From Candidatus Nomurabacteria bacterium GW2011_GWE2_34_25 (GTDB taxonomy: Bacteria > Patescibacteriota > Minisyncoccia > Phycocordibacterales > UBA9973): 54,608 nucleotides of DNA. The stretch lies in contig LBPS01000009.1 in the NCBI GenBank assembly GCA_000990325.1, positions 1 to 54,608 of the forward strand, read 5' to 3'. The translations under genes were made by a program, and so were the position numbers. Positions within the stretch are counted from its first letter, which is position 1. Each line of letters opens with the position of its first letter. The notes below the pieces were generated by a model. The model saw nothing but the letters and a program-made list of their open reading frames with translations, searched no databases and was not told the DNA's origin. Shown piece by piece: positions 1-54,608 of this stretch.

Positions 1-16
1 AAAGATTGGCTTATGG

Positions 17-409
17 ATGCAGGGGCAATTGCTCATGGGTATGATTGTTGGAGTTCTGGCTTATCTAGGACTCACTATTATTGGAGTTAAATATTCTCTG
101 ATTCTAGCTCTGATGGTTGTCATTGCGGAGCTTGTCCCTTTTGGTTTGGTTATTGCTACTATTCCAGCGATCTTGTTTGCTTATTTAGATGGGGGTGTTG
201 CTATTGCTGCTGTCGTACTAGGCTTTTATTTTATTCTTGGTCAATTTGAAACTTATTTGATATATCCATTGATAGTTAAAAAAGCCACTGGTATTTCTCC
301 TTTAGTTGTGATCCTCTCTGTTTTGATCGGAGCTGAACTTGCTGGTATTTGGGGAGTATTTTTAGCTGTACCGACAGCAGTTTGTTTGATTATAAGACAT
401 TTTACCTAA
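17..409 (+). CDS. AI-2E family transporter, C-terminal part (5' end outside window; 3' end appears clipped at junction with metG)
   Basis: Hydrophobic helices with IYPLIVKKATGISPLVVILSVLIGAELAGIWGVFLAVP, typical of the AI-2E/PerM C-terminus. Confidence 0.8.
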   Translation: MQGQLLMGMIVGVLAYLGLTIIGVKYSLILALMVVIAELVPFGLVIATIPAILFAYLDGGVAIAAVVLGFYFILGQFETYLIYPLIVKKATGISPLVVILSVLIGAELAGIWGVFLAVPTAVCLIIRHFT

Positions 410-1824
410 CAACAACATTACCTTACGTAAATGCCCCGCTTCATATGGGGCATGCTTTAGAATTCGTACGTGCGGATACTATTGTACGCTACAAGAAACT
501 TTTGGGCTATGATGTCTACTTTAATACTGGTACTGACGAGCATGGATTGAAAATATTTGAGAAGGCAAAAGAGCAAGGAATCTCGGCTCAAGTTTTTGTA
601 GATCAAGGTTTTGAAACTTTCAAAGAACAATTAAAAATGTTCGGAGTTGTAGATGACATTCATTTTATTCGTACAACAGACGAGAATCACGAGAAGGCTG
701 CTCAAGAATTCTGGAAGAGAGTTTCTGACAACGGATATATTTATAAGAAAAATTATGAAGCTAAATATTGTGTAGGGTGTGAAAGTGAGAAGACTGATGG
801 TGAACTTGTGAATGGTTATTGTCAAGAACATCCAGGGATAGATCTGAAAATAATAAATGAAGAAAATTACTTCTTCAAATATTCTGCATTTGGGGATAAG
901 CTTTTGGAATTTTATAATAAAAATCCCAATTTTGTTATTCCAGATTTTCGCCTAAATGAAATTAAGAATTTTGTGAAAAGTGGTTTACAGGATTTCTCCA
1001 TATCACGCCTGAAAGAGAAGATGCCTTGGGGGATACCTGTCCCTGGAGATGACACACAAGTCATGTATGTATGGTTCGATGCTCTTGTGAATTACATTTC
1101 AACTCTTGGCTGGCCTGCAAGTGAAGGTAATTTCGAGAAATATTGGGTTAATGGAAACCCCACTCAATACTGTGGCAAGGACAATACTCGTTTCCAAAGT
1201 GCTATGTGGCAAGCAATGCTTATGGCAGCAGGGGTAGAGAACTCTCGTCAGATAGTTGTAAATGGATTCATAACAGGAGAGGGAGGTATACGTATGTCGA
1301 AAACTCTTGGCAATGTTGTTGATCCTCGTGATATTGTGAAAGAATACGGAACAGATGCACTTCGATACTTCCTTCTTCGTGAAGTTGGAAGTTTTGAAGA
1401 TAGTCCATTTACTATTGAACGATTTAAAGATTCTTACAACTCAGGACTTGCAAATGGGTTAGGGAATTTAGCTTCTCGCATTTTAACTTTATCTGAAAAG
1501 TATTTGGAGAAGTGTCCAGAAATTCCTGAAGTTTCTGATTTTACAGAATATTTCAAATTTTATGAATCTTTTGATATTAAAAAAGCGACAGATTATGTGT
1601 GGGAAAAGATTGCTGAATTAGATAAAATTATTCAAGACACACAGCCATTTAAAGTTGTAAAAACTGATGAAGAAAAAGGGAAGGAAATGATAAAAGATTT
1701 GGTTTTGAAATTGTATGTAATAGCCAGAATGCTTAACCCAATTATGCCCGAAACAAACATAAAGCTGAAGGAACTAATCAAACAAAATAAAAAACCCGAA
1801 ACTCCACTCTTCTTAAGAAAATAA
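349..1824 (+). CDS. metG: Methionine--tRNA ligase (short form); true start apparently missing, homology begins near 394 (KTFYLTT)
   Basis: YLTTTLPYVNAPLHMGH (HIGH-like), GTDEHG, YVWFDAL, RMSKTLGN (KMSKS-like), zinc knuckle CVGC. Confidence 0.95.
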   Translation: MGSIFSCTDSSLFDYKTFYLTTTLPYVNAPLHMGHALEFVRADTIVRYKKLLGYDVYFNTGTDEHGLKIFEKAKEQGISAQVFVDQGFETFKEQLKMFGVVDDIHFIRTTDENHEKAAQEFWKRVSDNGYIYKKNYEAKYCVGCESEKTDGELVNGYCQEHPGIDLKIINEENYFFKYSAFGDKLLEFYNKNPNFVIPDFRLNEIKNFVKSGLQDFSISRLKEKMPWGIPVPGDDTQVMYVWFDALVNYISTLGWPASEGNFEKYWVNGNPTQYCGKDNTRFQSAMWQAMLMAAGVENSRQIVVNGFITGEGGIRMSKTLGNVVDPRDIVKEYGTDALRYFLLREVGSFEDSPFTIERFKDSYNSGLANGLGNLASRILTLSEKYLEKCPEIPEVSDFTEYFKFYESFDIKKATDYVWEKIAELDKIIQDTQPFKVVKTDEEKGKEMIKDLVLKLYVIARMLNPIMPETNIKLKELIKQNKKPETPLFLRK

Positions 1825-1856
1825 ATTCTTAATTCTTAATTCTTAATTCTTAATTT
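1824..1856. repeat. 7-bp tandem repeat (AATTCTT), about 4.5 copies
   Basis: aaattcttaattcttaattcttaattcttaatt between metG and tatD. Confidence 0.9.
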
Positions 1857-1860
1857 TCTC

Positions 1861-2680
1861 ATGCCTAAATACATTGATATACATGCACATACGAACTTCA
1901 AAGCATTCGAGGAAGATCGAGATGAGGTTATTTCGCGTGCTCTAGAAAGTGATACTTGGGTTATAAATATTGGCACCCAATATGATACTTCCAAGAAGGC
2001 AGTAGAAATGACCAATGAATATGGGGAGGGAGTGTATGCTTGTATTGGTCTTTGAGGGACAAGAATTTGTTTCTCGTGGAGAAATTTTTAATAAAGATAA
2101 GTACAGAGAGCTTGCAAAACAGGGGAAGGTAGTAGGGGTAGGTGAGTGTGGGCTTGACTATTATCATATGGACGAAGATAGTATAGAGAAACAGAAAACG
2201 GCTTTTGTATCTCAGATTGAACTTGCCAACGAGCTTGGACTTCCCTTGATGCTTCATGTTCGCAATCATTCTACTAACAAAACTCACAACGCTTATTTTG
2301 ATATTTATGAACTCATTAAAAAACATTCGGAAGTCCGACTTCCATATCATAAGGGAGTATCACATTTCTTTGCTGGAAGTGTAGAAGACATGAAAAGATT
2401 TATAGAGATAGGTATACTTGTATCTTTTGCTGGTCCTATAACCTACAAGCCAAAGCCTGAGATTTGTGATTATGAAGCTGTTATAAGAGAGACTCCGCTT
2501 GGTATGATTCTGGCAGATACAGATAGCCCGTACGTGGCTCCAGTACCCCACAGAGGGCAGAGGAATGAACCTTCATATGTGAAGGACATAGTTGCTAAAA
2601 TAGCTCAAATTAAGGGATTATCGGAAGAAGAGGTTGCTTCCCAGATTGTCATAAATGCCAAGAAACTGTTTAAAATATAG
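1861..2680 (+). pseudogene. tatD: TatD family DNase split into two frames at ~2052 (deletion/frameshift, possibly assembly artefact)
   Basis: Frame 1 has IDIHAH...ACIGL*; next frame has GECGLDY, LHVR, HFF, DTDSPY, RNEP; the conserved HP after GL is missing. Confidence 0.8.
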
Positions 2681-2681
2681 G

Positions 2682-2706
2682 CTTACCGAAGCAAGGCTTC
2701 GGTAAG
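2682..2706. repeat. Palindromic hairpin CTTACCGAAGC-AAG-GCTTCGGTAAG (GCAAGGC-loop family; possible terminator)
   Basis: Perfect 11-bp stem right after the tatD stop. Confidence 0.7.
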
Positions 2707-2715
2707 TGATTAGGA

Positions 2716-2744
2716 TAGACATTTAATCAAATATCTGTTAGTAT
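2716..2744 (+). promoter_or_regulatory. Putative sigma70 promoter of rpsF
   Basis: TAGACA-17 nt-TAGTAT with extended -10 TG. Confidence 0.55.
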
Positions 2745-2752
2745 GACTCTAC

Positions 2753-2803
2753 ATTTCATTTGTCCCGGTCTTATAACCGGTACACACTGGTCCATAATGA
2801 AAT
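2753..2803 (+). promoter_or_regulatory. Structured rpsF 5' leader, candidate S6:S18 autoregulatory RNA
   Basis: ATTTCATT...AATGAAAT outer stem enclosing a CCGG-based inner hairpin, located between promoter and rpsF. Confidence 0.4.
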
Positions 2804-2846
2804 GATATTAAAAGTAATAAATTAAGCGTATTTACGCTAAATATAC

Positions 2847-3350
2847 ATGGCAAAAGTAAAAGAAGTTGTAGAGAACGGAGCAGATGTAGATGCTACAGAT
2901 GCAAAGTCTTCTATCTATGAAGTTGGGTATGTAATGATTCCAAGTATTCCAGAAGAAAATTTGGGAGGAGAAGTTACATCCCTTAAGGATTCATTGGGAG
3001 ATCATGGAGCGGTTTTTATCTCTGATGAGTATCCTAAGATGTTAGAACTAGCATATGAAATGTCTCGTTCAATAGCTAACAAGAAACAGAAGTTTTCTTA
3101 TGGGTATTTTGGTTGGGTAAAGTTTGAGTGCACAACTGCAAATGCGAAGATTATAAAAGAATTTTTAGATAAAAACGAAAAGCTTGTTCGTTATCTCATG
3201 ATTAAGACTGTTCGTGAAAGTACTATGTCTACCAAGCGTGCATATGGTAAAACAGATGCTTCAAAGCGTCGCTTTACTCCAAAAACAGAGGAATCTTTAC
3301 CTCTTAACGTAGAAGAAGTAGACAAAGAAATTGATGCCCTTGTGGTATAA
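2847..3350 (+). CDS. rpsF: 30S ribosomal protein S6 with terminal extensions
   Basis: YEVGY...LAYEM...GYFGWVKF...LVRYLMIK; rpsF-ssb-rpsR synteny. Confidence 0.9.
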   Translation: MAKVKEVVENGADVDATDAKSSIYEVGYVMIPSIPEENLGGEVTSLKDSLGDHGAVFISDEYPKMLELAYEMSRSIANKKQKFSYGYFGWVKFECTTANAKIIKEFLDKNEKLVRYLMIKTVRESTMSTKRAYGKTDASKRRFTPKTEESLPLNVEEVDKEIDALVV

Positions 3351-3364
3351 TTTGGTATATGTAT

Positions 3365-3480
3365 CCCGTTAGAAGCCGCGGTCGCAGTAACTAACGGAAT
3401 AAATTATATTAAAAATTTTAAGTCGAATTAAAATATAACTAAGCAGGGTAGAATTAAGACCGCGACCTGCTTCTAACGGG
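3365..3480. mobile_element. 116-bp MITE-like element with 12-bp terminal inverted repeats and 6-bp flanking direct repeat ATGTAT
   Basis: CCCGTTAGAAGC (3365-3376)/GCTTCTAACGGG (3469-3480); inner CGCGGTC/GACCGCG; ATGTAT at 3359-3364 and 3481-3486. Confidence 0.75.
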
Positions 3481-3921
3481 ATGTATTTAAACAAAGCAAT
3501 TCTTATAGGGAATTTAACACGTGATCCAGAATTAAAAGCAATAGCATCTGGCAATAAAGTTTGTACTTTTAGTATCGCCACCAATCGTACTTACAAAGAC
3601 GCCAATGGTGTCAGACAAGAGAAAACGGATTATCATAATATTGTAGTATGGGGCAAGACAGCAGAGAACGTTGCTACATATATGAAAAAGGGAAGTCAGA
3701 TATTGGTTGAAGGGCGCATGGAGACTCGAAGCTGGGATGATGCTGCAACGAACACAAAGAAGTATCGTACAGAAGTAGTTGCAGATACAGTACAGTTTGG
3801 TTCCAAGCCAAGTGGTTCATCTTCACCAAGTCAGGCACCATCCACTTCTAAAAAAGAAGAAGAGATCGATACCATTGAATATCCTGAAGAGCAGATAAAC
3901 GCAGAAGATATACCATTTTAG
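3481..3921 (+). CDS. ssb: Single-stranded DNA-binding protein
   Basis: LNKAILIGNLTRDPE, VEGRMETRSW, acidic C-terminal EDIPF. Confidence 0.97.
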   Translation: MYLNKAILIGNLTRDPELKAIASGNKVCTFSIATNRTYKDANGVRQEKTDYHNIVVWGKTAENVATYMKKGSQILVEGRMETRSWDDAATNTKKYRTEVVADTVQFGSKPSGSSSPSQAPSTSKKEEEIDTIEYPEEQINAEDIPF

Positions 3922-3961
3922 TTATCAAGTAGAAAGTTTATAAAGTAAAAAATTAAAAATT

Positions 3962-4162
3962 ATGAAACAAGATTATTTTTCATCAAATAACATAAAGCAT
4001 ATAGATTATAAAGATGTCGAGTTACTTCGCAGATTTATAACACCTAGTGCTCGTATGCAATCCCGTAAGAGAACAGATGTGACAGCCAAAAATCAACGTA
4101 AATTAGCCATTGCTATCAAGCGTGCTCGATTTATGGGATTACTACCCTACATTGCTAAGTAG
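3962..4162 (+). CDS. rpsR: 30S ribosomal protein S18
   Basis: IDYKDVELLRRF...QRKLAIAIKRARFMGLLPY. Confidence 0.97.
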   Translation: MKQDYFSSNNIKHIDYKDVELLRRFITPSARMQSRKRTDVTAKNQRKLAIAIKRARFMGLLPYIAK

Positions 4163-4218
4163 CAATCGGGCGACCAAAGTATTGGTTTAGCCATATATTG
4201 CTAAATAAAGAGATATTT

Positions 4219-4257
4219 AAATCACCAGCCCTAAGCCATGCTTAGGACTGGTGATTT
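4219..4257 (+). terminator. Hairpin downstream of rpsR, probable intrinsic terminator
   Basis: AAATCACCAG-CCCTAAGC...GCTTAGGA-CTGGTGATTT. Confidence 0.6.
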
Positions 4258-4331
4258 CCTATTGTTAGGAGAGAAATCGTGATATAATATACCTATATTA
4301 ATAATCATAATTTTTAAGTCATAATAACAAT

Positions 4332-7300
4332 ATGACTTTACAAAATCATATGAAAAAGTTACTAGTTGGGTTGTTTATTTTTGGATTCCTTTTTGTGGAA
4401 GTCGGACAGGTTCAGGCATCTGTATTGAGTGATGCACTATTAAAAATAAAGAATCTTCAAAAAGAGATTTTTCAATTAAAGTCTTCACTGAAAGGTTCTG
4501 TTACAGAGATACCAACACCTCCAACTCTAGGTAATACAACCGTTATTGCTACAGCCACAGGGGTGACAATATCCTCCAGTGTTACTTCGTTGGGCTCTCC
4601 GGCTTCGCTCATTGCTCGAGGTACTTGTTTTGGTATAGAGACACAAGGCCCTATAAATAATTGTTTGAGTGAAGGAGGGAAAACAACTGGACCATTTACG
4701 CAGAATAGAACAGGGCTAACTCCAAATACGAAATATTTAGCAATTAGTTACGCTGTGAATGAAACAGCTACAAACTATAGTAATACTGTAAGCTTTACAA
4801 CACCAGCATCAGCAACTCCTACCCCTATACCTGTAACTCCTACACCTGTACCACTAGCTCTTCCTTCACTTTCATCTCCAACACCTCAAAACATAACTCA
4901 AACATCTGCCGTTTTAAGTGCAACGATAACTGATCTTGGTAATCCATCTACAATTACTGAACGTGGAATTTGTTATGGAACAACTTTGTCTTCTACTCCA
5001 AGTAAGAATAAGGGAGATGATTGCTATGCGTCTACTAGTGCTTCAACCATGATTATTGCTTCAAATCTAACTCCCAATACTACATATAAATTCCGTGGTT
5101 ATGCTGTAAATGCAACTGGAGCAGGATATTCAGAAGAGGGAACATTTAAAACATTAGCTTCAACAATTGCAACTCCTTCAATCACTCCTCCTTCAATTAC
5201 AGTTTTGAGTCCAAATGGTGGGGAACAATATACTGTAGGTCAGCAAATTACTGTAAAATATACAATGGCAAATAATGATTCACAGGTAGGTGATACTGTT
5301 TCAATTTTTTTAAAAAATGTATATAGTGATACTTATAATTTTGGCTCTTTTAGAGCAGAAGTTGTAGGTGATAATTATGTTACATTAACTATCCCATCAA
5401 ATTCTAATTTATCTAATGGATATAAAATTTTAGTAAGATTTAATGGATCTTCAGGATATGTGTCTCAAGATGAATCTGATAATACATTTACAATTAAGTC
5501 TTCTACTGTTAACTCTGCTCCAGTTGTCACAACACCAACAGCAACATCTGTCACTCAAACTTCAGCAGTACTAGGAGCAAAGGTTACGTCAATGGGTTAT
5601 CCAGTTTCTAGTTCTACTGGATATATTTACTATGGTAAGAATCCACGTCCTTCATCTCCACTTGCTTACACAAGATCGTCGGTATCAATAGGTACTTACA
5701 GTGTTCCTGAAATAACAGGCTTAACTTGTGGTACGAAGTATTACTTCTATGGTGCTGTTTCAAATACAATTGGTACAGGATATACTCCTGATGGAACGTT
5801 TACAACATTGCCATGTGGAACCATACCTCCTTCAATAACCGTTCTTTCTCCCAATGGAGGGGAGACATGGACCTTTGGAAATGAATATGAAGTTACTTGG
5901 AAAGCTGAAAATTATGATTCACAAGTTAATATAGCATTGGCATTACCTTACACTAGTAATGATGGAGGCCAAGGTTACAATTATTGTACAGTAGGTAACG
6001 CTCATGCTTCTGCGGGTAGATTTAAATTTATATTATCTGAATATATTTTTAATGGCTCATGTAATTTTGTTGGAGGGAAAGTAGTGCCAAGTAAGTATAA
6101 AATATCTGTATATAGTGGGTATATTTCAGACCAATCTAACAATTACTTTTCAATTGTGTCAGCTCCAGTACCTCTTGTAAAGTCTCCTTGCTCACCTTAT
6201 GGTGATATTGATAGTGATGGTTATTTGACTGAAAAAGACACAAATCTAATGATGCAGAAAATTGGTGGAATAACTTATTTCACTTATGATCAAAATAAAA
6301 GAGCCGATGTAAACAAGGATGGGATTGTGAGCTCCATGGATATAACTTGGATTAAAAATGTTATCTCAGGTGCATCATCTTCGTTCCCAGTATGTACATC
6401 AAATACAACTCCTTCAATTACTATCACTTCTCCAAATGGAGGGGAGACTTATATTATAGGTCAGCAAATTACACTAAAATGGAATAGTCAAAATATGACT
6501 TCAAATCCTAGAATGAACATAGAGCTTGTTAATTCAAGTGGAGTATCTGTTGCTGGTGTTTCTGATGAATTGGTTGGAAACAATAAAAGCTGGACATATG
6601 TAATACCTAAAAATGTTCCTGCTGGTAAATATAAAATTCGTGTTAATTTTAAAGATAATTCTGCTGAAGATTATTCTGATAATTATTTTACTATTAATGA
6701 AAATAATGGTGGTGCTTGTCTCGATTCTTATCCATCACTTTACACGAGTTACTATTCTTCTATTCCCACAGAGGTCTTATTAGGTGATAAAAATGTTGAA
6801 ATCGCTAAATTTATATTAACCGCTTCAAGCAGTTGTAAATTAAGCATAAACTCTATTGGTTTTGTTGGCGGAGGAGCTATTGCTGAAAACATTAATTTAT
6901 ATAATGAATCAGGGGCCCTTCTCTCTAGAGGTGTACTAGAATCAAACTCTTCAAATTCTTATATATTTAAACTTGACGCACCGATTGTATTAAATAATAA
7001 TGATTCAAAGAAATTAATTGTTAGATCCGATATAAAACAAGAAATAGATGGCAATACAGCTATTCAGTCTTGGTTAAGAATAGATAAGAGTGAAATTATT
7101 GATCAAGAAAGTGGTTCATTGCTAACATACAATGATATTAAAGATAATTCCATGAATCCTTTCCAGAAAATAATAGCCAAGAGAAATCATACCCCAGTTC
7201 TCAAAATAATTTCTCCAAAGTCAGGAGATAAATTAGATGCATCAAAATTAATATCTGTAGTATTTGAGACTAATAATGCGTATCCTGCAGTGCACGATGT

Positions 7301-8258
7301 TAGTTTGATTAATAAGAATAACACTAAAGGTTCTGAACATTCAATCACTTATTTAATTGGTGCTGGATTAAAACACGGTGTTTCGTTCACAGATAATCAA
7401 ATTAATAGTTCAAAAGAACAGAAGGTTAGTTTTTCTCTCCAGAAAGCTATTAAAGATTGGAAATGGGATATAAATTCTACTGATAAATATACAATTAAAA
7501 TTTGTGTTTTACCATATAGAGATTCTTGTAAGGAAAGTAATGAATTTAATTTCACCACAAATTCATCAACACTTACAAATGACCAAACTCCTCTAAGTCT
7601 TGTTGCTTCTATTGAAAATATTAAGAATAATCCTTCGTTGTATAAGGGTAAAAAAGTTACAACACAAGGGTATTATTATGCTTATAATTTATGGCGTGCA
7701 AGTCCAAAAACAGGGAATATAGACATAAACAATAAAGTTAACTTAGATGGATTAAATTTATCTTTAAAAATTGGAACGGATAGTATGCAGTCTTTAATTG
7801 ATAAGTATAAAAGTTATACAAAAACCTCACCACCCAATGTATTTAAATTAGAAGTTACTGGTACTGTTTATACAACTTCATACCCAATAGGTACCAATGA
7901 AGGTAGTGGTGTATATCTAGAAGTTGATTCAATGAAAATTGGAGAAATATCTACCCCTATTAATACAGTTCCTATTATTTCAGGCGGAGGAGGTGGTAGT
8001 GAATCTTGTAGTGTTCCTTTGTTTACAACTCTACTAAGAATTGGTTCAAAGGGTGATCAAGCTGAATCTCTGCAAGTCCTATTGAATGATCAAGGATTTT
8101 TACCAGACAATGAAATTGATGGGTCATTTGGTTTCAAGACTTGGAAAGCTTTGAAAGCCTTCCAGCTAGCTCATGGATTAAAAGGAGATGGTATCATGGG
8201 TAAACAAACTAGAGCCTACTTCAATACATTGTGGACCAATCAATGTTTAGCTGATTAG
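4332..8258 (+). CDS. Large secreted modular surface protein (FN3-like and Ig-like repeats, dockerin-like pair, C-terminal peptidoglycan-binding domain)
   Basis: Signal peptide MKKLLVGLF..VQA; three FN3-like units (e.g. LTPNTKY, LTPNTTY, LTCGTKY); three ITxxSPNGGE units; GDIDSDGYLTEKD/ADVNKDGIVSSMD; LRIGSKG..LQ..DGSFG..T..ALKAFQ..DGIMG. Confidence 0.75.
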   Translation: MTLQNHMKKLLVGLFIFGFLFVEVGQVQASVLSDALLKIKNLQKEIFQLKSSLKGSVTEIPTPPTLGNTTVIATATGVTISSSVTSLGSPASLIARGTCFGIETQGPINNCLSEGGKTTGPFTQNRTGLTPNTKYLAISYAVNETATNYSNTVSFTTPASATPTPIPVTPTPVPLALPSLSSPTPQNITQTSAVLSATITDLGNPSTITERGICYGTTLSSTPSKNKGDDCYASTSASTMIIASNLTPNTTYKFRGYAVNATGAGYSEEGTFKTLASTIATPSITPPSITVLSPNGGEQYTVGQQITVKYTMANNDSQVGDTVSIFLKNVYSDTYNFGSFRAEVVGDNYVTLTIPSNSNLSNGYKILVRFNGSSGYVSQDESDNTFTIKSSTVNSAPVVTTPTATSVTQTSAVLGAKVTSMGYPVSSSTGYIYYGKNPRPSSPLAYTRSSVSIGTYSVPEITGLTCGTKYYFYGAVSNTIGTGYTPDGTFTTLPCGTIPPSITVLSPNGGETWTFGNEYEVTWKAENYDSQVNIALALPYTSNDGGQGYNYCTVGNAHASAGRFKFILSEYIFNGSCNFVGGKVVPSKYKISVYSGYISDQSNNYFSIVSAPVPLVKSPCSPYGDIDSDGYLTEKDTNLMMQKIGGITYFTYDQNKRADVNKDGIVSSMDITWIKNVISGASSSFPVCTSNTTPSITITSPNGGETYIIGQQITLKWNSQNMTSNPRMNIELVNSSGVSVAGVSDELVGNNKSWTYVIPKNVPAGKYKIRVNFKDNSAEDYSDNYFTINENNGGACLDSYPSLYTSYYSSIPTEVLLGDKNVEIAKFILTASSSCKLSINSIGFVGGGAIAENINLYNESGALLSRGVLESNSSNSYIFKLDAPIVLNNNDSKKLIVRSDIKQEIDGNTAIQSWLRIDKSEIIDQESGSLLTYNDIKDNSMNPFQKIIAKRNHTPVLKIISPKSGDKLDASKLISVVFETNNAYPAVHDVSLINKNNTKGSEHSITYLIGAGLKHGVSFTDNQINSSKEQKVSFSLQKAIKDWKWDINSTDKYTIKICVLPYRDSCKESNEFNFTTNSSTLTNDQTPLSLVASIENIKNNPSLYKGKKVTTQGYYYAYNLWRASPKTGNIDINNKVNLDGLNLSLKIGTDSMQSLIDKYKSYTKTSPPNVFKLEVTGTVYTTSYPIGTNEGSGVYLEVDSMKIGEISTPINTVPIISGGGGGSESCSVPLFTTLLRIGSKGDQAESLQVLLNDQGFLPDNEIDGSFGFKTWKALKAFQLAHGLKGDGIMGKQTRAYFNTLWTNQCLAD

Positions 8259-8276
8259 AAAAAGATTAAATTAATT

Positions 8277-9041
8277 ATGAAAAAATTACTGGCTAGTCTG
8301 TTCATTTTGGGATTCTTTTTTGCGGGCGCTAATCATGTTCATGCCTCTATCTTAAGTGAAGTGCTTTCACAAATTCAAAGTCTTGAGAATGAGGTTTCTA
8401 GATTGAAATCAGAGCTTAAGGCTACTAGTCCTTATTCTTCATATTGGACAAGAGTTGTAAATAATGAAACAAAAAATTTTAATCCAGGGGGATCCTTGCC
8501 CATAGTAGCTAACCCAATAGTAACATCCGTTACTCACTCATCAGCAATTCTTAGTGCAAATATAACATTACTAGGCAATCCTGTTTATACAGTATATGGA
8601 GTCTGTTATAGTCCAATTTCATCGATAATTCCAAGTATAACAAATGGAGCCACTTGTATAGGTATTCCTACCACGACGACTAGTCTTTCAGCTACAGGTC
8701 CATTTATGGTACCAATAATATCTTTAGTTTCCAATACTAAATATAATTATCGTGCCTATGTTGCGAATACAAATGGCATCTCATATTCTCCGTTGATAGA
8801 ATTTACAACTTTAGATTTAGTTACTAAATATATGTGCAGTGACTCAGATGGCGGAATTGCTCCTTTTACTAAAGGGGCAATATGTAGGGGAAGTTATTGT
8901 GAAGTGGATTCTTGTCGTAACGCTAACTCATTAGATGAAAAATCTTGCGACGGTGCATATTTGAAGTCTCAAAATGTTATTTGCAATTGCAATAATGGTG
9001 CGTGCACAAGAAATATCATGTCATCCTTATCTCAAATTTAA
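8277..9041 (+). CDS. Secreted protein paralogous to the upstream gene (signal peptide, coiled coil, FN3-like unit, Cys-rich DSDGG domain)
   Basis: MKKLLASLFILGFF..VHASILSEVL matches the upstream N-terminus; NTKYNYRAYVAN; CSDSDGG..KG..C. Confidence 0.7.
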   Translation: MKKLLASLFILGFFFAGANHVHASILSEVLSQIQSLENEVSRLKSELKATSPYSSYWTRVVNNETKNFNPGGSLPIVANPIVTSVTHSSAILSANITLLGNPVYTVYGVCYSPISSIIPSITNGATCIGIPTTTTSLSATGPFMVPIISLVSNTKYNYRAYVANTNGISYSPLIEFTTLDLVTKYMCSDSDGGIAPFTKGAICRGSYCEVDSCRNANSLDEKSCDGAYLKSQNVICNCNNGACTRNIMSSLSQI

Positions 9042-9734
9042 AGATTTTAAAAGTGTATCCAATTCAGTTCCTTTTATTTCTCTGTACTCTCCTTCATTTA
9101 ATTTGCCTAGCTCTACGTTCATTATACGAATACGCTTTAGATCTATGACCTTATGGTGTAGAGCCTCGCACATGCGTCTTATTTGGCGTTTCTTACCTTC
9201 TGTTAGCACTATATGAAAGGTATCCTTAGATTTAGCTGTAGTGCGCCAGACTTTGCATTTACGACTTACAAATTTATCAAAGTGGACACCACTACCCATA
9301 AGCTCTATAAATTTATCTGAGAAATTTGGTTCTACTTTCACGACATATTCTTTCTCATGTACATAAAGAGGTGATAGAAGTCTGTCTGTTACGCGTCCAT
9401 CATTTGTCATAATTATAAGTCCACGAGAATCCTTATCGAGTCTTCCAATAGGAAAGACTGGAACTTTGAATTTTGTGACTTTCAAAATGTCCTTAGTTTT
9501 AATGTCGGGATTTGTTGAAATCCCGACTGCTTTATTGTAAGCATAATAGACGTAACTTTTTTTAGGGACTTTATCGCTGACAGTCACATCACCATCTCTA
9601 TAGACTTGGTCACCCAAGACAGCCTTTCTCCCATTAATAAAAACATAACCTTTTTTGATTAATTCATCAGCTCCTTTTCTAGTCGAAAAATTATTGAGAG
9701 CCAAGTATTTATTTATTCGTATTGGATATTCCAT
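9027..9734 (-). CDS. rRNA pseudouridine synthase, RsuA/RluB/RluF family
   Basis: S4 domain RINKYLA, catalytic GRLDKDSRGL, EGKKRQIRRM. Confidence 0.93.
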   Translation of the reverse strand: MEYPIRINKYLALNNFSTRKGADELIKKGYVFINGRKAVLGDQVYRDGDVTVSDKVPKKSYVYYAYNKAVGISTNPDIKTKDILKVTKFKVPVFPIGRLDKDSRGLIIMTNDGRVTDRLLSPLYVHEKEYVVKVEPNFSDKFIELMGSGVHFDKFVSRKCKVWRTTAKSKDTFHIVLTEGKKRQIRRMCEALHHKVIDLKRIRIMNVELGKLNEGEYREIKGTELDTLLKSLNLR

Positions 9735-10887
9735 GATTATGTTTTAACTTCGGTATATAGTATAGCCCAGTTAGTAATATGATACCAAGAATAATGAAAA
9801 GATACTTAAATGGCAAAACTAGGAAAACCAATGTGGCTATCATCGGAGCGATTATGTAGGCGACAGGGTTCATATCCCGGAAGATTCCCAATAGATAAGC
9901 ATCTTCTTCTTTTATGTGGGTAAAGAAATAAGTTTCAGATGTTGTTTCGATAATACTTGCCCCAACACGAGTTATAAATAAAATTAATGCCCAAATGGCG
10001 ATGCTCTTAGTTGTTATAAAAGCAATAGAAAGTGTTGAAATAATTATAATTAAGAAACCAATATACAAGAGGGTCCTTTTCTGTACATGATATTTATCGA
10101 TAAGAATACCAACTGGTAAGCCTAAAATTATAAAAGGAGTAAGCATGATCGTGAATATTATTCCTATTTGAGTCCAATTAAAATTTAAATGATTATAAAG
10201 ATATATCGGAGTATAGACAACCATCCATGCAAAGAAAAATTGCAGGATAAAATTAATTACTGTTATGGCTAGTATATTATGGTTTGTTTTTAGATATTTA
10301 TAAGTTTCTAAGAATGGAGTTTTCTTGTATATTTTATCTTTGAAAGTTTTAACTGAAAAGAGTAATCCAATAGTCATTGCCATAGCCATAAAGAAAGCAA
10401 GGGTAAATATTGCCTTATATCCACCTTCTTTCGTAATTAAAAACACAGCAATAAGAGGGGAGGCCATCCATGCGATATTTATAATAGTAAGATAAAGTCC
10501 TCTCGTTTTTCCTATGGTTAATGGATCACTAAAATGTTCAATAAATATATCAATACAGAAGAATACTAGAGTGTTTGTCGTGGTGAACAATACAAAAGAA
10601 GTCCCTATAATGTAAGGGTTACTACTGGTTATAAGTCCTAAAAGAGCAATAATATTTATCAAAAGAAACACGATGGTTGATTTTTTATTTCCAAAATTTT
10701 TTAAAATACTCGAGCTTTTTGTTAAGAGGATAAGAGTAATGAGCGATGCTATCGTATACAAAATTCCTATGAAGCTTTCCTTCATAATTCCAGTTAAGAA
10801 AATAGAACTGATGTAGGCAGAAATTGAAATATGCAAAGTAAATATAAATGACAAAGCATACATTCTTTTTAATTTAGGTGATTTCAT
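9709..10887 (-). CDS. MFS transporter
   Basis: About 12 hydrophobic segments, GILIDKY loop motif. Confidence 0.85.
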   Translation of the reverse strand: MKSPKLKRMYALSFIFTLHISISAYISSIFLTGIMKESFIGILYTIASLITLILLTKSSSILKNFGNKKSTIVFLLINIIALLGLITSSNPYIIGTSFVLFTTTNTLVFFCIDIFIEHFSDPLTIGKTRGLYLTIINIAWMASPLIAVFLITKEGGYKAIFTLAFFMAMAMTIGLLFSVKTFKDKIYKKTPFLETYKYLKTNHNILAITVINFILQFFFAWMVVYTPIYLYNHLNFNWTQIGIIFTIMLTPFIILGLPVGILIDKYHVQKRTLLYIGFLIIIISTLSIAFITTKSIAIWALILFITRVGASIIETTSETYFFTHIKEEDAYLLGIFRDMNPVAYIIAPMIATLVFLVLPFKYLFIILGIILLTGLYYIPKLKHNHGISNTNK

Positions 10888-10894
10888 GTATATT

Positions 10895-12880
10895 TTAAAT
10901 ACTTAATAATACTGGTATAACAAGTGGTCTTTTTGCAGTCTTTTGGAATAAAAACTTAGATATATTGTCTCCTAAGTTTGTTTTAATATTGTCAAAATTG
11001 ACTGGATTCATCCCAGCTGTTCCATCTTCAATAGTTTTCTTTATTATTATTCTAACCTGATGAAGCAATTCTTGATTCTCTTTTAGATAGATGAATCCTC
11101 TAGAGATTATATCTGGTGATTTACGAAGCTTACCAGTGTTAGAATCAATTGTTGCAATAAGAACGAACATGCCGTCTTGGGCAAGCATCACCCTGTCTCT
11201 TATAACTACATCTTGTTCGTCCCCGATAGAGAAGCCATCAACCATCATTGCCCCGGATGGAGCCTTCTCTTTACGTAGAATCATTTTAGATCCATTGTCC
11301 ACTATCTCTATAATAGAGCCATTATCTGGAACTATGATGTTTTCTTCTGACATTCCGATAGACATGGCAACTTCTTTGTGTTTAACAAGCATTGAATGCC
11401 ATCCATGAATAGGGATAAAGAACTTGGGATGCGTCTTCTTGTGTAGCCATTTTATATCTTCTTGATTTCCGTGACCTGTAGCGTGAATTGTATCTTCACT
11501 TGTTCTATAACTTATAATTCTTATGCCGTGACGGGTTAGATTGTCTTTTAGATGTTGAACGGCGATTTCATTACCGGGGACTATGGACGATGATAAGATG
11601 ATAGTATCTCCGGGACGAATAGTGAACTTCTTGTGAGTTTTATTGGCAGCACGATTTAAGGCGGCGAATTCTTCCCCTTGAGCACCAGTCATCATTATAA
11701 GTATTTTATTTGGAGGGTAATTATCTACGTCTTCTATGGGGATAATTGTTCCTTTCTTGGGTGTGAAGATTCCAGCAGTTTCACATACTTCCATGTTTGT
11801 CTTTAGTGATCTTCCATCGAGGACAACTTTTTTACCCAGGGATTCAGCTATCTCTACAATCTTCATTAGACGAGTAATAGAAGAAGCGAAAGCAGATATG
11901 ATTATTCTACCGGTTCCTTGTCGAATTAATTTACCCAATCCCTCATGAACCCAAGCTTCTGGAATAGAAAATCCCTCGTTTTCAATATTGGTCGAATCAG
12001 TCAAAAGTAAAAGAACTTTTTCTTTGTCAAAAAAGGCGTATTCCTTTTCCTCTTCATCGGAGACCACACCGTTTATTTGATCAAGTTTAAAGTCTCCTGG
12101 GGTGACGATTGAACCATAAGGAGTTTCAATGACAATTCCCATTGAATCAGGCATTGTGTGGGTTACACCAAAGAAACGGATACGTAATTTCCCAGCATAA
12201 ATCACAGAATCTTTCTCAACGATGTGTGCATTTAAAGGAGGTAGGTGAGAGAATTCTTCCTGACGTTTCTTCATAACTAAAATAGAAAGATTTCGAGAGT
12301 AGAGTGGAGGATTGCCAATACGACTCATAACAAGCGGAATTCCACCAATATGGTCCAAGTGACCATGGGTGACGAGCATCGCTCTTATCTTATCCTTACG
12401 TTCTTCCAAATATGTTGTATTTGGAATGATATAATCAATTCCAGGAGTATCTTCTGTTTTAAATTGCATGCCAGCATCAATGACGATAATATCATCACCG
12501 ATTTCTATAGCAGTCATGTTCTTGCCTATTTCTTCAGCTCCACCTAGAGGAATTATACGAATAGTCCCAGGAGCTGGTGGAGGAATCAGAATCATTTTGT
12601 TTTTCCTAACGACGACGGCATTTTCTTTGGGTGGAACAGGTGTTCCAGCACGAGGTCTTCGTCCTCCTTTGCTATTACCATACTGGTAACTCCCACGACT
12701 CATAGGTTTATTATTTTTAGGATTTACTTGTGTTTGTTGTGGAAGAGTAGATATCTTAGCCACGGTTCCATTTTTGGGAATCCCTGGTTTATGTATTACT
12801 CTAATGTTGTTTGTTTTTCGAAACGCGAAATTATTATTTCTATTAGCACCACTCTGTGGCGTCTTTGTTTTATTGTCCAT
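10895..12880 (-). CDS. rnj: Ribonuclease J with ~100-aa basic low-complexity N-terminal extension
   Basis: PLGGAEEIGKN, THGHLDHIGG, TGAQGE, HATGH, FIPIHG. Confidence 0.95.
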   Translation of the reverse strand: MDNKTKTPQSGANRNNNFAFRKTNNIRVIHKPGIPKNGTVAKISTLPQQTQVNPKNNKPMSRGSYQYGNSKGGRRPRAGTPVPPKENAVVVRKNKMILIPPPAPGTIRIIPLGGAEEIGKNMTAIEIGDDIIVIDAGMQFKTEDTPGIDYIIPNTTYLEERKDKIRAMLVTHGHLDHIGGIPLVMSRIGNPPLYSRNLSILVMKKRQEEFSHLPPLNAHIVEKDSVIYAGKLRIRFFGVTHTMPDSMGIVIETPYGSIVTPGDFKLDQINGVVSDEEEKEYAFFDKEKVLLLLTDSTNIENEGFSIPEAWVHEGLGKLIRQGTGRIIISAFASSITRLMKIVEIAESLGKKVVLDGRSLKTNMEVCETAGIFTPKKGTIIPIEDVDNYPPNKILIMMTGAQGEEFAALNRAANKTHKKFTIRPGDTIILSSSIVPGNEIAVQHLKDNLTRHGIRIISYRTSEDTIHATGHGNQEDIKWLHKKTHPKFFIPIHGWHSMLVKHKEVAMSIGMSEENIIVPDNGSIIEIVDNGSKMILRKEKAPSGAMMVDGFSIGDEQDVVIRDRVMLAQDGMFVLIATIDSNTGKLRKSPDIISRGFIYLKENQELLHQVRIIIKKTIEDGTAGMNPVNFDNIKTNLGDNISKFLFQKTAKRPLVIPVLLSI

Positions 12881-12908
12881 ATTTTTATATTAGTTTTTAA
12901 TGTTTTTA

Positions 12909-14705
12909 TTATTTGGTAAAGATTTTCCAGACGTGATCAGTATTTGCATACCAAGTATAAACAGATGCAAATCTATCCGAAGGATTTATTAATGTATTTA
13001 TATTTATATTATTTAGGTTTTTTGTAGTCGCATACAAGTATTTTGGAGAATATATTAATAAAGCAGGCAGGTCTTTATTAAATTCTTCAATAAAAATTTT
13101 ATACTTAGTTATTCTATCTTCAGTTGCAATTGTTTTTTGGGCATCTTCTAGTATTTTGTCTACTTTAGAATTACTATACATAGAGATATTTAGCCCTGGG
13201 TCTTTCTTTTGTGACGAATGCCAGAATAAAAATAGATCGGATTCATGATTGATTCTTTGACCAAAGAAGAGTGCTTCATATTCACGATTTTGGATAATTT
13301 TATTTAAGGGTCCTATTTCATAAACTTTCTCTGTATTGACGCGTACACCAATTGCCTTTAATTGATTTTTAATTATTTCAGTAGATTGCTTAAATTCTGG
13401 TGTATCTAGAGTGGTTAACGAAAATTCAAGTGTAACTAATTGACCGTTGTTAACTTTAACTTTTTCAGTTATTGTTTTTTTACCTACTTTTTTAGTTTTG
13501 TCTATCGTCGTTATTCCTCCTTTGGTACGGAATCCATCATCTCCTAGGATCCATCCACTCTTGTTTAGAAGTTCATTTGCCTTGTTTATAGAATCAGAAT
13601 CTATATTAATTGCTCCATCATTTTTCAGAATAGTTTCTGGAATTGGATTTTCTGCTATTGTCCCATACCCATATAGAACCTGTTCGATAATTTCTTTTCT
13701 ATTTAATGCATAGTTAAAAGCCATTACAACGTTTGGGTCAGTAAATATTTTGTTATTCGTACTGTTGTAAAATAATCCAAATATTCTTGGGGTAGAAGTT
13801 GTGTATATAACATGAGAATTTTTATCTAGAGCGATTGCATTTATAGGACTTATTCCACCCGCTTGGTCTATTGATCCATTAGATATAGCCTCTATTAAAT
13901 CCTTCTCATTTGAGAAAGATTTAATATGGAGTGTTTTAATATTGGGAACATCAAGGGCAAAATCTGAAAAACTTTTTAATATATATTCTTCAGGAATTCC
14001 ATCTTTATTTTTTATTACGGATTTAATTTTGTAAGGTCCTGAGCCGATAGCTTTAATATTAAAAGGGGAGATACTAAATTGAGATTCTTTCTCTTTCCAT
14101 ATATGCATTGGTAATATTCCTATGGTCATATTGTCTAGAAAAGATATGTAGGTTTTATTTAAAGTAAATATTACAGTTCTATCATCTTTTTTTTCTACTG
14201 TTACCCCATTCCATCCTGTGCGGGGACTTTTAATAGTAGGGTCTTTTATTTTATCAATAGTGAAAACTACATCATCTGCTGTTACTGGTTTTCCGTCGTG
14301 AAAACGAGCGTCTTTCTTTATTATGAATGTATAAGTAAGTCCATCAGGGGAGATTGTATAAGATTCTGCTAGGTCGAGTATATATGTTCCATCAGGAGAT
14401 CTCCTTACAAGTCCGCTATAAACGAGAGATACTAAATCTTTATCTGCATCAGATAGAGCAAGTACTGGGTTCACTAGTGTGGGCATACCGATAATCCCTT
14501 CTGTGATAGACCCACCCTTCATGGGCACATCAACCAGAAATTTATTGTTTAAATTATTCAAAATAATAAGCATAGAAACAAAAGCCACAATCAGAGCAAC
14601 TGTAAAAATATAAAATTCTTTTTTAGAGAATGATACTAGTGCATCTCTAAGGTTTTGTTTTTTGGGAATTCGAAATTCTTTTATAAATGAAAGAAATTTA
14701 TGCAT
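12909..14705 (-). CDS. Peptide ABC transporter substrate-binding protein (family 5), membrane anchored
   Basis: LVYSGL..DLAESYTISPDGLTYTF..FHDGKPVTADDVVFT, GSGPYK. Confidence 0.9.
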   Translation of the reverse strand: MHKFLSFIKEFRIPKKQNLRDALVSFSKKEFYIFTVALIVAFVSMLIILNNLNNKFLVDVPMKGGSITEGIIGMPTLVNPVLALSDADKDLVSLVYSGLVRRSPDGTYILDLAESYTISPDGLTYTFIIKKDARFHDGKPVTADDVVFTIDKIKDPTIKSPRTGWNGVTVEKKDDRTVIFTLNKTYISFLDNMTIGILPMHIWKEKESQFSISPFNIKAIGSGPYKIKSVIKNKDGIPEEYILKSFSDFALDVPNIKTLHIKSFSNEKDLIEAISNGSIDQAGGISPINAIALDKNSHVIYTTSTPRIFGLFYNSTNNKIFTDPNVVMAFNYALNRKEIIEQVLYGYGTIAENPIPETILKNDGAINIDSDSINKANELLNKSGWILGDDGFRTKGGITTIDKTKKVGKKTITEKVKVNNGQLVTLEFSLTTLDTPEFKQSTEIIKNQLKAIGVRVNTEKVYEIGPLNKIIQNREYEALFFGQRINHESDLFLFWHSSQKKDPGLNISMYSNSKVDKILEDAQKTIATEDRITKYKIFIEEFNKDLPALLIYSPKYLYATTKNLNNININTLINPSDRFASVYTWYANTDHVWKIFTK

Positions 14706-14756
14706 AATGCACTCTTTGAGAGTTAAATTGTTAGTTGTTATATTATGTAGAAAATA

Positions 14757-14990
14757 CTACTTAATGAATATTGCTACAAGAGATGAAGCTGTCAGTAGAA
14801 TAGCAACAATAATAGTAAAAATGAAAAGAAACTTTTCAAATCCACGACGTGTATGGTAAAGGCCCCCCGAATCTCCTCCTCCAAGTATTCCTCCTACTCC
14901 CGCATCAGAATGTTGTAGTAGGATAGCGGCAATAAGGATAATAGATAGTATTATTTGTATATAAGGCAATATATTAGCAATAATCGTCAT
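14757..14990 (-). CDS. secG: Preprotein translocase subunit SecG
   Basis: ILLQHSDAGVGGILGG..TRRGFEKFLF, two TM helices. Confidence 0.9.
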   Translation of the reverse strand: MTIIANILPYIQIILSIILIAAILLQHSDAGVGGILGGGDSGGLYHTRRGFEKFLFIFTIIVAILLTASSLVAIFIK

Positions 14991-15035
14991 AAGTTACATG
15001 GTACTATATTTTACTTAATTTTGCAAGAAAATATA

Positions 15036-15905
15036 CTAATCATTGGGTTCAACGTGTATAAGAATATTGGAAATTTCGGGTATTTCTGTTTGGAGTTGGT
15101 CTTTAAGTTTATGAGAGATAGCATGTCCTTCTTTGACAGAAATTTCTCCTTTGACTTTTATATGCAGGTCTATGTAGTATTTCATCCCAGCTTTTCTTGC
15201 GAAACATTTTTCTGTTCCTAATACACCATTTACTCTAATAGAACATTCTCGTATTTTATCTATAATTTCTTTATTTATATGTTCGTCCATTACTTCACTT
15301 AGAGCAGGCCTAAAGATTAAGTAACAATTATAAAGAATGAAGCCTGCTGCGAAAAGAGCAGCCCAGTCGTCGGCAGATTCAAAACCTTTACCAAAAATCA
15401 AAGCAATAGTAATACCTATAAAAGCGGCCACAGAGGTTATAGCGTCACTTCTGTGGTGCCATGCATCAGCTTTTAGCGATGAGCTTTTCGTTTCTATACT
15501 CTTTTTTATAACTAATCTATATGAGATTTCTTTCCAAATAATTATTCCCGCTAGAACGAAAAGAGTATATAAGCGAGGCAATTCATGTGGAGTCCCGATA
15601 TTTATAATAGCCTGACGAGCAATAATACTTGCAGAAATTACTAAGAATCCTACAATAGCAAAAGTTACAAGAGGCTCGATACGACCGTGTCCGTATGGAT
15701 GGTTTTCATCTGCTGGTTTATTTGAGTATTTAATTCCAATTAAAACTAAGGTAGAAGAAAATATATCGGTAGTTGATTCGATGGCATCTGCGATGAGAGC
15801 GTATGAATTACCAAAATATCCCGCGACCCATTTAATGATAGAAAGTATGGTATTACTTATAATACTGAAGTATGCTGTTTTTGTGGCGGTACGCTCGAGA
15901 GACAT
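15036..15905 (-). CDS. Cation diffusion facilitator (FieF-like)
   Basis: SYALIADAIES, PADENHPYGHGRIE, ADAWHHRSD, HVEP. Confidence 0.92.
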   Translation of the reverse strand: MSLERTATKTAYFSIISNTILSIIKWVAGYFGNSYALIADAIESTTDIFSSTLVLIGIKYSNKPADENHPYGHGRIEPLVTFAIVGFLVISASIIARQAIINIGTPHELPRLYTLFVLAGIIIWKEISYRLVIKKSIETKSSSLKADAWHHRSDAITSVAAFIGITIALIFGKGFESADDWAALFAAGFILYNCYLIFRPALSEVMDEHINKEIIDKIRECSIRVNGVLGTEKCFARKAGMKYYIDLHIKVKGEISVKEGHAISHKLKDQLQTEIPEISNILIHVEPND

Positions 15906-16012
15906 AAGGGTAGTTTAGCATGAAAAAATTGAGAGAGGAAATTATATAATAGAGGAATAAAATTAAAAGTAGTACTAGTAATTTATATCTTTTTTTGCTA
16001 GTATGTTTTTAT

Positions 16013-16097
16013 GCCCAGGTGGCGGAATTGGTATACGCGCTAGTCTTAGGAACTAGTGGAGCAATCCTTGGAGGTTCAAGTCCTCTTCTGGGCACCA
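16013..16097 (+). tRNA. tRNA-Leu (TAG), CCA encoded
   Basis: GCCCAGG/TCTGGGC acceptor, CTAGT-CTTAGGA-ACTAG anticodon arm, long variable arm, GTTCAAG. Confidence 0.95.
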
Positions 16098-16136
16098 TAT
16101 TAAAAAACACTATTTTATAGTGTTTTTTAATATGGT
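16094..16136 (+). terminator. Long perfect hairpin starting at the tRNA-Leu 3' end
   Basis: ACCATATTAAAAAACACTA-TTTTA-TAGTGTTTTTTAATATGGT. Confidence 0.7.
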
Positions 16137-16195
16137 ATGGCTATTGACTTAAAATTAAGATTCAGTTTTAATAGAGGAAACTAATAAAATAAAAA

Positions 16196-16849
16196 ATGGA
16201 AACAACACGAACTTTTTCGTCCTTATCAGAGCTAGGAGAGGAAACTCTCCGTTCTGGTGATTTACTTTTATTTCCAGGGTATAAATATCTTGTAGCCCCA
16301 AGTTCTTTACTAAATGAGGTAAAAGATGGTGATCATGACGCTATCTTTATATTTCTTAAAATAGAAGACAAGTATAAATTTTGTGAAGACATCTACGGGT
16401 ATCCTTCTTGCGAACAATGCCAAATGACTGGTCAATTTCCTCCCTCACAGGAACATGACTATGAGTCTTTAACCAAATTGGCTAAAGAATTTTGGATTTT
16501 GTTTCAAAAAAGGAAAAAAGTTTTCCGTAGCTCCAAAGATTTTAAGAATAGAGAAGTCGTCAAACTTAACGACGAGTTTATCATTGATGGAATGGAATAT
16601 GTAGTTTGGTCAAACACGTTATTTAGGAAATATGCGAAAGATCCAAACAAAATTTTTAAAACTCTTTTAATCTGGAATGGTAAAGAATATTGCGATAAGC
16701 GATATAAGTATTCTATGCCTTCTACTCTAGGTTTTCCTAATTATAAAGAACATGATTATATCGCTGCAACGTCAGTTATAATATCATTTATGAGAAGGTG
16801 GGAAAGATGGAGTTTTTTCTTTAAATTTGTAAATAAGTACCTTCGTTAA
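16196..16849 (+). CDS. Hypothetical protein made of two ~100-aa internal repeats
   Basis: Halves share Y.V, IF..L, C...Y.Y, FP...EHDY; putative promoter TTGACT-17-TTTAAT at 16144-16172. Confidence 0.7.
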   Translation: METTRTFSSLSELGEETLRSGDLLLFPGYKYLVAPSSLLNEVKDGDHDAIFIFLKIEDKYKFCEDIYGYPSCEQCQMTGQFPPSQEHDYESLTKLAKEFWILFQKRKKVFRSSKDFKNREVVKLNDEFIIDGMEYVVWSNTLFRKYAKDPNKIFKTLLIWNGKEYCDKRYKYSMPSTLGFPNYKEHDYIAATSVIISFMRRWERWSFFFKFVNKYLR

Positions 16850-16866
16850 TGTCGTTAATAATGTAC

Positions 16867-16902
16867 AAGAAGCAAAAATCTAAATCTTGATTTTTGCTTC
16901 TT
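16867..16902. terminator. Bidirectional terminator between the hypothetical gene and tRNA-Cys
   Basis: AAGAAGCAAAAATC...GATTTTTGCTTCTT followed by a T-run. Confidence 0.75.
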
Positions 16903-16908
16903 TTTTTG

Positions 16909-16980
16909 AGGCCTGGGGCGGAATTGAACCGCCGCATAGAGATTTTGCAGATCTCTGCCTTACCACTTGGCTACCAGGCC
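16909..16980 (-). tRNA. tRNA-Cys (GCA), CCA not encoded
   Basis: Reverse complement GGCCTGG..GAGAT-CTGCAAA-ATCTC..GTTCAAT..CCAGGCC-T. Confidence 0.95.
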
Positions 16981-16995
16981 GATATTTAAATCGGA

Positions 16996-17098
16996 GTTGA
17001 ATAATCTTTGAGAAGGGGCCGGCGGAGGTCGACGGACCGAGCAATGAGCAAATTTTCAGCAGAAAATTATGCGGACCCTTCGAGAAGAGTTATTCAAC
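16996..17098. repeat. GC-rich structured element with inner TTTTC-AGCA-GAAAA hairpin
   Basis: Terminal GTTGAATAA/TTATTCAAC, GAAGGG/CCCTTC; 14-mer TTTTCAGCAGAAAA shared with 53798-53811. Confidence 0.6.
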
Positions 17099-17125
17099 GT
17101 AGATTCTCTTCTCAATTCTCTTATC

Positions 17126-17452
17126 CTAACCTTGAATCAACAATTCGTCAATTCGTTGACGATTCTTTTCTCCCTCATCTATTTGTACTTCAAGAAAGGG
17201 GATAGGGTTTATCTTGAGCCATTTCTTCACGTGTTTACGTAAGTCTCCTAAGTTCCTTCTTATGAATCCAAAGGCAGCATTCTCTTTCTCTCGAGGAAGG
17301 ACGCTTATCATTATCTTGGCTCTTTTATTGTCAGGAGAAAGAAGCACCCTCGTGACAGTGATAAGAGAAGTAGGACCCGCTTCTCTTTCGATGAAAGTAG
17401 CAGCAAGCTCCTTGATGTGGTTTGTAATTTTCTCTGTTCGATATTCTGACAT
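17126..17452 (-). CDS. rbfA: Ribosome-binding factor A
   Basis: ITVTRVLLSPDNKRAKIMIS..IPFLEVQID..RIDELL; downstream of infB. Confidence 0.88.
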   Translation of the reverse strand: MSEYRTEKITNHIKELAATFIEREAGPTSLITVTRVLLSPDNKRAKIMISVLPREKENAAFGFIRRNLGDLRKHVKKWLKINPIPFLEVQIDEGEKNRQRIDELLIQG

Positions 17453-17488
17453 AGTAGATATGATTTATTTTCTACGGAAATATTATAA

Positions 17489-19012
17489 TTATTTAATGAC
17501 GACAATAAAAGCTTCAAGTACATCTCCGGGAGCAATTGTTATCTTTGTTTCTACTTGTACTCCACACTCACTTTCCTCAAGGACTTCCTTGGCTTTTATT
17601 TTATTCTGCTGAAGCTCCACTATCTTACCATGTCCTATTTCAAAGTCACGACGCATAATACGGACTTGGCCACCATTTACGATTCTACCATTGACAACTT
17701 TCCCTCCGACGACTTGCTTGTCTTTTGTTGATCCAAAAGTCCTTATTATTTTTAGAGACCCTGTCACCTCGATTGTTTCCACTCTTGGTCTTCTTTCTTC
17801 TATCAATATTTTAAGCCAGTCTGTAAGTTTGTAGATAATATCAAAGACTTCTACGTTTATTTTCAAAGTTTCATTTAGGTCGCGTGCTCCAGCATCAAGC
17901 TTAGTATTGAATCCGACAACAATAGTCTCCTTGTTGGCATTGGCCATTTTAAGATCAGATTCATTGATAGCCCCAACTCCAAAACTGATAATTTTATAAG
18001 AGATCTCTTCATTATTTAATTTACCGATTTCTTTTTCTATTGCTTCCATTGATCCAACAACATCAGTTTTAATTATTATAGGAATTATTTTTCCCGTAGG
18101 AGCTATGTATTTGTTCTGTGTCTTGTTTTCAAGTAGAGCACTCTTCATTATTTCTATATAATTTTCTGCTTCTTTTTTACTCCCAAATGATTCAAAAGTA
18201 TTTCCGACTTCTGGCATTGATTCAAAACCTGTAAGTAAGATAGGGGAGGAGAAAGTTGCTTCCTTAATAGGTTTACCTTGGAAGTTTTCCATCATGCGAG
18301 TTGAGACAAGTGCAGTTCCTGCAACGACAATCATACCCGATTTAAGTGTTCCATTCTTTATAATGCATGTAGCAGAAATTCCACGCTTTGGTTCACGATT
18401 TGCTTCAATAATTATTCCTGAAGCATTTAAAGATGAGTCTCCTGTGAATGCTTGTATATCAGAAACTAAAAGAATCATATCGAGGAGTTCGTTTACTCCA
18501 GTACCTACTTTAGCTGATATTGGTACAAATGGGATGTCTCCACCTAATCCTTCTAGATAAATACCTTTTTCTACAAGGTCCATTTTGGTTTTTTCTATAT
18601 TTGCATTTGGTCTGTCTATCTTATTGATAGCGACGATGTAGGGGATCGAACTTTCTATGATTGTATTGTAAGCTTCAAGGGTTTGAGCTTTTACAGAGTC
18701 TTCTGCAGAAACAACCAATATCGCGATATCAGCAGCCAGTGCACCTCGAGCACGCATTTTAGAGAAAGCTTCGTGTCCTGGAGTATCTAAAAAAGTTATT
18801 TTTCTATCCGATCCCCCCTCATCTTTGTGTTTTACTTCATATGCACTGATTGATTGGGTTATACCTCCTGCTTCACCTTCCACAATGTTTGATTTACGGA
18901 TGTAGTCAAGTAGGGTAGACTTGCCGTGATCAACATGCCCCATGACAACAACCACAGGTGGACGTACCTTTTCGCTAGAATTGTTATTCTTATTTATCTG
19001 ATTTGTATTCAT
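17489..19012 (-). CDS. infB: Translation initiation factor IF-2 lacking the N-terminal domain
   Basis: RPPVVVVMGHVDHGKS, DTPGHEAF, INKID; ATG at 19012 chosen to avoid overlap. Confidence 0.96.
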   Translation of the reverse strand: MNTNQINKNNNSSEKVRPPVVVVMGHVDHGKSTLLDYIRKSNIVEGEAGGITQSISAYEVKHKDEGGSDRKITFLDTPGHEAFSKMRARGALAADIAILVVSAEDSVKAQTLEAYNTIIESSIPYIVAINKIDRPNANIEKTKMDLVEKGIYLEGLGGDIPFVPISAKVGTGVNELLDMILLVSDIQAFTGDSSLNASGIIIEANREPKRGISATCIIKNGTLKSGMIVVAGTALVSTRMMENFQGKPIKEATFSSPILLTGFESMPEVGNTFESFGSKKEAENYIEIMKSALLENKTQNKYIAPTGKIIPIIIKTDVVGSMEAIEKEIGKLNNEEISYKIISFGVGAINESDLKMANANKETIVVGFNTKLDAGARDLNETLKINVEVFDIIYKLTDWLKILIEERRPRVETIEVTGSLKIIRTFGSTKDKQVVGGKVVNGRIVNGGQVRIMRRDFEIGHGKIVELQQNKIKAKEVLEESECGVQVETKITIAPGDVLEAFIVVIK

Positions 19013-19019
19013 ATATAAT

Positions 19020-19463
19020 TTATTTTGATTTTTCCAAGACCTCTTTTTCTTCCGCTGAAAGTTCAAATTCGGATTTACCTCCAACTATAGGTTTTGCAAA
19101 AATACTCATACGATCACGAGCATAAAGACTAGACATCACTACTCCGTTTCCTTCATCATTTATAAATGAGATTGCGAAACTTTGATTGCTCCCAGCTTCT
19201 AAAAATGGATTGAATCGTACTGTTTCTACTTTTCGAATAGATTTATCTAATCGTCTATCTATTATTACTAAGTGCTCGTCGATCTTTTTTTGAGATTCAT
19301 CTAGCTCTTTCATTTGTTTACCCAAAAGAAGCATGACTTCTTCAAGATTGCGGGCCTTGGTTCCAGCAAAAAACTTTTTGAATCTGTATTCTGTCAGGTT
19401 TACCCATAATAACAATATAACTAAGATACCTGATAGAATATAAATAAGAATAGACATAGTCAT
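19020..19463 (-). CDS. DUF4446-like membrane-anchored protein
   Basis: N-terminal TM, VRFNPF..GSNQSFAI..GNGVVMSSLYARD..FAKP..LSAEE. Confidence 0.8.
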   Translation of the reverse strand: MTMSILIYILSGILVILLLWVNLTEYRFKKFFAGTKARNLEEVMLLLGKQMKELDESQKKIDEHLVIIDRRLDKSIRKVETVRFNPFLEAGSNQSFAISFINDEGNGVVMSSLYARDRMSIFAKPIVGGKSEFELSAEEKEVLEKSK

Positions 19464-19550
19464 AACTTAAAAGAGTATATACTAATAAGGCCTTTTTTAC
19501 AACTCTTTTTCGTGTAAGGTCAAATTTAGACTCTATGATATAATTAATAT

Positions 19551-20819
19551 ATGGTTAAAAATGTTAATAAAACTTATCTCGATTATGCCTCTGCTACTCC
19601 TATTGATAAGAGGGTTTTGAAATTAGTATCTTTTTATGAAAAAAAGCTTTTTGCAAATGCTACTTCTATTCATAGTGGTGGAGTAAAAGCTAGAAACATT
19701 ATCGAAGAAGCAAGAGAAAAGATTGCAAGGGGTATGAATGCCCACAGTGACGAGGTCATCTTTACTGGAAGTAGTACTGAAAGTATTGCTATGGTTATTC
19801 TGGGAGTTGTAAATAATTATCAGTTAAACAACAAGGGTCACATACCTCATATTATTACAAGTAAGATAGAGCATCCGGCTGTCATAATGAATTTTAAATT
19901 ATTAGAAGAGAGAGGAAAAGCCGAAGTAACTTATATAAAAGTAAATGAAAATGGAATAGTTAATCCTAAAGATATAAAAGAGGCGATAAAGAGTAATACC
20001 GCTCTTGTATCAATAATGTATGCCAACAATGAAATTGGCACGATTGAACCCATCCAAGAAATTGCAAAAGAGATAAGACATTATAGAAAAGGGAAGGGAG
20101 CTCCTCAAGGCCTTGCCTCGGACTCTCTTGAGGCAAGGCCTTTTCCCGCTTCTTATCCCTTATTTCATACTGATGCAACCCAAGCTATCAACTATTTAGA
20201 TATTTCAAATGTAGACAAGTTAGGAGTGGATATGCTTTCTTTTAATGGATCAAAAATATATGGACCCAAAGGAGTAGGTGTCTTGTATAAAAAAAGGGGT
20301 ATAAAACTTTCCCCTATATATAGCGGAGGAGAGCAAGAGTTTGGACTACGTTCTGGAACTGAGAATGTTTCTTCTATCGCAGCAATAGCTTTGGCATTTG
20401 AAATTGCAAACAAAATGAAAATGAAAGAAGCAAGTAGACTCACTAAACTTCGTGATTATACTATCGGTAAATTGTTAAAAATAAATAATGATAATTTTAA
20501 AATAGTTTTAAACGGTGATACAAAAAACAGACTTCCCAATAATATAAATATTTCTATATCTAATATTTCAAGTGAGCTTCTGGTGATAGAGCTCGATGCC
20601 AAGGGGATAGAGGTCTCAGCAAAGTCGGCGTGCAAAAGTGGAGAAGACGATGAATCATATGTAATAACAGAAATAAGAAAAGCCAAAGGAGAAACTTATA
20701 AAGGCGAAGAAGGCTCTCTTCGTATAACTCTCGGGCGTGATACCAAAAAGACTGACATAGATAAATTCATCCTTACCTTATCTAAAATTTTAGATAAGTA
20801 TAAAAAGTGGAAAAAATAG
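19551..20819 (+). CDS. iscS: Cysteine desulfurase (IscS/NifS family)
   Basis: YLDYASATP, MYANNEIG, FHTDATQA, SKIYGPKG, RSGTEN, SAKSAC. Confidence 0.92.
   Translation: MVKNVNKTYLDYASATPIDKRVLKLVSFYEKKLFANATSIHSGGVKARNIIEEAREKIARGMNAHSDEVIFTGSSTESIAMVILGVVNNYQLNNKGHIPHIITSKIEHPAVIMNFKLLEERGKAEVTYIKVNENGIVNPKDIKEAIKSNTALVSIMYANNEIGTIEPIQEIAKEIRHYRKGKGAPQGLASDSLEARPFPASYPLFHTDATQAINYLDISNVDKLGVDMLSFNGSKIYGPKGVGVLYKKRGIKLSPIYSGGEQEFGLRSGTENVSSIAAIALAFEIANKMKMKEASRLTKLRDYTIGKLLKINNDNFKIVLNGDTKNRLPNNINISISNISSELLVIELDAKGIEVSAKSACKSGEDDESYVITEIRKAKGETYKGEEGSLRITLGRDTKKTDIDKFILTLSKILDKYKKWKK
20107..20142. repeat. Palindromic element inside the cysteine desulfurase CDS
   Basis: AAGGCCTTGCCTC-10 nt-GAGGCAAGGCCTT. 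Confidence 0.85.
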
Positions 20820-20841
20820 GTAGATATGATAGAATACAGGT

Positions 20842-21423
20842 ATGGATATTAAAGATTTAAACAAAAAACAGCTTATATTGCTTACCTTACTGATAACTTT
20901 TGTAGTGTCTATTGCTACGGGGATTGTTACTGTTTCCCTTATGAACCAGATGCCGAAAGCCATACCTCAGACCATAAATAATGTGATTCAAAGAACGATA
21001 GAGAAAGTAACAACAGTAGAGACTCCAGCTAAAGAAAGTGCCCCAGCTACTAATACACCAAATGGAAGTATTGTTCTCGGAGATGGAGATGCTGTCGTGT
21101 CTATCTATGCAATAGACGGTAGTATTCCTGTCACAGAGGCAACGAACCAATCCGCACCTTCTACTACAGATGGTACAGCTGAGACTCCTACAACAACAAA
21201 AGAACTTGGACAAGGTATTATAATTTCAGATGTAGGATTAGTTCTTGTAGATTCATCTATACTAAATGAAAGCTTGAGGTATAAAGTAATTTTGAATAAG
21301 ACAGATTTTGATGCAACAGTTTTGAAAAAGTTTACAAACGGATTTAGTATTTTAAAAATTTCAGAAAAGAAAGCTATTATTGAAACACCAGCGAAGACTG
21401 ATGAATCAAAAGTAACGCAATAA
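20842..21423 (+). CDS. Membrane-anchored hypothetical protein, possibly a degenerate trypsin-like (S1C) N-terminal fold
   Basis: N-terminal TM; GQGIIISDVGLVLV resembles the HtrA GSGxIISxDGxIxT strand without the catalytic His/Ser. Confidence 0.55.
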   Translation: MDIKDLNKKQLILLTLLITFVVSIATGIVTVSLMNQMPKAIPQTINNVIQRTIEKVTTVETPAKESAPATNTPNGSIVLGDGDAVVSIYAIDGSIPVTEATNQSAPSTTDGTAETPTTTKELGQGIIISDVGLVLVDSSILNESLRYKVILNKTDFDATVLKKFTNGFSILKISEKKAIIETPAKTDESKVTQ

Positions 21424-21477
21424 TTTTTTATTAATATTTTTACTAGTCACTAGAACCTAGTTGCTAGAACCTAATTT

Positions 21478-24171
21478 ATGCCCCCATTTAATCATTTTAC
21501 AACTAAAGCTAAAGAAGTTATCAGGAAAGCTCACGAGCTAGCTATTGAGCGTGGACAGAATCATGTAAATACACTTCATCTTCTTATCTCACTTCTGATA
21601 CAAGAAGAGTCTCTCATAATTTCCATTTTAGAAAAAATGGAAATAGATACTACTCTATTGGTAGATAATTTAAGCGATATGATAGAATCCCCTGAGAATA
21701 GGAACACTCTTTCTCCTTCTTATCAGCTCTATCTCACTCCTGATTTGGCTCAAGTCATAGAATCTTCTAGTAAAATAGCTACAGATATGAAAGATGATTT
21801 TGTTTCGACTGAACATTTATTTTTCTCTTTACTTGAGACTCCAGGTGAAGCTAGAGAACTTCTTGGTAAATTTAAAATAAATAAAGACCAAGTCTTAGAA
21901 GTTTTAAATCAGCTTAGAAAAGAAAAAGGTAATGAAGTAAATACTCCCAAGCAACCTAAGCTTATCAATAAATTTACAAGGAATCTTACTTTACTTGCTC
22001 GTCAAGACAAGCTTGACCCAGTCATAGGGCGTGATAGAGAGATTATGCGTATGATGCAAATCCTATCTAGGCGCACGAAGAATAATCCTATACTTATAGG
22101 AGAGGCAGGTACTGGCAAGACAGCTGTTGCAGAAGCTTTGGCACAAAGAATTGCAAAGAATGATGTTCCTGAGAGTTTGAAAGATAAAGAAGTAGTGTCT
22201 CTGGACTTAGGCTTACTTTTAGCAGGGACGAAGTACAGAGGAGAGTTTGAAGAGAGACTCCGTGGAATCCTTAAAGAGATAGAGAAAGCCGAAGGTAAAA
22301 TAATTCTTTTTATAGATGAGATCCATACTATTGTTGGAGCAGGGAGCTCTGAAGGATCTCTCGACGCTTCGAACATGCTAAAGCCGGCACTAGCTCGAGG
22401 AGAACTTCGTGCAATAGGAGCGACAACTTTAAAAGAATATCAAAAGCATATAGAAAAGGATCCTGCCTTAGCACGTCGTTTCCAGCCTATCTTTATAGAT
22501 GAACCAAGTGTAGACGATACTATCGCTATTCTTCGTGGGCTCAAAGAAAAATATGAACTTTTCCACGGTGTTCGAATTACTGATGATGCTATTGTTTCTG
22601 CTGTAACTCTTTCAACCCGTTACATTACTAACAGATATCTTCCAGATAAAGCCGTAGATCTTATCGACGAAGCTTCTTCTGCTCTTCGTATTGCCCTTGA
22701 GAACAAGCCACCTATACTCGAAGATGCACATCGTAAAATTATGCGTTTTGAAATAGAAAAGGAGGCATTACTAAATGAGATCGGCAGAGACTCAGGCAAA
22801 ACTGAATCAAGTAAAAAGGCAGAAGCACGTGTGAAAGATATAGACAAAGAGATAGGCAACTTGAAAGAGAAGACTCACGAGCTTGAACTTAAATGGAAGA
22901 ATGAGAAAGAAACTGTCGTAAGTATTCGTAGTATTAAAAAGGAATTAGAAACTTTACGTCTCGAAGGTGAGAACTCAGAAATGCACGCTGACCTTGCTCG
23001 TGTCGCTGAAATACGTTATGGAGAGATTCCAGATTTAAAGAAAAAGTTAGATACAAAGCTTCTAAGACTTAAGAAATTACAAAAGTCACGAAGAATTTTG
23101 AAAGAAGAAATCACGGCTGAAGATATTGCAGAAGTTGTCTCTATGTGGACAAGCATTCCTCTTTCAAAAATGCTTGAAGAAGAAAGAGAAAAATTAGCAA
23201 ACATAGAAGATGTTCTCCGGGCTCGCGTAATAGGGCAGGATGAAGCTATAAAAAAGATTGCGAATGTTGTTCGTAGGAATAGAGCGGGTATTTCAGATCC
23301 AAACAAGCCTATTGGTTCATTTATATTCTTGGGTCCTACAGGTGTAGGGAAAACTGAGCTTACAAAAGCATTGTCAGAATTTATGTTCAACGATGACAAT
23401 GCTCTTATCAGAGTAGATATGAGTGAGTATATGGAGCGTCATAGTGTCTCAAAGCTTATAGGTTCACCACCAGGCTATGTTGGTTACGATGAGTCAGGAA
23501 ACTTAACCGAAGCTGTACGTCATCGACCTTATTCTGTAATTCTTTTTGATGAGATTGAGAAGGCTCACCCTGAAGTTTTCAATGTACTCCTTCAAGTATT
23601 AGACGAAGGACGCCTGACAGATGCAAAGGGTAGAATTGTGAATTTTAAGAATACGATTATAATTTTGACCTCAAACATCGGCTCTCAATTTATCGAGAAG
23701 ATGGAGACTTTAGGTTTTACCAATAAATCAAAAGTAGATGAGTATACCCAGACCAAAGAAAAAGTCTTAGAATCTTTGAAAGATTATTTCCGCCCCGAAT
23801 TCTTAAACAGACTCGATGATACAATTGTCTTCGATATTCTTTCCCTTGATGCTATAAGGCATATTGTAGACTTGAAGATAAAAGTGGTAGTGGATAGACT
23901 AAAGGCTAAAGAAATTGGTTTTGAAATTTCAAACGATGCTTTGACTTACTTGGCAAAAGAAGGCTATAACCCTCACTATGGCGCAAGACCATTAGGGCGA
24001 CTTATACAAGACAAAATACTTAATCCTGTTGCGACGTTTATAATAGGCAGAGGAGTGAAGAAGGGAGACATTGTAAATGTAACAATGAGAGATAAAGAAA
24101 TTATAGTAGAAATGAAAAAAGGTAAAATTGTATCAAATGTGAGAGTTCGAGGAAGAATGGGAGTAAAATAA
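21478..24171 (+). CDS. clpB: ATP-dependent chaperone ClpB
   Basis: Two AAA+ modules ([16 protein letters not shown]), long middle coiled coil, YGARP. Confidence 0.93.
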
Positions 24172-24198
24172 TAATATTATTAATAAAAATATAAAAAT

Positions 24199-24729
24199 AT
24201 GAATAAATGGAGTATAGATACAATGCATTCAATAATAGGTTTTAAAGTAAAACATCTAATGATCTCAAATATTAGAGGCCAGTTTAATAAGTTTGATGGA
24301 AGTGTAGAAATGGAGGACAGTGACTTTATTAAAGCTTCAATAAAATTCAAAGCCGAAACCAATAGCATAAGTACCAACAATACAGATAGAGATGGGCATC
24401 TTATGTCTCCTGACTTTTTTGACGTTACTAAATTCCCTGTAATATCTTTTGTCTCAAAAGAAATTACAGAAAAAGGTGATAACAATTTTGTAGTAACTGG
24501 AGATTTAGAGATACATGGAGTAGTTAAAGAGGTTAATCTAGATGTGAAGCTAAATGGAATTGGAGAAAATATGAATCATCAAAGTATTATGAGTTTTGAT
24601 GCCCTAGGAACTATTAATCGTAAAGATTTTGGTTTGAATTGGAGTGCTACTTTAGATAAAGGTGAAATAGTTGTTTCTGATAATGTTGATTTAGATATAA
24701 GTGTAGAGTTAGTTAAGAGTAATTCTTAA
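24199..24729 (+). CDS. YceI family protein
   Basis: WSIDTMHS.IGFKVKHLMIS..RDGHL.SPDFFD..INRKDFGL. Confidence 0.92.
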   Translation: MNKWSIDTMHSIIGFKVKHLMISNIRGQFNKFDGSVEMEDSDFIKASIKFKAETNSISTNNTDRDGHLMSPDFFDVTKFPVISFVSKEITEKGDNNFVVTGDLEIHGVVKEVNLDVKLNGIGENMNHQSIMSFDALGTINRKDFGLNWSATLDKGEIVVSDNVDLDISVELVKSNS

Positions 24730-24744
24730 TAGAAATATTGATTT

Positions 24745-25377
24745 ATGAAAATAATAGCTTTATCTACTTCCCCTTCACGTAATAGGAATTCTGATACAAT
24801 GCTTGATAATTTTATTATTGGGATGAATAAAGTTGCTGGTATTGAGGTAGAGAAGATATACTTAGAAGATATTCCTATTGATTTCTATAATTATGAGAAT
24901 AGTACTGGTCCTGCTTTACATGAAGAAAAGTTTAGAGATCTTATTGGTAAAATAGAGAATTCTGATGGATTAGTTATAGCTACTCCTACTTACAATTTTT
25001 CTGTACCTGCCCGTCTGAAAAACTTTATAGATAGGATTAGATTTCTTGCCTTAGATTTAACTAAGCATAATAAATTTGGACAACCAGTAGGTAAGCTATC
25101 TTATCTGAGGACATATTTTATTGTATCTGGAGGAACCCCCAATTGGGCTGAGACTATTCTTTTCTTTGCTTTTCCTTCTTTTTGGTTAAGAGGTGTGTTC
25201 TTGTACTTTGATGCTAAGGTTCTCGGAGCTTTTTATACTGGAAATATTAAAGCATTTGAAGATAAAGTTATTCTTGATAAATGTATTAAAAAGGGTGAAA
25301 GATATGCAAACATGGTAAAAAACAAGAAAGGAAACTCTATATTAGAAAGAATTTTCTGGAGAGCCCCGCAAGTATAG
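24745..25377 (+). CDS. Flavodoxin-like NAD(P)H-dependent oxidoreductase
   Basis: STSPSRNRNS, VIATPTYNFSVPARLKNFIDR. Confidence 0.85.
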   Translation: MKIIALSTSPSRNRNSDTMLDNFIIGMNKVAGIEVEKIYLEDIPIDFYNYENSTGPALHEEKFRDLIGKIENSDGLVIATPTYNFSVPARLKNFIDRIRFLALDLTKHNKFGQPVGKLSYLRTYFIVSGGTPNWAETILFFAFPSFWLRGVFLYFDAKVLGAFYTGNIKAFEDKVILDKCIKKGERYANMVKNKKGNSILERIFWRAPQV

Positions 25378-25434
25378 TTGTTAATTCGTAGTAGTAGTTT
25401 GTATTTTTGTTTTAGTAAATATATAATTACTCTT

Positions 25435-25953
25435 ATGCAAGAAGAGAAAGTATTATTTAAAGCGACGGTTTGTATACCTATAAAGGATGGCCAAGTTCTT
25501 CTTGGTATGAAAACCAGGAAGATAGGTATGGGTTGTTGGAATGGCTATGGTGGTGGAGTAGACGAGGGAGAGACTATTGCAGAATGTGCTATTCGAGAAT
25601 TAGAGGAAGAGGTTGGACTGAAAGCCAAGTTTGATGATTTAGAGAAAGTAGCTATCGTGGATTTTCATAATGAGAAAAGTGATGGAAGTATGTTCGTATC
25701 ACGGGTCCACTTTTTCTTGGTGAAAGATTGGATAGGGGAACCAACTGAGACAGAAGATGGAGCTATGGTAACTCCAACCTTCTTTGATCTTACTGATTTG
25801 CCTTATGACAAGATGATGCCGGCAGACAGAGAATTCTTCCCTTTGATTTTAAATGGCAAAAAGGTTCTTGTAGAATCACACTACACTCCCTACCAGAAAG
25901 AATTGAAACGAGAAGTGAAAATACAAGAAGTGGAAGAATTGCCTGAAGAATAA
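25435..25953 (+). CDS. NUDIX hydrolase (MutT/MTH1-like)
   Basis: WNGYGGGVDEGETIAECAIRELEEEVG, PYDKMMPAD. Confidence 0.9.
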   Translation: MQEEKVLFKATVCIPIKDGQVLLGMKTRKIGMGCWNGYGGGVDEGETIAECAIRELEEEVGLKAKFDDLEKVAIVDFHNEKSDGSMFVSRVHFFLVKDWIGEPTETEDGAMVTPTFFDLTDLPYDKMMPADREFFPLILNGKKVLVESHYTPYQKELKREVKIQEVEELPEE

Positions 25954-25954
25954 T

Positions 25955-25985
25955 AAAAATCGTGAGGCAAGGCCTCACGATTTTT
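25955..25985 (+). terminator. Terminator-like hairpin containing the GAGGCAAGGCCTC unit
   Basis: AAAAATCGTGAGGC-AAG-GCCTCACGATTTTT. Confidence 0.75.
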
Positions 25986-26068
25986 GGTTTGACAAAAGGT
26001 GAAGAAGTGATAAGGTAATAAGAAAAGAATTTATTTCATTCACGATTGTTTAACTAAAATTTAATAAT

Positions 26069-26491
26069 ATGAAGAAGATAATGATTGTTTCAGATAATCT
26101 TTTGGATTATAATCATATTTTTGGACTTTTTGATGCCTTAATTGATAATCCCGAATATGATGTCGAGACCATTCTTTACATTGAGGATGCTCGATATAGG
26201 CTAAAAGTTCTAAGTTATGATTTAATTGTCATAGATGTAGCAAATTCACCATTTGGGCAGTTTAGTCTTGAAGAAACTCAAGGTGGAAATATTACAGGCA
26301 TTGTATGGTGTGAAAAAGAACTTTTGGGGCTAGGCATTCCAATACTTTTTTGGTCTAATTGGGAAGACCATCCCAATTTGGTTAAAAATTTTATCTCAAA
26401 ATATCCTGAAAACAAAATTGGATTTTTGTGGAGAGTAAGTCTTGACAAGAACCATTTGTCTGAGGGTATAAAGAATTTTTTAAATTACTAA
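26069..26491 (+). CDS. Stand-alone receiver-domain-like protein
   Basis: KIMIVSDN, YDLIVIDV (Asp), IPILFWS; no output domain. Confidence 0.6.
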   Translation: MKKIMIVSDNLLDYNHIFGLFDALIDNPEYDVETILYIEDARYRLKVLSYDLIVIDVANSPFGQFSLEETQGGNITGIVWCEKELLGLGIPILFWSNWEDHPNLVKNFISKYPENKIGFLWRVSLDKNHLSEGIKNFLNY

Positions 26492-26495
26492 GCCA

Positions 26496-26533
26496 TAAGA
26501 AAAGCCGTAAGCTTATCTTATGGCTTTTCTTAT
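26496..26533. terminator. Bidirectional terminator between the receiver-like gene and tRNA-Tyr
   Basis: ATAAGAAAAGCCGTAAG...CTTATGGCTTTTCTTAT. Confidence 0.7.
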
Positions 26534-26548
26534 ATCTAATTTCTTTTG

Positions 26549-26630
26549 TGCGCCGAGTTGGACTCGAACCAACGATGCCCGAAGGCCGGAGATTTACAGT
26601 CTCCTGGAATAGCCGCTATCCGATCGGCGC
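26549..26630 (-). tRNA. tRNA-Tyr (GTA), CCA not encoded
   Basis: Reverse complement GCGCCGA..GGAGA-CTGTAAA-TCTCC, variable arm GCCTTCGGGC, GTTCGAG..TCGGCGC-A. Confidence 0.93.
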
Positions 26631-27412
26631 AAATCGTCTTCAATTTTCAAATATCGAACTATGTGTTTATGATTTGAAGGTTTAATTTCTTCAAAAAATC
26701 TTTTTATATCTTTTCTTCTGGTAAGATACAAATTATATAAACTAATACTCGATGGATTATATCTTAACCTTTTTAACATTAATTGTAAAGATTTAAGAAT
26801 AGGTAATGATCTATTACAAAAAGACATTTGGACACCATATTTTAATTTATATATTGATCCATCTGTGTCAAAAAATCCCCTTAAAAAACTTTTCATATAT
26901 TTATCTTTACTAAAAATCCACGAAGGAACATCAACTTGAGATTTAACTTTATTTGAAACAAGCCCTTTCTTAAATAACCATGAGGTTATTTCAACTGAAC
27001 CTAGATAAACATCTCTATATCCAGTATTACGAATAGAAATTTTTGCACTCGTTTCAAATATTTTTTTAATAAGTAAACTAACATGTTCAGCATATTTTTC
27101 TTCTTTATTTCCTAGACTAACAACAACTTGGAAATGGCTTATATGTCCATCACCAAGCATTATTCCAAAAAATTCTGCTAAATCTTCAGAATATTTATTA
27201 GGAATTTGTACCCCTTTTCTTTTTTTCAGGTAATTATCTTTTAAGTGAGGCTCTGTCTTTATTTTCAGACGTTTCATCCTTCTAAAAATTGTTGATTCTG
27301 GTATTTTTAGAATTTCTGAAATTTCATGTAGACTTTTATTCTTTTTAACATAAAGATAAAAAAGCTCAGAATAATATTTTGTCTCCTCTTCCTTTGTCCA
27401 ACATTTAGCCAT
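26594..27412 (-). CDS. Free-standing double-motif LAGLIDADG endonuclease-like protein with N-terminal HTH
   Basis: LAEFFGIMLGDG and FLRGFFDTDGS motifs; SLHEISEILKIPESTIFRRMKR HTH. Confidence 0.85.
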   Translation of the reverse strand: MAKCWTKEEETKYYSELFYLYVKKNKSLHEISEILKIPESTIFRRMKRLKIKTEPHLKDNYLKKRKGVQIPNKYSEDLAEFFGIMLGDGHISHFQVVVSLGNKEEKYAEHVSLLIKKIFETSAKISIRNTGYRDVYLGSVEITSWLFKKGLVSNKVKSQVDVPSWIFSKDKYMKSFLRGFFDTDGSIYKLKYGVQMSFCNRSLPILKSLQLMLKRLRYNPSSISLYNLYLTRRKDIKRFFEEIKPSNHKHIVRYLKIEDDLRRSDSGYSRRL

Positions 27413-27510
27413 TATTATATAATAACAATTTTCATAATAAATTGCAATTGACTACTCTACTATATACTTAAATTTTTCAACATTTAAAAAATATGCTAAA
27501 ATAAAGACAT

Positions 27511-28529
27511 ATGTCACAGCTTTATAGTAATTCAATTTTTTGGATAGATATAGAAAAGATTAAGCCGAATCCTTTTCAGCCTCGTCGTGAGTTTGACGAA
27601 GCACGTTTGAGGGACTTGGCTGATTCGATTCGTCAGTATGGTATTTTACAACCGCTTACAGTTTCTCGTATTGAGATAGTGAAGGAAGACGAAGGTATAG
27701 TAGTAGAGTATGAGCTCATTGCCGGAGAGAGAAGGCTTCGAGCCTCCAAGCTTGCCGGACTCACACAAGTCCCAGCTATCATTCGTGTGGGGGATGACAA
27801 CATGGCCAAGCTTGAGCTTTCTATTATTGAGAACCTTCAACGCGAAGATTTGAATGCAGTTGAGCGTGCTCGAGCATTCTTCCGACTTGTAGAAGAGTTT
27901 AAGTTCAACCATACTCAGATTGGTCAGAAAATGGGGAAGAGTCGCGAGTACGTTTCCAACACTCTTCGTCTACTTGCTCTCCCTCAAGAGATGCTAGATG
28001 CTCTATCCGCTGGTAAAATAAGCGAAGGTCATACACGTCCTATCCTTATGCTTTCTGACAGACCCGATGAGCAGTCTGTGCTTTTCAAAGAAATCATGTG
28101 GAAGAAGCTCACTGTCCGTGACGCAGAGAAGATTGCTCGCAAAATTGCCTTTGATAAGGTTTTCAAGAAACCCTTGGTACGAGAGTTCACATAGAAAGGA
28201 AAGAAAATGGAGGGTATATTACAATTGACTTCTTTACCAACGACGACCTTCGAACGATTTTAGGTCTTATTAAATCAAAAGAAGAAGGAGGTAACCCGAA
28301 TCTAATGCTTGAGAATTTTATTTCTCAGAAAGAATCAGAAATAAATAGAGAAGATTTGAAAGAAAATCAAGAAGTTTTAAATTCTCAAATACAACCCCCA
28401 AAAAATGATATAGGGGATTTAGAGAATATAGAGGATAGTATTAAGTTGATGGAGGATAGAACAAATGAAGAAATAAAGAAAGCTGAAGAAGATATAGATC
28501 TCTATAATATTAAAAATTTCTCAATTTAA
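27511..28529 (+). pseudogene. parB: ParB/Spo0J partition protein, frame broken at ~28160; the C-terminus continues 28161-28529
   Basis: PNPFQPR, LIAGERRLRA, IENLQREDL, HTH KSREYVSNTLRLL; other frame gives FQETLGTRVHIERKENGGYITIDF, in frame with ORF 28305-28529. Confidence 0.8.
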
Positions 28530-28530
28530 A

Positions 28531-28570
28531 AATAAAAAAACCTACAGATAAGGTCTGTAGGTTTTTTATT
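28531..28570. terminator. Bidirectional terminator between parB and rel
   Basis: AATAAAAAAACCTACAGA...TCTGTAGGTTTTTTATT. Confidence 0.8.
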
Positions 28571-30043
28571 TTAGTTTTTCCCAAATGATAAAAACTTAGA
28601 AAGGAGACTGTGCTGTTTTAGGTAGGCATTTATTTCTCGACGAGCCAGACTTGTTTTTGCATGATCTAGCCATTTAGAGGAAGGATTTGTATTCTTGTTT
28701 ACCTGTATCTCTACAATATCATGTGTTTTTAATATAGTTCCCAATGATGTATTTTTCCCATTAATTTTGGCTCCTTGTGCATGATTCCCAATATCAGTAT
28801 GTATAGCATAGGCGAAGTCTATAACAGAAGAATCTTCAGGTAAGTCAATAATGTCTCCTTTCGGAGTAAAGATAAAAACTCGATCCCTGAAGAAATTCAT
28901 TCGAATTTTTTCCAAGAAATCTTCTGGTTTTTCATTTTCATGATCTTTATTTAAATCATGGAGTTTATTTAACCACTCTAACTCTTTGAGATCAGGATTT
29001 TTTTCTGCATCTTTTGCTTTATATATAAAGTGTGCAGCTATACCATTTTCTGCTTGTTCGTGCATTTCGTGCGTTCGTATCTGGATTTCTACGATTCCTC
29101 CAGTTCCTGTGAATATTGTTGTATGGAGACTTTGATATCCGTTTGCCTTTGGCATTGCTATATAGTCTTTGATACGATTAGGTACGGGTGTCCATTCTCC
29201 GTGAATAATACCTAGTACATGATAGCAGTCAGATACAGTGTCTACCATTACACGCATGGCTATAATGTCATATATCTTACCAATATCCATATTGTACTTT
29301 TGAAGTTTCTTCCAGAGTGAATATAAATGCTTCTGACGATAATCTATCTTTGTATTTTTAATTTTTGCTTCTAGTATTTTTTCTTTTAGTCTATCTCTAA
29401 CTTCAATTAAATATCTTTCTTTTGCATCCTTTCTTTCTAAAAGCAATTTTTTAACATCTTCATATTCCTTAGGATAAGCATACCGGAAAGCCGCATCTTC
29501 AAGTCTTCCCTTAAGACGTCCCATTGAGAGCCTGTCTGCAAGGGGTGCGTATATTTCTAGGGTTTCAAGAGCGATACGTTTTTGTTTGTCAGGACGTATA
29601 TGTTCCAATGTTTCTATGTTATGAAGTCTATCTGCAAGTTTAATAGTAAGCACTCTTAAGTCTTCTGCCATAGATACGAAGAATCTTCTTAAGTTTTCAA
29701 CCTTACGCTCGATACCTTTGTATCTCACAGTTCCTAACTTGGTAACACCATTAATCAGAGAAAGTATTTCTTCTCCGAATTCTTTCTTGATATCCTCTTC
29801 TGTTATAGAAGTGTCTTCTATAACATCATGAAGCAACCCTGCCGCAATTGTCTTTGCTTTCATTCCTAATTCAGCTAAATTTTTGGCTGTTGCAAAAACG
29901 TGGTTGAAGTACGGTTCACCACTTTTACGAAGTTGACCAGCGTGAGCTTTTTTAGCAAAATCATAAGCTCTTTGTATGAGGTTCTGATCTTCTTTATGTA
30001 AATGATGAATTAAATCAAGTATTTCTTCTACCTTTGGTTTCAT
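28571..30043 (-). CDS. rel: RelA/SpoT family (p)ppGpp synthetase/hydrolase (HD + SYNTH + TGS, no further C-terminal domains)
   Basis: HAGQLRKSGEPY, LHDVIEDT, KLADRLHN, KDYIAMPKANGYQSLHT, EIQIRT, FTPKG..DFAYAIHT. Confidence 0.93.
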   Translation of the reverse strand: MKPKVEEILDLIHHLHKEDQNLIQRAYDFAKKAHAGQLRKSGEPYFNHVFATAKNLAELGMKAKTIAAGLLHDVIEDTSITEEDIKKEFGEEILSLINGVTKLGTVRYKGIERKVENLRRFFVSMAEDLRVLTIKLADRLHNIETLEHIRPDKQKRIALETLEIYAPLADRLSMGRLKGRLEDAAFRYAYPKEYEDVKKLLLERKDAKERYLIEVRDRLKEKILEAKIKNTKIDYRQKHLYSLWKKLQKYNMDIGKIYDIIAMRVMVDTVSDCYHVLGIIHGEWTPVPNRIKDYIAMPKANGYQSLHTTIFTGTGGIVEIQIRTHEMHEQAENGIAAHFIYKAKDAEKNPDLKELEWLNKLHDLNKDHENEKPEDFLEKIRMNFFRDRVFIFTPKGDIIDLPEDSSVIDFAYAIHTDIGNHAQGAKINGKNTSLGTILKTHDIVEIQVNKNTNPSSKWLDHAKTSLARREINAYLKQHSLLSKFLSFGKN

Positions 30044-30070
30044 AAATATAATTATACCATAACAAAATAA

Positions 30071-30103
30071 TATAAAAACTAGCTTTTTTAGCTAGTTTTT
30101 ATA
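30071..30103 (-). terminator. Terminator after topA
   Basis: TATAAAAACTAGC...GCTAGTTTTTATA. Confidence 0.7.
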
Positions 30104-30111
30104 ATGCATTC

Positions 30112-32340
30112 TTATTTTTTATTGGATTTGATATTATCTCCAAGTTTATGAGGATTATGGTTTCTGCACATTCTATTTGAACATCTTTCTGGAATTGTTT
30201 TGGTCCCCTCCATCATAAGAGATTGGCAAAGAGGACAAATATTCCCCGTAGGTTTTGCCTTGATAGCATTTTTACAATCTGGGTAATTGGAACATGAATA
30301 GAATATTCCAAAGCGCCCCTTTCTTTCCATCATTTTTCCCTTGTTACAAGTCGGACAATTTATATCTGTCATTTTTCTTTTCATCTCTTCCTCGTCTTGT
30401 TTTATAAATTTACATTTAGGATAACGAGAGCATGATATGAAAGTTCCACCACCATCACGTCTGACTCGTATGACAAGTTTACCTCCTCCACTTTTACCTT
30501 TTTTCTCTCCACAAGTTGGGCACACCTCTCCCGTTTCTTTTGGTCCATCTAGAACTTCTCCTTCAATGGTTCTTGCTCCATCGCAGTCTGGGTATTTGCT
30601 ACAAGAATAGAATTTACCTCCGCGTGAAAGTTTAACAATCATACTACTTTCACACTTAGGACAAAGTATATTACTTGGAGCTTCTCCCATGTTTGTGGCT
30701 TTAGCAAGTTTTTCTTTTTCTTTTACATCTTTTGAAAATGGTGTATAAAAGTCTTTGAGAGTTTTTACATATTCTCTTTTACCATTTGATATATCATCAA
30801 GCTTGTCTTCCATATCTGCAGTGAAAGTATCACTTATGTATTCACCGAAATTTTCTTCAAGGAAAGATGAGACAACGTCCCCTGTGTCGGTGGGGAAAAG
30901 AGTTTTGCCTTCTTTCCTTACGTAACCTCTATCCTCGAGAGTTTTCATTATTGATGCATAGGTAGAAGGTCTTCCTATGTCACGAGCTTCAAGCTCTTTG
31001 ACAAGCCCAGCTTCAGTATAGCGGTTGGGTGGTTCGGTAGCTTTTTCGGTACTATTTAATTCTATAAGTTTTAATTCATCTCCAATTGTTACTTCTGGTA
31101 ATTCTACGTCTTCACCACGGGCACCAGTCTCACAGATAAGCCATCCAGGGAAAAGTACTCGAGAGCCATTGGCTGTAAAGTCAGGAATATTATTTTCTTT
31201 TAAGTTCGCTGTTATTTTTGTTTTTAATAATTTAGCATCAGACATTTGTGAAGACACAACTCTTTCCCATATGAGTTGGTAAAGTTTATGTTGCTCTTCG
31301 TTTGCTCCAGCATTTAGTTGTTCTATATGTGTTGGACGGATTGCCTCGTGAGCCTCTTGAGCATTTTTTGATTTAGCTTTATATGTATGTATCTGTGCAT
31401 ATTCTTTGCCATATTTTTTCTCTACAAGCTTGATAATCTGATCTTGAGCTACAAGACTCAAGTTGGTACTATCAGTACGCATGTAAGTTATGAATCCTTG
31501 CTCATAAAGTTTCTGTGCTACTTGCATTGTTCGTGAAGGGGAGAATCCAAGTCTGGTACTTGCTGTCTGTTGAAGAGTAGAAGTAGTGAAAGGGGCACGA
31601 GGTTGCCTCTTCTGTTCACTAGTTTTTAAATCTTTTACAAACCACTTTTCTTTGTTTCCAAGTTCAAGAATTTTATCTACAATTTTTTTATCACGAGGTT
31701 CTTCAATACAAGACAAAGTTATTTTATCTTTTTTGTTGGTTTCAAAAATTCCATCTAATACCCAATATTGTTCAGGAACAAAAGCACGGATTTCTCTTTC
31801 ACGCTCCATAATAATGCGTAAAGCAGGGGATTGAACTCTACCAGCCGAAAGGCCGTATCGGACTTTCTTCCAGATTATTCCAGATAGGTCATATCCTACA
31901 AGTCTATCTAGGACCCGACGAGCTTCTTGAGCCTTTACTAGGCTCTGGTCTATATCACGAGGATTTTTTAGAGCTTCTTCTACTGCTTCTTTAGTAATTT
32001 CATAAAAAGCTACACGCTTTATATTGGCTTTGATTTTTTTGTCAGCATCTAGGAGTTCTTTTAAATGCCAAGAGATAGCTTCTCCTTCACGGTCCGGGTC
32101 GGTTGCAAGCATTATGGTCTCGGCTTTTTCTGAAAGACTTTTTAAATCATGAACGACTTTTTCTTTGCCTTTTGAAATTTCATATCGAGGAATAAAACCA
32201 CCCTCTATATCGATGGCATCTTTGTTTGACTTTGGTAAGTCGCGTATATGTCCAACAGAAGCACGCACAGTATAAGCACCGTCCAAGTATTTTTCTATCG
32301 TCTTTGCTTTTGATGGTGATTCAACAATTAATAGTTTCAT
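30112..32340 (-). CDS. topA: DNA topoisomerase I with C-terminal zinc ribbons
   Basis: IVESPSK, ATDPDREGE, SAGRVQS, ITYMRTDS, repeated CSxYPxC. Confidence 0.97.
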   Translation of the reverse strand: MKLLIVESPSKAKTIEKYLDGAYTVRASVGHIRDLPKSNKDAIDIEGGFIPRYEISKGKEKVVHDLKSLSEKAETIMLATDPDREGEAISWHLKELLDADKKIKANIKRVAFYEITKEAVEEALKNPRDIDQSLVKAQEARRVLDRLVGYDLSGIIWKKVRYGLSAGRVQSPALRIIMEREREIRAFVPEQYWVLDGIFETNKKDKITLSCIEEPRDKKIVDKILELGNKEKWFVKDLKTSEQKRQPRAPFTTSTLQQTASTRLGFSPSRTMQVAQKLYEQGFITYMRTDSTNLSLVAQDQIIKLVEKKYGKEYAQIHTYKAKSKNAQEAHEAIRPTHIEQLNAGANEEQHKLYQLIWERVVSSQMSDAKLLKTKITANLKENNIPDFTANGSRVLFPGWLICETGARGEDVELPEVTIGDELKLIELNSTEKATEPPNRYTEAGLVKELEARDIGRPSTYASIMKTLEDRGYVRKEGKTLFPTDTGDVVSSFLEENFGEYISDTFTADMEDKLDDISNGKREYVKTLKDFYTPFSKDVKEKEKLAKATNMGEAPSNILCPKCESSMIVKLSRGGKFYSCSKYPDCDGARTIEGEVLDGPKETGEVCPTCGEKKGKSGGGKLVIRVRRDGGGTFISCSRYPKCKFIKQDEEEMKRKMTDINCPTCNKGKMMERKGRFGIFYSCSNYPDCKNAIKAKPTGNICPLCQSLMMEGTKTIPERCSNRMCRNHNPHKLGDNIKSNKK

Positions 32341-32389
32341 TGTCTATATTAGTAACACCTTCTAATTATTTTTGCAAATAATTGTTTGT

Positions 32390-33253
32390 TTATATTTTTC
32401 TTATCTCACCTAATTCTTCTTTAATTAAATCTTTGAGTTCCATTATAGAGAGGAGAGCGTTGGCTTCGCCGATGTTTATTCCTAGTTCACGGATAAGATC
32501 ATTGCGTTCCATGGGTTCGCGAAGAAGTTCAATTATTTTCATTTCATTTTTTCCGCAGTCGGCGTATTTTTCTTTATCTGTCTGTTTAGACTTTTCAATA
32601 TTGAATCCTAGGGCGATGAGAATTTCCTCACTGTTTGTTACAGGTGTGGCTCCTTGTTTGATGAGCCAGTTTGTTCCATTTGAGTTTGAAGAGAATGCTG
32701 AGCCAGGAACGGCTAGGACGTCGCGGTTATAGTCGAGTGCCATGCGAGCAGTGACAAGTGTACCTGACTTTTCTTCTGCTTCTATTATAAGTACGGCCTT
32801 AACCATTCCAGCCATTAATCTATTTCTTCTTACAAAAGAGTACAAAGCTGCAGGGCATGATGGTTCAAGCTCTGATATTACACACCCTCCTTTATCTACT
32901 ATTTCTTGAGCAAGTTTAATGTTACTTCTTGGATGAAGGACACTATTATCAAGTCCTGATCCAGGGAATGCAATAGTTGCAAGTCCAGTGTCTAGAGCTA
33001 TTCTATGTGCAATACTATCCATCCCGATAGCAAGTCCAGAGACTATAACTATAGGGTAGCCTTTGAGCCCTCTTATTAATTTCTCACAAATATCTTTTCC
33101 ATATGAAGTGTATTTACGAGAGCCGACAACTGCCAAGTAGATCATATCTTCGCCTGGAAGTTTCCCTCGTATGTATAGAACCTTCGGTGGTTGAGGAATC
33201 TCAAGTAAAGCTTTTGGAAACTGTTCTGGTTTTAATTTGTAGACGTCTTCCAT
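32390..33253 (-). CDS. dprA: DNA-processing protein DprA
   Basis: AVVGSR, IVSGLAIG.D, RRNRLMAG, EAEEKSGTLVTA, VLAVPG; next to topA. Confidence 0.95.
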   Translation of the reverse strand: MEDVYKLKPEQFPKALLEIPQPPKVLYIRGKLPGEDMIYLAVVGSRKYTSYGKDICEKLIRGLKGYPIVIVSGLAIGMDSIAHRIALDTGLATIAFPGSGLDNSVLHPRSNIKLAQEIVDKGGCVISELEPSCPAALYSFVRRNRLMAGMVKAVLIIEAEEKSGTLVTARMALDYNRDVLAVPGSAFSSNSNGTNWLIKQGATPVTNSEEILIALGFNIEKSKQTDKEKYADCGKNEMKIIELLREPMERNDLIRELGINIGEANALLSIMELKDLIKEELGEIRKI

Positions 33254-33293
33254 ATGATTTGTGTATTATATCATTTTTTATTATACTATATAT

Positions 33294-34556
33294 ATGTTAG
33301 ACATTAAATTCATACGTGAGAACAAAGATATAATTAAAGAGGGTGCAAAGAAGAAGCATATCGAAGTAGATATAGATAAGCTTGTCTCTGTAGATGAAAA
33401 ACGACTTGAGATTCTTTCTCGTGTTGAATTCCTGCGTGGAGAGCAGAATAAAATGAATAATTCTATCGCTACAGAAAAGGATATGGCTATTCGCGGGCAA
33501 ATGATAGGAGAAATGAAAATGGTAAAGGAAGAATTAGTTGGAAAAGAAGAAGAATTAAGAACTATTATGACAGAATGGCAATCTTTAATGCTTACGGTTC
33601 CAAATATTCCAGACATATCTGTACCAGAAGGAGAAAGTGATGCTGACAATCAAGAAGTAAAAAGTTGGGGAGAGAAACCAGTCTTTGATTTTGAAGCCAA
33701 GGATCACATAGAACTTATGACCAATCTTAAAATGGTTGATTTTGATCGAGGAGTCAAAGTGCATGGTTTTCGAGGATATTTCTTAATAGGAGATGGAGCC
33801 AGACTTTCGATGGCTATATGGAGTTATGCACTAGACTTTTTTTCTAGTAAAGGACTTTTACCTGTAATACCCCCTGTAATAGATCATAAAGAAAATTTCA
33901 TTGGTACTGCCATGATTCCACAAAGTGAAGAAGATCTATATAAAACTCAAGATGGAAATTATCTCGCTGGAACAGCTGAGGTGCCGATTATGGGAATGCA
34001 TGCAAATGAGATTTTGGATCAAAAAGTCTTACCACTGAAATATTTAGGATTCTCTCCATGTTTTAGGCTTGAGGCAGGAAGTCACGGCAAAGATGTCAAG
34101 GGTCTAATACGCGTACAAGAATTTTATAAAATGGAACAAGTAGTACTATGTGAAGCGAATCATGAGGTGTCAGTAAGGGTACACGAAGATATTACAAGAA
34201 ACTCTGAAGAATTTCTTGAATCACTAGGTATTCCTTATCATACTGTAATAAATTGTGGGGGAGATTTGGGGTTAGGGCAGGTTAAAAAGTATGATATCGA
34301 AGCATGGGTACCTAAGGAAAGCAAATATAGAGAAACTCATTCGGCTTCTTATTTTCATGATTTTCAAACTCGTCGTTTAAATATTCGCTATAAAGACGAA
34401 GATGGAAAAATGAAATATGTTCACTCGTTAAACAATACAGCTGTTGCGACTCCCCGCATTCTTGTTTCACTGGTAGAAAATTTTCAACAGGCAGATGGCA
34501 CGATAAAAGTTCCGACTGTTTTGCAAAAATATTTAGGTAAAGATATTATTTCTTAA
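33294..34556 (+). CDS. serS: Serine--tRNA ligase
   Basis: MLDIKFIREN, LAGTAEVP, FRLEAGSHG, HSLNNTAVATPR. Confidence 0.97.
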   Translation: MLDIKFIRENKDIIKEGAKKKHIEVDIDKLVSVDEKRLEILSRVEFLRGEQNKMNNSIATEKDMAIRGQMIGEMKMVKEELVGKEEELRTIMTEWQSLMLTVPNIPDISVPEGESDADNQEVKSWGEKPVFDFEAKDHIELMTNLKMVDFDRGVKVHGFRGYFLIGDGARLSMAIWSYALDFFSSKGLLPVIPPVIDHKENFIGTAMIPQSEEDLYKTQDGNYLAGTAEVPIMGMHANEILDQKVLPLKYLGFSPCFRLEAGSHGKDVKGLIRVQEFYKMEQVVLCEANHEVSVRVHEDITRNSEEFLESLGIPYHTVINCGGDLGLGQVKKYDIEAWVPKESKYRETHSASYFHDFQTRRLNIRYKDEDGKMKYVHSLNNTAVATPRILVSLVENFQQADGTIKVPTVLQKYLGKDIIS

Positions 34557-34563
34557 ATAACCA

Positions 34564-35430
34564 ATGAAAGACATACCGGTATCACCACGCATAGCTCTCC
34601 TTAAACGCAATCGGAAAGTTATGAGATTGCGTTTGTTTATATTGCTTACTGTCTTGTTTGCTGTCTTTGTAGGGGCTATCTCTTATTTTTCTTCTCACCC
34701 TAAAATTGTAATCAATAAAATTATTATTACAGGTAATAGTATTATTGATACCGAGAAATTGGAGTCTAGTATAAATATAAAATTAGCTGGCAAATATTTA
34801 GGTCTTTTTTCACGTTCAAATTTTTTAATATATCCACACGATAAAATATATAATAATTTGATTTTAGAATTTCCTCGGATAGAAAGTTTATCTATCAAAC
34901 AAGAAGGGTTCAATACTCTTCGTCTAACGATAAAGGAACGTCTGGGCTCGTATTTGTATTGTGGGTTAAAAGTTCCAGAGGAAAAACAAGACATTGGAGA
35001 GAATTGTTATTTTGTAAATAATGATGGGTATATTTTTGATAAAGCCCCATATTTTTCCGGGGACGTTTATTTTAAATTCTATACAAACATAAAAGGGAAT
35101 TATCCCAATCCACTAGGTTCTCAGATGCTCGACTCTGTACGTTTTCACGAATTGGCTCGCTTTATTGACGGAGTAGCAACGCTAGGGTTTAAGGGAGCGT
35201 ATCTTGTAGTAGAAGACAATGGTACACATATTCTTTACTTAGAAAAAGCCGGAAATATTTCTAATCCAAAAATAATTTTTAAAAAAGAAAATGATATTGG
35301 AATTATATATGATAATCTTGCTACGGCCATGAAAGAAAGAGAATTTGCAAATGAAATAAATTCAAAGTATGATACTCTTTTATATATAGACCTTAGGTTT
35401 AATAATAAAGTGCTGTATAAGTTTAATTAA
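34564..35430 (+). CDS. FtsQ/DivIB-like membrane protein
   Basis: Basic N-terminus, single TM, POTRA-like IIITGN, IKER, C-terminal YIDLRF. Confidence 0.7.
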   Translation: MKDIPVSPRIALLKRNRKVMRLRLFILLTVLFAVFVGAISYFSSHPKIVINKIIITGNSIIDTEKLESSINIKLAGKYLGLFSRSNFLIYPHDKIYNNLILEFPRIESLSIKQEGFNTLRLTIKERLGSYLYCGLKVPEEKQDIGENCYFVNNDGYIFDKAPYFSGDVYFKFYTNIKGNYPNPLGSQMLDSVRFHELARFIDGVATLGFKGAYLVVEDNGTHILYLEKAGNISNPKIIFKKENDIGIIYDNLATAMKEREFANEINSKYDTLLYIDLRFNNKVLYKFN

Positions 35431-35461
35431 TTTTTGTGACTTCATTTAAAAAATAATATTT

Positions 35462-36481
35462 ATGAAAAAATTCTGGGATAAATTACCAAAACCGTTTTTT
35501 TGTTTAGCGCCTATGGCAGATGTCACCGATGCGGCTTTTCGTCGCATGTTTGCCAAGTATGGCAAGCCTGATGTGACTTGGACCGAGTTTGTCTCAGCCG
35601 ATGGTCTTGTAAGTGAGGGGAGAAAAGTTCTTAAATATGATTTACTCTATAGTGAAAAAGAAAGACCAATAGTTGCACAACTTTTCTCTTCTAACCCTAC
35701 AAAAATGCATGAGGCAGCAAAACTTTGTGCAGACTTAGGATTTGATGGTATTGATATAAATATGGGTTGTCCCGATAGATCGATAGAGAAGCAAGGGGCA
35801 GGTGCTGCGATGATGAAAGATATGAAGAAGGCAGGAGAAATTATAAAGGCTGTGAAAGATGGTATAAAAGATTCTAAAAAGAAGAACGCTCAAAGTATGT
35901 CTGTTTCTGTAAAAACTCGCATTGGATATAACAAGAACCAGATAAGTGAATGGATTCCATTTTTACTTTCACAAGATATAGATGCACTTACTTTACACGC
36001 TCGTACTAGGAAAGAAATGTCTTTAGTTCCAGCAAGATGGGATCATGTAAAAGAAGTTGTGGGCATAAGAAATAAGATGGGAGTGAAGACCAAAATAATA
36101 GGGAATGGAGATGTCAAAAGTTTAGAAGATGGTATAAGGTTAGCTGAAGAGACTGGTTGTGACGGTATAATGGTAGGCAGGGCTGTATTTGGTAATCCAT
36201 GGTTTTTTGGCGGGGAGAGGCCTTGCCTCAAGGGAGCCCGAGGCAAGGCCTCAAGGAGCCAAGAAATTTCAATAAAAGAAAAATTGAAAGTCCTAGTCGA
36301 ACACACCAAGCTTTATGATAAACTTCTGGGTAAAGTGAAAAATTTTGCAGTCATGAAGAAGCATTACAAAGCTTATGTGAATGGCTTCGATGGAGCCAAG
36401 GAACTTCGTGTAAAACTCATGGATGCTAGTTCTGCTAAAGAAGTTGAAACTATAATTAAAGAATTTCTAAAAACTCTTTAA
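35462..36481 (+). CDS. dus: tRNA-dihydrouridine synthase
   Basis: LAPMADVTD, IDINMGCP, SVKTRIG, HARTR, GNGDV, MVGR..GNPW. Confidence 0.95.
   Translation: MKKFWDKLPKPFFCLAPMADVTDAAFRRMFAKYGKPDVTWTEFVSADGLVSEGRKVLKYDLLYSEKERPIVAQLFSSNPTKMHEAAKLCADLGFDGIDINMGCPDRSIEKQGAGAAMMKDMKKAGEIIKAVKDGIKDSKKKNAQSMSVSVKTRIGYNKNQISEWIPFLLSQDIDALTLHARTRKEMSLVPARWDHVKEVVGIRNKMGVKTKIIGNGDVKSLEDGIRLAEETGCDGIMVGRAVFGNPWFFGGERPCLKGARGKASRSQEISIKEKLKVLVEHTKLYDKLLGKVKNFAVMKKHYKAYVNGFDGAKELRVKLMDASSAKEVETIIKEFLKTL
36217..36252. repeat. Palindromic element inside the dus CDS (same family as 20107-20142, inverted)
   Basis: GAGGCCTTGCCTC-10 nt-GAGGCAAGGCCTC. Confidence 0.85.
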
Positions 36482-36505
36482 TTTGGTATACTATAGTTTA
36501 TGAAA

Positions 36506-36534
36506 CCCCAAAGGAAAGAGTACTTCCTACGGGG
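36506..36534. repeat. Short imperfect palindrome CCCCAAAGG...CCTACGGGG upstream of dnaX
   Basis: Shares CCCCAAAGG and CCTACG with 52551-52568. Confidence 0.55.
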
Positions 36535-36559
36535 CATGGATTCTAAATAATTTTTACTT

Positions 36560-37618
36560 ATGAATAAAAACACAAACAACAACAATAATATAGCACTTTA
36601 TAGGAAATACCGACCTGAAAACTGGGATGAAGTTATAGGGCAGGATCATATAGTGAAGGCTATAGGAGGAGCGCTTAAGGCTGGTAAGGTTTCCCATGCC
36701 TATCTTCTTTGCGGTCCACGTGGTACAGGTAAGACCACAATTGCGCGTATTATAGCCAGCGAGTTAGGTACAACCCGAAACGATATATATGAGCTTGATG
36801 CAGCTTCGAATCGTGGAATTGATGATGTTCGTAGTATTCGCGATAGCGTTCAGACCATGCCTTTTGATTCTAAATACAAAATTTATATTCTCGATGAAGT
36901 TCATATGTTTACTAAAGATGCTTGGAATGCACTTCTTAAAACTATCGAAGAACCTCCAAGTCATGTTATTTTCATACTTGCTACTACTGAACTTGAGAAG
37001 GTTCCTGAGACTATCGTTTCTCGTTGCCAGAGTTTTATATTTAAAAAGCCTACAGACCATATTTTAACATCAGCTGTTATAAATGTTGCCAAGAAAGAAG
37101 GCTATACTCTCGAAGAAGGTGGAGCAGGGCTGATAGCACTTCTTGCAGATGGAGCTTTCCGTGATGCTTATGGAACCTTACAGAAAGTTATATCTTTCTC
37201 TAGAAGTAATCAGATAAGCCTTTCTGACATAGAAGAAGTTACAGGGTCTCCCAATGCAGTACTCGTAGATGAATTCTTAAATGCGATAGCTCATAAAGAT
37301 ATTGAGAGAGGTTTTATAACAATAAAGAAAGCCAATGATCAAAATATTGAGATGCAAGTATATTTGAAGATGATTTTATCTAAGCTTCGATATGCTCTCA
37401 TGCTTCGTTATGCTCCTAATACAAGAGTAGAGATAGAGAAAGTTTTTTCTGAACACGACATGGTTTACATCACAGAGCTTATAGCAAGTAAACCAGAATA
37501 TATATCTTCAGCTACTTTATCTATTTTACTTGAATCATATCAATCACTCAAAAATGCTGTTATTAGTGAACTTCCCTTAGAACTAGCTCTAGTCAAGATT
37601 TTAAATGAAGGAAAATAA
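36560..37618 (+). CDS. dnaX: DNA polymerase III subunit gamma/tau (short)
   Basis: ALYRKYRP, GPRGTGKTT, ELDAASNRG, ILDEVHM, TIVSRCQ. Confidence 0.96.
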   Translation: MNKNTNNNNNIALYRKYRPENWDEVIGQDHIVKAIGGALKAGKVSHAYLLCGPRGTGKTTIARIIASELGTTRNDIYELDAASNRGIDDVRSIRDSVQTMPFDSKYKIYILDEVHMFTKDAWNALLKTIEEPPSHVIFILATTELEKVPETIVSRCQSFIFKKPTDHILTSAVINVAKKEGYTLEEGGAGLIALLADGAFRDAYGTLQKVISFSRSNQISLSDIEEVTGSPNAVLVDEFLNAIAHKDIERGFITIKKANDQNIEMQVYLKMILSKLRYALMLRYAPNTRVEIEKVFSEHDMVYITELIASKPEYISSATLSILLESYQSLKNAVISELPLELALVKILNEGK

Positions 37619-38855
37619 AAACAAAATTTGGGATGTCATAATTATTGGCGGCGGTGCCTCGGGAATGATGGCTGGCTCCATAGCAGGATCTCGCTCTAAG
37701 TCCGTACTTATACTTGATAAGAATAAAAGTTTAGGAGAAAAATTAAAAATTACAGGTGGAGGACGTTGCAATATTACAAATGCCGAGCCTGATATTCACA
37801 AGATGCTGAAAGTCTATGGCAACGGGGCTCCTTTTTTATATACACCATTTTCTATTTTTGGAGTGAAAGATACCTTTCAGTACTTTGAATCAAGGGGTCT
37901 TCCTCTAGTAACTCAAGCTCGCAATAGGGTCTTTCCTGTCACAGAGAAAGCATTGGATGTTTTTAATCTTTTGCAAAAAGATTTAGAGAAAAATCACGTA
38001 ACAGTAAAAAGTAATTGTGCAGTCAAAAGCATAAGGGTCAATAATGGATTAGTTGAATGTGTGGAAACTAGTAGTGGTATGTATTATGCCAAGTCTTTTG
38101 TTTTAGCGACTGGCGGTCTTTCACATCCGGAGACTGGTTCTACGGGGGACGGTTTTAGCTGGCTTAAAGATTTGGGTCATGAGGTGAAAACTCCAAGTCC
38201 AGATATTGTACCTTTGGCGGTCAGTGATGCATGGGTTAAAACTTTAGCGGGAGTATCTCTTTCTTTTATGAAGATTACTTTTTTTCTTGAAGGAAAAAAG
38301 CAATTTTCTAAAACAGGCAAAATTCTCTTTACTCATTTTGGTCTCTCTGGACCGCTTATTTTGAATAGCTCTCGTAAAGTTTCGGATTTACTTCAGTCTG
38401 GTTTAGTGAGAGCTTATATAGATGTTTTCCCTGATACAAATGAAGGCTCGCTAGAAGATTTTATAATTAAAACTTTTGATGCCAATAAGAATAAAATTCT
38501 GAGAACTGTATTTAAAGATATTGCTCCAGAGGGTACCGCTAAAGCCATAGAGATGATTTGTTCTGAACTTGATTTCAATATGAAAATTCATAGTATAACC
38601 AAAGAAGACAGAAAAAAGATCGTTAGATTATTGAAGGCTTTACCCATGACTATTACAAACTTGATGGGCTACGAGAGGTCTGTAGTAGCGGATGGAGGAG
38701 TATCACTCACAGAGATAGACATGAAAACAATGTCTTCAAAAATAATTCCTAATTTATATGTTACTGGAGACTTACTTAATATTAATAGGAATTCTGGAGG
38801 GTATAGTCTTCAGATTTGTTGGACGACTGGATATATAGCAGGAAATTCTGTTTAA
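37605..38855 (+). CDS. HI0933/BaiN-family flavoprotein
   Basis: IIGGGASG, KLKITGGGRCNITN, ATGGLS, LFTHFGLSGP, GGYSLQ. Confidence 0.92.
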   Translation: MKENKNKIWDVIIIGGGASGMMAGSIAGSRSKSVLILDKNKSLGEKLKITGGGRCNITNAEPDIHKMLKVYGNGAPFLYTPFSIFGVKDTFQYFESRGLPLVTQARNRVFPVTEKALDVFNLLQKDLEKNHVTVKSNCAVKSIRVNNGLVECVETSSGMYYAKSFVLATGGLSHPETGSTGDGFSWLKDLGHEVKTPSPDIVPLAVSDAWVKTLAGVSLSFMKITFFLEGKKQFSKTGKILFTHFGLSGPLILNSSRKVSDLLQSGLVRAYIDVFPDTNEGSLEDFIIKTFDANKNKILRTVFKDIAPEGTAKAIEMICSELDFNMKIHSITKEDRKKIVRLLKALPMTITNLMGYERSVVADGGVSLTEIDMKTMSSKIIPNLYVTGDLLNINRNSGGYSLQICWTTGYIAGNSV

Positions 38856-38875
38856 AATTTTAATGTCGAACTATA

Positions 38876-39754
38876 TTATGACGGCATATTAGATATTATT
38901 TTTTGCTCCTCTTTTGTTAGTGAATTATAAATATCTACAGCTGATTGATCAATAACATTAACGATATTTCCGTCAATTAATACCTCCGTATAAAAATTCC
39001 AATTATTAGGATTATCGATATTCTCCAATTGATTATTATTTATTAGATATTTTAGTAATTGCATTCTGGTTTGTTTTAAATATGTGATTCCTGGATCTAT
39101 TTTTTGTACATAAGGAGATTTTTCTAAATGACCATAAACTTTTGAAAATTTAATATTATATTGCTTCATCAAAACTGCGGTCAATTTGATCAATGTTTTT
39201 GTCTGAGAGGCAAGGGGAGGCTTTGTATCATATTGTGTCCCTGTGGTTTCTATCTGTATTCCACCTAGGCTTGTGGATTCATGTATATCTTCAATTTTTA
39301 AATCACCAGTAAGTCTCCCTTGAGTTATCATTGTTTTTGATAATGGAAGCATTTGAAGGATGACATTGGGACCTACTGTAAAGTTGGTAGCAACCCTCTG
39401 GCCATTTTCTGTTCTATTTTTCAATATATTGTAAGTAGTATTTACTCTTTTTATACCTTCACTTATGTTTTTCGGATTTGATCCTGCATCCCAATGCCAC
39501 CAGATAGATATAGGTTTTACAGAATAAACTTTTTTATTATATAAAAAACTTTTATTTGGTAAATATTTTGTTAGATAATTTATTCCAAGTATATACATCT
39601 CTTTTTTAAACGTAATGCGGTCTTTTTGTGAGATCGCACCTTCTTTTATTATAGGTGTGTTTATCTGAGCATTAATATAACTGATTGGAAGTAGAAAACA
39701 AATTAGTATTACAAAAATACTAATTTTATAATATTTTAAGAATTTATAAAGCAT
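38876..39754 (-). CDS. Putative secreted N-acetylmuramoyl-L-alanine amidase (Amidase_2-like)
   Basis: N-terminal hydrophobic signal; WWHWD, GIQIE, YGHLE, IDPG match the amidase_2 Zn-ligand order. Confidence 0.6.
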   Translation of the reverse strand: MLYKFLKYYKISIFVILICFLLPISYINAQINTPIIKEGAISQKDRITFKKEMYILGINYLTKYLPNKSFLYNKKVYSVKPISIWWHWDAGSNPKNISEGIKRVNTTYNILKNRTENGQRVATNFTVGPNVILQMLPLSKTMITQGRLTGDLKIEDIHESTSLGGIQIETTGTQYDTKPPLASQTKTLIKLTAVLMKQYNIKFSKVYGHLEKSPYVQKIDPGITYLKQTRMQLLKYLINNNQLENIDNPNNWNFYTEVLIDGNIVNVIDQSAVDIYNSLTKEEQKIISNMPS

Positions 39755-39761
39755 TGATTTT

Positions 39762-40775
39762 TTAAATAATTTCTTTTCTATAAATAGCTACTAAGCTATA
39801 AAGTAAACTTAAAACAAGTGGCCCGATTATGATACCAATCGGTCCCATTAGAGATATTCCACCCAATATTGAGAATAATATAAAGATAGAAGGCACTTCT
39901 GTATTTTTTGAGATAATATACGGAGAGAGAATGTTATCTATGGTTCCAACGAGAATCATAGCCCAGAGGAGAAGTCCAAGAGCTTGTAATTGCATTCCTG
40001 TGAAAAGAAGGAAGAGGATTGATGGTACAAAGACGATAGAAGTTCCAAGAGTTGGAACAAATGATGCCATTCCTGCCACTACTCCCCAAAGGGCAGGGTT
40101 AGGAACACCAAAAATCCAAAGTCCAATCCAAGAGAGAATCCCTTGGACAATTGCAATGAAGAAAGATCCTTTTATTATTCTGTTTACAGAATCTTTTAAA
40201 CTAGAAAGTACCTCATTAATATTTTTTTCTGATAAAGGCAAGATTTTTACCAAACCTTCTCTCCATTTCTCTCCATCTTTCAGTAGATAAAACATTGTGA
40301 AAATTGTAAGGAGTGCCATTAGAATTGTATTAAATGTAGAAGTGAAGAAGTTTCCAATATTATTTGAGAGGAAAGAGGTGAGGCTTACAACCTTTTCATG
40401 GGTGTCAAAAGTAAATCCGTTAGGCATTAGATTATTGATAGATGTGTCAATTTTCTGGATGAAGATACTAGTGTCACCATTTGAAGTGATAAATTGATAA
40501 GCATTTTGGGCTTGATTAAAGATAACCGTCCCCATAAAAAATAGGGGAACACATAAAATCAAGAGGAAAAGAATTATTGTTATAAATGAAGCCAAGCCTT
40601 CTTTTTTCTTTGTAATATGTTTTCTAATCCATAAATAAACAGGATTGATAACGACAGCAAAAGCTGCAGCCAAGATAAAGATAGCTAGAAAGGGGTAGAG
40701 GATTGCTAATGTCAAAGCCAGCACGATTGCTAAAAGCCCAAATAAAAAATATTTTTCAGTTTTAGATGTTTCCAT
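39762..40775 (-). CDS. AI-2E family transporter
   Basis: FYLLKDG, AIVQG, SFVPTLGT, DNILSP, GIIIGP. Confidence 0.9.
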   Translation of the reverse strand: METSKTEKYFLFGLLAIVLALTLAILYPFLAIFILAAAFAVVINPVYLWIRKHITKKKEGLASFITIILFLLILCVPLFFMGTVIFNQAQNAYQFITSNGDTSIFIQKIDTSINNLMPNGFTFDTHEKVVSLTSFLSNNIGNFFTSTFNTILMALLTIFTMFYLLKDGEKWREGLVKILPLSEKNINEVLSSLKDSVNRIIKGSFFIAIVQGILSWIGLWIFGVPNPALWGVVAGMASFVPTLGTSIVFVPSILFLLFTGMQLQALGLLLWAMILVGTIDNILSPYIISKNTEVPSIFILFSILGGISLMGPIGIIIGPLVLSLLYSLVAIYRKEII

Positions 40776-40946
40776 AGATTTATTATAACAAGATTTAACC
40801 AAGGAGGCTAGGATACAAAAAAAGGGGGTTAATTTCTTAATACTAGAGAGATCTAAAAGATTGACTTATTGCGTGTTTTATTTTAATGTATATATAAATT
40901 CTTTTTAGTTAATTTATAGTTTTTTAAATCTAAATCTTGTAATGTT

Positions 40947-41897
40947 ATGACGAAGAAAAGAGTATTAACAGAAACCAATTTCAAATTTCCTGACCAGACC
41001 CATGTTTATCGTGGAAAGGTAAGAGATGTTTACTTTTTTAATGATGAAACTATGGCAATGGTTGTAACCGACCGTATCTCAGCTTTCGATGTAGTGTTGC
41101 CCAAGGGGATTCCATACAAAGGACAAATACTTAATCAGATAGCTTCCAGATTTTTGGAAGCAACTGAAGACATAGTTCTTAACTGGAAGATCTCCACCCC
41201 TGATCCAAATGTTACATATGGTCACCGTTGCGAGCCGTTCAAAGTTGAAATGGTAATCCGTGGTTATCTCACAGGTCATGCTTGGCGTGAGTACAAAGCT
41301 GGGAAAAGAATGCTCTGCGGAGTTGTTCTACCTGAAGGAATGGTTGAAAATCAGAAATTTCCTGAGCCAATTATTACACCAACCACCAAGGCCTTAGTTG
41401 GTCACGATGAAGACATTTCAAGAGCAGAGATTATTTCTAAGGGACTTGTTTCTGAAAAAGATTACATTCTCTTGGAGAAATACACCCGTGAACTTTTCCA
41501 GCGTGGAACTGAAATGGCTGCCGAAAAAGGTTTAATTTTAGTTGATACCAAATATGAATTTGGGAAGAAAGATGGCCAAATCTATTTGATTGACGAAGTT
41601 CACACACCCGATTCATCACGGTATTTTTATACTGAAGGCTACGAAGAACGTCTTGCTAAAGGTGAAAGCCAAAAGCAACTTTCGAAAGAATTTGTTCGTC
41701 AGTGGCTCCTCGAAAACGGCTTCCAGGGCGAAGCAGGACAAGTTGCTCCCAAGATGACAAAGGATTTGATTGATTCATTTTCTGCCCGTTACATTGAATT
41801 ATACGAAGCTGTCATGGGTGAACCTTTTTCGAAAGGTAGCACGAAGAACATTTCACAGCGGGTTAAGAATAACCTGGATTATTTTTTGGTTAATTGA
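40947..41897 (+). CDS. purC: SAICAR synthetase (long type)
   Basis: [41 protein letters not shown]. Confidence 0.95.
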
Positions 41898-41919
41898 AGA
41901 AAATCAAAATTAGAATTAC

Positions 41920-41949
41920 AAAGAAGGCTGAAAATTTTCAGCCTTCTTT
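41920..41949 (+). terminator. Terminator after purC
   Basis: AAAGAAGGCTGAAA/TTTCAGCCTTCTTT followed by a T-run. Confidence 0.8.
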
Positions 41950-41969
41950 TTTTTGTTTCAAAAACCCTA

Positions 41970-42140
41970 GCTGGGAGATATGGACCGGCAGTAGCCTTAT
42001 CGAACCTTACAGGTTCAGTACACCTTTTCCGTTCGTAAACTCACACGGAAAAGGTTTTCGATTCCCTAACGCGAGTAAAGAAGTTTACTCGCTTCTCCCA
42101 GCAAAAGAAAACCATACTTTAAAAGTGGGTTTTCTAATTT
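41970..42140. repeat. tRNA-Gln 3'-associated element with direct and inverted interrupted copies of the tRNA 3' end
   Basis: GCTGGGAGATA..ATCGAACC (41970-42006); TTCGATTCCCTA..TCTCCCAGCAAA (42057-42105). Confidence 0.8.
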
Positions 42141-42141
42141 G

Positions 42142-42212
42142 CTGGGAGATAGGGAATCGAACCCCAATTAAAGGCTTCAAAGGCCTCTGTCCTACCGTTA
42201 GACGATCTCCCA
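42142..42212 (-). tRNA. tRNA-Gln (TTG), CCA not encoded
   Basis: Reverse complement TGGGAGA..GAGGC-CTTTGAA-GCCTT..GTTCGAT..TCTCCCA-G. Confidence 0.95.
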
Positions 42213-42284
42213 ATATAAAACAATATTAAGAATACCCTAAAAACAGTTATTTTTCAACTATGTAAATTGTGATAGAATTAATCT

Positions 42285-42536
42285 ATGTATTTCACTTATA
42301 TACTCCTATGTGCGGACAAGACTCTATATGTGGGTTCTACGAACGATTTAGAGAAGAGATTACACAAACACAATCACTTGAAATCAGGAGCGCATTATAC
42401 AAAAATTCGCAGACCTGTTGAGTTAAAATATTTTGAAAGATTCAGGATGTATGGTAAGTCACGAGCTAGGGAGGGAGAACTTAAAAAACTCACTCGAAAT
42501 CAAAAACTAGAATTAATTAAAAATTTCACAATATAA
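42285..42536 (+). CDS. Small GIY-YIG nuclease (UPF0213/YhbQ-like)
   Basis: YFTYILLCADKTLYVGSTNDLEKRL..H..GAHYT..RRPV..RE..LK. Confidence 0.9.
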   Translation: MYFTYILLCADKTLYVGSTNDLEKRLHKHNHLKSGAHYTKIRRPVELKYFERFRMYGKSRAREGELKKLTRNQKLELIKNFTI

Positions 42537-42606
42537 TTAGTAAATATCAAGTATCTGTAGTATACTTCTAGAGTCGTTTAGTATGAATTAATTTTATAGA
42601 ATATAT

Positions 42607-42714
42607 ATGGATGAAGAAGAAACAAAGGTAAAGGTAGAAGGAGAAGAAGTTGTTGTTCCTGAAGAAGAAACTGTAGAAGTTCCTGCAACAGAAGAGGCTA
42701 CTCCTGTTGAATAA
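42607..42714 (+). CDS. Small acidic protein, 35 aa (not in ORF track)
   Basis: MDEEETKVKVEGEEVVVPEEETVEVPATEEATPVE*, followed by a hairpin terminator at ~42724-42767. Confidence 0.6.
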   Translation: MDEEETKVKVEGEEVVVPEEETVEVPATEEATPVE

Positions 42715-42852
42715 TAATATTCACAAACAAAAAACTCATTAATTTATATTAATGAGTTTTTTGTTTGGGTTGCTATTTAGTCTTAAAAGTGCTATAATTA
42801 CAGAATAATAGTAACAACTTGTCTAGTTAAGCTAGGTAAATATAAATAATTT

Positions 42853-43422
42853 ATGGGAAATTTTAATGATAGAGGTGGTAATAGAGGTGGCGGTGGAGGA
42901 GGTTTTAGAGGCGGAAATGGAGGCGGAGGACGTCCAAGTTTCGGTGGTGGTCGTCGAGATGATCGAGGTCCTGTGACAATGCACAAGGCTGTTTGCGATG
43001 AATGTCACAAGAGTTGTGAGGTTCCTTTCCGTCCATCACAAGATAAGCCAATATATTGTAATGATTGTTTTAGTAGCAAGAGAGATGATGGTGATCGTGC
43101 TCCACGCCGTGAATTCAGTAATGATCGTGGACCAAAGAGAGACTTCAACGATAGACCAGCTCCAACATTTGCAAAGCCAGCAGTAGCAGGGAATGACATG
43201 AGTAAACAATTGAGTGAAATGAATAGTAAGCTTGATCGTCTTATAAATGCAATAGAAAAGATGTCAGGTCCAAAAGTAGTAGCTCCTGTTGTTACTTCAA
43301 GGCCTGCCCTAAAAGTTGCTCCAGTAGTAGCTAAGAAAATTGAAGTTAAAAAAGTTGTAGCTAAAGCTCCAGTTAAAAAGGTTGCTGCTAAAAAAGTAGT
43401 AGGAAAGAAAAAGACTAAATAA
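42853..43422 (+). CDS. CxxC-x17-CxxC domain protein with RGG-rich N-terminus and Lys/Ala-rich tail
   Basis: AVCDECHKSCEVPFRPSQDKPIYCNDCF. Confidence 0.85.
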   Translation: MGNFNDRGGNRGGGGGGFRGGNGGGGRPSFGGGRRDDRGPVTMHKAVCDECHKSCEVPFRPSQDKPIYCNDCFSSKRDDGDRAPRREFSNDRGPKRDFNDRPAPTFAKPAVAGNDMSKQLSEMNSKLDRLINAIEKMSGPKVVAPVVTSRPALKVAPVVAKKIEVKKVVAKAPVKKVAAKKVVGKKKTK

Positions 43423-43429
43423 ACATAAA

Positions 43430-43468
43430 AAAAGAGGCTCCTTTGTATGGTACAAAGGGGCCTCTTTT
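43430..43468. terminator. Bidirectional terminator hairpin
   Basis: AAAAGAGGCTCCTTTGTA-TGG-TACAAAGGGGCCTCTTTT. Confidence 0.75.
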
Positions 43469-43492
43469 GGGGATGATATCGTTATTATATTA

Positions 43493-43636
43493 CTACGGAA
43501 CTAACAATATCATCATAAGGGTTAAAATTGCAATAATTATAGTTATTGCTCGAAAAGAATTCCAGTCAATAAGACTAAGAATTCTTAATAAAATTTTTTG
43601 TCCCATGGCAGTAAGTTTTAGATTGTTTGAATTCAT
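43493..43636 (-). CDS. Putative small membrane protein, 47 aa (not in ORF track)
   Basis: MNSNNLKLTAMGQKILLRILSLIDWNSFRAITIIIAILTLMMILLVP*; TTGATT-17-TATAAT upstream on the minus strand. Confidence 0.45.
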   Translation of the reverse strand: MNSNNLKLTAMGQKILLRILSLIDWNSFRAITIIIAILTLMMILLVP

Positions 43637-43712
43637 ATAAATTATATTCTCACTTTTTCCTATAATCAATCTTTATTTTGATGAGAATGTGTGTTGTGGT
43701 AATATTAGTTAT

Positions 43713-43985
43713 ATGAACAAAGAACAATTGGATCCATTGAAAAAAGTTGAAGAGCTAACGTCTAAAGCCAATGAAGTATTTGGTAAAAGAGGGAAGTCAG
43801 TATTTGAGCGATACCCGCTAGCCTTCGCCTTGCTTGTCATCGTAGGAGCTACTCTAATGAGTCAGGGTATAAAAGAGTTAATTTTTAAAGTTTCTTTTCT
43901 AAAACAACAACCATTAATAATGTTTTTGCTTGGGATATTAATTCTTGTTATCACAGGAACATTATATAAGAAGTTAGATAAATAA
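43713..43985 (+). CDS. Small two-TM hypothetical membrane protein
   Basis: SVFERYPLAFALL, two hydrophobic helices. Confidence 0.7.
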   Translation: MNKEQLDPLKKVEELTSKANEVFGKRGKSVFERYPLAFALLVIVGATLMSQGIKELIFKVSFLKQQPLIMFLLGILILVITGTLYKKLDK

Positions 43986-43986
43986 A

Positions 43987-45207
43987 ATGAATAAAATTAA
44001 ACTCTGGTATCTATATGATTTTGCTAACTCTTTTGCCTCGGTCGTTTTGCTTTTCTATTATCCACTTATACTTTCCGAAAGAGGAGCAAGTGATATTTGG
44101 ATAGGTGTTTCGGCTTCTATTTCTACTGCCGTTCTATTGATTATATTGCCTTATCTGGGTTCATTGTCTGACAAGATAGGAAAAAGAGTTTTGTTTATAA
44201 AGATTGGTTCTATGTTAATGGTTATATCCCTTATTTTGATATCTTTTATTATAAAAGGTAGTGATGTTTTTGATTTAAAAATTTTATTCATATTATCATT
44301 TTTGTATATTTTATTTCAAATTTGTTGGCAGGGTTCATATTCTATCTATACAGCTATGTTAAGGCAGATTAGTGACGAAACAAGTAGAGTTAAAATATCT
44401 GGTCAAGGATATGGTTTTGGTCAATTAGGTAACGCTCTAGCTATTGTAATAATAAGTGCAATAATAGGTACCTCTGTAGTATTTTTAGGTTTAAGTGGTA
44501 AAGTTTTAGCATTGTTTTTAGGTGCGTTATTCTTTTTACTGTTAACTAGTCTTTTCTTTTTTCAAAAAGAGTCTACTAAAAATGATTCAGTTAATCATTT
44601 TTCTTATAAGGAATTTTTCAAAAAGATAAAAAATAATAAAAGAGTGTTTTATTTCTTAATAGGTTATTCTTTGCTTGCTGATGCCTTACTTACTTTTCAA
44701 TTATACATAGCATTGTATGTGAGTAAGGTATTTGATTTTTCAGATAAAGGCGTTTCCTATGTTGCAGTCATAGGGCTTGTTTTTGCTATGATTGGGGGAT
44801 TTATAACTAGTATATTTGTAAAAAAATTAAAAAATAAAAACAGAGCTTTGATAGTAGCAGGGTTATCTTATGGAGTTAGTTTTGGCTTGTGTGCTTTAAT
44901 GCCAGTGGTATCTTCAGCTGTATTTATTGTGGTGGCCCTAAGTGGTCTTTTCTTTGGAATTCTATTTTCTTTATTCAGAGTAATTTATTCAGAAATATCA
45001 CCTATGGATTCTCAAGGCGAATTCTTCAGTATATTTACCGTATTTGAAAAAGCTGCTTCAGTTGTTGGTCCACTTGTTTGGTTGTTAACATTTTATTTAT
45101 TGAGAAGTTTTGGAGAAAGTATCCAGTATAGAGGCTCCGTTTTATTACTAATGATAATTTGTTTTATTGGAATTTATTATTTAAAGAAAAGTGAAAAGTT
45201 CTCTTAA
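43987..45207 (+). CDS. MFS transporter (ATG22/BtlA-like)
   Basis: WYLYDFANS, LGSLSDKIGKR, GEFFSIF..GP. Confidence 0.85.
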   Translation: MNKIKLWYLYDFANSFASVVLLFYYPLILSERGASDIWIGVSASISTAVLLIILPYLGSLSDKIGKRVLFIKIGSMLMVISLILISFIIKGSDVFDLKILFILSFLYILFQICWQGSYSIYTAMLRQISDETSRVKISGQGYGFGQLGNALAIVIISAIIGTSVVFLGLSGKVLALFLGALFFLLLTSLFFFQKESTKNDSVNHFSYKEFFKKIKNNKRVFYFLIGYSLLADALLTFQLYIALYVSKVFDFSDKGVSYVAVIGLVFAMIGGFITSIFVKKLKNKNRALIVAGLSYGVSFGLCALMPVVSSAVFIVVALSGLFFGILFSLFRVIYSEISPMDSQGEFFSIFTVFEKAASVVGPLVWLLTFYLLRSFGESIQYRGSVLLLMIICFIGIYYLKKSEKFS

Positions 45208-45233
45208 TTTTAGAATAATATATTATTATCTAT

Positions 45234-45644
45234 ATGGGTGAATTATTTAAAATATTTTTTGGTATTAAAAAAAGAAAAATATACAGAAAAGTAAAAACTA
45301 AGAGAAAAAATTTAAATTATTTGAAATACAAAGTACAAGCAGGCATTCTAGTGAAAGAAAGATTGGAATATTTTAACCAATTTTATAATTATAAGTGGGG
45401 AAGGGTTACAATCAGGAATCAAAAGACGCGGTGGGGGAGCTGTTCAAAACATGGGAATTTGAATTTCAATTACAAGATAGTATTACTTACTCCAAAACAA
45501 GCAGACTATATAATAGTCCACGAATTGTGTCATCTAAAAGAATTTAATCACTCACAAAGGTTTTGGGATTTGGTGGCAGTGACTGTGCCAGATTATAAAG
45601 AAGTTCGACACAGCTTACGAAAAAACGGTCTTCGACTTGGGTAA
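45234..45644 (+). CDS. YgjP/DUF45-like metalloprotein
   Basis: QKTRWGSCS, DYIIVHELCHL.E.NHS.RFW. Confidence 0.88.
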   Translation: MGELFKIFFGIKKRKIYRKVKTKRKNLNYLKYKVQAGILVKERLEYFNQFYNYKWGRVTIRNQKTRWGSCSKHGNLNFNYKIVLLTPKQADYIIVHELCHLKEFNHSQRFWDLVAVTVPDYKEVRHSLRKNGLRLG

Positions 45645-45653
45645 TTTTTAATC

Positions 45654-45680
45654 CCAGAAAGGGGTTTAACCCCTTTCTGG
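45654..45680. repeat. Perfect palindromic hairpin (REP-like or terminator)
   Basis: CCAGAAAGGGGT-TTA-ACCCCTTTCTGG. Confidence 0.6.
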
Positions 45681-45731
45681 AGGCATAGAACCTTTCTATT
45701 TAAGTAAAAATAAGGTAGAGTATGAATCTAT

Positions 45732-47204
45732 ATGGCTCACGGAGAAGTAGTAATACGTTTTGAAAAGGTTTCTTTTGAATACGGGCACAATAAACCGATA
45801 CTGGATGCGGTTGACTTTTCTGTGCGTCGGGGCATGAAAGTGACAATCATGGGTCAGAATGGCGCAGGTAAGAGTACCCTGTTCTCCCTTATAACAGGAG
45901 AAAGACAACCAGAAGATGGCCAAGTTCATTTAGCTCAGAGGACGACTATTGCACTTTCTCGCCAAGTTATTCCTCGTGATGAGCTTGATCTATCTGTACG
46001 TGAATTTTTCTTGAAATGTTTTACAAATAAAGTTTACGATATCGACCCTCGCATTGATGATGTACTTGAAATAGTAAATTTGAAAGGCCACGAGAAAGTT
46101 CATGAGAGAACTATCCGTTCTTTTTCGGGTGGTCAGCAAGCAAGACTTTTACTTGCCTCTGCTTTAATACAAGAACCAGATGTTTTACTTTTAGATGAGC
46201 CGACAAACAATCTTGATAAGGCGGGCATAGAGCATCTAACTGATTTCTTAGTTAAATACAAGAAGACGGTTATTGTTATTTCTCACGATGCTCACTTTCT
46301 GAATTCATTTACTGACGCGGTGCTTTACTTAGATGTATATACAAAGAAGATAGAACAATACGTAGGTAACTATACAGACGTAAGAGACCAAATCACAGCT
46401 CGGATGGAACGTGAGAATAGGAAGAACGCACTTCTTTCAAAAGAAATTCAAGCCAAGAAAGATCAGGCCAATGCCTTCGCTATGAAAGGGGGTAATCTCC
46501 GTGCTGTTGCTAAGCGTATGCGAGACCTCGCAGAGGAGCTTGAAGAAGAGAAGGTGGATGTAAGAAAAGAAGATAAGACTATCAGGAATTTCATAATTCC
46601 AACTCAAGATGATTATGTCGGGGATATTGTAACTTTTAGTTCAGTTCCAATATACAAGAATCACAAAATAAAAAATATAAAAGTAAATGTAAAACTTCGC
46701 AAGAACAAGCATTTACTCCTTTCTGGTCCAAATGGTATTGGCAAGAGTACATTGCTTGAGTCTATAGTGAAAGGGAAAGTGGAAGGAATTTTCATTTCTC
46801 CCCTAGTTAGGGTTGGTTATTATCGGCAAGATTTCTCAACTCTAAATTTTAGTGATACTGTCTATGAATCCTTAGCAGAAACAATGAGAGAGGTAAGTGG
46901 TAAGGTTCACGAAGAAAGTATTCGTGCGACAGCTGCCAGCTTCCTTATTACTGGTGATATGGTTTATACACAAATCGGAAGTTTGTCTGAAGGACAGAAA
47001 GGCTTAGTGGCTTTTGCCAAACTTGTACTGACTCGTCCAGGGCTTCTGATACTCGATGAACCGACTAACCATATCAACTTCCGTCACCTACCTGTGATAG
47101 CTAAAGCCCTCAGTGATTACAAGGGAGCCATGATCCTAGTCTCTCACGTGCCAGACTTTGTAGAGAAGATACGTATTGATGAAATCCTTGATTTAGATAA
47201 ATAA
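45732..47204 (+). CDS. ABC-F family ATPase
   Basis: Two ABC domains (GQNGAGKS, GPNGIGKS; LLLDEPTNN, LILDEPTNH), no TM segments. Confidence 0.92.
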   Translation: MAHGEVVIRFEKVSFEYGHNKPILDAVDFSVRRGMKVTIMGQNGAGKSTLFSLITGERQPEDGQVHLAQRTTIALSRQVIPRDELDLSVREFFLKCFTNKVYDIDPRIDDVLEIVNLKGHEKVHERTIRSFSGGQQARLLLASALIQEPDVLLLDEPTNNLDKAGIEHLTDFLVKYKKTVIVISHDAHFLNSFTDAVLYLDVYTKKIEQYVGNYTDVRDQITARMERENRKNALLSKEIQAKKDQANAFAMKGGNLRAVAKRMRDLAEELEEEKVDVRKEDKTIRNFIIPTQDDYVGDIVTFSSVPIYKNHKIKNIKVNVKLRKNKHLLLSGPNGIGKSTLLESIVKGKVEGIFISPLVRVGYYRQDFSTLNFSDTVYESLAETMREVSGKVHEESIRATAASFLITGDMVYTQIGSLSEGQKGLVAFAKLVLTRPGLLILDEPTNHINFRHLPVIAKALSDYKGAMILVSHVPDFVEKIRIDEILDLDK

Positions 47205-47250
47205 CCGAGAAATAGTTATATTTATCAGATTATTTTTACTATTTTTAGCA

Positions 47251-47280
47251 TTGACAAAAGTATACAAAAGATAGTATAAT
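47251..47280 (+). promoter_or_regulatory. Consensus sigma70 promoter
   Basis: TTGACA-18 nt-TATAAT, 9 nt before the ATG at 47290. Confidence 0.65.
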
Positions 47281-47289
47281 AAAGTCGTT

Positions 47290-47673
47290 ATGAAAAAAAC
47301 TCTAATTACATTTTCAGTATTTATTTTATTTATAAGTTTTGGTTTTTTGGCTGCTCCGGCCTATTCGGAAGCATATTTAATTGGTTTTTATCCAGGGCAT
47401 TATCCTTCATACGGCTATGGTAATTATGGTGAATATAATAATTATTATGGTAATGACGGTTACTATAGTAAACATGGATATTATGGAGGGTATGGTAGTT
47501 ATGGAAGTGGCTCATACTATGGAGGGTATGGTAGTAATTATGATAGATATGGTGGTAGCTCATATTATGGAGGGTATGGTAGTTATGGAAGTGGCTCATA
47601 CTATGGAGGGTATGGCAATTATTATCCATCATACAGTTATTATGGGTGTTCATACTATTGTAGTTATTATTAA
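47290..47673 (+). CDS. Secreted Gly/Tyr-rich repeat protein
   Basis: Signal peptide ending SEA; YYGGYG repeats; 54-bp exact repeat 47478-47531/47562-47615. Confidence 0.75.
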   Translation: MKKTLITFSVFILFISFGFLAAPAYSEAYLIGFYPGHYPSYGYGNYGEYNNYYGNDGYYSKHGYYGGYGSYGSGSYYGGYGSNYDRYGGSSYYGGYGSYGSGSYYGGYGNYYPSYSYYGCSYYCSYY

Positions 47674-47681
47674 AAAATTGA

Positions 47682-47722
47682 AAATAAAAATTCCCCGACA
47701 TAAAATCGGGGAATTTTTATTT
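47682..47722. terminator. Bidirectional terminator
   Basis: AAATAAAAATTCCCCGA...TCGGGGAATTTTTATTT. Confidence 0.8.
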
Positions 47723-47724
47723 AT

Positions 47725-48774
47725 TTAATCTTCCAATTGAGGTTTCTCAATTGATTGCATTTCTATACTTATAGTATCTCCAGTTATTCTCATGACATCT
47801 TTATCTATCTTTCTAAATTCATGGTTTGATTTATTGAAATGGTTTACTGTCGTCTCAAGAGCGTTGCCAAGCTTCTGATGCATTTCTTCGTAACTTCGAA
47901 GATGCTTACCTAGCTCGCTAACTCTTTTCACTATATCCTTTGCACTTTCTTCTATTTGCATGGCTTTAAGTCCTTGAAGCACTGTCTGCAAGTAAGCAAG
48001 GAATGAAGTAGGAGAAACAATGATAACTTTGTATTTACTTGCCGCTCTTTGGATAAGGTTCTCCGTGTCTTCGTTAATAGCACCGATCTTATTGATAAGT
48101 AGATCGTAGTAGATAGCTTCGTGAGGTATGAACATAAATGCGAAGTCCATAGTGCCTTTGTCTGGTTGAATGTATTTAGAAGTCTCTGCAATACGATTCT
48201 TTAAATCATTTACAAATACTTTCTCGAGACGGTCCTTTTCCGTTTTATCATTTGTCTCACTTATACGATTGTAATTTTCAAGAGAGAATTTAGAATCTAT
48301 GGGTATTACTTTGTCTTTTACGAAGACCGCTGCGTCGACGATTGTGCCATCGGGGAAGGGGTATTGCATCTGGTAACTTCCAGGAGGCATTATATTCTTG
48401 AGTAATGTTTCCAAGTAGTACTCTCCGAGGATTCCTCTTTGCTTAGGATTCTTTAGGATATCTTGAAGATTTTGAAGTTGGTCGGCAAAGGATACGACTT
48501 GCTTGTTGGTTTCATCGAGTCTAGTAATCTTCTCTGTAATATCGGCAATAATCCTAGAAGTCTCAGACGATTGAAAACGCATCGTCTGGTTGATTTCTTT
48601 CTGCGATTCACCCAGCTTGCTATCTATCGTTCTTGAAAGTTCGTTTATTTGATTCAGAAGTAATTGTACGGAATTATCACTTTTTTCTTCAGGCTTCTTT
48701 TTCGAGATTAAAACAACTCCGACAATTATGGCGATTATAATTATAACTAAAAGTATAATAATTAAAGTATTCAT
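47725..48774 (-). CDS. rmuC: DNA recombination protein RmuC
   Basis: N-terminal TM, coiled coil, KQRGILGE, IPIDSKF, TMDFAFMFIPHE, IVSPT. Confidence 0.93.
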   Translation of the reverse strand: MNTLIIILLVIIIIAIIVGVVLISKKKPEEKSDNSVQLLLNQINELSRTIDSKLGESQKEINQTMRFQSSETSRIIADITEKITRLDETNKQVVSFADQLQNLQDILKNPKQRGILGEYYLETLLKNIMPPGSYQMQYPFPDGTIVDAAVFVKDKVIPIDSKFSLENYNRISETNDKTEKDRLEKVFVNDLKNRIAETSKYIQPDKGTMDFAFMFIPHEAIYYDLLINKIGAINEDTENLIQRAASKYKVIIVSPTSFLAYLQTVLQGLKAMQIEESAKDIVKRVSELGKHLRSYEEMHQKLGNALETTVNHFNKSNHEFRKIDKDVMRITGDTISIEMQSIEKPQLED

Positions 48775-48798
48775 ATATGTGTTTATTTTAGCACAATT

Positions 48799-49524
48799 TT
48801 ATTGCAATTTCCTCAAATAATATTTCAAAGTATATACCCAATCTTCTTCATTGTCAGGATTCTGTTCTTTCTGGGCGAGCATCCATTCTAAGTATCCGCG
48901 GTCTATGTCTGCTACTTCTGCTACTGTTTTACCGTTATGCTTCCCAAAATTAAACAAATTCATGATAGAGGGCTTTGAAGATATCTCTATCATTTTTTCT
49001 ATGGCTTTATCTTGGTCTATATTTTCTTCTTTTATTATTTTAGACAACAATCTCTCAAAAAGTTTTTCAAGTACTAGTACGTCACCGAGGGCATCATGAG
49101 CTGAAGCTTCGATATTAATATCTAAATAATATCTTAAGAATTGAAGCTTGTATTGAGGAATAATATTTTCTTTATCTAAATATCTTGCGACACGAAGCGT
49201 GCAGATAAAATTTGTTGGCTTGATATTTTCTTTGTCTATGATTGCAATATCAAACTTGGCATTATGAGCAACAACAACAGAATTTGAATCTTCAAATAAT
49301 TCTTTTATTTTCTTGCACCCAACACTATCCCTGAATGCTTCTTTGTCTGCAACCATCTTGTTTGTTATGTGGGTGATGGCGCTAGCTTCAGGCGGAATAG
49401 GGATAGAAGGCTTGTAAAGTTCGCAGAAAGTTTCATTACCTGTTTTATAAGCTATCTGGCAAAGAAAATCCTTTTTAGGCTCATTGCCTGTTGTCTCCGT
49501 ATCAAAAAATATAATTTTTTTCAT
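48799..49524 (-). CDS. DEDDh 3'-5' exonuclease (ExoX/DnaQ-like)
   Basis: FFDTETTG, VAHNAKFD, AHDALGD, C-terminal FGKHNG..YLEWM. Confidence 0.9.
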   Translation of the reverse strand: MKKIIFFDTETTGNEPKKDFLCQIAYKTGNETFCELYKPSIPIPPEASAITHITNKMVADKEAFRDSVGCKKIKELFEDSNSVVVAHNAKFDIAIIDKENIKPTNFICTLRVARYLDKENIIPQYKLQFLRYYLDINIEASAHDALGDVLVLEKLFERLLSKIIKEENIDQDKAIEKMIEISSKPSIMNLFNFGKHNGKTVAEVADIDRGYLEWMLAQKEQNPDNEEDWVYTLKYYLRKLQ

Positions 49525-49564
49525 ATCCTAGTATTCTACCACTAGAAAAGATATAATCAAAAAT

Positions 49565-50149
49565 ATGTTGGAATTTTTTGGATATCTATCAGGCATATTA
49601 ATGATGCTTTCGGTTATTCCTTATGCTCGGAGTATTCTAAGGGGAGAGACAAAACCTCAAAGGATGACTTGGCTTATTTGGACTATTCTTATCTTGATTG
49701 CTTTCTTTTCGCAATTAGCCAAAGGTGCCACATGGTCGCTCTTGCTTACCGCTGGGGATGCTATTGCTATTCTTATTACATTTATTCTCTCTATAAAATT
49801 TGGCGTTGGAGGTTTTCGAAAGATAGATATTATTTCTCTTTTTGGAGCCGGTTTTAGTCTTTTACTTTGGTATCTTACCAGCGAACCAGCGGTGGCTCTG
49901 TTCTTAATTATTTTAATTGATTTAATTGGAGTTAATTTAACAGTTGTAAAAACTTGGAAAAATCCAGAAACTGAAAACTGGGTAGCTTGGGCCATATGCG
50001 GAGTTGGGGGACTGTTCGGAATTCTATCTGTTGGTAGTTTCAATCTTATTCTTCTTTCCTATCCTTTATATATCTGTTTAGCCAATTCAACTATTGCTCT
50101 AATAGTGATAAGTAGGAAAAAGTATTTACATTTGGTAAATAAAGTATAA
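49565..50149 (+). CDS. Hypothetical multi-pass membrane protein
   Basis: IPY..SI..G.TKP..TWLIW, P.TEN; several TM helices. Confidence 0.75.
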   Translation: MLEFFGYLSGILMMLSVIPYARSILRGETKPQRMTWLIWTILILIAFFSQLAKGATWSLLLTAGDAIAILITFILSIKFGVGGFRKIDIISLFGAGFSLLLWYLTSEPAVALFLIILIDLIGVNLTVVKTWKNPETENWVAWAICGVGGLFGILSVGSFNLILLSYPLYICLANSTIALIVISRKKYLHLVNKV

Positions 50150-50167
50150 ATTTGCTACAATATAGAC

Positions 50168-50623
50168 ATGACATTACATGAACAAATTAGGAATAATATA
50201 AAAGAGAGTATGAAAGCAGGGGACAAGGTTCGCCTTGAAGTTATGCGAGGGCTACTCACAGCTTTTACCAATGAGCTTGTGGCAACAGCTAGAACCCCTC
50301 AAGATATGCTTAATGATGAGGAAGCTATAAAGGTTATTACTCGAGCAGCTAAACAAAGGAAGGATTCCATAGAGCAGTTCACAAAAGGTGGGCGTACAGA
50401 CCTAGTAGATGTAGAGACGGATCAGCTTCACATACTCGAAGAGTTTTTACCTAAACTTATGGAAGAAAATGAAATAGAAGAAATTATAAAAACTATGATG
50501 ACGGAACTTGCGGTTAAAGATTTAACAAAGAAAGGAATGTTCATGGCGGGGGTTATGAAAGACTTAAAGGGTAGGGCCGATGGTGCTCTCGTCAAAGAAG
50601 TTGTCGATAGATTATTTGTTTAA
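50168..50623 (+). CDS. GatB/YqeY domain protein
   Basis: MKAGDKVRL, KQRKDSIEQF..GGR.DL, LKGRADG. Confidence 0.92.
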   Translation: MTLHEQIRNNIKESMKAGDKVRLEVMRGLLTAFTNELVATARTPQDMLNDEEAIKVITRAAKQRKDSIEQFTKGGRTDLVDVETDQLHILEEFLPKLMEENEIEEIIKTMMTELAVKDLTKKGMFMAGVMKDLKGRADGALVKEVVDRLFV

Positions 50624-50641
50624 TTTAAAAATATAATAAAT

Positions 50642-50989
50642 ATGCGTATCATTTTACATTGGATTATAATTTCTGCTTCAGTAATAGCCACTACATATAT
50701 AGTATCGGGCATTAGTTTGTCGCCAGTAGTATGGACAGCTCTTGTCGTGGGAGCATGTCTAACTCTTTTCAATATGTTTATCAAGCCAATAATAAATATA
50801 CTTACTCTTCCTCTCAATATTGTGACCCTAGGATTGTTCTCATTGGTAGTGAATGGATTACTCTTTTGGTTTTTGGGAAGTGTCATAAAAGGATTTTCGG
50901 TCAGTACTTTTACAGCTGCTTTCGTCGGAGCGATATTGGTTTCTGTTATAAATTGGGTTCTTAGAAAAGTGTTCCACTTTGATTTGTAA
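50642..50989 (+). CDS. YvlD/DUF360 (holin family 4-like) membrane protein
   Basis: IKPIINILTLPLNIVTLGLFSLVVNG. Confidence 0.88.
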   Translation: MRIILHWIIISASVIATTYIVSGISLSPVVWTALVVGACLTLFNMFIKPIINILTLPLNIVTLGLFSLVVNGLLFWFLGSVIKGFSVSTFTAAFVGAILVSVINWVLRKVFHFDL

Positions 50990-50994
50990 TTTTT

Positions 50995-51612
50995 ATGGAA
51001 TATATTTCTATTGGCGCCATAAGACACTTTATTGAGGTTCATGCGATCATAGTTTACTTGATTTTATTTCTTGGTGTGATTATTGAGGGAGAAATTGCAG
51101 TTATCTTTGCTGGAATATTTGCATACCTTGGTTCTATAAATATTTTTATAGCTATCATCGCTGTGGTATTGGGCGGTATTGCAAAATCATTCTTAGGGTA
51201 TACTATTGGTTACTATTTACAGAAGCATCATTCACATAAACCTTTTATTAATAAAATGGAAGGAAGGATATCGTACTTTCTGCCAAGATTTAAGGAGAGG
51301 CCATTCTGGTCAATATTTATATCTAGATTTTTCATCCTCGGGATTGGATGGTTTACAGTTATCTTCTCTGGTTATAAGAAAATTCCTCTCAAGATATATG
51401 CTAAGGCAGAATCGTATTCACTGGCTATATGGTCAGTAGGGATCATGGCCTTAGGATTCTTTTTCGGTTATACTGCATTATCAATAAGTCGAGATGTGCG
51501 TCATGTCCTTGTTATTATTTTAGTTTTCTTTATAATGTTCTTTGTTTTAGAGAAAATTATTGCATTTGTTTTTGAATTATTTAATATTAAGGAATTTAAT
51601 GAATTAGAATAA
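50995..51612 (+). CDS. DedA family membrane protein
   Basis: IEGE..VIFAG, GYTIG, IFISRF. Confidence 0.8.
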   Translation: MEYISIGAIRHFIEVHAIIVYLILFLGVIIEGEIAVIFAGIFAYLGSINIFIAIIAVVLGGIAKSFLGYTIGYYLQKHHSHKPFINKMEGRISYFLPRFKERPFWSIFISRFFILGIGWFTVIFSGYKKIPLKIYAKAESYSLAIWSVGIMALGFFFGYTALSISRDVRHVLVIILVFFIMFFVLEKIIAFVFELFNIKEFNELE

Positions 51613-51613
51613 A

Positions 51614-52501
51614 ATGTCTATTTTTAAAAAAAAGAAAATATGTGTAACACACAACGGCTCTTTTCACGCAGATGACCTTTTTGCTACGGCAGCACTTTCA
51701 ATACTAAACAATGGCAACATAAAGATAGTTCGAACTAGAGATGAAAAGTGGTTTGAAAAAGGAGATTATGTGTATGATGTAGGGGGTATTTATGATCCAG
51801 TAGTAGATAAATTTGATCATCATCAAGAAGGTGGAGCAGGTAATAGAGAGAATGGAATGCCGTATTCATCTTTTGGTTTAATATGGAAAAAGTACGGAGA
51901 AGAAGTCTGTGGATCAAAAGAAGTTGCTCAAAAAATAGATACCAAGTTGGTGCAATCAATAGATGCTTTTGATAATGGTATCAACCTTTTTGATGTTAAG
52001 GGTGAAGTTGGTCCATATATAATTCAGAGTATATTTTTTAATTTCCGGCCAAGTTGGAAAGAGAAGCAGGATTATGATTCTTGTTTTATTAAACTCATTC
52101 CTTTTGTTGTCGAAATTTTAAAAAGAGAAATCATAAACACTAGAGATGAATTTGAAGCAGAGTCTATAGTAAGGAAGGCTTATAATGAAGCCGAAGACAA
52201 GAGAGTTATTATTTTTAATGGTAACTATCCTTGGTTTGAAACAATAAACGAGTATAGCGAACCTCTGTATATAATATCTAGAAAAGGTGATTTATGGAGA
52301 GCTGAAGCAGTTAGGAAAGAAAAGAATAATTTTGCTAATAGAAAACCATTTCCAGAAGAATGGGCTGGAAAAAGGGATGATGTTATGGCTCAAGCTTCTG
52401 GAGTGCCGGACGCAATATTTTGTCACAATGGTAGATACTTAGTTGTTGCAAAATCAAAAGAAGGAATTATGGAGCTTGTAAAAAAAGCATTATTAGCGTA
52501 A
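51614..52501 (+). CDS. MYG1 family protein
   Basis: VTHNGSFHADD, RTRD, DVGG.YD..FDHHQ, SSFGLIW, FCH. Confidence 0.92.
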   Translation: MSIFKKKKICVTHNGSFHADDLFATAALSILNNGNIKIVRTRDEKWFEKGDYVYDVGGIYDPVVDKFDHHQEGGAGNRENGMPYSSFGLIWKKYGEEVCGSKEVAQKIDTKLVQSIDAFDNGINLFDVKGEVGPYIIQSIFFNFRPSWKEKQDYDSCFIKLIPFVVEILKREIINTRDEFEAESIVRKAYNEAEDKRVIIFNGNYPWFETINEYSEPLYIISRKGDLWRAEAVRKEKNNFANRKPFPEEWAGKRDDVMAQASGVPDAIFCHNGRYLVVAKSKEGIMELVKKALLA

Positions 52502-52519
52502 GTTGGAGTATATAGCTTC

Positions 52520-52596
52520 GCACAAAATAATTTAATTTTCTTGCGCTTTACCCCAAAGGGGCCCTACGCGACAGCGAAAATCAATTTATTTTATGC
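52520..52596. repeat. Imperfect inverted-repeat element upstream of obgE
   Basis: GCACAAAATAATTTAATTTTC...GAAAATCAATTTATTTTATGC enclosing CCCCAAAGGGGCCCTACG. Confidence 0.55.
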
Positions 52597-52610
52597 TCGC
52601 TAGAATACAT

Positions 52611-53579
52611 ATGTTCATAGACGAAATAAAATTTTTTGGAAAAGCTGGAACCGGTGGAGACGGGGTTGTTCGTTGGCGTCGGGAGAAATTCATAGATAAA
52701 GGTGGGCCCAATGGCGGAGACGGAGGTAGAGGTGGCAGTGTATTTGCTGTCGCTGTACAAGACGTTCATATCCTTTCTCGTTACAAACATAAAAAAGAAT
52801 GGAGGGGTAACGATGGAGAGCCTGGAGCAGGCGGAAGTCGTCACGGTAAAGATGGAGCTGATATAACTATAGAGCTTCCCGTAGGTTCTATTATTACAAA
52901 CGTTGAAAGTGGCGCATCTGTATCACTAGAAGAAGTAGGACAAAAGGAACTCTTACTCAAGGGTGGTCTTGGTGGTTTTGGCAATGAACAGTTCAAGACT
53001 TCTACAAATACCGCTCCGACGACTGCCACAAAAGGCAAGATAGGAGAAGAAGGTAACTTCAAGATCGAGCTTGAACTTTTCGCTGAAGTAGGACTTATAG
53101 GTCTACCCAATGCAGGGAAGTCCTCACTCTTAAATGATATAACCAACGCCGATGCGAAGATAGGTAGCTATCAGTTCACCACCCTTGATCCAAACTTAGG
53201 AGACTTTTATGGGCATATCATTGCCGACATTCCTGGACTTATAGAAGGAGCATCGACTGGGAAGGGTCTTGGTATTAAATTCTTAAAACACATAAAGAGA
53301 ACTCGCATGCTTGCACACTTAGTATCTTTAGAAAACGAGAATCCAATGAAAGTTTATAAGCAGATAAGAAAAGAATTAGGAGCTTATGACAAATCTTTAC
53401 TTCTAAAGAAAGAAATAATAATCTTGACTAAGACAGACGTAATGACTGATACAAAGAAGCTAGATAAAATAAAAGCTGAGTTTGAGAAACTCGGTAATCC
53501 AGTCATGACCTTGTCTTTATATGAAGACCAATCTCTAAAGAAACTAATAGACGGACTTGTAAAATTGTTGAGAAAATAA
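52611..53579 (+). CDS. obgE: GTPase ObgE/CgtA
   Basis: MFIDE, GGPNGGDGGRGG, GLPNAGKS, YQFTTL, DIPGLIEGA. Confidence 0.96.
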   Translation: MFIDEIKFFGKAGTGGDGVVRWRREKFIDKGGPNGGDGGRGGSVFAVAVQDVHILSRYKHKKEWRGNDGEPGAGGSRHGKDGADITIELPVGSIITNVESGASVSLEEVGQKELLLKGGLGGFGNEQFKTSTNTAPTTATKGKIGEEGNFKIELELFAEVGLIGLPNAGKSSLLNDITNADAKIGSYQFTTLDPNLGDFYGHIIADIPGLIEGASTGKGLGIKFLKHIKRTRMLAHLVSLENENPMKVYKQIRKELGAYDKSLLLKKEIIILTKTDVMTDTKKLDKIKAEFEKLGNPVMTLSLYEDQSLKKLIDGLVKLLRK

Positions 53580-53619
53580 TATAGTATAAGAGTTTTTGAT
53601 TACATAAAAAGTCTAACAT

Positions 53620-53692
53620 GCCCTGTTAGCTCAGCTGGTAGAGCAGCTCCCTCTTAAGGAGATGGTCGGGGGTTCGATTCCCTCACGGGGCA
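53620..53692 (+). tRNA. tRNA-Lys (CTT), CCA not encoded
   Basis: GCCCTGT/ACGGGGC acceptor, CTCC-CTCTTAA-GGAG, GTTCGAT. Confidence 0.93.
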
Positions 53693-53858
53693 CAAATTTT
53701 TGCGAAGCACAAAATTTGTGATTTTTAAACATATCCAAATATATGTTTAAAAAAATCGAAAGACGGAGGCTGGCGAGCCGAGTCGGGGTCGCGAGCTTTT
53801 TCAGCAGAAAAAGACTTGTGACCGAACATGTACTCACGATTCCCTCACGGGGCACAAA
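53675..53858 (+). repeat. tRNA-Lys 3'-end 22-bp direct repeat flanking a structured ~140-bp element
   Basis: CGATTCCCTCACGGGGCACAAA at 53675-53696 and 53837-53858. Confidence 0.9.
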
Positions 53859-53874
53859 GTAGTATAATATAAAT

Positions 53875-54441
53875 ATGGAGAGACTTGGAAAAGATAAAAA
53901 TCTAAACACTAAAGAGGTCCAGTTGGACTTGCCTTTTGAAGATGTTTCTAAAAATGAAAACACTCAACATGTTGAAGGAGAATTTCAGCGGGAATATTTA
54001 GATGATCATAATAAAGAAAACGACGAAGAAGAAATTACCTATCTTTCACCCGATGAATTAATTGAATTAGAAACTTCTGATCCGGTTGCTTTTAAAGCTT
54101 TAATGGAAAAAATTAAAGAAAGAGAAGAACAAGAAAAAATAGATGAAATAGAAAGAGCTGTTTATGCAGAAGAAGCTGAAAAAGATAAACAAGAAAAAAT
54201 GAAAGAACTTCAAGAATCAATAAATAGAATAATTAAGGAAAATGAAGTAACTGACGTTATTGATGAAAGAGATGATAAAACTGGAGGATATAGACATACC
54301 ACAGAAATTGCACTACATAAAAAAGAAGAAGAAATAAAAAAGAAAAAAGAGCTGAAAATAAATAAAAACAAAACAAAACCCAAGAGTAAAAAGAGATGGT
54401 GGAATAGGGGGAGGAGATTCATTAAGGGATATTTTTGGTAG
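53875..54441 (+). CDS. Hypothetical highly charged protein (acidic body, basic tail)
   Basis: 188-aa ORF with TATAAT shortly before the ATG. Confidence 0.65.
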   Translation: MERLGKDKNLNTKEVQLDLPFEDVSKNENTQHVEGEFQREYLDDHNKENDEEEITYLSPDELIELETSDPVAFKALMEKIKEREEQEKIDEIERAVYAEEAEKDKQEKMKELQESINRIIKENEVTDVIDERDDKTGGYRHTTEIALHKKEEEIKKKKELKINKNKTKPKSKKRWWNRGRRFIKGYFW

Positions 54442-54608
54442 AGATAATCTTCGTTAGCTATATATTATAAGGGTTATTTAGGAATATCTAAATATTACTA
54501 AAATAGGTTCAAAATAGCTTGACTTATATACTTATATGTATATAATAGTCGTTACAGTCTGGTGTATACCTGGCTGATTTATTTTCTTTGAAATTTATAT
54601 AGTTTGTA

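Follow-up and report, generated by a model that had tools for sequence, protein, structure and literature searches.

The ends of tRNA genes are classic landing sites of genomic islands. Williams is said to have distinguished, in 2002, classes of att sublocation in tRNA and tmRNA genes, a T-loop class among them. Copies of gene ends are also known from the TLRs of E. coli (rtT, RrA/B/F), which follow a tRNA or rRNA gene and its first terminator and whose last 18-19 bp repeat the 3' end of that gene; their function is mostly unknown, and three of them (RrA/B/F) are processed read-through sRNAs (PMC8144298). In the attP of CTXphi/IMEX, two target-like sites lie about 90 nt from each other in opposite orientation and form a hairpin that resembles the double-stranded target; after integration of CTXphi the chromosome carries a functional target copy plus two element copies (PMC3089051). 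Integron attC sites are grouped with CTXphi/IMEX as folded single-strand sites. ODIRA, finally, yields direct, inverted, and direct copies joined at short interrupted inverted repeats; its palindromic junctions are unstable and rearranged later (PMC10766186).

Here, a conserved non-coding unit is described that mirrors the end of the adjoining tRNA or tmRNA gene in both orientations and accompanies one tRNA gene in three in a genome of 767 kb. The locus in focus, behind tRNA-Gln(UUG), is read as one copy of a set of gene-less, hairpin-rich DNA cassettes of about 130-170 bp that reside at the 3' flanks of Paceibacteria tRNA and tmRNA genes and are made and exchanged at a tRNA-end recombination hot spot. 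We give this reading about an even chance; a switch of tRNA maturation is a less likely account of the unit than DNA that is mobile or prone to recombination. The unit family is widespread in ultra-small bacteria and apparently undescribed, with no description found in the open-access full-text literature. To an earlier note on this DNA, the present analysis adds a control on stem statistics, a two-relative whole-genome comparison, and evidence from displacement by islands.

Anatomy of the unit behind tRNA-Gln(UUG)

The analysed window (the whole stretch of 54,608 nt) is contig 9 of a 767-kb assembly with 35% G+C in 19 contigs. tRNA-Gln(UUG) is encoded on its minus strand at 42142..42212 (ARAGORN; Rfam RF00005, 61.9 bits), with a U1:A72 pair and discriminator G73; CCA is not encoded, CAAA coming next. 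On its 5' side, a promoter-like site TTGAAA-17-TATTCT (42229..42257, minus strand) is a candidate by consensus match only, which is not proof. Read on the tRNA strand, the order of parts is A (T54 to discriminator), an A-rich trailer with hairpin t, seg1, hp1, seg2, hp2, GGTGTACTG, hp3, (U)UCGAU-AAG, hp4, and the direct copy. The palindromic terminator (41920..41949) of a convergent plus-strand gene (40947-41897) bounds the unit, whose ~170 bp contain no credible ORF.

Trailer hairpin t (AGAAAACC/GGTTTTCT, loop of 14 nt, 42106..42135) was found by repeat search and folding and had been missed by the terminator scan, with its loops limited to 3-8. It is terminator-like, nearly palindromic with the trailer, and followed on the tRNA strand by the U-run UUUUCUUUU; hairpin and U-run stand between tRNA-Gln and the inverted copy (42106-35). 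An inverted copy at 42057-42105, interrupted by a 25-nt hairpin insert, had been reported in the earlier note, and it holds, each half being complementary to the tRNA locus at 12 of 12 positions. Seg1, TCTCCCAGCAAA (42094..42105, read on the plus strand), comprises the inverted acceptor 3' strand, the discriminator, and four trailer bases and is complementary to 42138-42149, while seg2, TTCGATTCCCTA (42057..42068, read on the plus strand), comprises the inverted T-loop and T-stem 3' strand and is complementary to 42150-42161. The insert between them, hp1 (42069..42093), has a 9-bp stem GCGAGTAAA/TTTACTCGC and interrupts the inverted copy where acceptor and T-stem meet; across the family it takes the form A-GC..stem..loop CTGC/CTTC/TGGGA..GC-G.

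The next hairpin, hp2 (42022..42055), is long and variable, with 11 bp (ACCTTTTCCGT/ACGGAAAAGGT; repeat search and folds), and lies between the two copies, as seen in the earlier note. It is followed by hp3, GAACC TTACA GGTTC on the plus strand (42002-16), and a junction that reads GGTGTACTG on the tRNA strand; hp3 and junction (42002..42021), delimited from folds, the matches of relatives, and pair counts, form the best-conserved part of the family. The direct copy (41970-42006), likewise reported before as being split by 14 nt, was recovered in two pieces. Its T-loop piece, ATCGAACC on the plus strand and GGTTCGAT on the tRNA strand (41999..42006), matches at 8/8 positions; the other, GCTGGGAGATATGGA on the plus strand (41970..41984), covers the 3' strands of T-stem and acceptor, the discriminator, and one further base and matches at 14/15. 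The 14-nt insert that separates them within the T-loop, hp4 (41985..41998), has the stem GGC/GCC and a loop AGTA on the plus strand, i.e. TACT on the tRNA strand. All elements of the earlier anatomy are thus real, but t with its U-run, hp3, the hairpin nature of hp4, and the 3'-strand origin of the inverted copy had been omitted.

Written as RNA of the tRNA strand, hp3 is GAACC UGUAA GGUUC and hp4 GGC UACU GCC. Seg1 and seg2 pair with the direct copy in a stem closed by GCTGGGAGA/TCTCCCAGC, and the unit region folds beyond shuffled sequences on both strands (z = -6.9 and -5.3). The inverted copy corresponds to the 3' strand of the tRNA in reverse complement (TAGGG) and is not a copy of the 5' strand (TGGGG, with a G.U pair). 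A decayed tandem tRNA duplicate is ruled out by this TAGGG and by the complementarity to discriminator and trailer. An analogy to the primer-binding sites of retroelements was also dismissed, as the complement spans the genomic trailer CAAA and not CCA; TGG appears in an inverted copy only where CCA is encoded (locus L066). With Rfam at permissive thresholds, positions 41000-43000 and 53500-54000 gave the tRNA as sole match, everything else scoring far below the gathering scores.

Units with gene-specific arms in the genome

The arms of the units are templated from the neighbouring gene. A script run over all 40 tRNA and tmRNA genes found units behind 13, each with arms matching its own gene: tmRNA, Gln-CUG, Gln-UUG, Leu-UAA, Ile-GAU, Arg-GCG, Gly-CCC, Gly-UCC, Glu-UUC, Pro-UGG, Thr-UGU, Trp, and Lys-CUU. 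Two additional units stand behind serine-recombinase islands. An inverted match of at least 8 nt to the last 16 nt of the gene occurs in 9/40 own pairs and in 23/1560 mismatched tRNA/downstream pairs, some of the latter stemming from neighbouring tRNA genes, and this difference excludes chance for the matching of arms. The arms also follow rare features, such as the T-loop TTCAA of tmRNA and the TCCGA T-loops of Ile and Trp, and perfect direct copies of 15-19 nt are present at five other loci of the genome. That flanking copies match the adjacent tRNA, a point that the earlier note had proposed to check, holds genome-wide (13/40 genes, always the own gene) and elsewhere (75/82 among the matches listed), and the arrangement, whose uniqueness to this locus had been considered, recurs at those 13 genes and in relatives.

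There are at least two core classes, the units of Thr, Trp, and Lys-CUU having a different core (class 2). A second terminator follows some units (Gln-UUG, Ile-GAU); many others precede a gene start without one. Stray copies of the arms in a genome-wide 12-mer scan were largely due to chance; information came only from the copies next to the genes and from the repeat of the tRNA-Phe island.

Distribution and turnover among relatives

Within the genus, the core (window positions 41982-42094) matches several sites per genome, and the hp3 region is found with 91-97% over 30 nt in other families of the order. A degenerate hp3-hp4 motif, which detects one core subtype only, has at least 118 loci in a collection of species-representative genomes. 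By record title, nearly all of the matches listed belong to Patescibacteria/Paceibacteria (Nomura-, Yonath-, Kaiser-, and Taylorbacteria and the Parcubacteria group); two motif matches in Butyrivibrio and Acutalibacteraceae are chance-like, and 2.9 million viral contigs gave 0 matches. Just 5' of 82 of the 125 motif matches listed lies a tRNA on the same strand, and the remaining 43 include tandem second units, contig ends, tmRNA-linked copies missed by ARAGORN, and displaced units.

For the 82 tRNA-linked units among the matches listed, a match of at least 8 nt to the own tRNA is inverted in 50, direct in 58, and of either kind in 75, compared with 245 and 239 of 6114 in controls that pair units with other isotypes; in such unit counts, relatives are non-independent samples. 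Allowing at most one mismatch, the inverted acceptor part is conserved in 55 of these 82 listed units, the inverted T part in 74, the direct T part in 59, and the direct acceptor part in 42. For the direct acceptor copy the distribution has two modes, 33 of the 82 listed copies being perfect and 27 at random level, as expected of a junction that is replaced and not slowly decaying.

Different tRNAs of a genome share modular cores, which are swapped between orthologous loci, and close relatives differ by gain, loss, tandem repetition, and displacement of units. Among 16 readable tRNA-Gln(UUG) loci of the own genome and its relatives, the orthologues that the earlier note had thought of comparing, 11 carry a unit, but four are empty, and one holds a remnant that retains only t plus GCTGGGAGA. 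The arms at these loci track changes of the tRNA (TGGGAGA, TAGGGGA, TTGGGAA, TTGGGGA), and the core subtype varies by locus. In the closest relative, G021, with protein identity of up to 95% on the 5' side of tRNA-Gln, units stand at Ala, Glu-CUC, Cys, Leu-UAG, Leu-GAG, Ser-UGA, Ser-GGA, and His, all eight of which are empty in the own genome, and are missing at Ile-GAU, Leu-UAA, Arg-GCG, Pro, Trp, Glu-UUC, and Gly-CCC, all seven of which are filled there. Since flanks are rearranged and synteny is lost 3' of the tRNAs, the spacer between tRNA-Pro and tRNA-Gly alone is usable for a filled/empty comparison: it measures 22 nt in G021, and in the own genome 215 nt, which include a unit and the terminator belonging to it. 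The Gly-UCC unit is common to both genomes; the tRNAs are identical at 72/72 positions, but t differs by several changes, all of them compensated, as is the C>T/G>A pair by which hp3 differs. Between the own-genome Glu-UUC and locus L127, t is orthologous but hp1 and core are swapped, and whole-unit tandem repeats occur at loci L007 and L056.

Islands and candidate enzymes

The genome encodes three large serine recombinases (open frames of 532, 548, and 579 aa), each adjoining a tRNA 3' end (Lys-UUU, Phe, and Asn). The tRNA-Phe island, of 4.5 kb, ends in 18 nt that repeat the tRNA end perfectly; immediately inside this repeat lies a complete unit with arms matching tRNA-Phe. Contig 6 starts with an 'orphan' unit whose arms match tRNA-Lys(UUU), located 10.7 kb off across the second island. 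Both islands are inserted between A and t, and several orphan units in other genomes share this junction. At the third island, that of tRNA-Asn, no unit was detected.

Other enzyme genes of the genome are one Xer-like tyrosine recombinase, one reverse transcriptase, and three RAYT-like HUH genes, none of which could be linked to the units. The RAYT-like genes are flanked by inverted hairpins of their own (ATGCACTAGG.., CAGATAGTGG.., CCAGC..), small families unlike hp1-hp4, and RAYT/HUH genes were therefore rejected as mobilisers of the units. Of the HUH-type or template-switching insertion that copies its target, proposed in the earlier note, copying of the target fits the data in general, and the participation of an HUH enzyme would be conjectural.

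Stem statistics: constraint on DNA or on RNA

Pairs within the unit stems were counted over the matches listed and compared with those of tRNA stems. For hp3, 632 Watson-Crick (WC), 6 G.T, and 5 A.C pairs were obtained, for hp4 384, 6, and 5, and for hp1 (58 copies) 490, 4, and 2, which amounts to 1506 WC, 16 G.T, and 12 A.C for the three hairpins together; the trailer palindrome t gave 582, 7, and 8, again over the matches listed. In the acceptor and T stems of the tRNAs of the own genome and G021, 914 WC pairs are accompanied by 50 G.U and 0 A.C. The unit stems covary and remain nearly all Watson-Crick, with G.T at about 1% and equal to A.C, compared with 5% G.U and no A.C in tRNA stems. Equally rare G.T and A.C pairs are expected under a constraint on both strands or on a DNA hairpin, unlike an RNA gene, and on this sequence evidence the statistics point to DNA-level constraint on the hairpin stems.

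Folding of whole units shows a strand preference. The tRNA strand gives the stabler fold in 111 units versus 14 for the other strand (126 units of the matches listed), and 224 in-helix G.U pairs versus 132 occur in these folds, again for the matches listed. Moreover, the loops and junctions GTAA, TACT, GGTGTACTG, and GATAAG are conserved across families while the stems covary, which indicates that something is under selection; a functional RNA fits this equally well.

Comparison with described systems

Like TLRs, the tRNA-Gln unit contains a repeat of the gene's 3' end (15 nt at 14/15 plus the 8-nt T-loop piece, 41970-42006). However, the comparison is one by description: the TLR source describes neither an inverted copy nor hairpins that split the copies, the host organisms differ, and the pair statistics of the units speak against RNA constraint. 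With the att-type repeats of tRNA islands, the units share the duplicated T-loop-to-3'-end block, the DNA between the copies, tandem accretion, presence/absence polymorphism, and, in this genome, the hot spot itself, which genuine islands also use. As in integrative elements, tRNA 3' repeats flank DNA that is absent from related genomes. Unlike such islands, the units measure ~170 bp and have neither integrase nor ORF, the recombinases of the genome being located elsewhere; one core serves many tRNAs, and there is an inverted copy in addition.

The order direct, inverted, loop, direct and the target-mimicking inverted sites resemble CTXphi, but the target of CTXphi is dif and its enzyme XerCD, whereas the unit stems mimic tRNA ends, not dif, and the 'genome' of the unit would be just ~35 nt of terminator. 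ODIRA is eukaryotic, origin-dependent, and of kb-to-Mb scale, and leaves a conserved core common to many loci unexplained. REP/REPIN-RAYT systems and the ends of IS200/IS605 are, as the units, small non-coding hairpins with covarying Watson-Crick stems near terminators, and RAYT-like genes are present in the genome, but none of them is flanked by the hairpin of the family. REPs do not copy the neighbouring gene. Constant terminal inverted repeats and a short fixed target duplication, the marks of classical MITEs, were not found either; the arms differ per locus and equal the neighbouring tRNA end. None of these systems combines inverted and direct copies of the target, hairpins splitting both, and one core for many tRNAs.

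Origin and nature of the units

Gene-templated arms, swapped cores, fast turnover, and DNA-type stem statistics are the reasons for reading the unit as a DNA cassette. It is supposed that this cassette is made and exchanged as DNA at the tRNA-end hot spot. The direct copy may be a displaced att-type repeat of the T-loop-to-end block, and A' and A could fold in the single strand to a duplex that reproduces the end of the tRNA gene. By analogy, the order of target copy, body, inverted copy, loop, and direct copy might be the footprint of integration via a folded single strand. Re-templating or arm-to-arm conversion would preserve the match of A' to the tRNA, with selection on the tRNA only; for tRNA-Gln, the cassette is probably selfish or neutral. 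A more specific version appears rather unlikely but deserves mention: a new class of miniature mobile DNA element with both arms rewritten so as to mirror the target, the inverted arm of ~20 nt serving as a guide that pairs with the tRNA 3' end, hp1, hp3, and hp4 as handles for a putative host or island enzyme, and integration proceeding via a target-mimicking folded single strand. Against the cassette, it has to be held that no recombinase, transposase, or free or circular form was identified and that matches in viral contigs are absent, that retargeting to more than 20 tRNAs would require ~20-nt arms to be rewritten on both sides of hp1 and hp4, that the tRNA strand has the stabler folds and more in-helix G.U, and that the conserved loops fit an RNA equally well.

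Two alternatives place the function in such an RNA. The units may be TLR-like trailer RNAs that arise by read-through and form a tRNA minihelix mimic, a tentative explanation that we consider unlikely, though not negligibly so. Their topology is that of E. coli TLRs (gene, first terminator, copy of the gene's 3' end), the fold is strong and better, with more G.U, on the tRNA strand, loops are conserved while stems covary, and the second terminators behind Gln-UUG and Ile-GAU would suit a transcript. Hairpin t is weak at the tRNA-Gln locus, so that read-through transcription is possible, as is a transcribed by-product of the cassette. Yet G.T and A.C are balanced at about 1% in hp1, hp3, and hp4, contrary to tRNA stems, and the direct acceptor copy, which a minihelix needs, is at random level in 27/82 of the matches listed; furthermore, units are patchy among close relatives, fall into several unrelated core classes, and in many cases lack a terminator, with a gene start coming next. 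The same data bear on the maturation switch of the earlier note, in which the inverted copy in a read-through precursor competes with the cloverleaf and regulates tRNA-Gln maturation. The predicted minimum-energy fold of the precursor (-71.9 kcal/mol) indeed has the inverted copy paired to the T-arm and the 3' strand of the acceptor, at the cost of the cloverleaf, and this copy is above chance among the matches listed (acceptor part 55/82, T part 74/82). But hairpin and U-run come before it, 27/40 genes are without a unit, the unit-bearing tRNAs differ among relatives and tmRNA has one as well, the pair statistics are of DNA type, and unfolding an essential single-copy tRNA would be costly, which makes the switch scarcely credible.

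Two further alternatives remain at the level of DNA. The arrangement could be an inverted triplication without any element, which arose when replication switched templates at short, interrupted repeats in inverted orientation (terminator hairpin, T-arm) and whose unstable palindromic junctions were later patched with cores from other loci via T-loop microhomology. Direct-inverted-direct copies with hairpins at both junctions are the outcome of ODIRA (PMC10766186), the tRNA end and seg1 form an ungapped palindrome in 42/82 loci of the matches listed, and t is replaced yet palindromic between the own genome and G021, with an identical tRNA. This origin is nevertheless doubtful: the core is absent from the tRNA and from empty sites and leaves one junction without a pre-existing repeat, the inverted copy holds the reverse complement of the entire T-loop, which a switch at the T-arm would not give, no second t follows the direct copy save in true tandems, and the difference in conservation between loops and stems needs selection. 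The units could, on the other hand, be landing pads, A and A' around an extrudable hairpin forming two putative inverted half-sites for an island serine recombinase that crosses over at the tRNA end. All three large serine recombinases are indeed found at tRNA ends, two islands sit exactly between A and t, and several orphan units in other genomes have the same junction. With unit-bearing tRNAs far outnumbering recombinases, half-sites proposed from sequence, and a tRNA-Asn island without a detected unit, we regard this as very improbable.

To our knowledge, no described element copies ~20 nt of its target into both arms, and if the units are mobile, the cassette needs a means of doing so. If the mobile-element reading is true, they would represent a programmable, protein-less integration cassette that also shapes the landing of serine-recombinase islands; if they act as RNA, they would form a family of tRNA-minihelix mimics in organisms with minimal genomes. 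Either way, they would account for many of the 'tRNA fragment' signals in Patescibacteria assemblies, and with their arms, hairpins, hot spot, and island integrases they offer a testable system for tRNA-gene recombination.

A second unit in the window

A further family member is present in the window behind tRNA-Lys(CUU) (53620-53693; gene plus class 2 unit 53620..53855, plus strand). A hammerhead ribozyme was considered for the class 2 core (CTGACGAG) and rejected, as the Lys(CUU) copy has CTGGCGAG and does not carry the invariant CUGANGA...GAAA core, and Rfam gave no match. The unit itself (53694-53855) matches no Rfam family and is without an inverted acceptor copy; its direct copy of the tRNA end is perfect over 19 nt (~53837-53855). 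At the same tRNA, G021 carries a class 1 unit and the own genome one of class 2.

Repeated units and tRNA 3' ends

Two different units, i.e. the hairpin-rich cassettes whose arms match the end of the neighboring gene, follow the tmRNA gene in series in the Nomurabacteria genome (contig 2, 6832-7170, minus strand). A unit with the class 1 core comes first, together with a decayed direct copy, and directly after this copy lies a class 2-like core beginning GGGAATCGGAAGAC, the T-part of which is closer to the tmRNA T-arm of the closest relative compared (G021) than to that of its own genome. In G021, the unit downstream of tRNA-Gly-UCC (contig 1, ~533657-533920) carries at its right end three successive modules of the type of hp3, the conserved core hairpin. 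After every module come GAC and then the 3' strand of the T-stem in a decayed copy, a pattern suggestive of local duplications that recurred at the T-loop junction.

CCA is encoded in only four of the 39 tRNA genes of the Nomurabacteria genome (Leu-UAG, Phe, His, and Thr-CGU). Most of the 39 end in the discriminator plus C and continue into an A-rich trailer that forms a palindrome with the distal side of the terminator.

Mobility-related genes

Three large serine recombinase genes are present in the genome (loci L187-L189: contig 6, ~9535-11140; contig 10, ~33939-38536; contig 1, ~18229-19940), each extending to a tRNA 3' end. Their open frames of 532, 548, and 579 aa adjoin tRNA-Lys-UUU, tRNA-Phe, and tRNA-Asn. 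The tRNA-Phe island measures 4.5 kb and shows a perfect direct repeat of 18 nt that includes the CCA. In two cases, an island is inserted between the tRNA and its hairpin unit.

The genome further harbors three RAYT-like HUH (Y1) paralogues of 216-239 aa (L141-L143: contig 1, ~12430-13800 and ~45170-45950; contig 5, ~23600-24310), which score below the NCBIfam cut-off for the REP-associated tyrosine transposase. Two of the three are bordered on both flanks by a perfect hairpin, in opposite orientations and with a CTTG/CAAG-type loop, and L142 has such a hairpin upstream only. With a few further copies of each hairpin type elsewhere, these genes resemble a miniature REP/RAYT system in a genome of 767 kb. 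A single reverse transcriptase gene (contig 1, L139:1213-2568, minus strand; 451 aa, RVT_1 53.8 bits) neighbors a 376-aa ORF; no tie between it and the tRNA-linked units was found in this genome.

ORFs around tRNA-Gln

In the window, a mechanical ORF listing yields a 111-aa frame (41894-42229, plus strand) that covers the entire tRNA-Gln unit and the tRNA in antisense and is almost certainly spurious. Immediately upstream of the promoter region of tRNA-Gln lies a GIY-YIG-type ORF of 83 aa (42285-42536, plus strand), whose match to the group I intron endonuclease model TIGR01453 is weak (E = 1e-4) and below the cut-off.

What the first reader, a model, noticed from the sequence alone, without database searches (positions are those of the whole stretch)
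53675..53858. tRNA-Lys followed by a hairpin-rich mini-element closed by an exact copy of the tRNA 3' end
Seen: a 22-bp exact direct repeat of the T-arm/acceptor end, 162 bp apart. The enclosed segment is almost entirely hairpins: CACAAATTT..GCGAAGC..AAATTTGTG; TTTTTAAACATAT..ATATGTTTAAAAA; GGTCGCGAG-CTTTTTC-AGCA-GAAAAAG-A-CTTGTGACC. Known: tRNA 3'-end duplication is the attL/attR signature of integrase-driven islands, which are normally kb-sized and carry an integrase. Inference: this is a tiny non-autonomous tRNA-targeting element or a co-transcribed structured ncRNA. Together with the Gln and Cys loci it is my best candidate for an undescribed system here.
Basis: partly seen in the sequence, partly recalled or inferred. 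Interest (0 to 1): 0.75.

Follow-up and report, generated by a model that had tools for sequence, protein, structure and literature searches.

The report
Structured cassette copying tRNA 3' end
Just behind the lysine tRNA gene lies a 140-base, tightly folded, non-coding insertion that ends with a copy of the tRNA's own tail; it is one member of a large family of such cassettes, which I could not find described, that come and go behind tRNA genes of ultra-small (CPR) bacteria.

Summary
The 22-nt exact repeat is real (53675-53696 and 53837-53858). It is not chance and not a misassembly.

It is not the scar of an integrase island. It is the target-derived right end of a roughly 140-nt non-coding cassette behind tRNA-Lys(CTT).

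In this 767-kb genome, 13 of 40 tRNA/tmRNA genes carry an exact copy or antisense copy of their own 3' end within 250 nt downstream. The upstream control gives 0 of 40.

The Lys cassette carries a conserved three-way-junction "cap". A covariance model finds it in 60 of 61 genomes of the genus, and 33 of 36 inspected copies lie just after 14 kinds of tRNA or tmRNA. 18 of 28 base pairs covary. G-U outnumbers A-C 91 to 13, so the fold is on the tRNA-sense strand.

The flanks are always local: antisense of the T-loop before the cap, sense copy of the tRNA tail after it. Near-identical cassettes (86-92%) sit behind different tRNAs in species whose obg genes are only 64-69% identical, and orthologous sites are empty or hold another type.

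The layout matches E. coli RtT repeats, but there is no Rfam match. How it moves and what it does are unknown.

This scan noted the family before on other genomes (e1-881019, e1-4490828).

The parts
52593..53579 (+). obg GTPase gene, left neighbour used as synteny anchor
   Evidence: Pfam GTP1_OBG 1e-43 and MMR_HSR1 6.8e-22
53557..53585 (+). promoter-like site before the tRNA; none is found between the tRNA and the cap
   Evidence: 9 of 12 consensus match; a consensus match only
53620..53693 (+). tRNA-Lys(CTT), intact
   Evidence: ARAGORN; Rfam tRNA 65.2 bits
53675..53696 (+). left copy of the 22-nt repeat: T-loop to discriminator plus 4 nt of the functional tRNA
53691..53720 (+). leader hairpin 1: its left arm includes the last bases of the tRNA; the tip is a GCGAAGC mini-hairpin (53702-53708)
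   Evidence: inverted repeat I16; conserved at 86-92% behind Lys, Arg-TCT, Arg-CCT, Glu-CTC and Leu-TAA tRNAs in other genomes
53722..53753 (+). leader hairpin 2 (A+T-rich, 13-bp perfect stem)
   Evidence: inverted repeat I4
53754..53843 (+). type-A cap, a three-way junction. P1 53754-53758 with 53837-53841; P2 53762-53784 with a GA-rich internal loop; P3 53787-53823; joining strand 53824-53836
   Evidence: model R1 111.6 bits; covariation; G-U/A-C asymmetry
53837..53858 (+). right copy of the 22-nt repeat (X). Its first 5-7 nt also form the 3' arm of P1 and may belong to the cassette; the rest copies the local tRNA tail
53863..54441 (+). -10-like TATAAT (53863-53868) and downstream ORF (53875-54441, 188 aa, no Pfam match). 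The duplicated tRNA tail keeps the sequence in front of this gene as it is at an unoccupied site
41966..42212 (-). sibling locus: tRNA-Gln(TTG) 42141-42212, terminator hairpin, antisense of the tRNA tail split by a 25-nt hairpin (HP1), two further hairpins, then an 11-nt sense copy
   Evidence: (z = -6.42)
   Evidence: R1 29.4 bits; sequence

Best explanation
The repeat marks one copy of a family of small, gene-less insertion cassettes of Patescibacteria. They lodge immediately past the 3' end of tRNA and tmRNA genes, in the tRNA's orientation. A cassette consists of one or two leader hairpins that fold back onto the last bases of the tRNA, and a conserved single-strand fold (here a 65-90-nt three-way-junction 'cap'). 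It is bracketed by sequence taken from the local tRNA: before the cap the antisense of the tRNA from T54 of the T-loop outward, from 7 nt (as here) up to about 21 nt; after the cap a sense copy of the tRNA from the T-loop (C56 in the simplest junctions) to its end. The cap therefore sits on the tip of a hairpin whose stem mimics the acceptor/T-arm helix of the neighbouring tRNA.

Shown: the family exists, it is confined to tRNA 3' flanks, its flanks are locally derived, its fold is conserved on the tRNA-sense strand, it is present or absent at orthologous sites, and it occurs behind different tRNAs and as tandem arrays.

Inferred: (a) the sense copy arises at insertion as a 13-21-bp target duplication or a template switch anchored in the T-loop, not by integrase crossover; (b) the cassette is non-autonomous and spreads between genomes; (c) it is transcribed as the tRNA's trailer, as E. 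coli RtT is, and its tRNA-like closing helix lets RNase P and RNase Z cut it out. The enzyme or process that moves it is unknown.
For: Family and site: 13 of 40 tRNA/tmRNA genes of the genome have an exact antisense (9 nt or more) or sense (10 nt or more) copy of their own 3' end within 250 nt downstream; 0 of 40 in the 250 nt upstream. Model R1 hits 60 of 61 genomes of the genus, up to 19 hits per genome. 33 of 36 strong hits inspected lie 16-63 nt after, or second in line after, a same-strand tRNA or tmRNA of 15 kinds.

Local flanks: the 18 nt at the tRNA's end recur after the cap at 15 of 18 or better in 28 of 52 cognate pairs against 12 of 2538 non-cognate pairs. The 7 nt before the cap equal the reverse complement of the own T-loop in 37 of 51. 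Among the 30 with a T-loop other than the commonest, 19 match their own and 0 match the commonest; non-cognate pairs match in 24 of 1990. In 14 of 53 the copy starts exactly at C56.

Fold: 95.8% of cells paired against 81.5% in shuffles and 33-45% when slid; 18 of 28 pairs have compensatory changes. G-U/U-G 91 against A-C/C-A 13.

Mobility: with the same left synteny (obg then tRNA-Lys), G000 has this cassette, G021 a different type, G008 another variant, G012 a plain hairpin and G004 nothing. The cassette including its leader is 86-92% identical behind Arg-TCT, Glu-CTC and Lys tRNAs in genomes whose obg is 64-69% identical. It also sits behind Leu-TAA and Arg-CCT. A copy has inserted after the tail copy of an older cassette (L042). 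There is a 5.3-unit tandem array at 97% identity in G001.

No gene: the only ORF of 40 aa or more across the insert is a 110-aa antisense frame that also runs through the tRNA gene itself.

The E. coli tyrV-rttR units show the same sense-antisense-sense layout.
Against: No mobilising enzyme was identified. The three Y1 transposase genes have their own, unlike hairpins. The one reverse transcriptase is a DRT2 defence enzyme. No TnpB or IS110 was found.

Transcription is not shown. Contigs of an RNA library cover relatives' caps, but DNA carry-over cannot be excluded.

The length of the duplication is ambiguous. In this variant the first 5-7 nt of the right copy may belong to the cassette (L042 and L061).

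A simple target duplication does not explain the antisense copy. Nor does it explain why a 25-nt hairpin splits that copy exactly at the acceptor/T-stem boundary in other cassette types.

The right flank of the 'empty' G004 site is only weakly similar, and the downstream proteins are not detectably related (E = 1.6).

All covariation counts come from related copies aligned to the model's own structure.
Confidence: 0.8

Rival explanations
1. It is mainly a host-useful RNA, not a selfish element: an RtT-like trailer RNA co-transcribed with the tRNA. Its closing helix mimics the acceptor/T-arm minihelix, so RNase P and RNase Z release it, and CCA may be added. The released RNA would act on tRNA metabolism, for instance as a decoy or sponge for enzymes or toxins that read tRNA ends, or as an antisense to the tRNA's 3' strand. 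Spread between loci would be by recombination among tRNA genes. This can be true together with the best explanation.
For: The fold is conserved by compensatory changes and is strand-specific. Two G-U pairs are kept in 34 of 35 and 24 of 36 distinct copies. There is no promoter-like site between the tRNA and the cap, and no G+C-rich terminator after the tRNA. In HP1-type cassettes the 25-nt hairpin sits exactly where the D and anticodon arms leave a real tRNA, between the complements of nt 66 and 65; read by eye in 12 of 12 such cassettes. The antisense copy is often intact where the sense copy has decayed: 9 loci with antisense of 9 nt or more, only 2 of them with sense of 10 nt or more. Relatives' caps lie in contigs of an RNA library, one of them between two tRNA genes. 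E. coli RtT is annotated as an RNA (rttR) at the same place.
Against: Occupancy at one orthologous tRNA differs between close relatives, and 27 of 40 genes in this genome lack exact copies, so no single locus is needed. The Lys copy has no antisense of the acceptor or T-stem, so it cannot form the tRNA-like helix. Related caps sit on non-tRNA hairpin repeats. No function could be tested.
Confidence: 0.35
2. The structure works in single-stranded DNA: the cassettes are hairpin elements moved by a trans-acting HUH/Y1-type or other strand-specific enzyme on the lagging-strand template, as REPINs and IS200/IS605 derivatives are.
For: The fold is strand-specific. A GCGAAGC motif lies at hairpin tips in 10 of 78 distinct caps on the sense strand and 0 on the antisense strand, and in the leader; its exceptional stability as a DNA mini-hairpin is recalled, not tested. 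Three Y1_Tnp genes are present in the genome. The sense strand of a gene co-oriented with replication is the lagging-strand template (general knowledge).
Against: The hairpins flanking the Y1 genes do not resemble the cap or leader. Peel-and-paste transposition makes no long target duplication (recalled). Two conserved G-T mismatches in a 9-bp DNA stem would be costly. Expansions of the cap carry an RNA-type UUCG loop (L128).
Confidence: 0.12
3. No dedicated machinery: the sense-antisense-sense arrangement is a by-product of replication template switching or fold-back priming at the palindromic terminator and at the stable cap hairpin. It uses the near-universal T-loop box and the common trailer as microhomologies, and tandem arrays arise by unequal recombination.
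For: The antisense copy is contiguous with the descending arm of the terminator hairpin, giving palindromes with arms of 25 nt or more that run into the tRNA. The junctions fall in the conserved T-loop. Tandem arrays exist. Inverted triplications and quasi-palindrome correction are known products of template switching (recalled).
Against: Hundreds of copies per genus, with a fold kept by compensatory change, point to selection rather than accident. The internal hairpin at a fixed tRNA-like position is hard to obtain by switching alone.
Confidence: 0.2
4. A decayed tRNA-integrated genomic island: attL and attR left after internal deletion of an integrase-bearing element.
For: Direct repeats of a tRNA 3' end are the classic att signature. 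A real 4.5-kb island with a large serine recombinase lies at tRNA-Phe in the same genome, with a 22-nt repeat.
Against: There is no integrase remnant in the 140 nt. The same 140 nt recur behind five other tRNA kinds with locally matching copies. At least 13 sites are occupied, against one tyrosine and one serine recombinase gene. At tRNA-Phe a small cassette lies at the far end of the island and supplies the repeat.
Confidence: 0.03
5. Chance repeat or assembly artefact.
For: Contigs of run X3 break inside the tRNA gene.
Against: 0 of 100 shuffles hold the 22-mer. One contig from another sample holds both copies with 0 differences. The family recurs in 60 of 61 genomes of the genus.
Confidence: 0.01

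Closest known systems
E. coli RtT repeats / rttR (tyrT-tyrV operon; Rfam RF00391)
   Same: The repeats lie directly behind a tRNA gene on the same strand. Each unit ends with a copy of the tRNA's tail from the T-loop to the 3' end (19 nt, starting at A58, in E. coli). Each unit also holds a short antisense of that tail (10 nt). The units are repeated in tandem. All of this was read on NC_000913. The CPR arrays look alike: G001 has 5.3 units of 149 nt.
   Different: No match to RF00391 or any Rfam family, even at E up to 10. The fold is a different three-way-junction cap. The family is found behind at least 14 tRNA kinds plus tmRNA and is polymorphic between species, whereas RtT is known at one operon. 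RtT overlaps a small ORF (tpr); this cassette has none. [quoted passage not shown]
tRNA-targeting integrative elements and genomic islands (tyrosine or serine integrases, attL/attR)
   Same: A direct repeat of the tRNA's 3' part flanks the insert, and the tRNA stays intact.
   Different: No integrase, 140 nt instead of kilobases. The copy matches whichever tRNA is adjacent. An antisense copy is present in most members.
Bacterial MITEs and hairpin repeats (REP/REPIN with RAYT, Correia, ERIC, Rickettsia RPE)
   Same: Short, gene-less, multicopy and hairpin-forming, with presence/absence polymorphism. The two-hairpin cap core is shared with two other hairpin-repeat families of this genome.
   Different: The hairpin arms are not constant terminal inverted repeats but are taken from the target tRNA. 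The site is strictly a tRNA 3' end. The core is a covarying three-way junction with strand-specific G-U pairs.
Primer-binding site of retroviruses and LTR retrotransposons (recalled)
   Same: An antisense copy of roughly the last 18 nt of a tRNA, whose inner limit lies in the T-loop.
   Different: The antisense here runs on into the genomic trailer and terminator rather than ending at CCA. No reverse transcriptase is linked: the only one in the genome is a DRT2 defence enzyme.
tRNA-like processing signals on non-coding RNAs (e.g. mascRNA at the MALAT1 3' end; recalled)
   Same: An acceptor/T-arm look-alike could recruit RNase P and RNase Z to define RNA ends.
   Different: Only a 15-bit sub-threshold hit to that Rfam model, and it lies on the real tRNA, not on the cassette. 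Processing is untested here.

Membership tests
RtT RNA (RF00391) | Lies directly 3' of a tRNA gene, same strand | tested here: met
   E. coli layout
RtT RNA (RF00391) | Unit ends with a copy of the tRNA's 3' end starting in the T-loop | tested here: met
   E. coli
RtT RNA (RF00391) | Tandem repetition of the unit | tested here: inconclusive
   Single copy in the window; 5.3 tandem units in G001 and stacks in L012-L014
RtT RNA (RF00391) | Match to the family's covariance model | tested here: not met
   No RtT hit at gathering score or at E up to 10
RtT RNA (RF00391) | Released as a discrete RNA from the tRNA transcript | not testable with these tools
   Only contigs of RNA libraries could be laid
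Integrase-driven tRNA island | Integrase gene between the repeats | tested here: not met
   No such ORF in 53694-53836; one Phage_integrase gene in the genome, on another contig
Integrase-driven tRNA island | Element-borne att core identical at all insertion sites of one element | tested here: not met
   The same cassette carries Lys, Arg, Glu or Leu tails according to its neighbour
MITE | Constant terminal inverted repeats and a short target duplication of fixed length | tested here: not met
   Arms track the local tRNA; duplication of 13-22 nt
MITE | Multicopy, gene-less, polymorphic between relatives | tested here: met
REP/REPIN with RAYT | Repeat hairpins resemble those flanking the Y1 (RAYT) gene | tested here: not met
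   Hairpins at the three Y1 genes are unlike the cap or leader
TIGR-Tas / box C/D-like guide arrays | A Nop-domain (Tas) or L7Ae-type K-turn protein in the genome | tested here: not met
   PF01798 and PF01248: no match in G000, controls rang
IS200/IS605 omega-RNA (TnpB guide) | TnpB gene present | tested here: not met
   PF07282: no match, controls rang in 8
IS91-type rolling-circle element | Y2 transposase present | tested here: inconclusive
   PF04986: no match, but the control rang nowhere

The most novel reading that the evidence does not exclude
The cassettes are RNA-level replicators or hitch-hikers of the tRNA pathway. A terminated pre-tRNA folds back on its terminator and is copied from its own 3' end up to the T-loop, which makes the antisense arm. 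The cap then folds back and the arm is copied again, which makes the sense arm. The resulting tRNA-minihelix-ended RNA is cut out by RNase P and RNase Z, may receive CCA, and returns to DNA at tRNA genes. This would be a bacterial counterpart of tRNA-primed retroelements and of the 'genomic tag' idea, and it would also explain E. coli RtT. The limits of both arms (T54/C56 and the tRNA's end), the continuity of the antisense arm with the terminator, and the tRNA-like position of the internal hairpin all fit this reading. No polymerase for it is known.
Probability: 0.1. Interest if true: 0.9.

Novelty: new variant of a known kind. Interest (0 to 1): 0.7.

Why it matters
tRNA genes are the classic landing sites of mobile DNA. 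Here the lodger is a 140-nt folded cassette without any gene, and it rebuilds the tail of whichever tRNA it lands behind.

If the family is mobile, it needs a targeting mechanism that reads the T-loop and 3' end of any tRNA or tmRNA gene, and none is known. If it is an RNA, one third of the tRNA genes of a 767-kb genome feed a structured trailer RNA of unknown role.

It also gives the long-puzzling E. coli RtT repeats a large set of analogues with hundreds of natural variants. That makes their origin and function testable by comparison.

In practice these cassettes break assemblies at tRNA genes, mimic att sites in island finders, and can be mistaken for riboswitch-like leaders of the next gene.

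Tried and rejected
1. Known RNA families. Rfam at gathering score over the whole window, and at E up to 10 over the Lys and Gln loci, gave only tRNA and noise. A hammerhead reading of the CUGACGA-like string was checked by eye and fails: that string is simply the tip of hairpin P2.

2. Phage origin. A 16-nt core pattern found 3 viral contigs. None passes model R1 at E up to 1e-6.

3. The same pattern in genome contigs. It also hit high-G+C phyla; none of those passes R1, so they are chance matches.

4. Enzyme leads in G000.
- The Y1 transposases have unlike hairpins.
- The reverse transcriptase is DRT2 (PADLOC 2e-126).
- No match for Nop, L7Ae, TnpB or IS110.
- IS91 Y2 is inconclusive because its control was silent.

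5. RNA evidence. RNA runs X15 and X17 held only about 0.10 of the sampled words. When laid, X15 contigs cover 53760-53855 at word depth 1.7-76 with 8 differences, so they come from relatives' copies. X17 covers the tRNA only. This is no proof of transcription, and the organism itself is not in those runs.

6. A 'third copy' next to the cap at 17013-17082 was an over-reading. The stems of that family are largely constant across loci.

7. Right-flank orthology of the unoccupied G004 site. Only the -10 and start-codon region look alike; the downstream proteins give E = 1.6.

8. Technical misses.
- Alignment A2 misplaced the tmRNA-linked copy, so it was left out of the seed (6 of the 8 sequences kept).
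- A too-strict regular expression found 1 copy only and was replaced.
- In one search one element was skipped, and a few low scores (L071, L135, L148) come from a wrong anchor, so the cognate count is a lower bound.
- In one search, 16 of 53 junctions stayed unclassified.

9. Literature. Five full-text searches found no description of such cassettes in Patescibacteria. I saw search listings and abstract starts only, apart from passages of one preprint. Subscription journals are not covered.
Full report
**1. The observation**

tRNA-Lys(CTT) lies at 53620-53693 on the + strand (ARAGORN; Rfam tRNA 65.2 bits). It follows obg, which matches Pfam GTP1_OBG at 1e-43.

A 22-nt stretch recurs exactly at 53837-53858, 162 nt further on. 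It runs from the T-loop through the T-stem 3' strand, acceptor 3' strand and discriminator, plus four more bases (53675-53696).

With two mismatches allowed the 22-mer occurs only at these two places, and none of 100 shuffles holds it.

There are two perfect stems of 10 and 13 bp and a long bulged hairpin. The 167 nt fold at -52.6 kcal/mol, z = -4.57.

A contig assembled from another sample (run X3) spans 53666-54100 without a difference, so both copies and the insert are contiguous there too.

**2. It is not unique**

The window is contig C9 of a 767,161-base genome with 39 tRNA genes and one tmRNA gene.

- Exact sense copies of the gene's own 3' end lie 126-166 nt downstream of six tRNA genes: Gln-CTG, Ile-GAT, Trp, Gln-TTG, Lys-CTT and Gly-TCC. 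One more lies 4.5 kb behind tRNA-Phe.
- Counting antisense copies as well, 13 of 40 genes carry an exact antisense copy (9 nt or more) or sense copy (10 nt or more) within 250 nt downstream. In the 250 nt upstream the count is 0 of 40.
- Two further genes, Arg-TCG and Glu-CTC, have a cap without such exact copies.

Reading all 40 downstream regions gives a common plan:
- the tRNA;
- a terminator-like hairpin whose stem runs back into the last bases of the tRNA;
- in most copies, the exact antisense of the tRNA's tail, from beyond the discriminator back through the acceptor 3' strand, T-stem 3' strand and T-loop;
- a conserved folded core;
- a sense copy of the tail.

In ten cassettes of this genome, in the G021 Lys cassette and in the one at the far end of the tRNA-Phe island, the antisense arm is split by a 25-nt hairpin with loop ACUGCU or a near variant. 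The split falls exactly between the complements of nt 66 and 65, the acceptor/T-stem boundary. I read this by eye in 12 of 12.

Paired with the sense copy, this gives a tRNA-like helix. The extra hairpin stands where the D and anticodon arms would be, and the core replaces the T-loop.

The Lys cassette of the finding is a leaner form. Of the antisense arm it keeps only the 7-nt T-loop complement and a short fold-back onto the tRNA's last bases.

**3. The cap and its fold**

The Lys, Trp and Thr cassettes, and copies from relatives, share a core that I modelled from 6 sequences with a hand-drawn structure of 28 pairs (model R1).

R1 finds the core as follows:
- in 60 of 61 genomes of the genus, with up to 19 hits per genome, 150 listed and 333 more unlisted;
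- in 5 of 150 other genomes sampled across the phylum;
- in genome records named Paceibacterota, Nomura-, Yonath-, Taylor- and Kaiserbacteria, Parcubacteria, Patescibacteria group, and in TPA assemblies labelled Saccharibacteria.

On 37 aligned hits (36 distinct):
- 95.8% of cells pair, against 81.5% in column shuffles and 33-45% when partners are slid;
- 18 of 28 pairs show changes on both sides;
- G-U/U-G cells number 91 and A-C/C-A cells 13;
- two G-U pairs are kept in 34 of 35 and 24 of 36 copies.

So the fold is selected on one strand, the tRNA's sense strand. That means RNA, or single-stranded DNA of that strand.

Caveats: the copies are kin, and the alignment was fitted to the model.

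In more distant lineages the two hairpin tips carry inserts of 20-60 nt while the junction is kept. That is typical of a structured RNA.

No Rfam family matches.

**4. The flanks are taken from the neighbour**

Of 36 strong hits inspected, 33 lie 16-63 nt behind a same-strand tRNA or tmRNA, or second in line behind one. The neighbours are of 15 kinds: Arg-TCT, Arg-CCT, Arg-TCG, Lys-CTT, Glu-CTC, Trp, Leu-TAA/TAG/GAG/CAA, Thr-TGT, Val-GAC, Tyr, Asp and tmRNA. The other three follow a tRNA-tail fragment.

- The last 18 nt of the neighbouring tRNA recur after the cap at 15 of 18 or better in 28 of 52 distinct cassettes. Non-cognate pairings reach this in 12 of 2538.
- The seven bases in front of the cap look constant in this genome but are not. 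They are the reverse complement of the local T-loop in 37 of 51.
- Among the 30 neighbours with a T-loop other than the commonest, 19 match their own T-loop and none matches the commonest. Non-cognate pairs match in 24 of 1990.
- In the simplest junctions (14 of 53) the sense copy starts exactly at C56, straight after the cap's last helix.
- 23 of 53, including the finding, have an extra 14-nt segment before the copy. 16 stayed unclassified.
- Where tRNA genes encode CCA, the copy includes it.

For the extra-segment variant, two cases (L042 and L061) show that the T-loop-like bases at the start of the right copy can belong to the cassette. The part of the 22-mer that is truly target-derived may therefore be about 15 nt.

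**5. Coming and going**

Five genomes keep the left synteny obg then tRNA-Lys(CTT). They show five states:
- this cassette (G000);
- a cassette of another type, with the split antisense arm (G021, the closest relative, obg 81% identical);
- another cap variant (G008);
- a plain hairpin (G012);
- nothing at all, with the next gene's start 22 nt after the tRNA (G004).

The G004 right flank resembles the sequence after the window's right copy only over the -10 and start region. The downstream proteins are not detectably related, so I call that site unoccupied rather than a proven empty allele.

The whole 140-nt unit, leader included, recurs at 91-92% identity behind tRNA-Arg(TCT) in G002, G009 and G006. 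It recurs at 86% behind tRNA-Glu(CTC) in G010, and at 88% behind tRNA-Lys in G017. The obg genes of G002, G009, G010 and G017 are 64-69% identical to the window's. It also lies behind Leu-TAA and Arg-CCT. Each time the copy after the cap is that of the local tRNA.

In G017 the copy keeps CCCTC where the resident tRNA now has CCTCC.

New units land behind the tail copy of older ones (L042, L012-L014). In G001 a 149-nt unit is repeated 5.3 times at 97% identity behind tRNA-Leu(CAA).

These facts fit a mobile, horizontally spreading cassette. They do not fit integrase crossover with an element-borne att site, which would graft a foreign tail onto the recipient tRNA.

**6. What could move it**

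The cassette encodes nothing: the only long frame across it is an antisense ORF that also runs through the tRNA.

The genome holds:
- one tyrosine recombinase;
- one large serine recombinase, inside the tRNA-Phe island;
- three Y1 transposase genes, each with its own flanking hairpins that do not resemble the cassette;
- one reverse transcriptase, a DRT2 defence enzyme.

There is no TnpB, IS110, Nop or L7Ae match. The IS91 test was uninformative.

The two-hairpin heart of the cap also tops two other hairpin-repeat families of the genome that are not at tRNAs, among them the one at 17013-17082 beside tRNA-Cys. That points to a shared but unknown recognition.

**7. How it most likely works**

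Shown: the site, the local origin of the flanks, the fold and its strand, the polymorphism and the arrays.

Inferred:
- The sense copy is made at insertion, by a staggered break or a template switch with one anchor in the T-loop and the other at the tRNA's end.
- The antisense arm is either made by a fold-back copy continuous with the terminator palindrome, or adjusted afterwards to the sense copy.
- Because no promoter-like site separates the tRNA and the cap, and the leader hairpin is G+C-poor, the cassette is probably transcribed as the tRNA's trailer.
- Complete cassettes then offer RNase P and RNase Z a minihelix.

Contigs of one metatranscriptome cover relatives' caps, one of them between two tRNA genes. 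This is a hint only.

Whether the fold serves mobility, the host, or both is open.

**8. Comparison with what is known**

The nearest described thing is the E. coli RtT repeat. Behind tyrV, 178-nt units each end with the last 19 nt of tRNA-Tyr, starting in the T-loop, and each holds a 10-nt antisense of that tail.

The layout is the same. The fold, the breadth (15 kinds of host gene, hundreds of copies in a genus) and the turnover are different, and the Rfam model does not match.

Five full-text searches found no description of such cassettes in CPR bacteria.

Earlier notes of this scan described the same family in other genomes (e1-881019, e1-4490828) and the related hairpin-tip repeats in this genome (e1-1274371, e1-1274372). 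My tests agree with them. They add:
- the junction rules (T54 and C56);
- the strand asymmetry;
- the tRNA-like position of the internal hairpin;
- the identity contrast with obg.

**9. Verdict**

This is a real and non-trivial feature. It is one member of a large family of tRNA-tail-copying structured cassettes, RtT-like in layout, probably mobile and probably transcribed. Its mechanism and role are unknown.

Noticed in passing
window 41966-42212 (-): tRNA-Gln(TTG) carries a sibling cassette of another type. It has a terminator hairpin, a perfect 9+12-nt antisense of the tRNA tail split by a 25-nt hairpin, two more hairpins, a GUGUACU motif and an 11-nt sense copy. Fold z = -6.42.
   Followed up: partly
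window 17013-17082 (+): A related two-hairpin cap sits on the tip of a hairpin with a stem of about 22 bp, beside tRNA-Cys. Its family has largely constant stems and at least six further copies on other contigs. A third family with a different stem has about five copies.
   Followed up: partly
G000 C10:33900-38540 (locus L021): A 4.5-kb island sits behind tRNA-Phe. It holds a 531-aa large serine recombinase whose reading frame ends inside the antisense of the tRNA gene, and three further ORFs. A small cassette at its far end supplies the 22-nt tRNA-Phe repeat. Parts of the locus read N (withheld).
   Followed up: partly
G000 C1:26140-27495 (-) (locus L205 1213-2568): A DRT2-type defence reverse transcriptase (PADLOC Drt2, 2e-126) in a 767-kb CPR genome, next to a 376-aa protein without any family match.
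   Followed up: no
G000 C1:18049-18228, C2:12711-12847, C2:35835-35936; loci L123 and L089: Mirror-image cases on the 5' side of tRNA genes. An 11-16-nt copy of the tRNA's 5' end lies 99-177 nt upstream (Asn, Ser-ACT, Met). In L123 and L089 the order is sense copy of the 5' end, hairpin, cap, antisense of the D-arm, then the tRNA itself.
   Followed up: partly
locus L207 (G001 C1:43250-44450), 216-1001: 5.3 tandem units of 149 nt (97% matches) behind tRNA-Leu(CAA). Each unit has a tail copy, a GCGAAGC-tipped leader, a 17-nt antisense arm and a cap. This is the closest look-alike of the E. coli RtT array.
   Followed up: yes
window 53702-53708 and cap tips in other loci: The heptamer GCGAAGC lies at hairpin tips on the sense strand only (10 of 78 distinct caps, 0 antisense). 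It is recalled as an unusually stable DNA mini-hairpin, which keeps a single-stranded-DNA reading alive.
   Followed up: partly
G000, all contigs: Most tRNA genes lack an encoded CCA and are followed by C and then A-rich sequence. ARAGORN also calls a tRNA-Ser with anticodon ACT (C2:12623-12710), divergent from a tRNA-Ser(GCT) 225 nt away. This is unusual and was not examined.
   Followed up: no
locus L068 (G020) against L064 (G067): Behind an aberrant tRNA-Asp (odd T-arm) the cassette's antisense arm matches the usual tRNA-Asp of the genus, not its neighbour. Either the tRNA gene was replaced after the insertion or the cassette was imported with its flanks.
   Followed up: no
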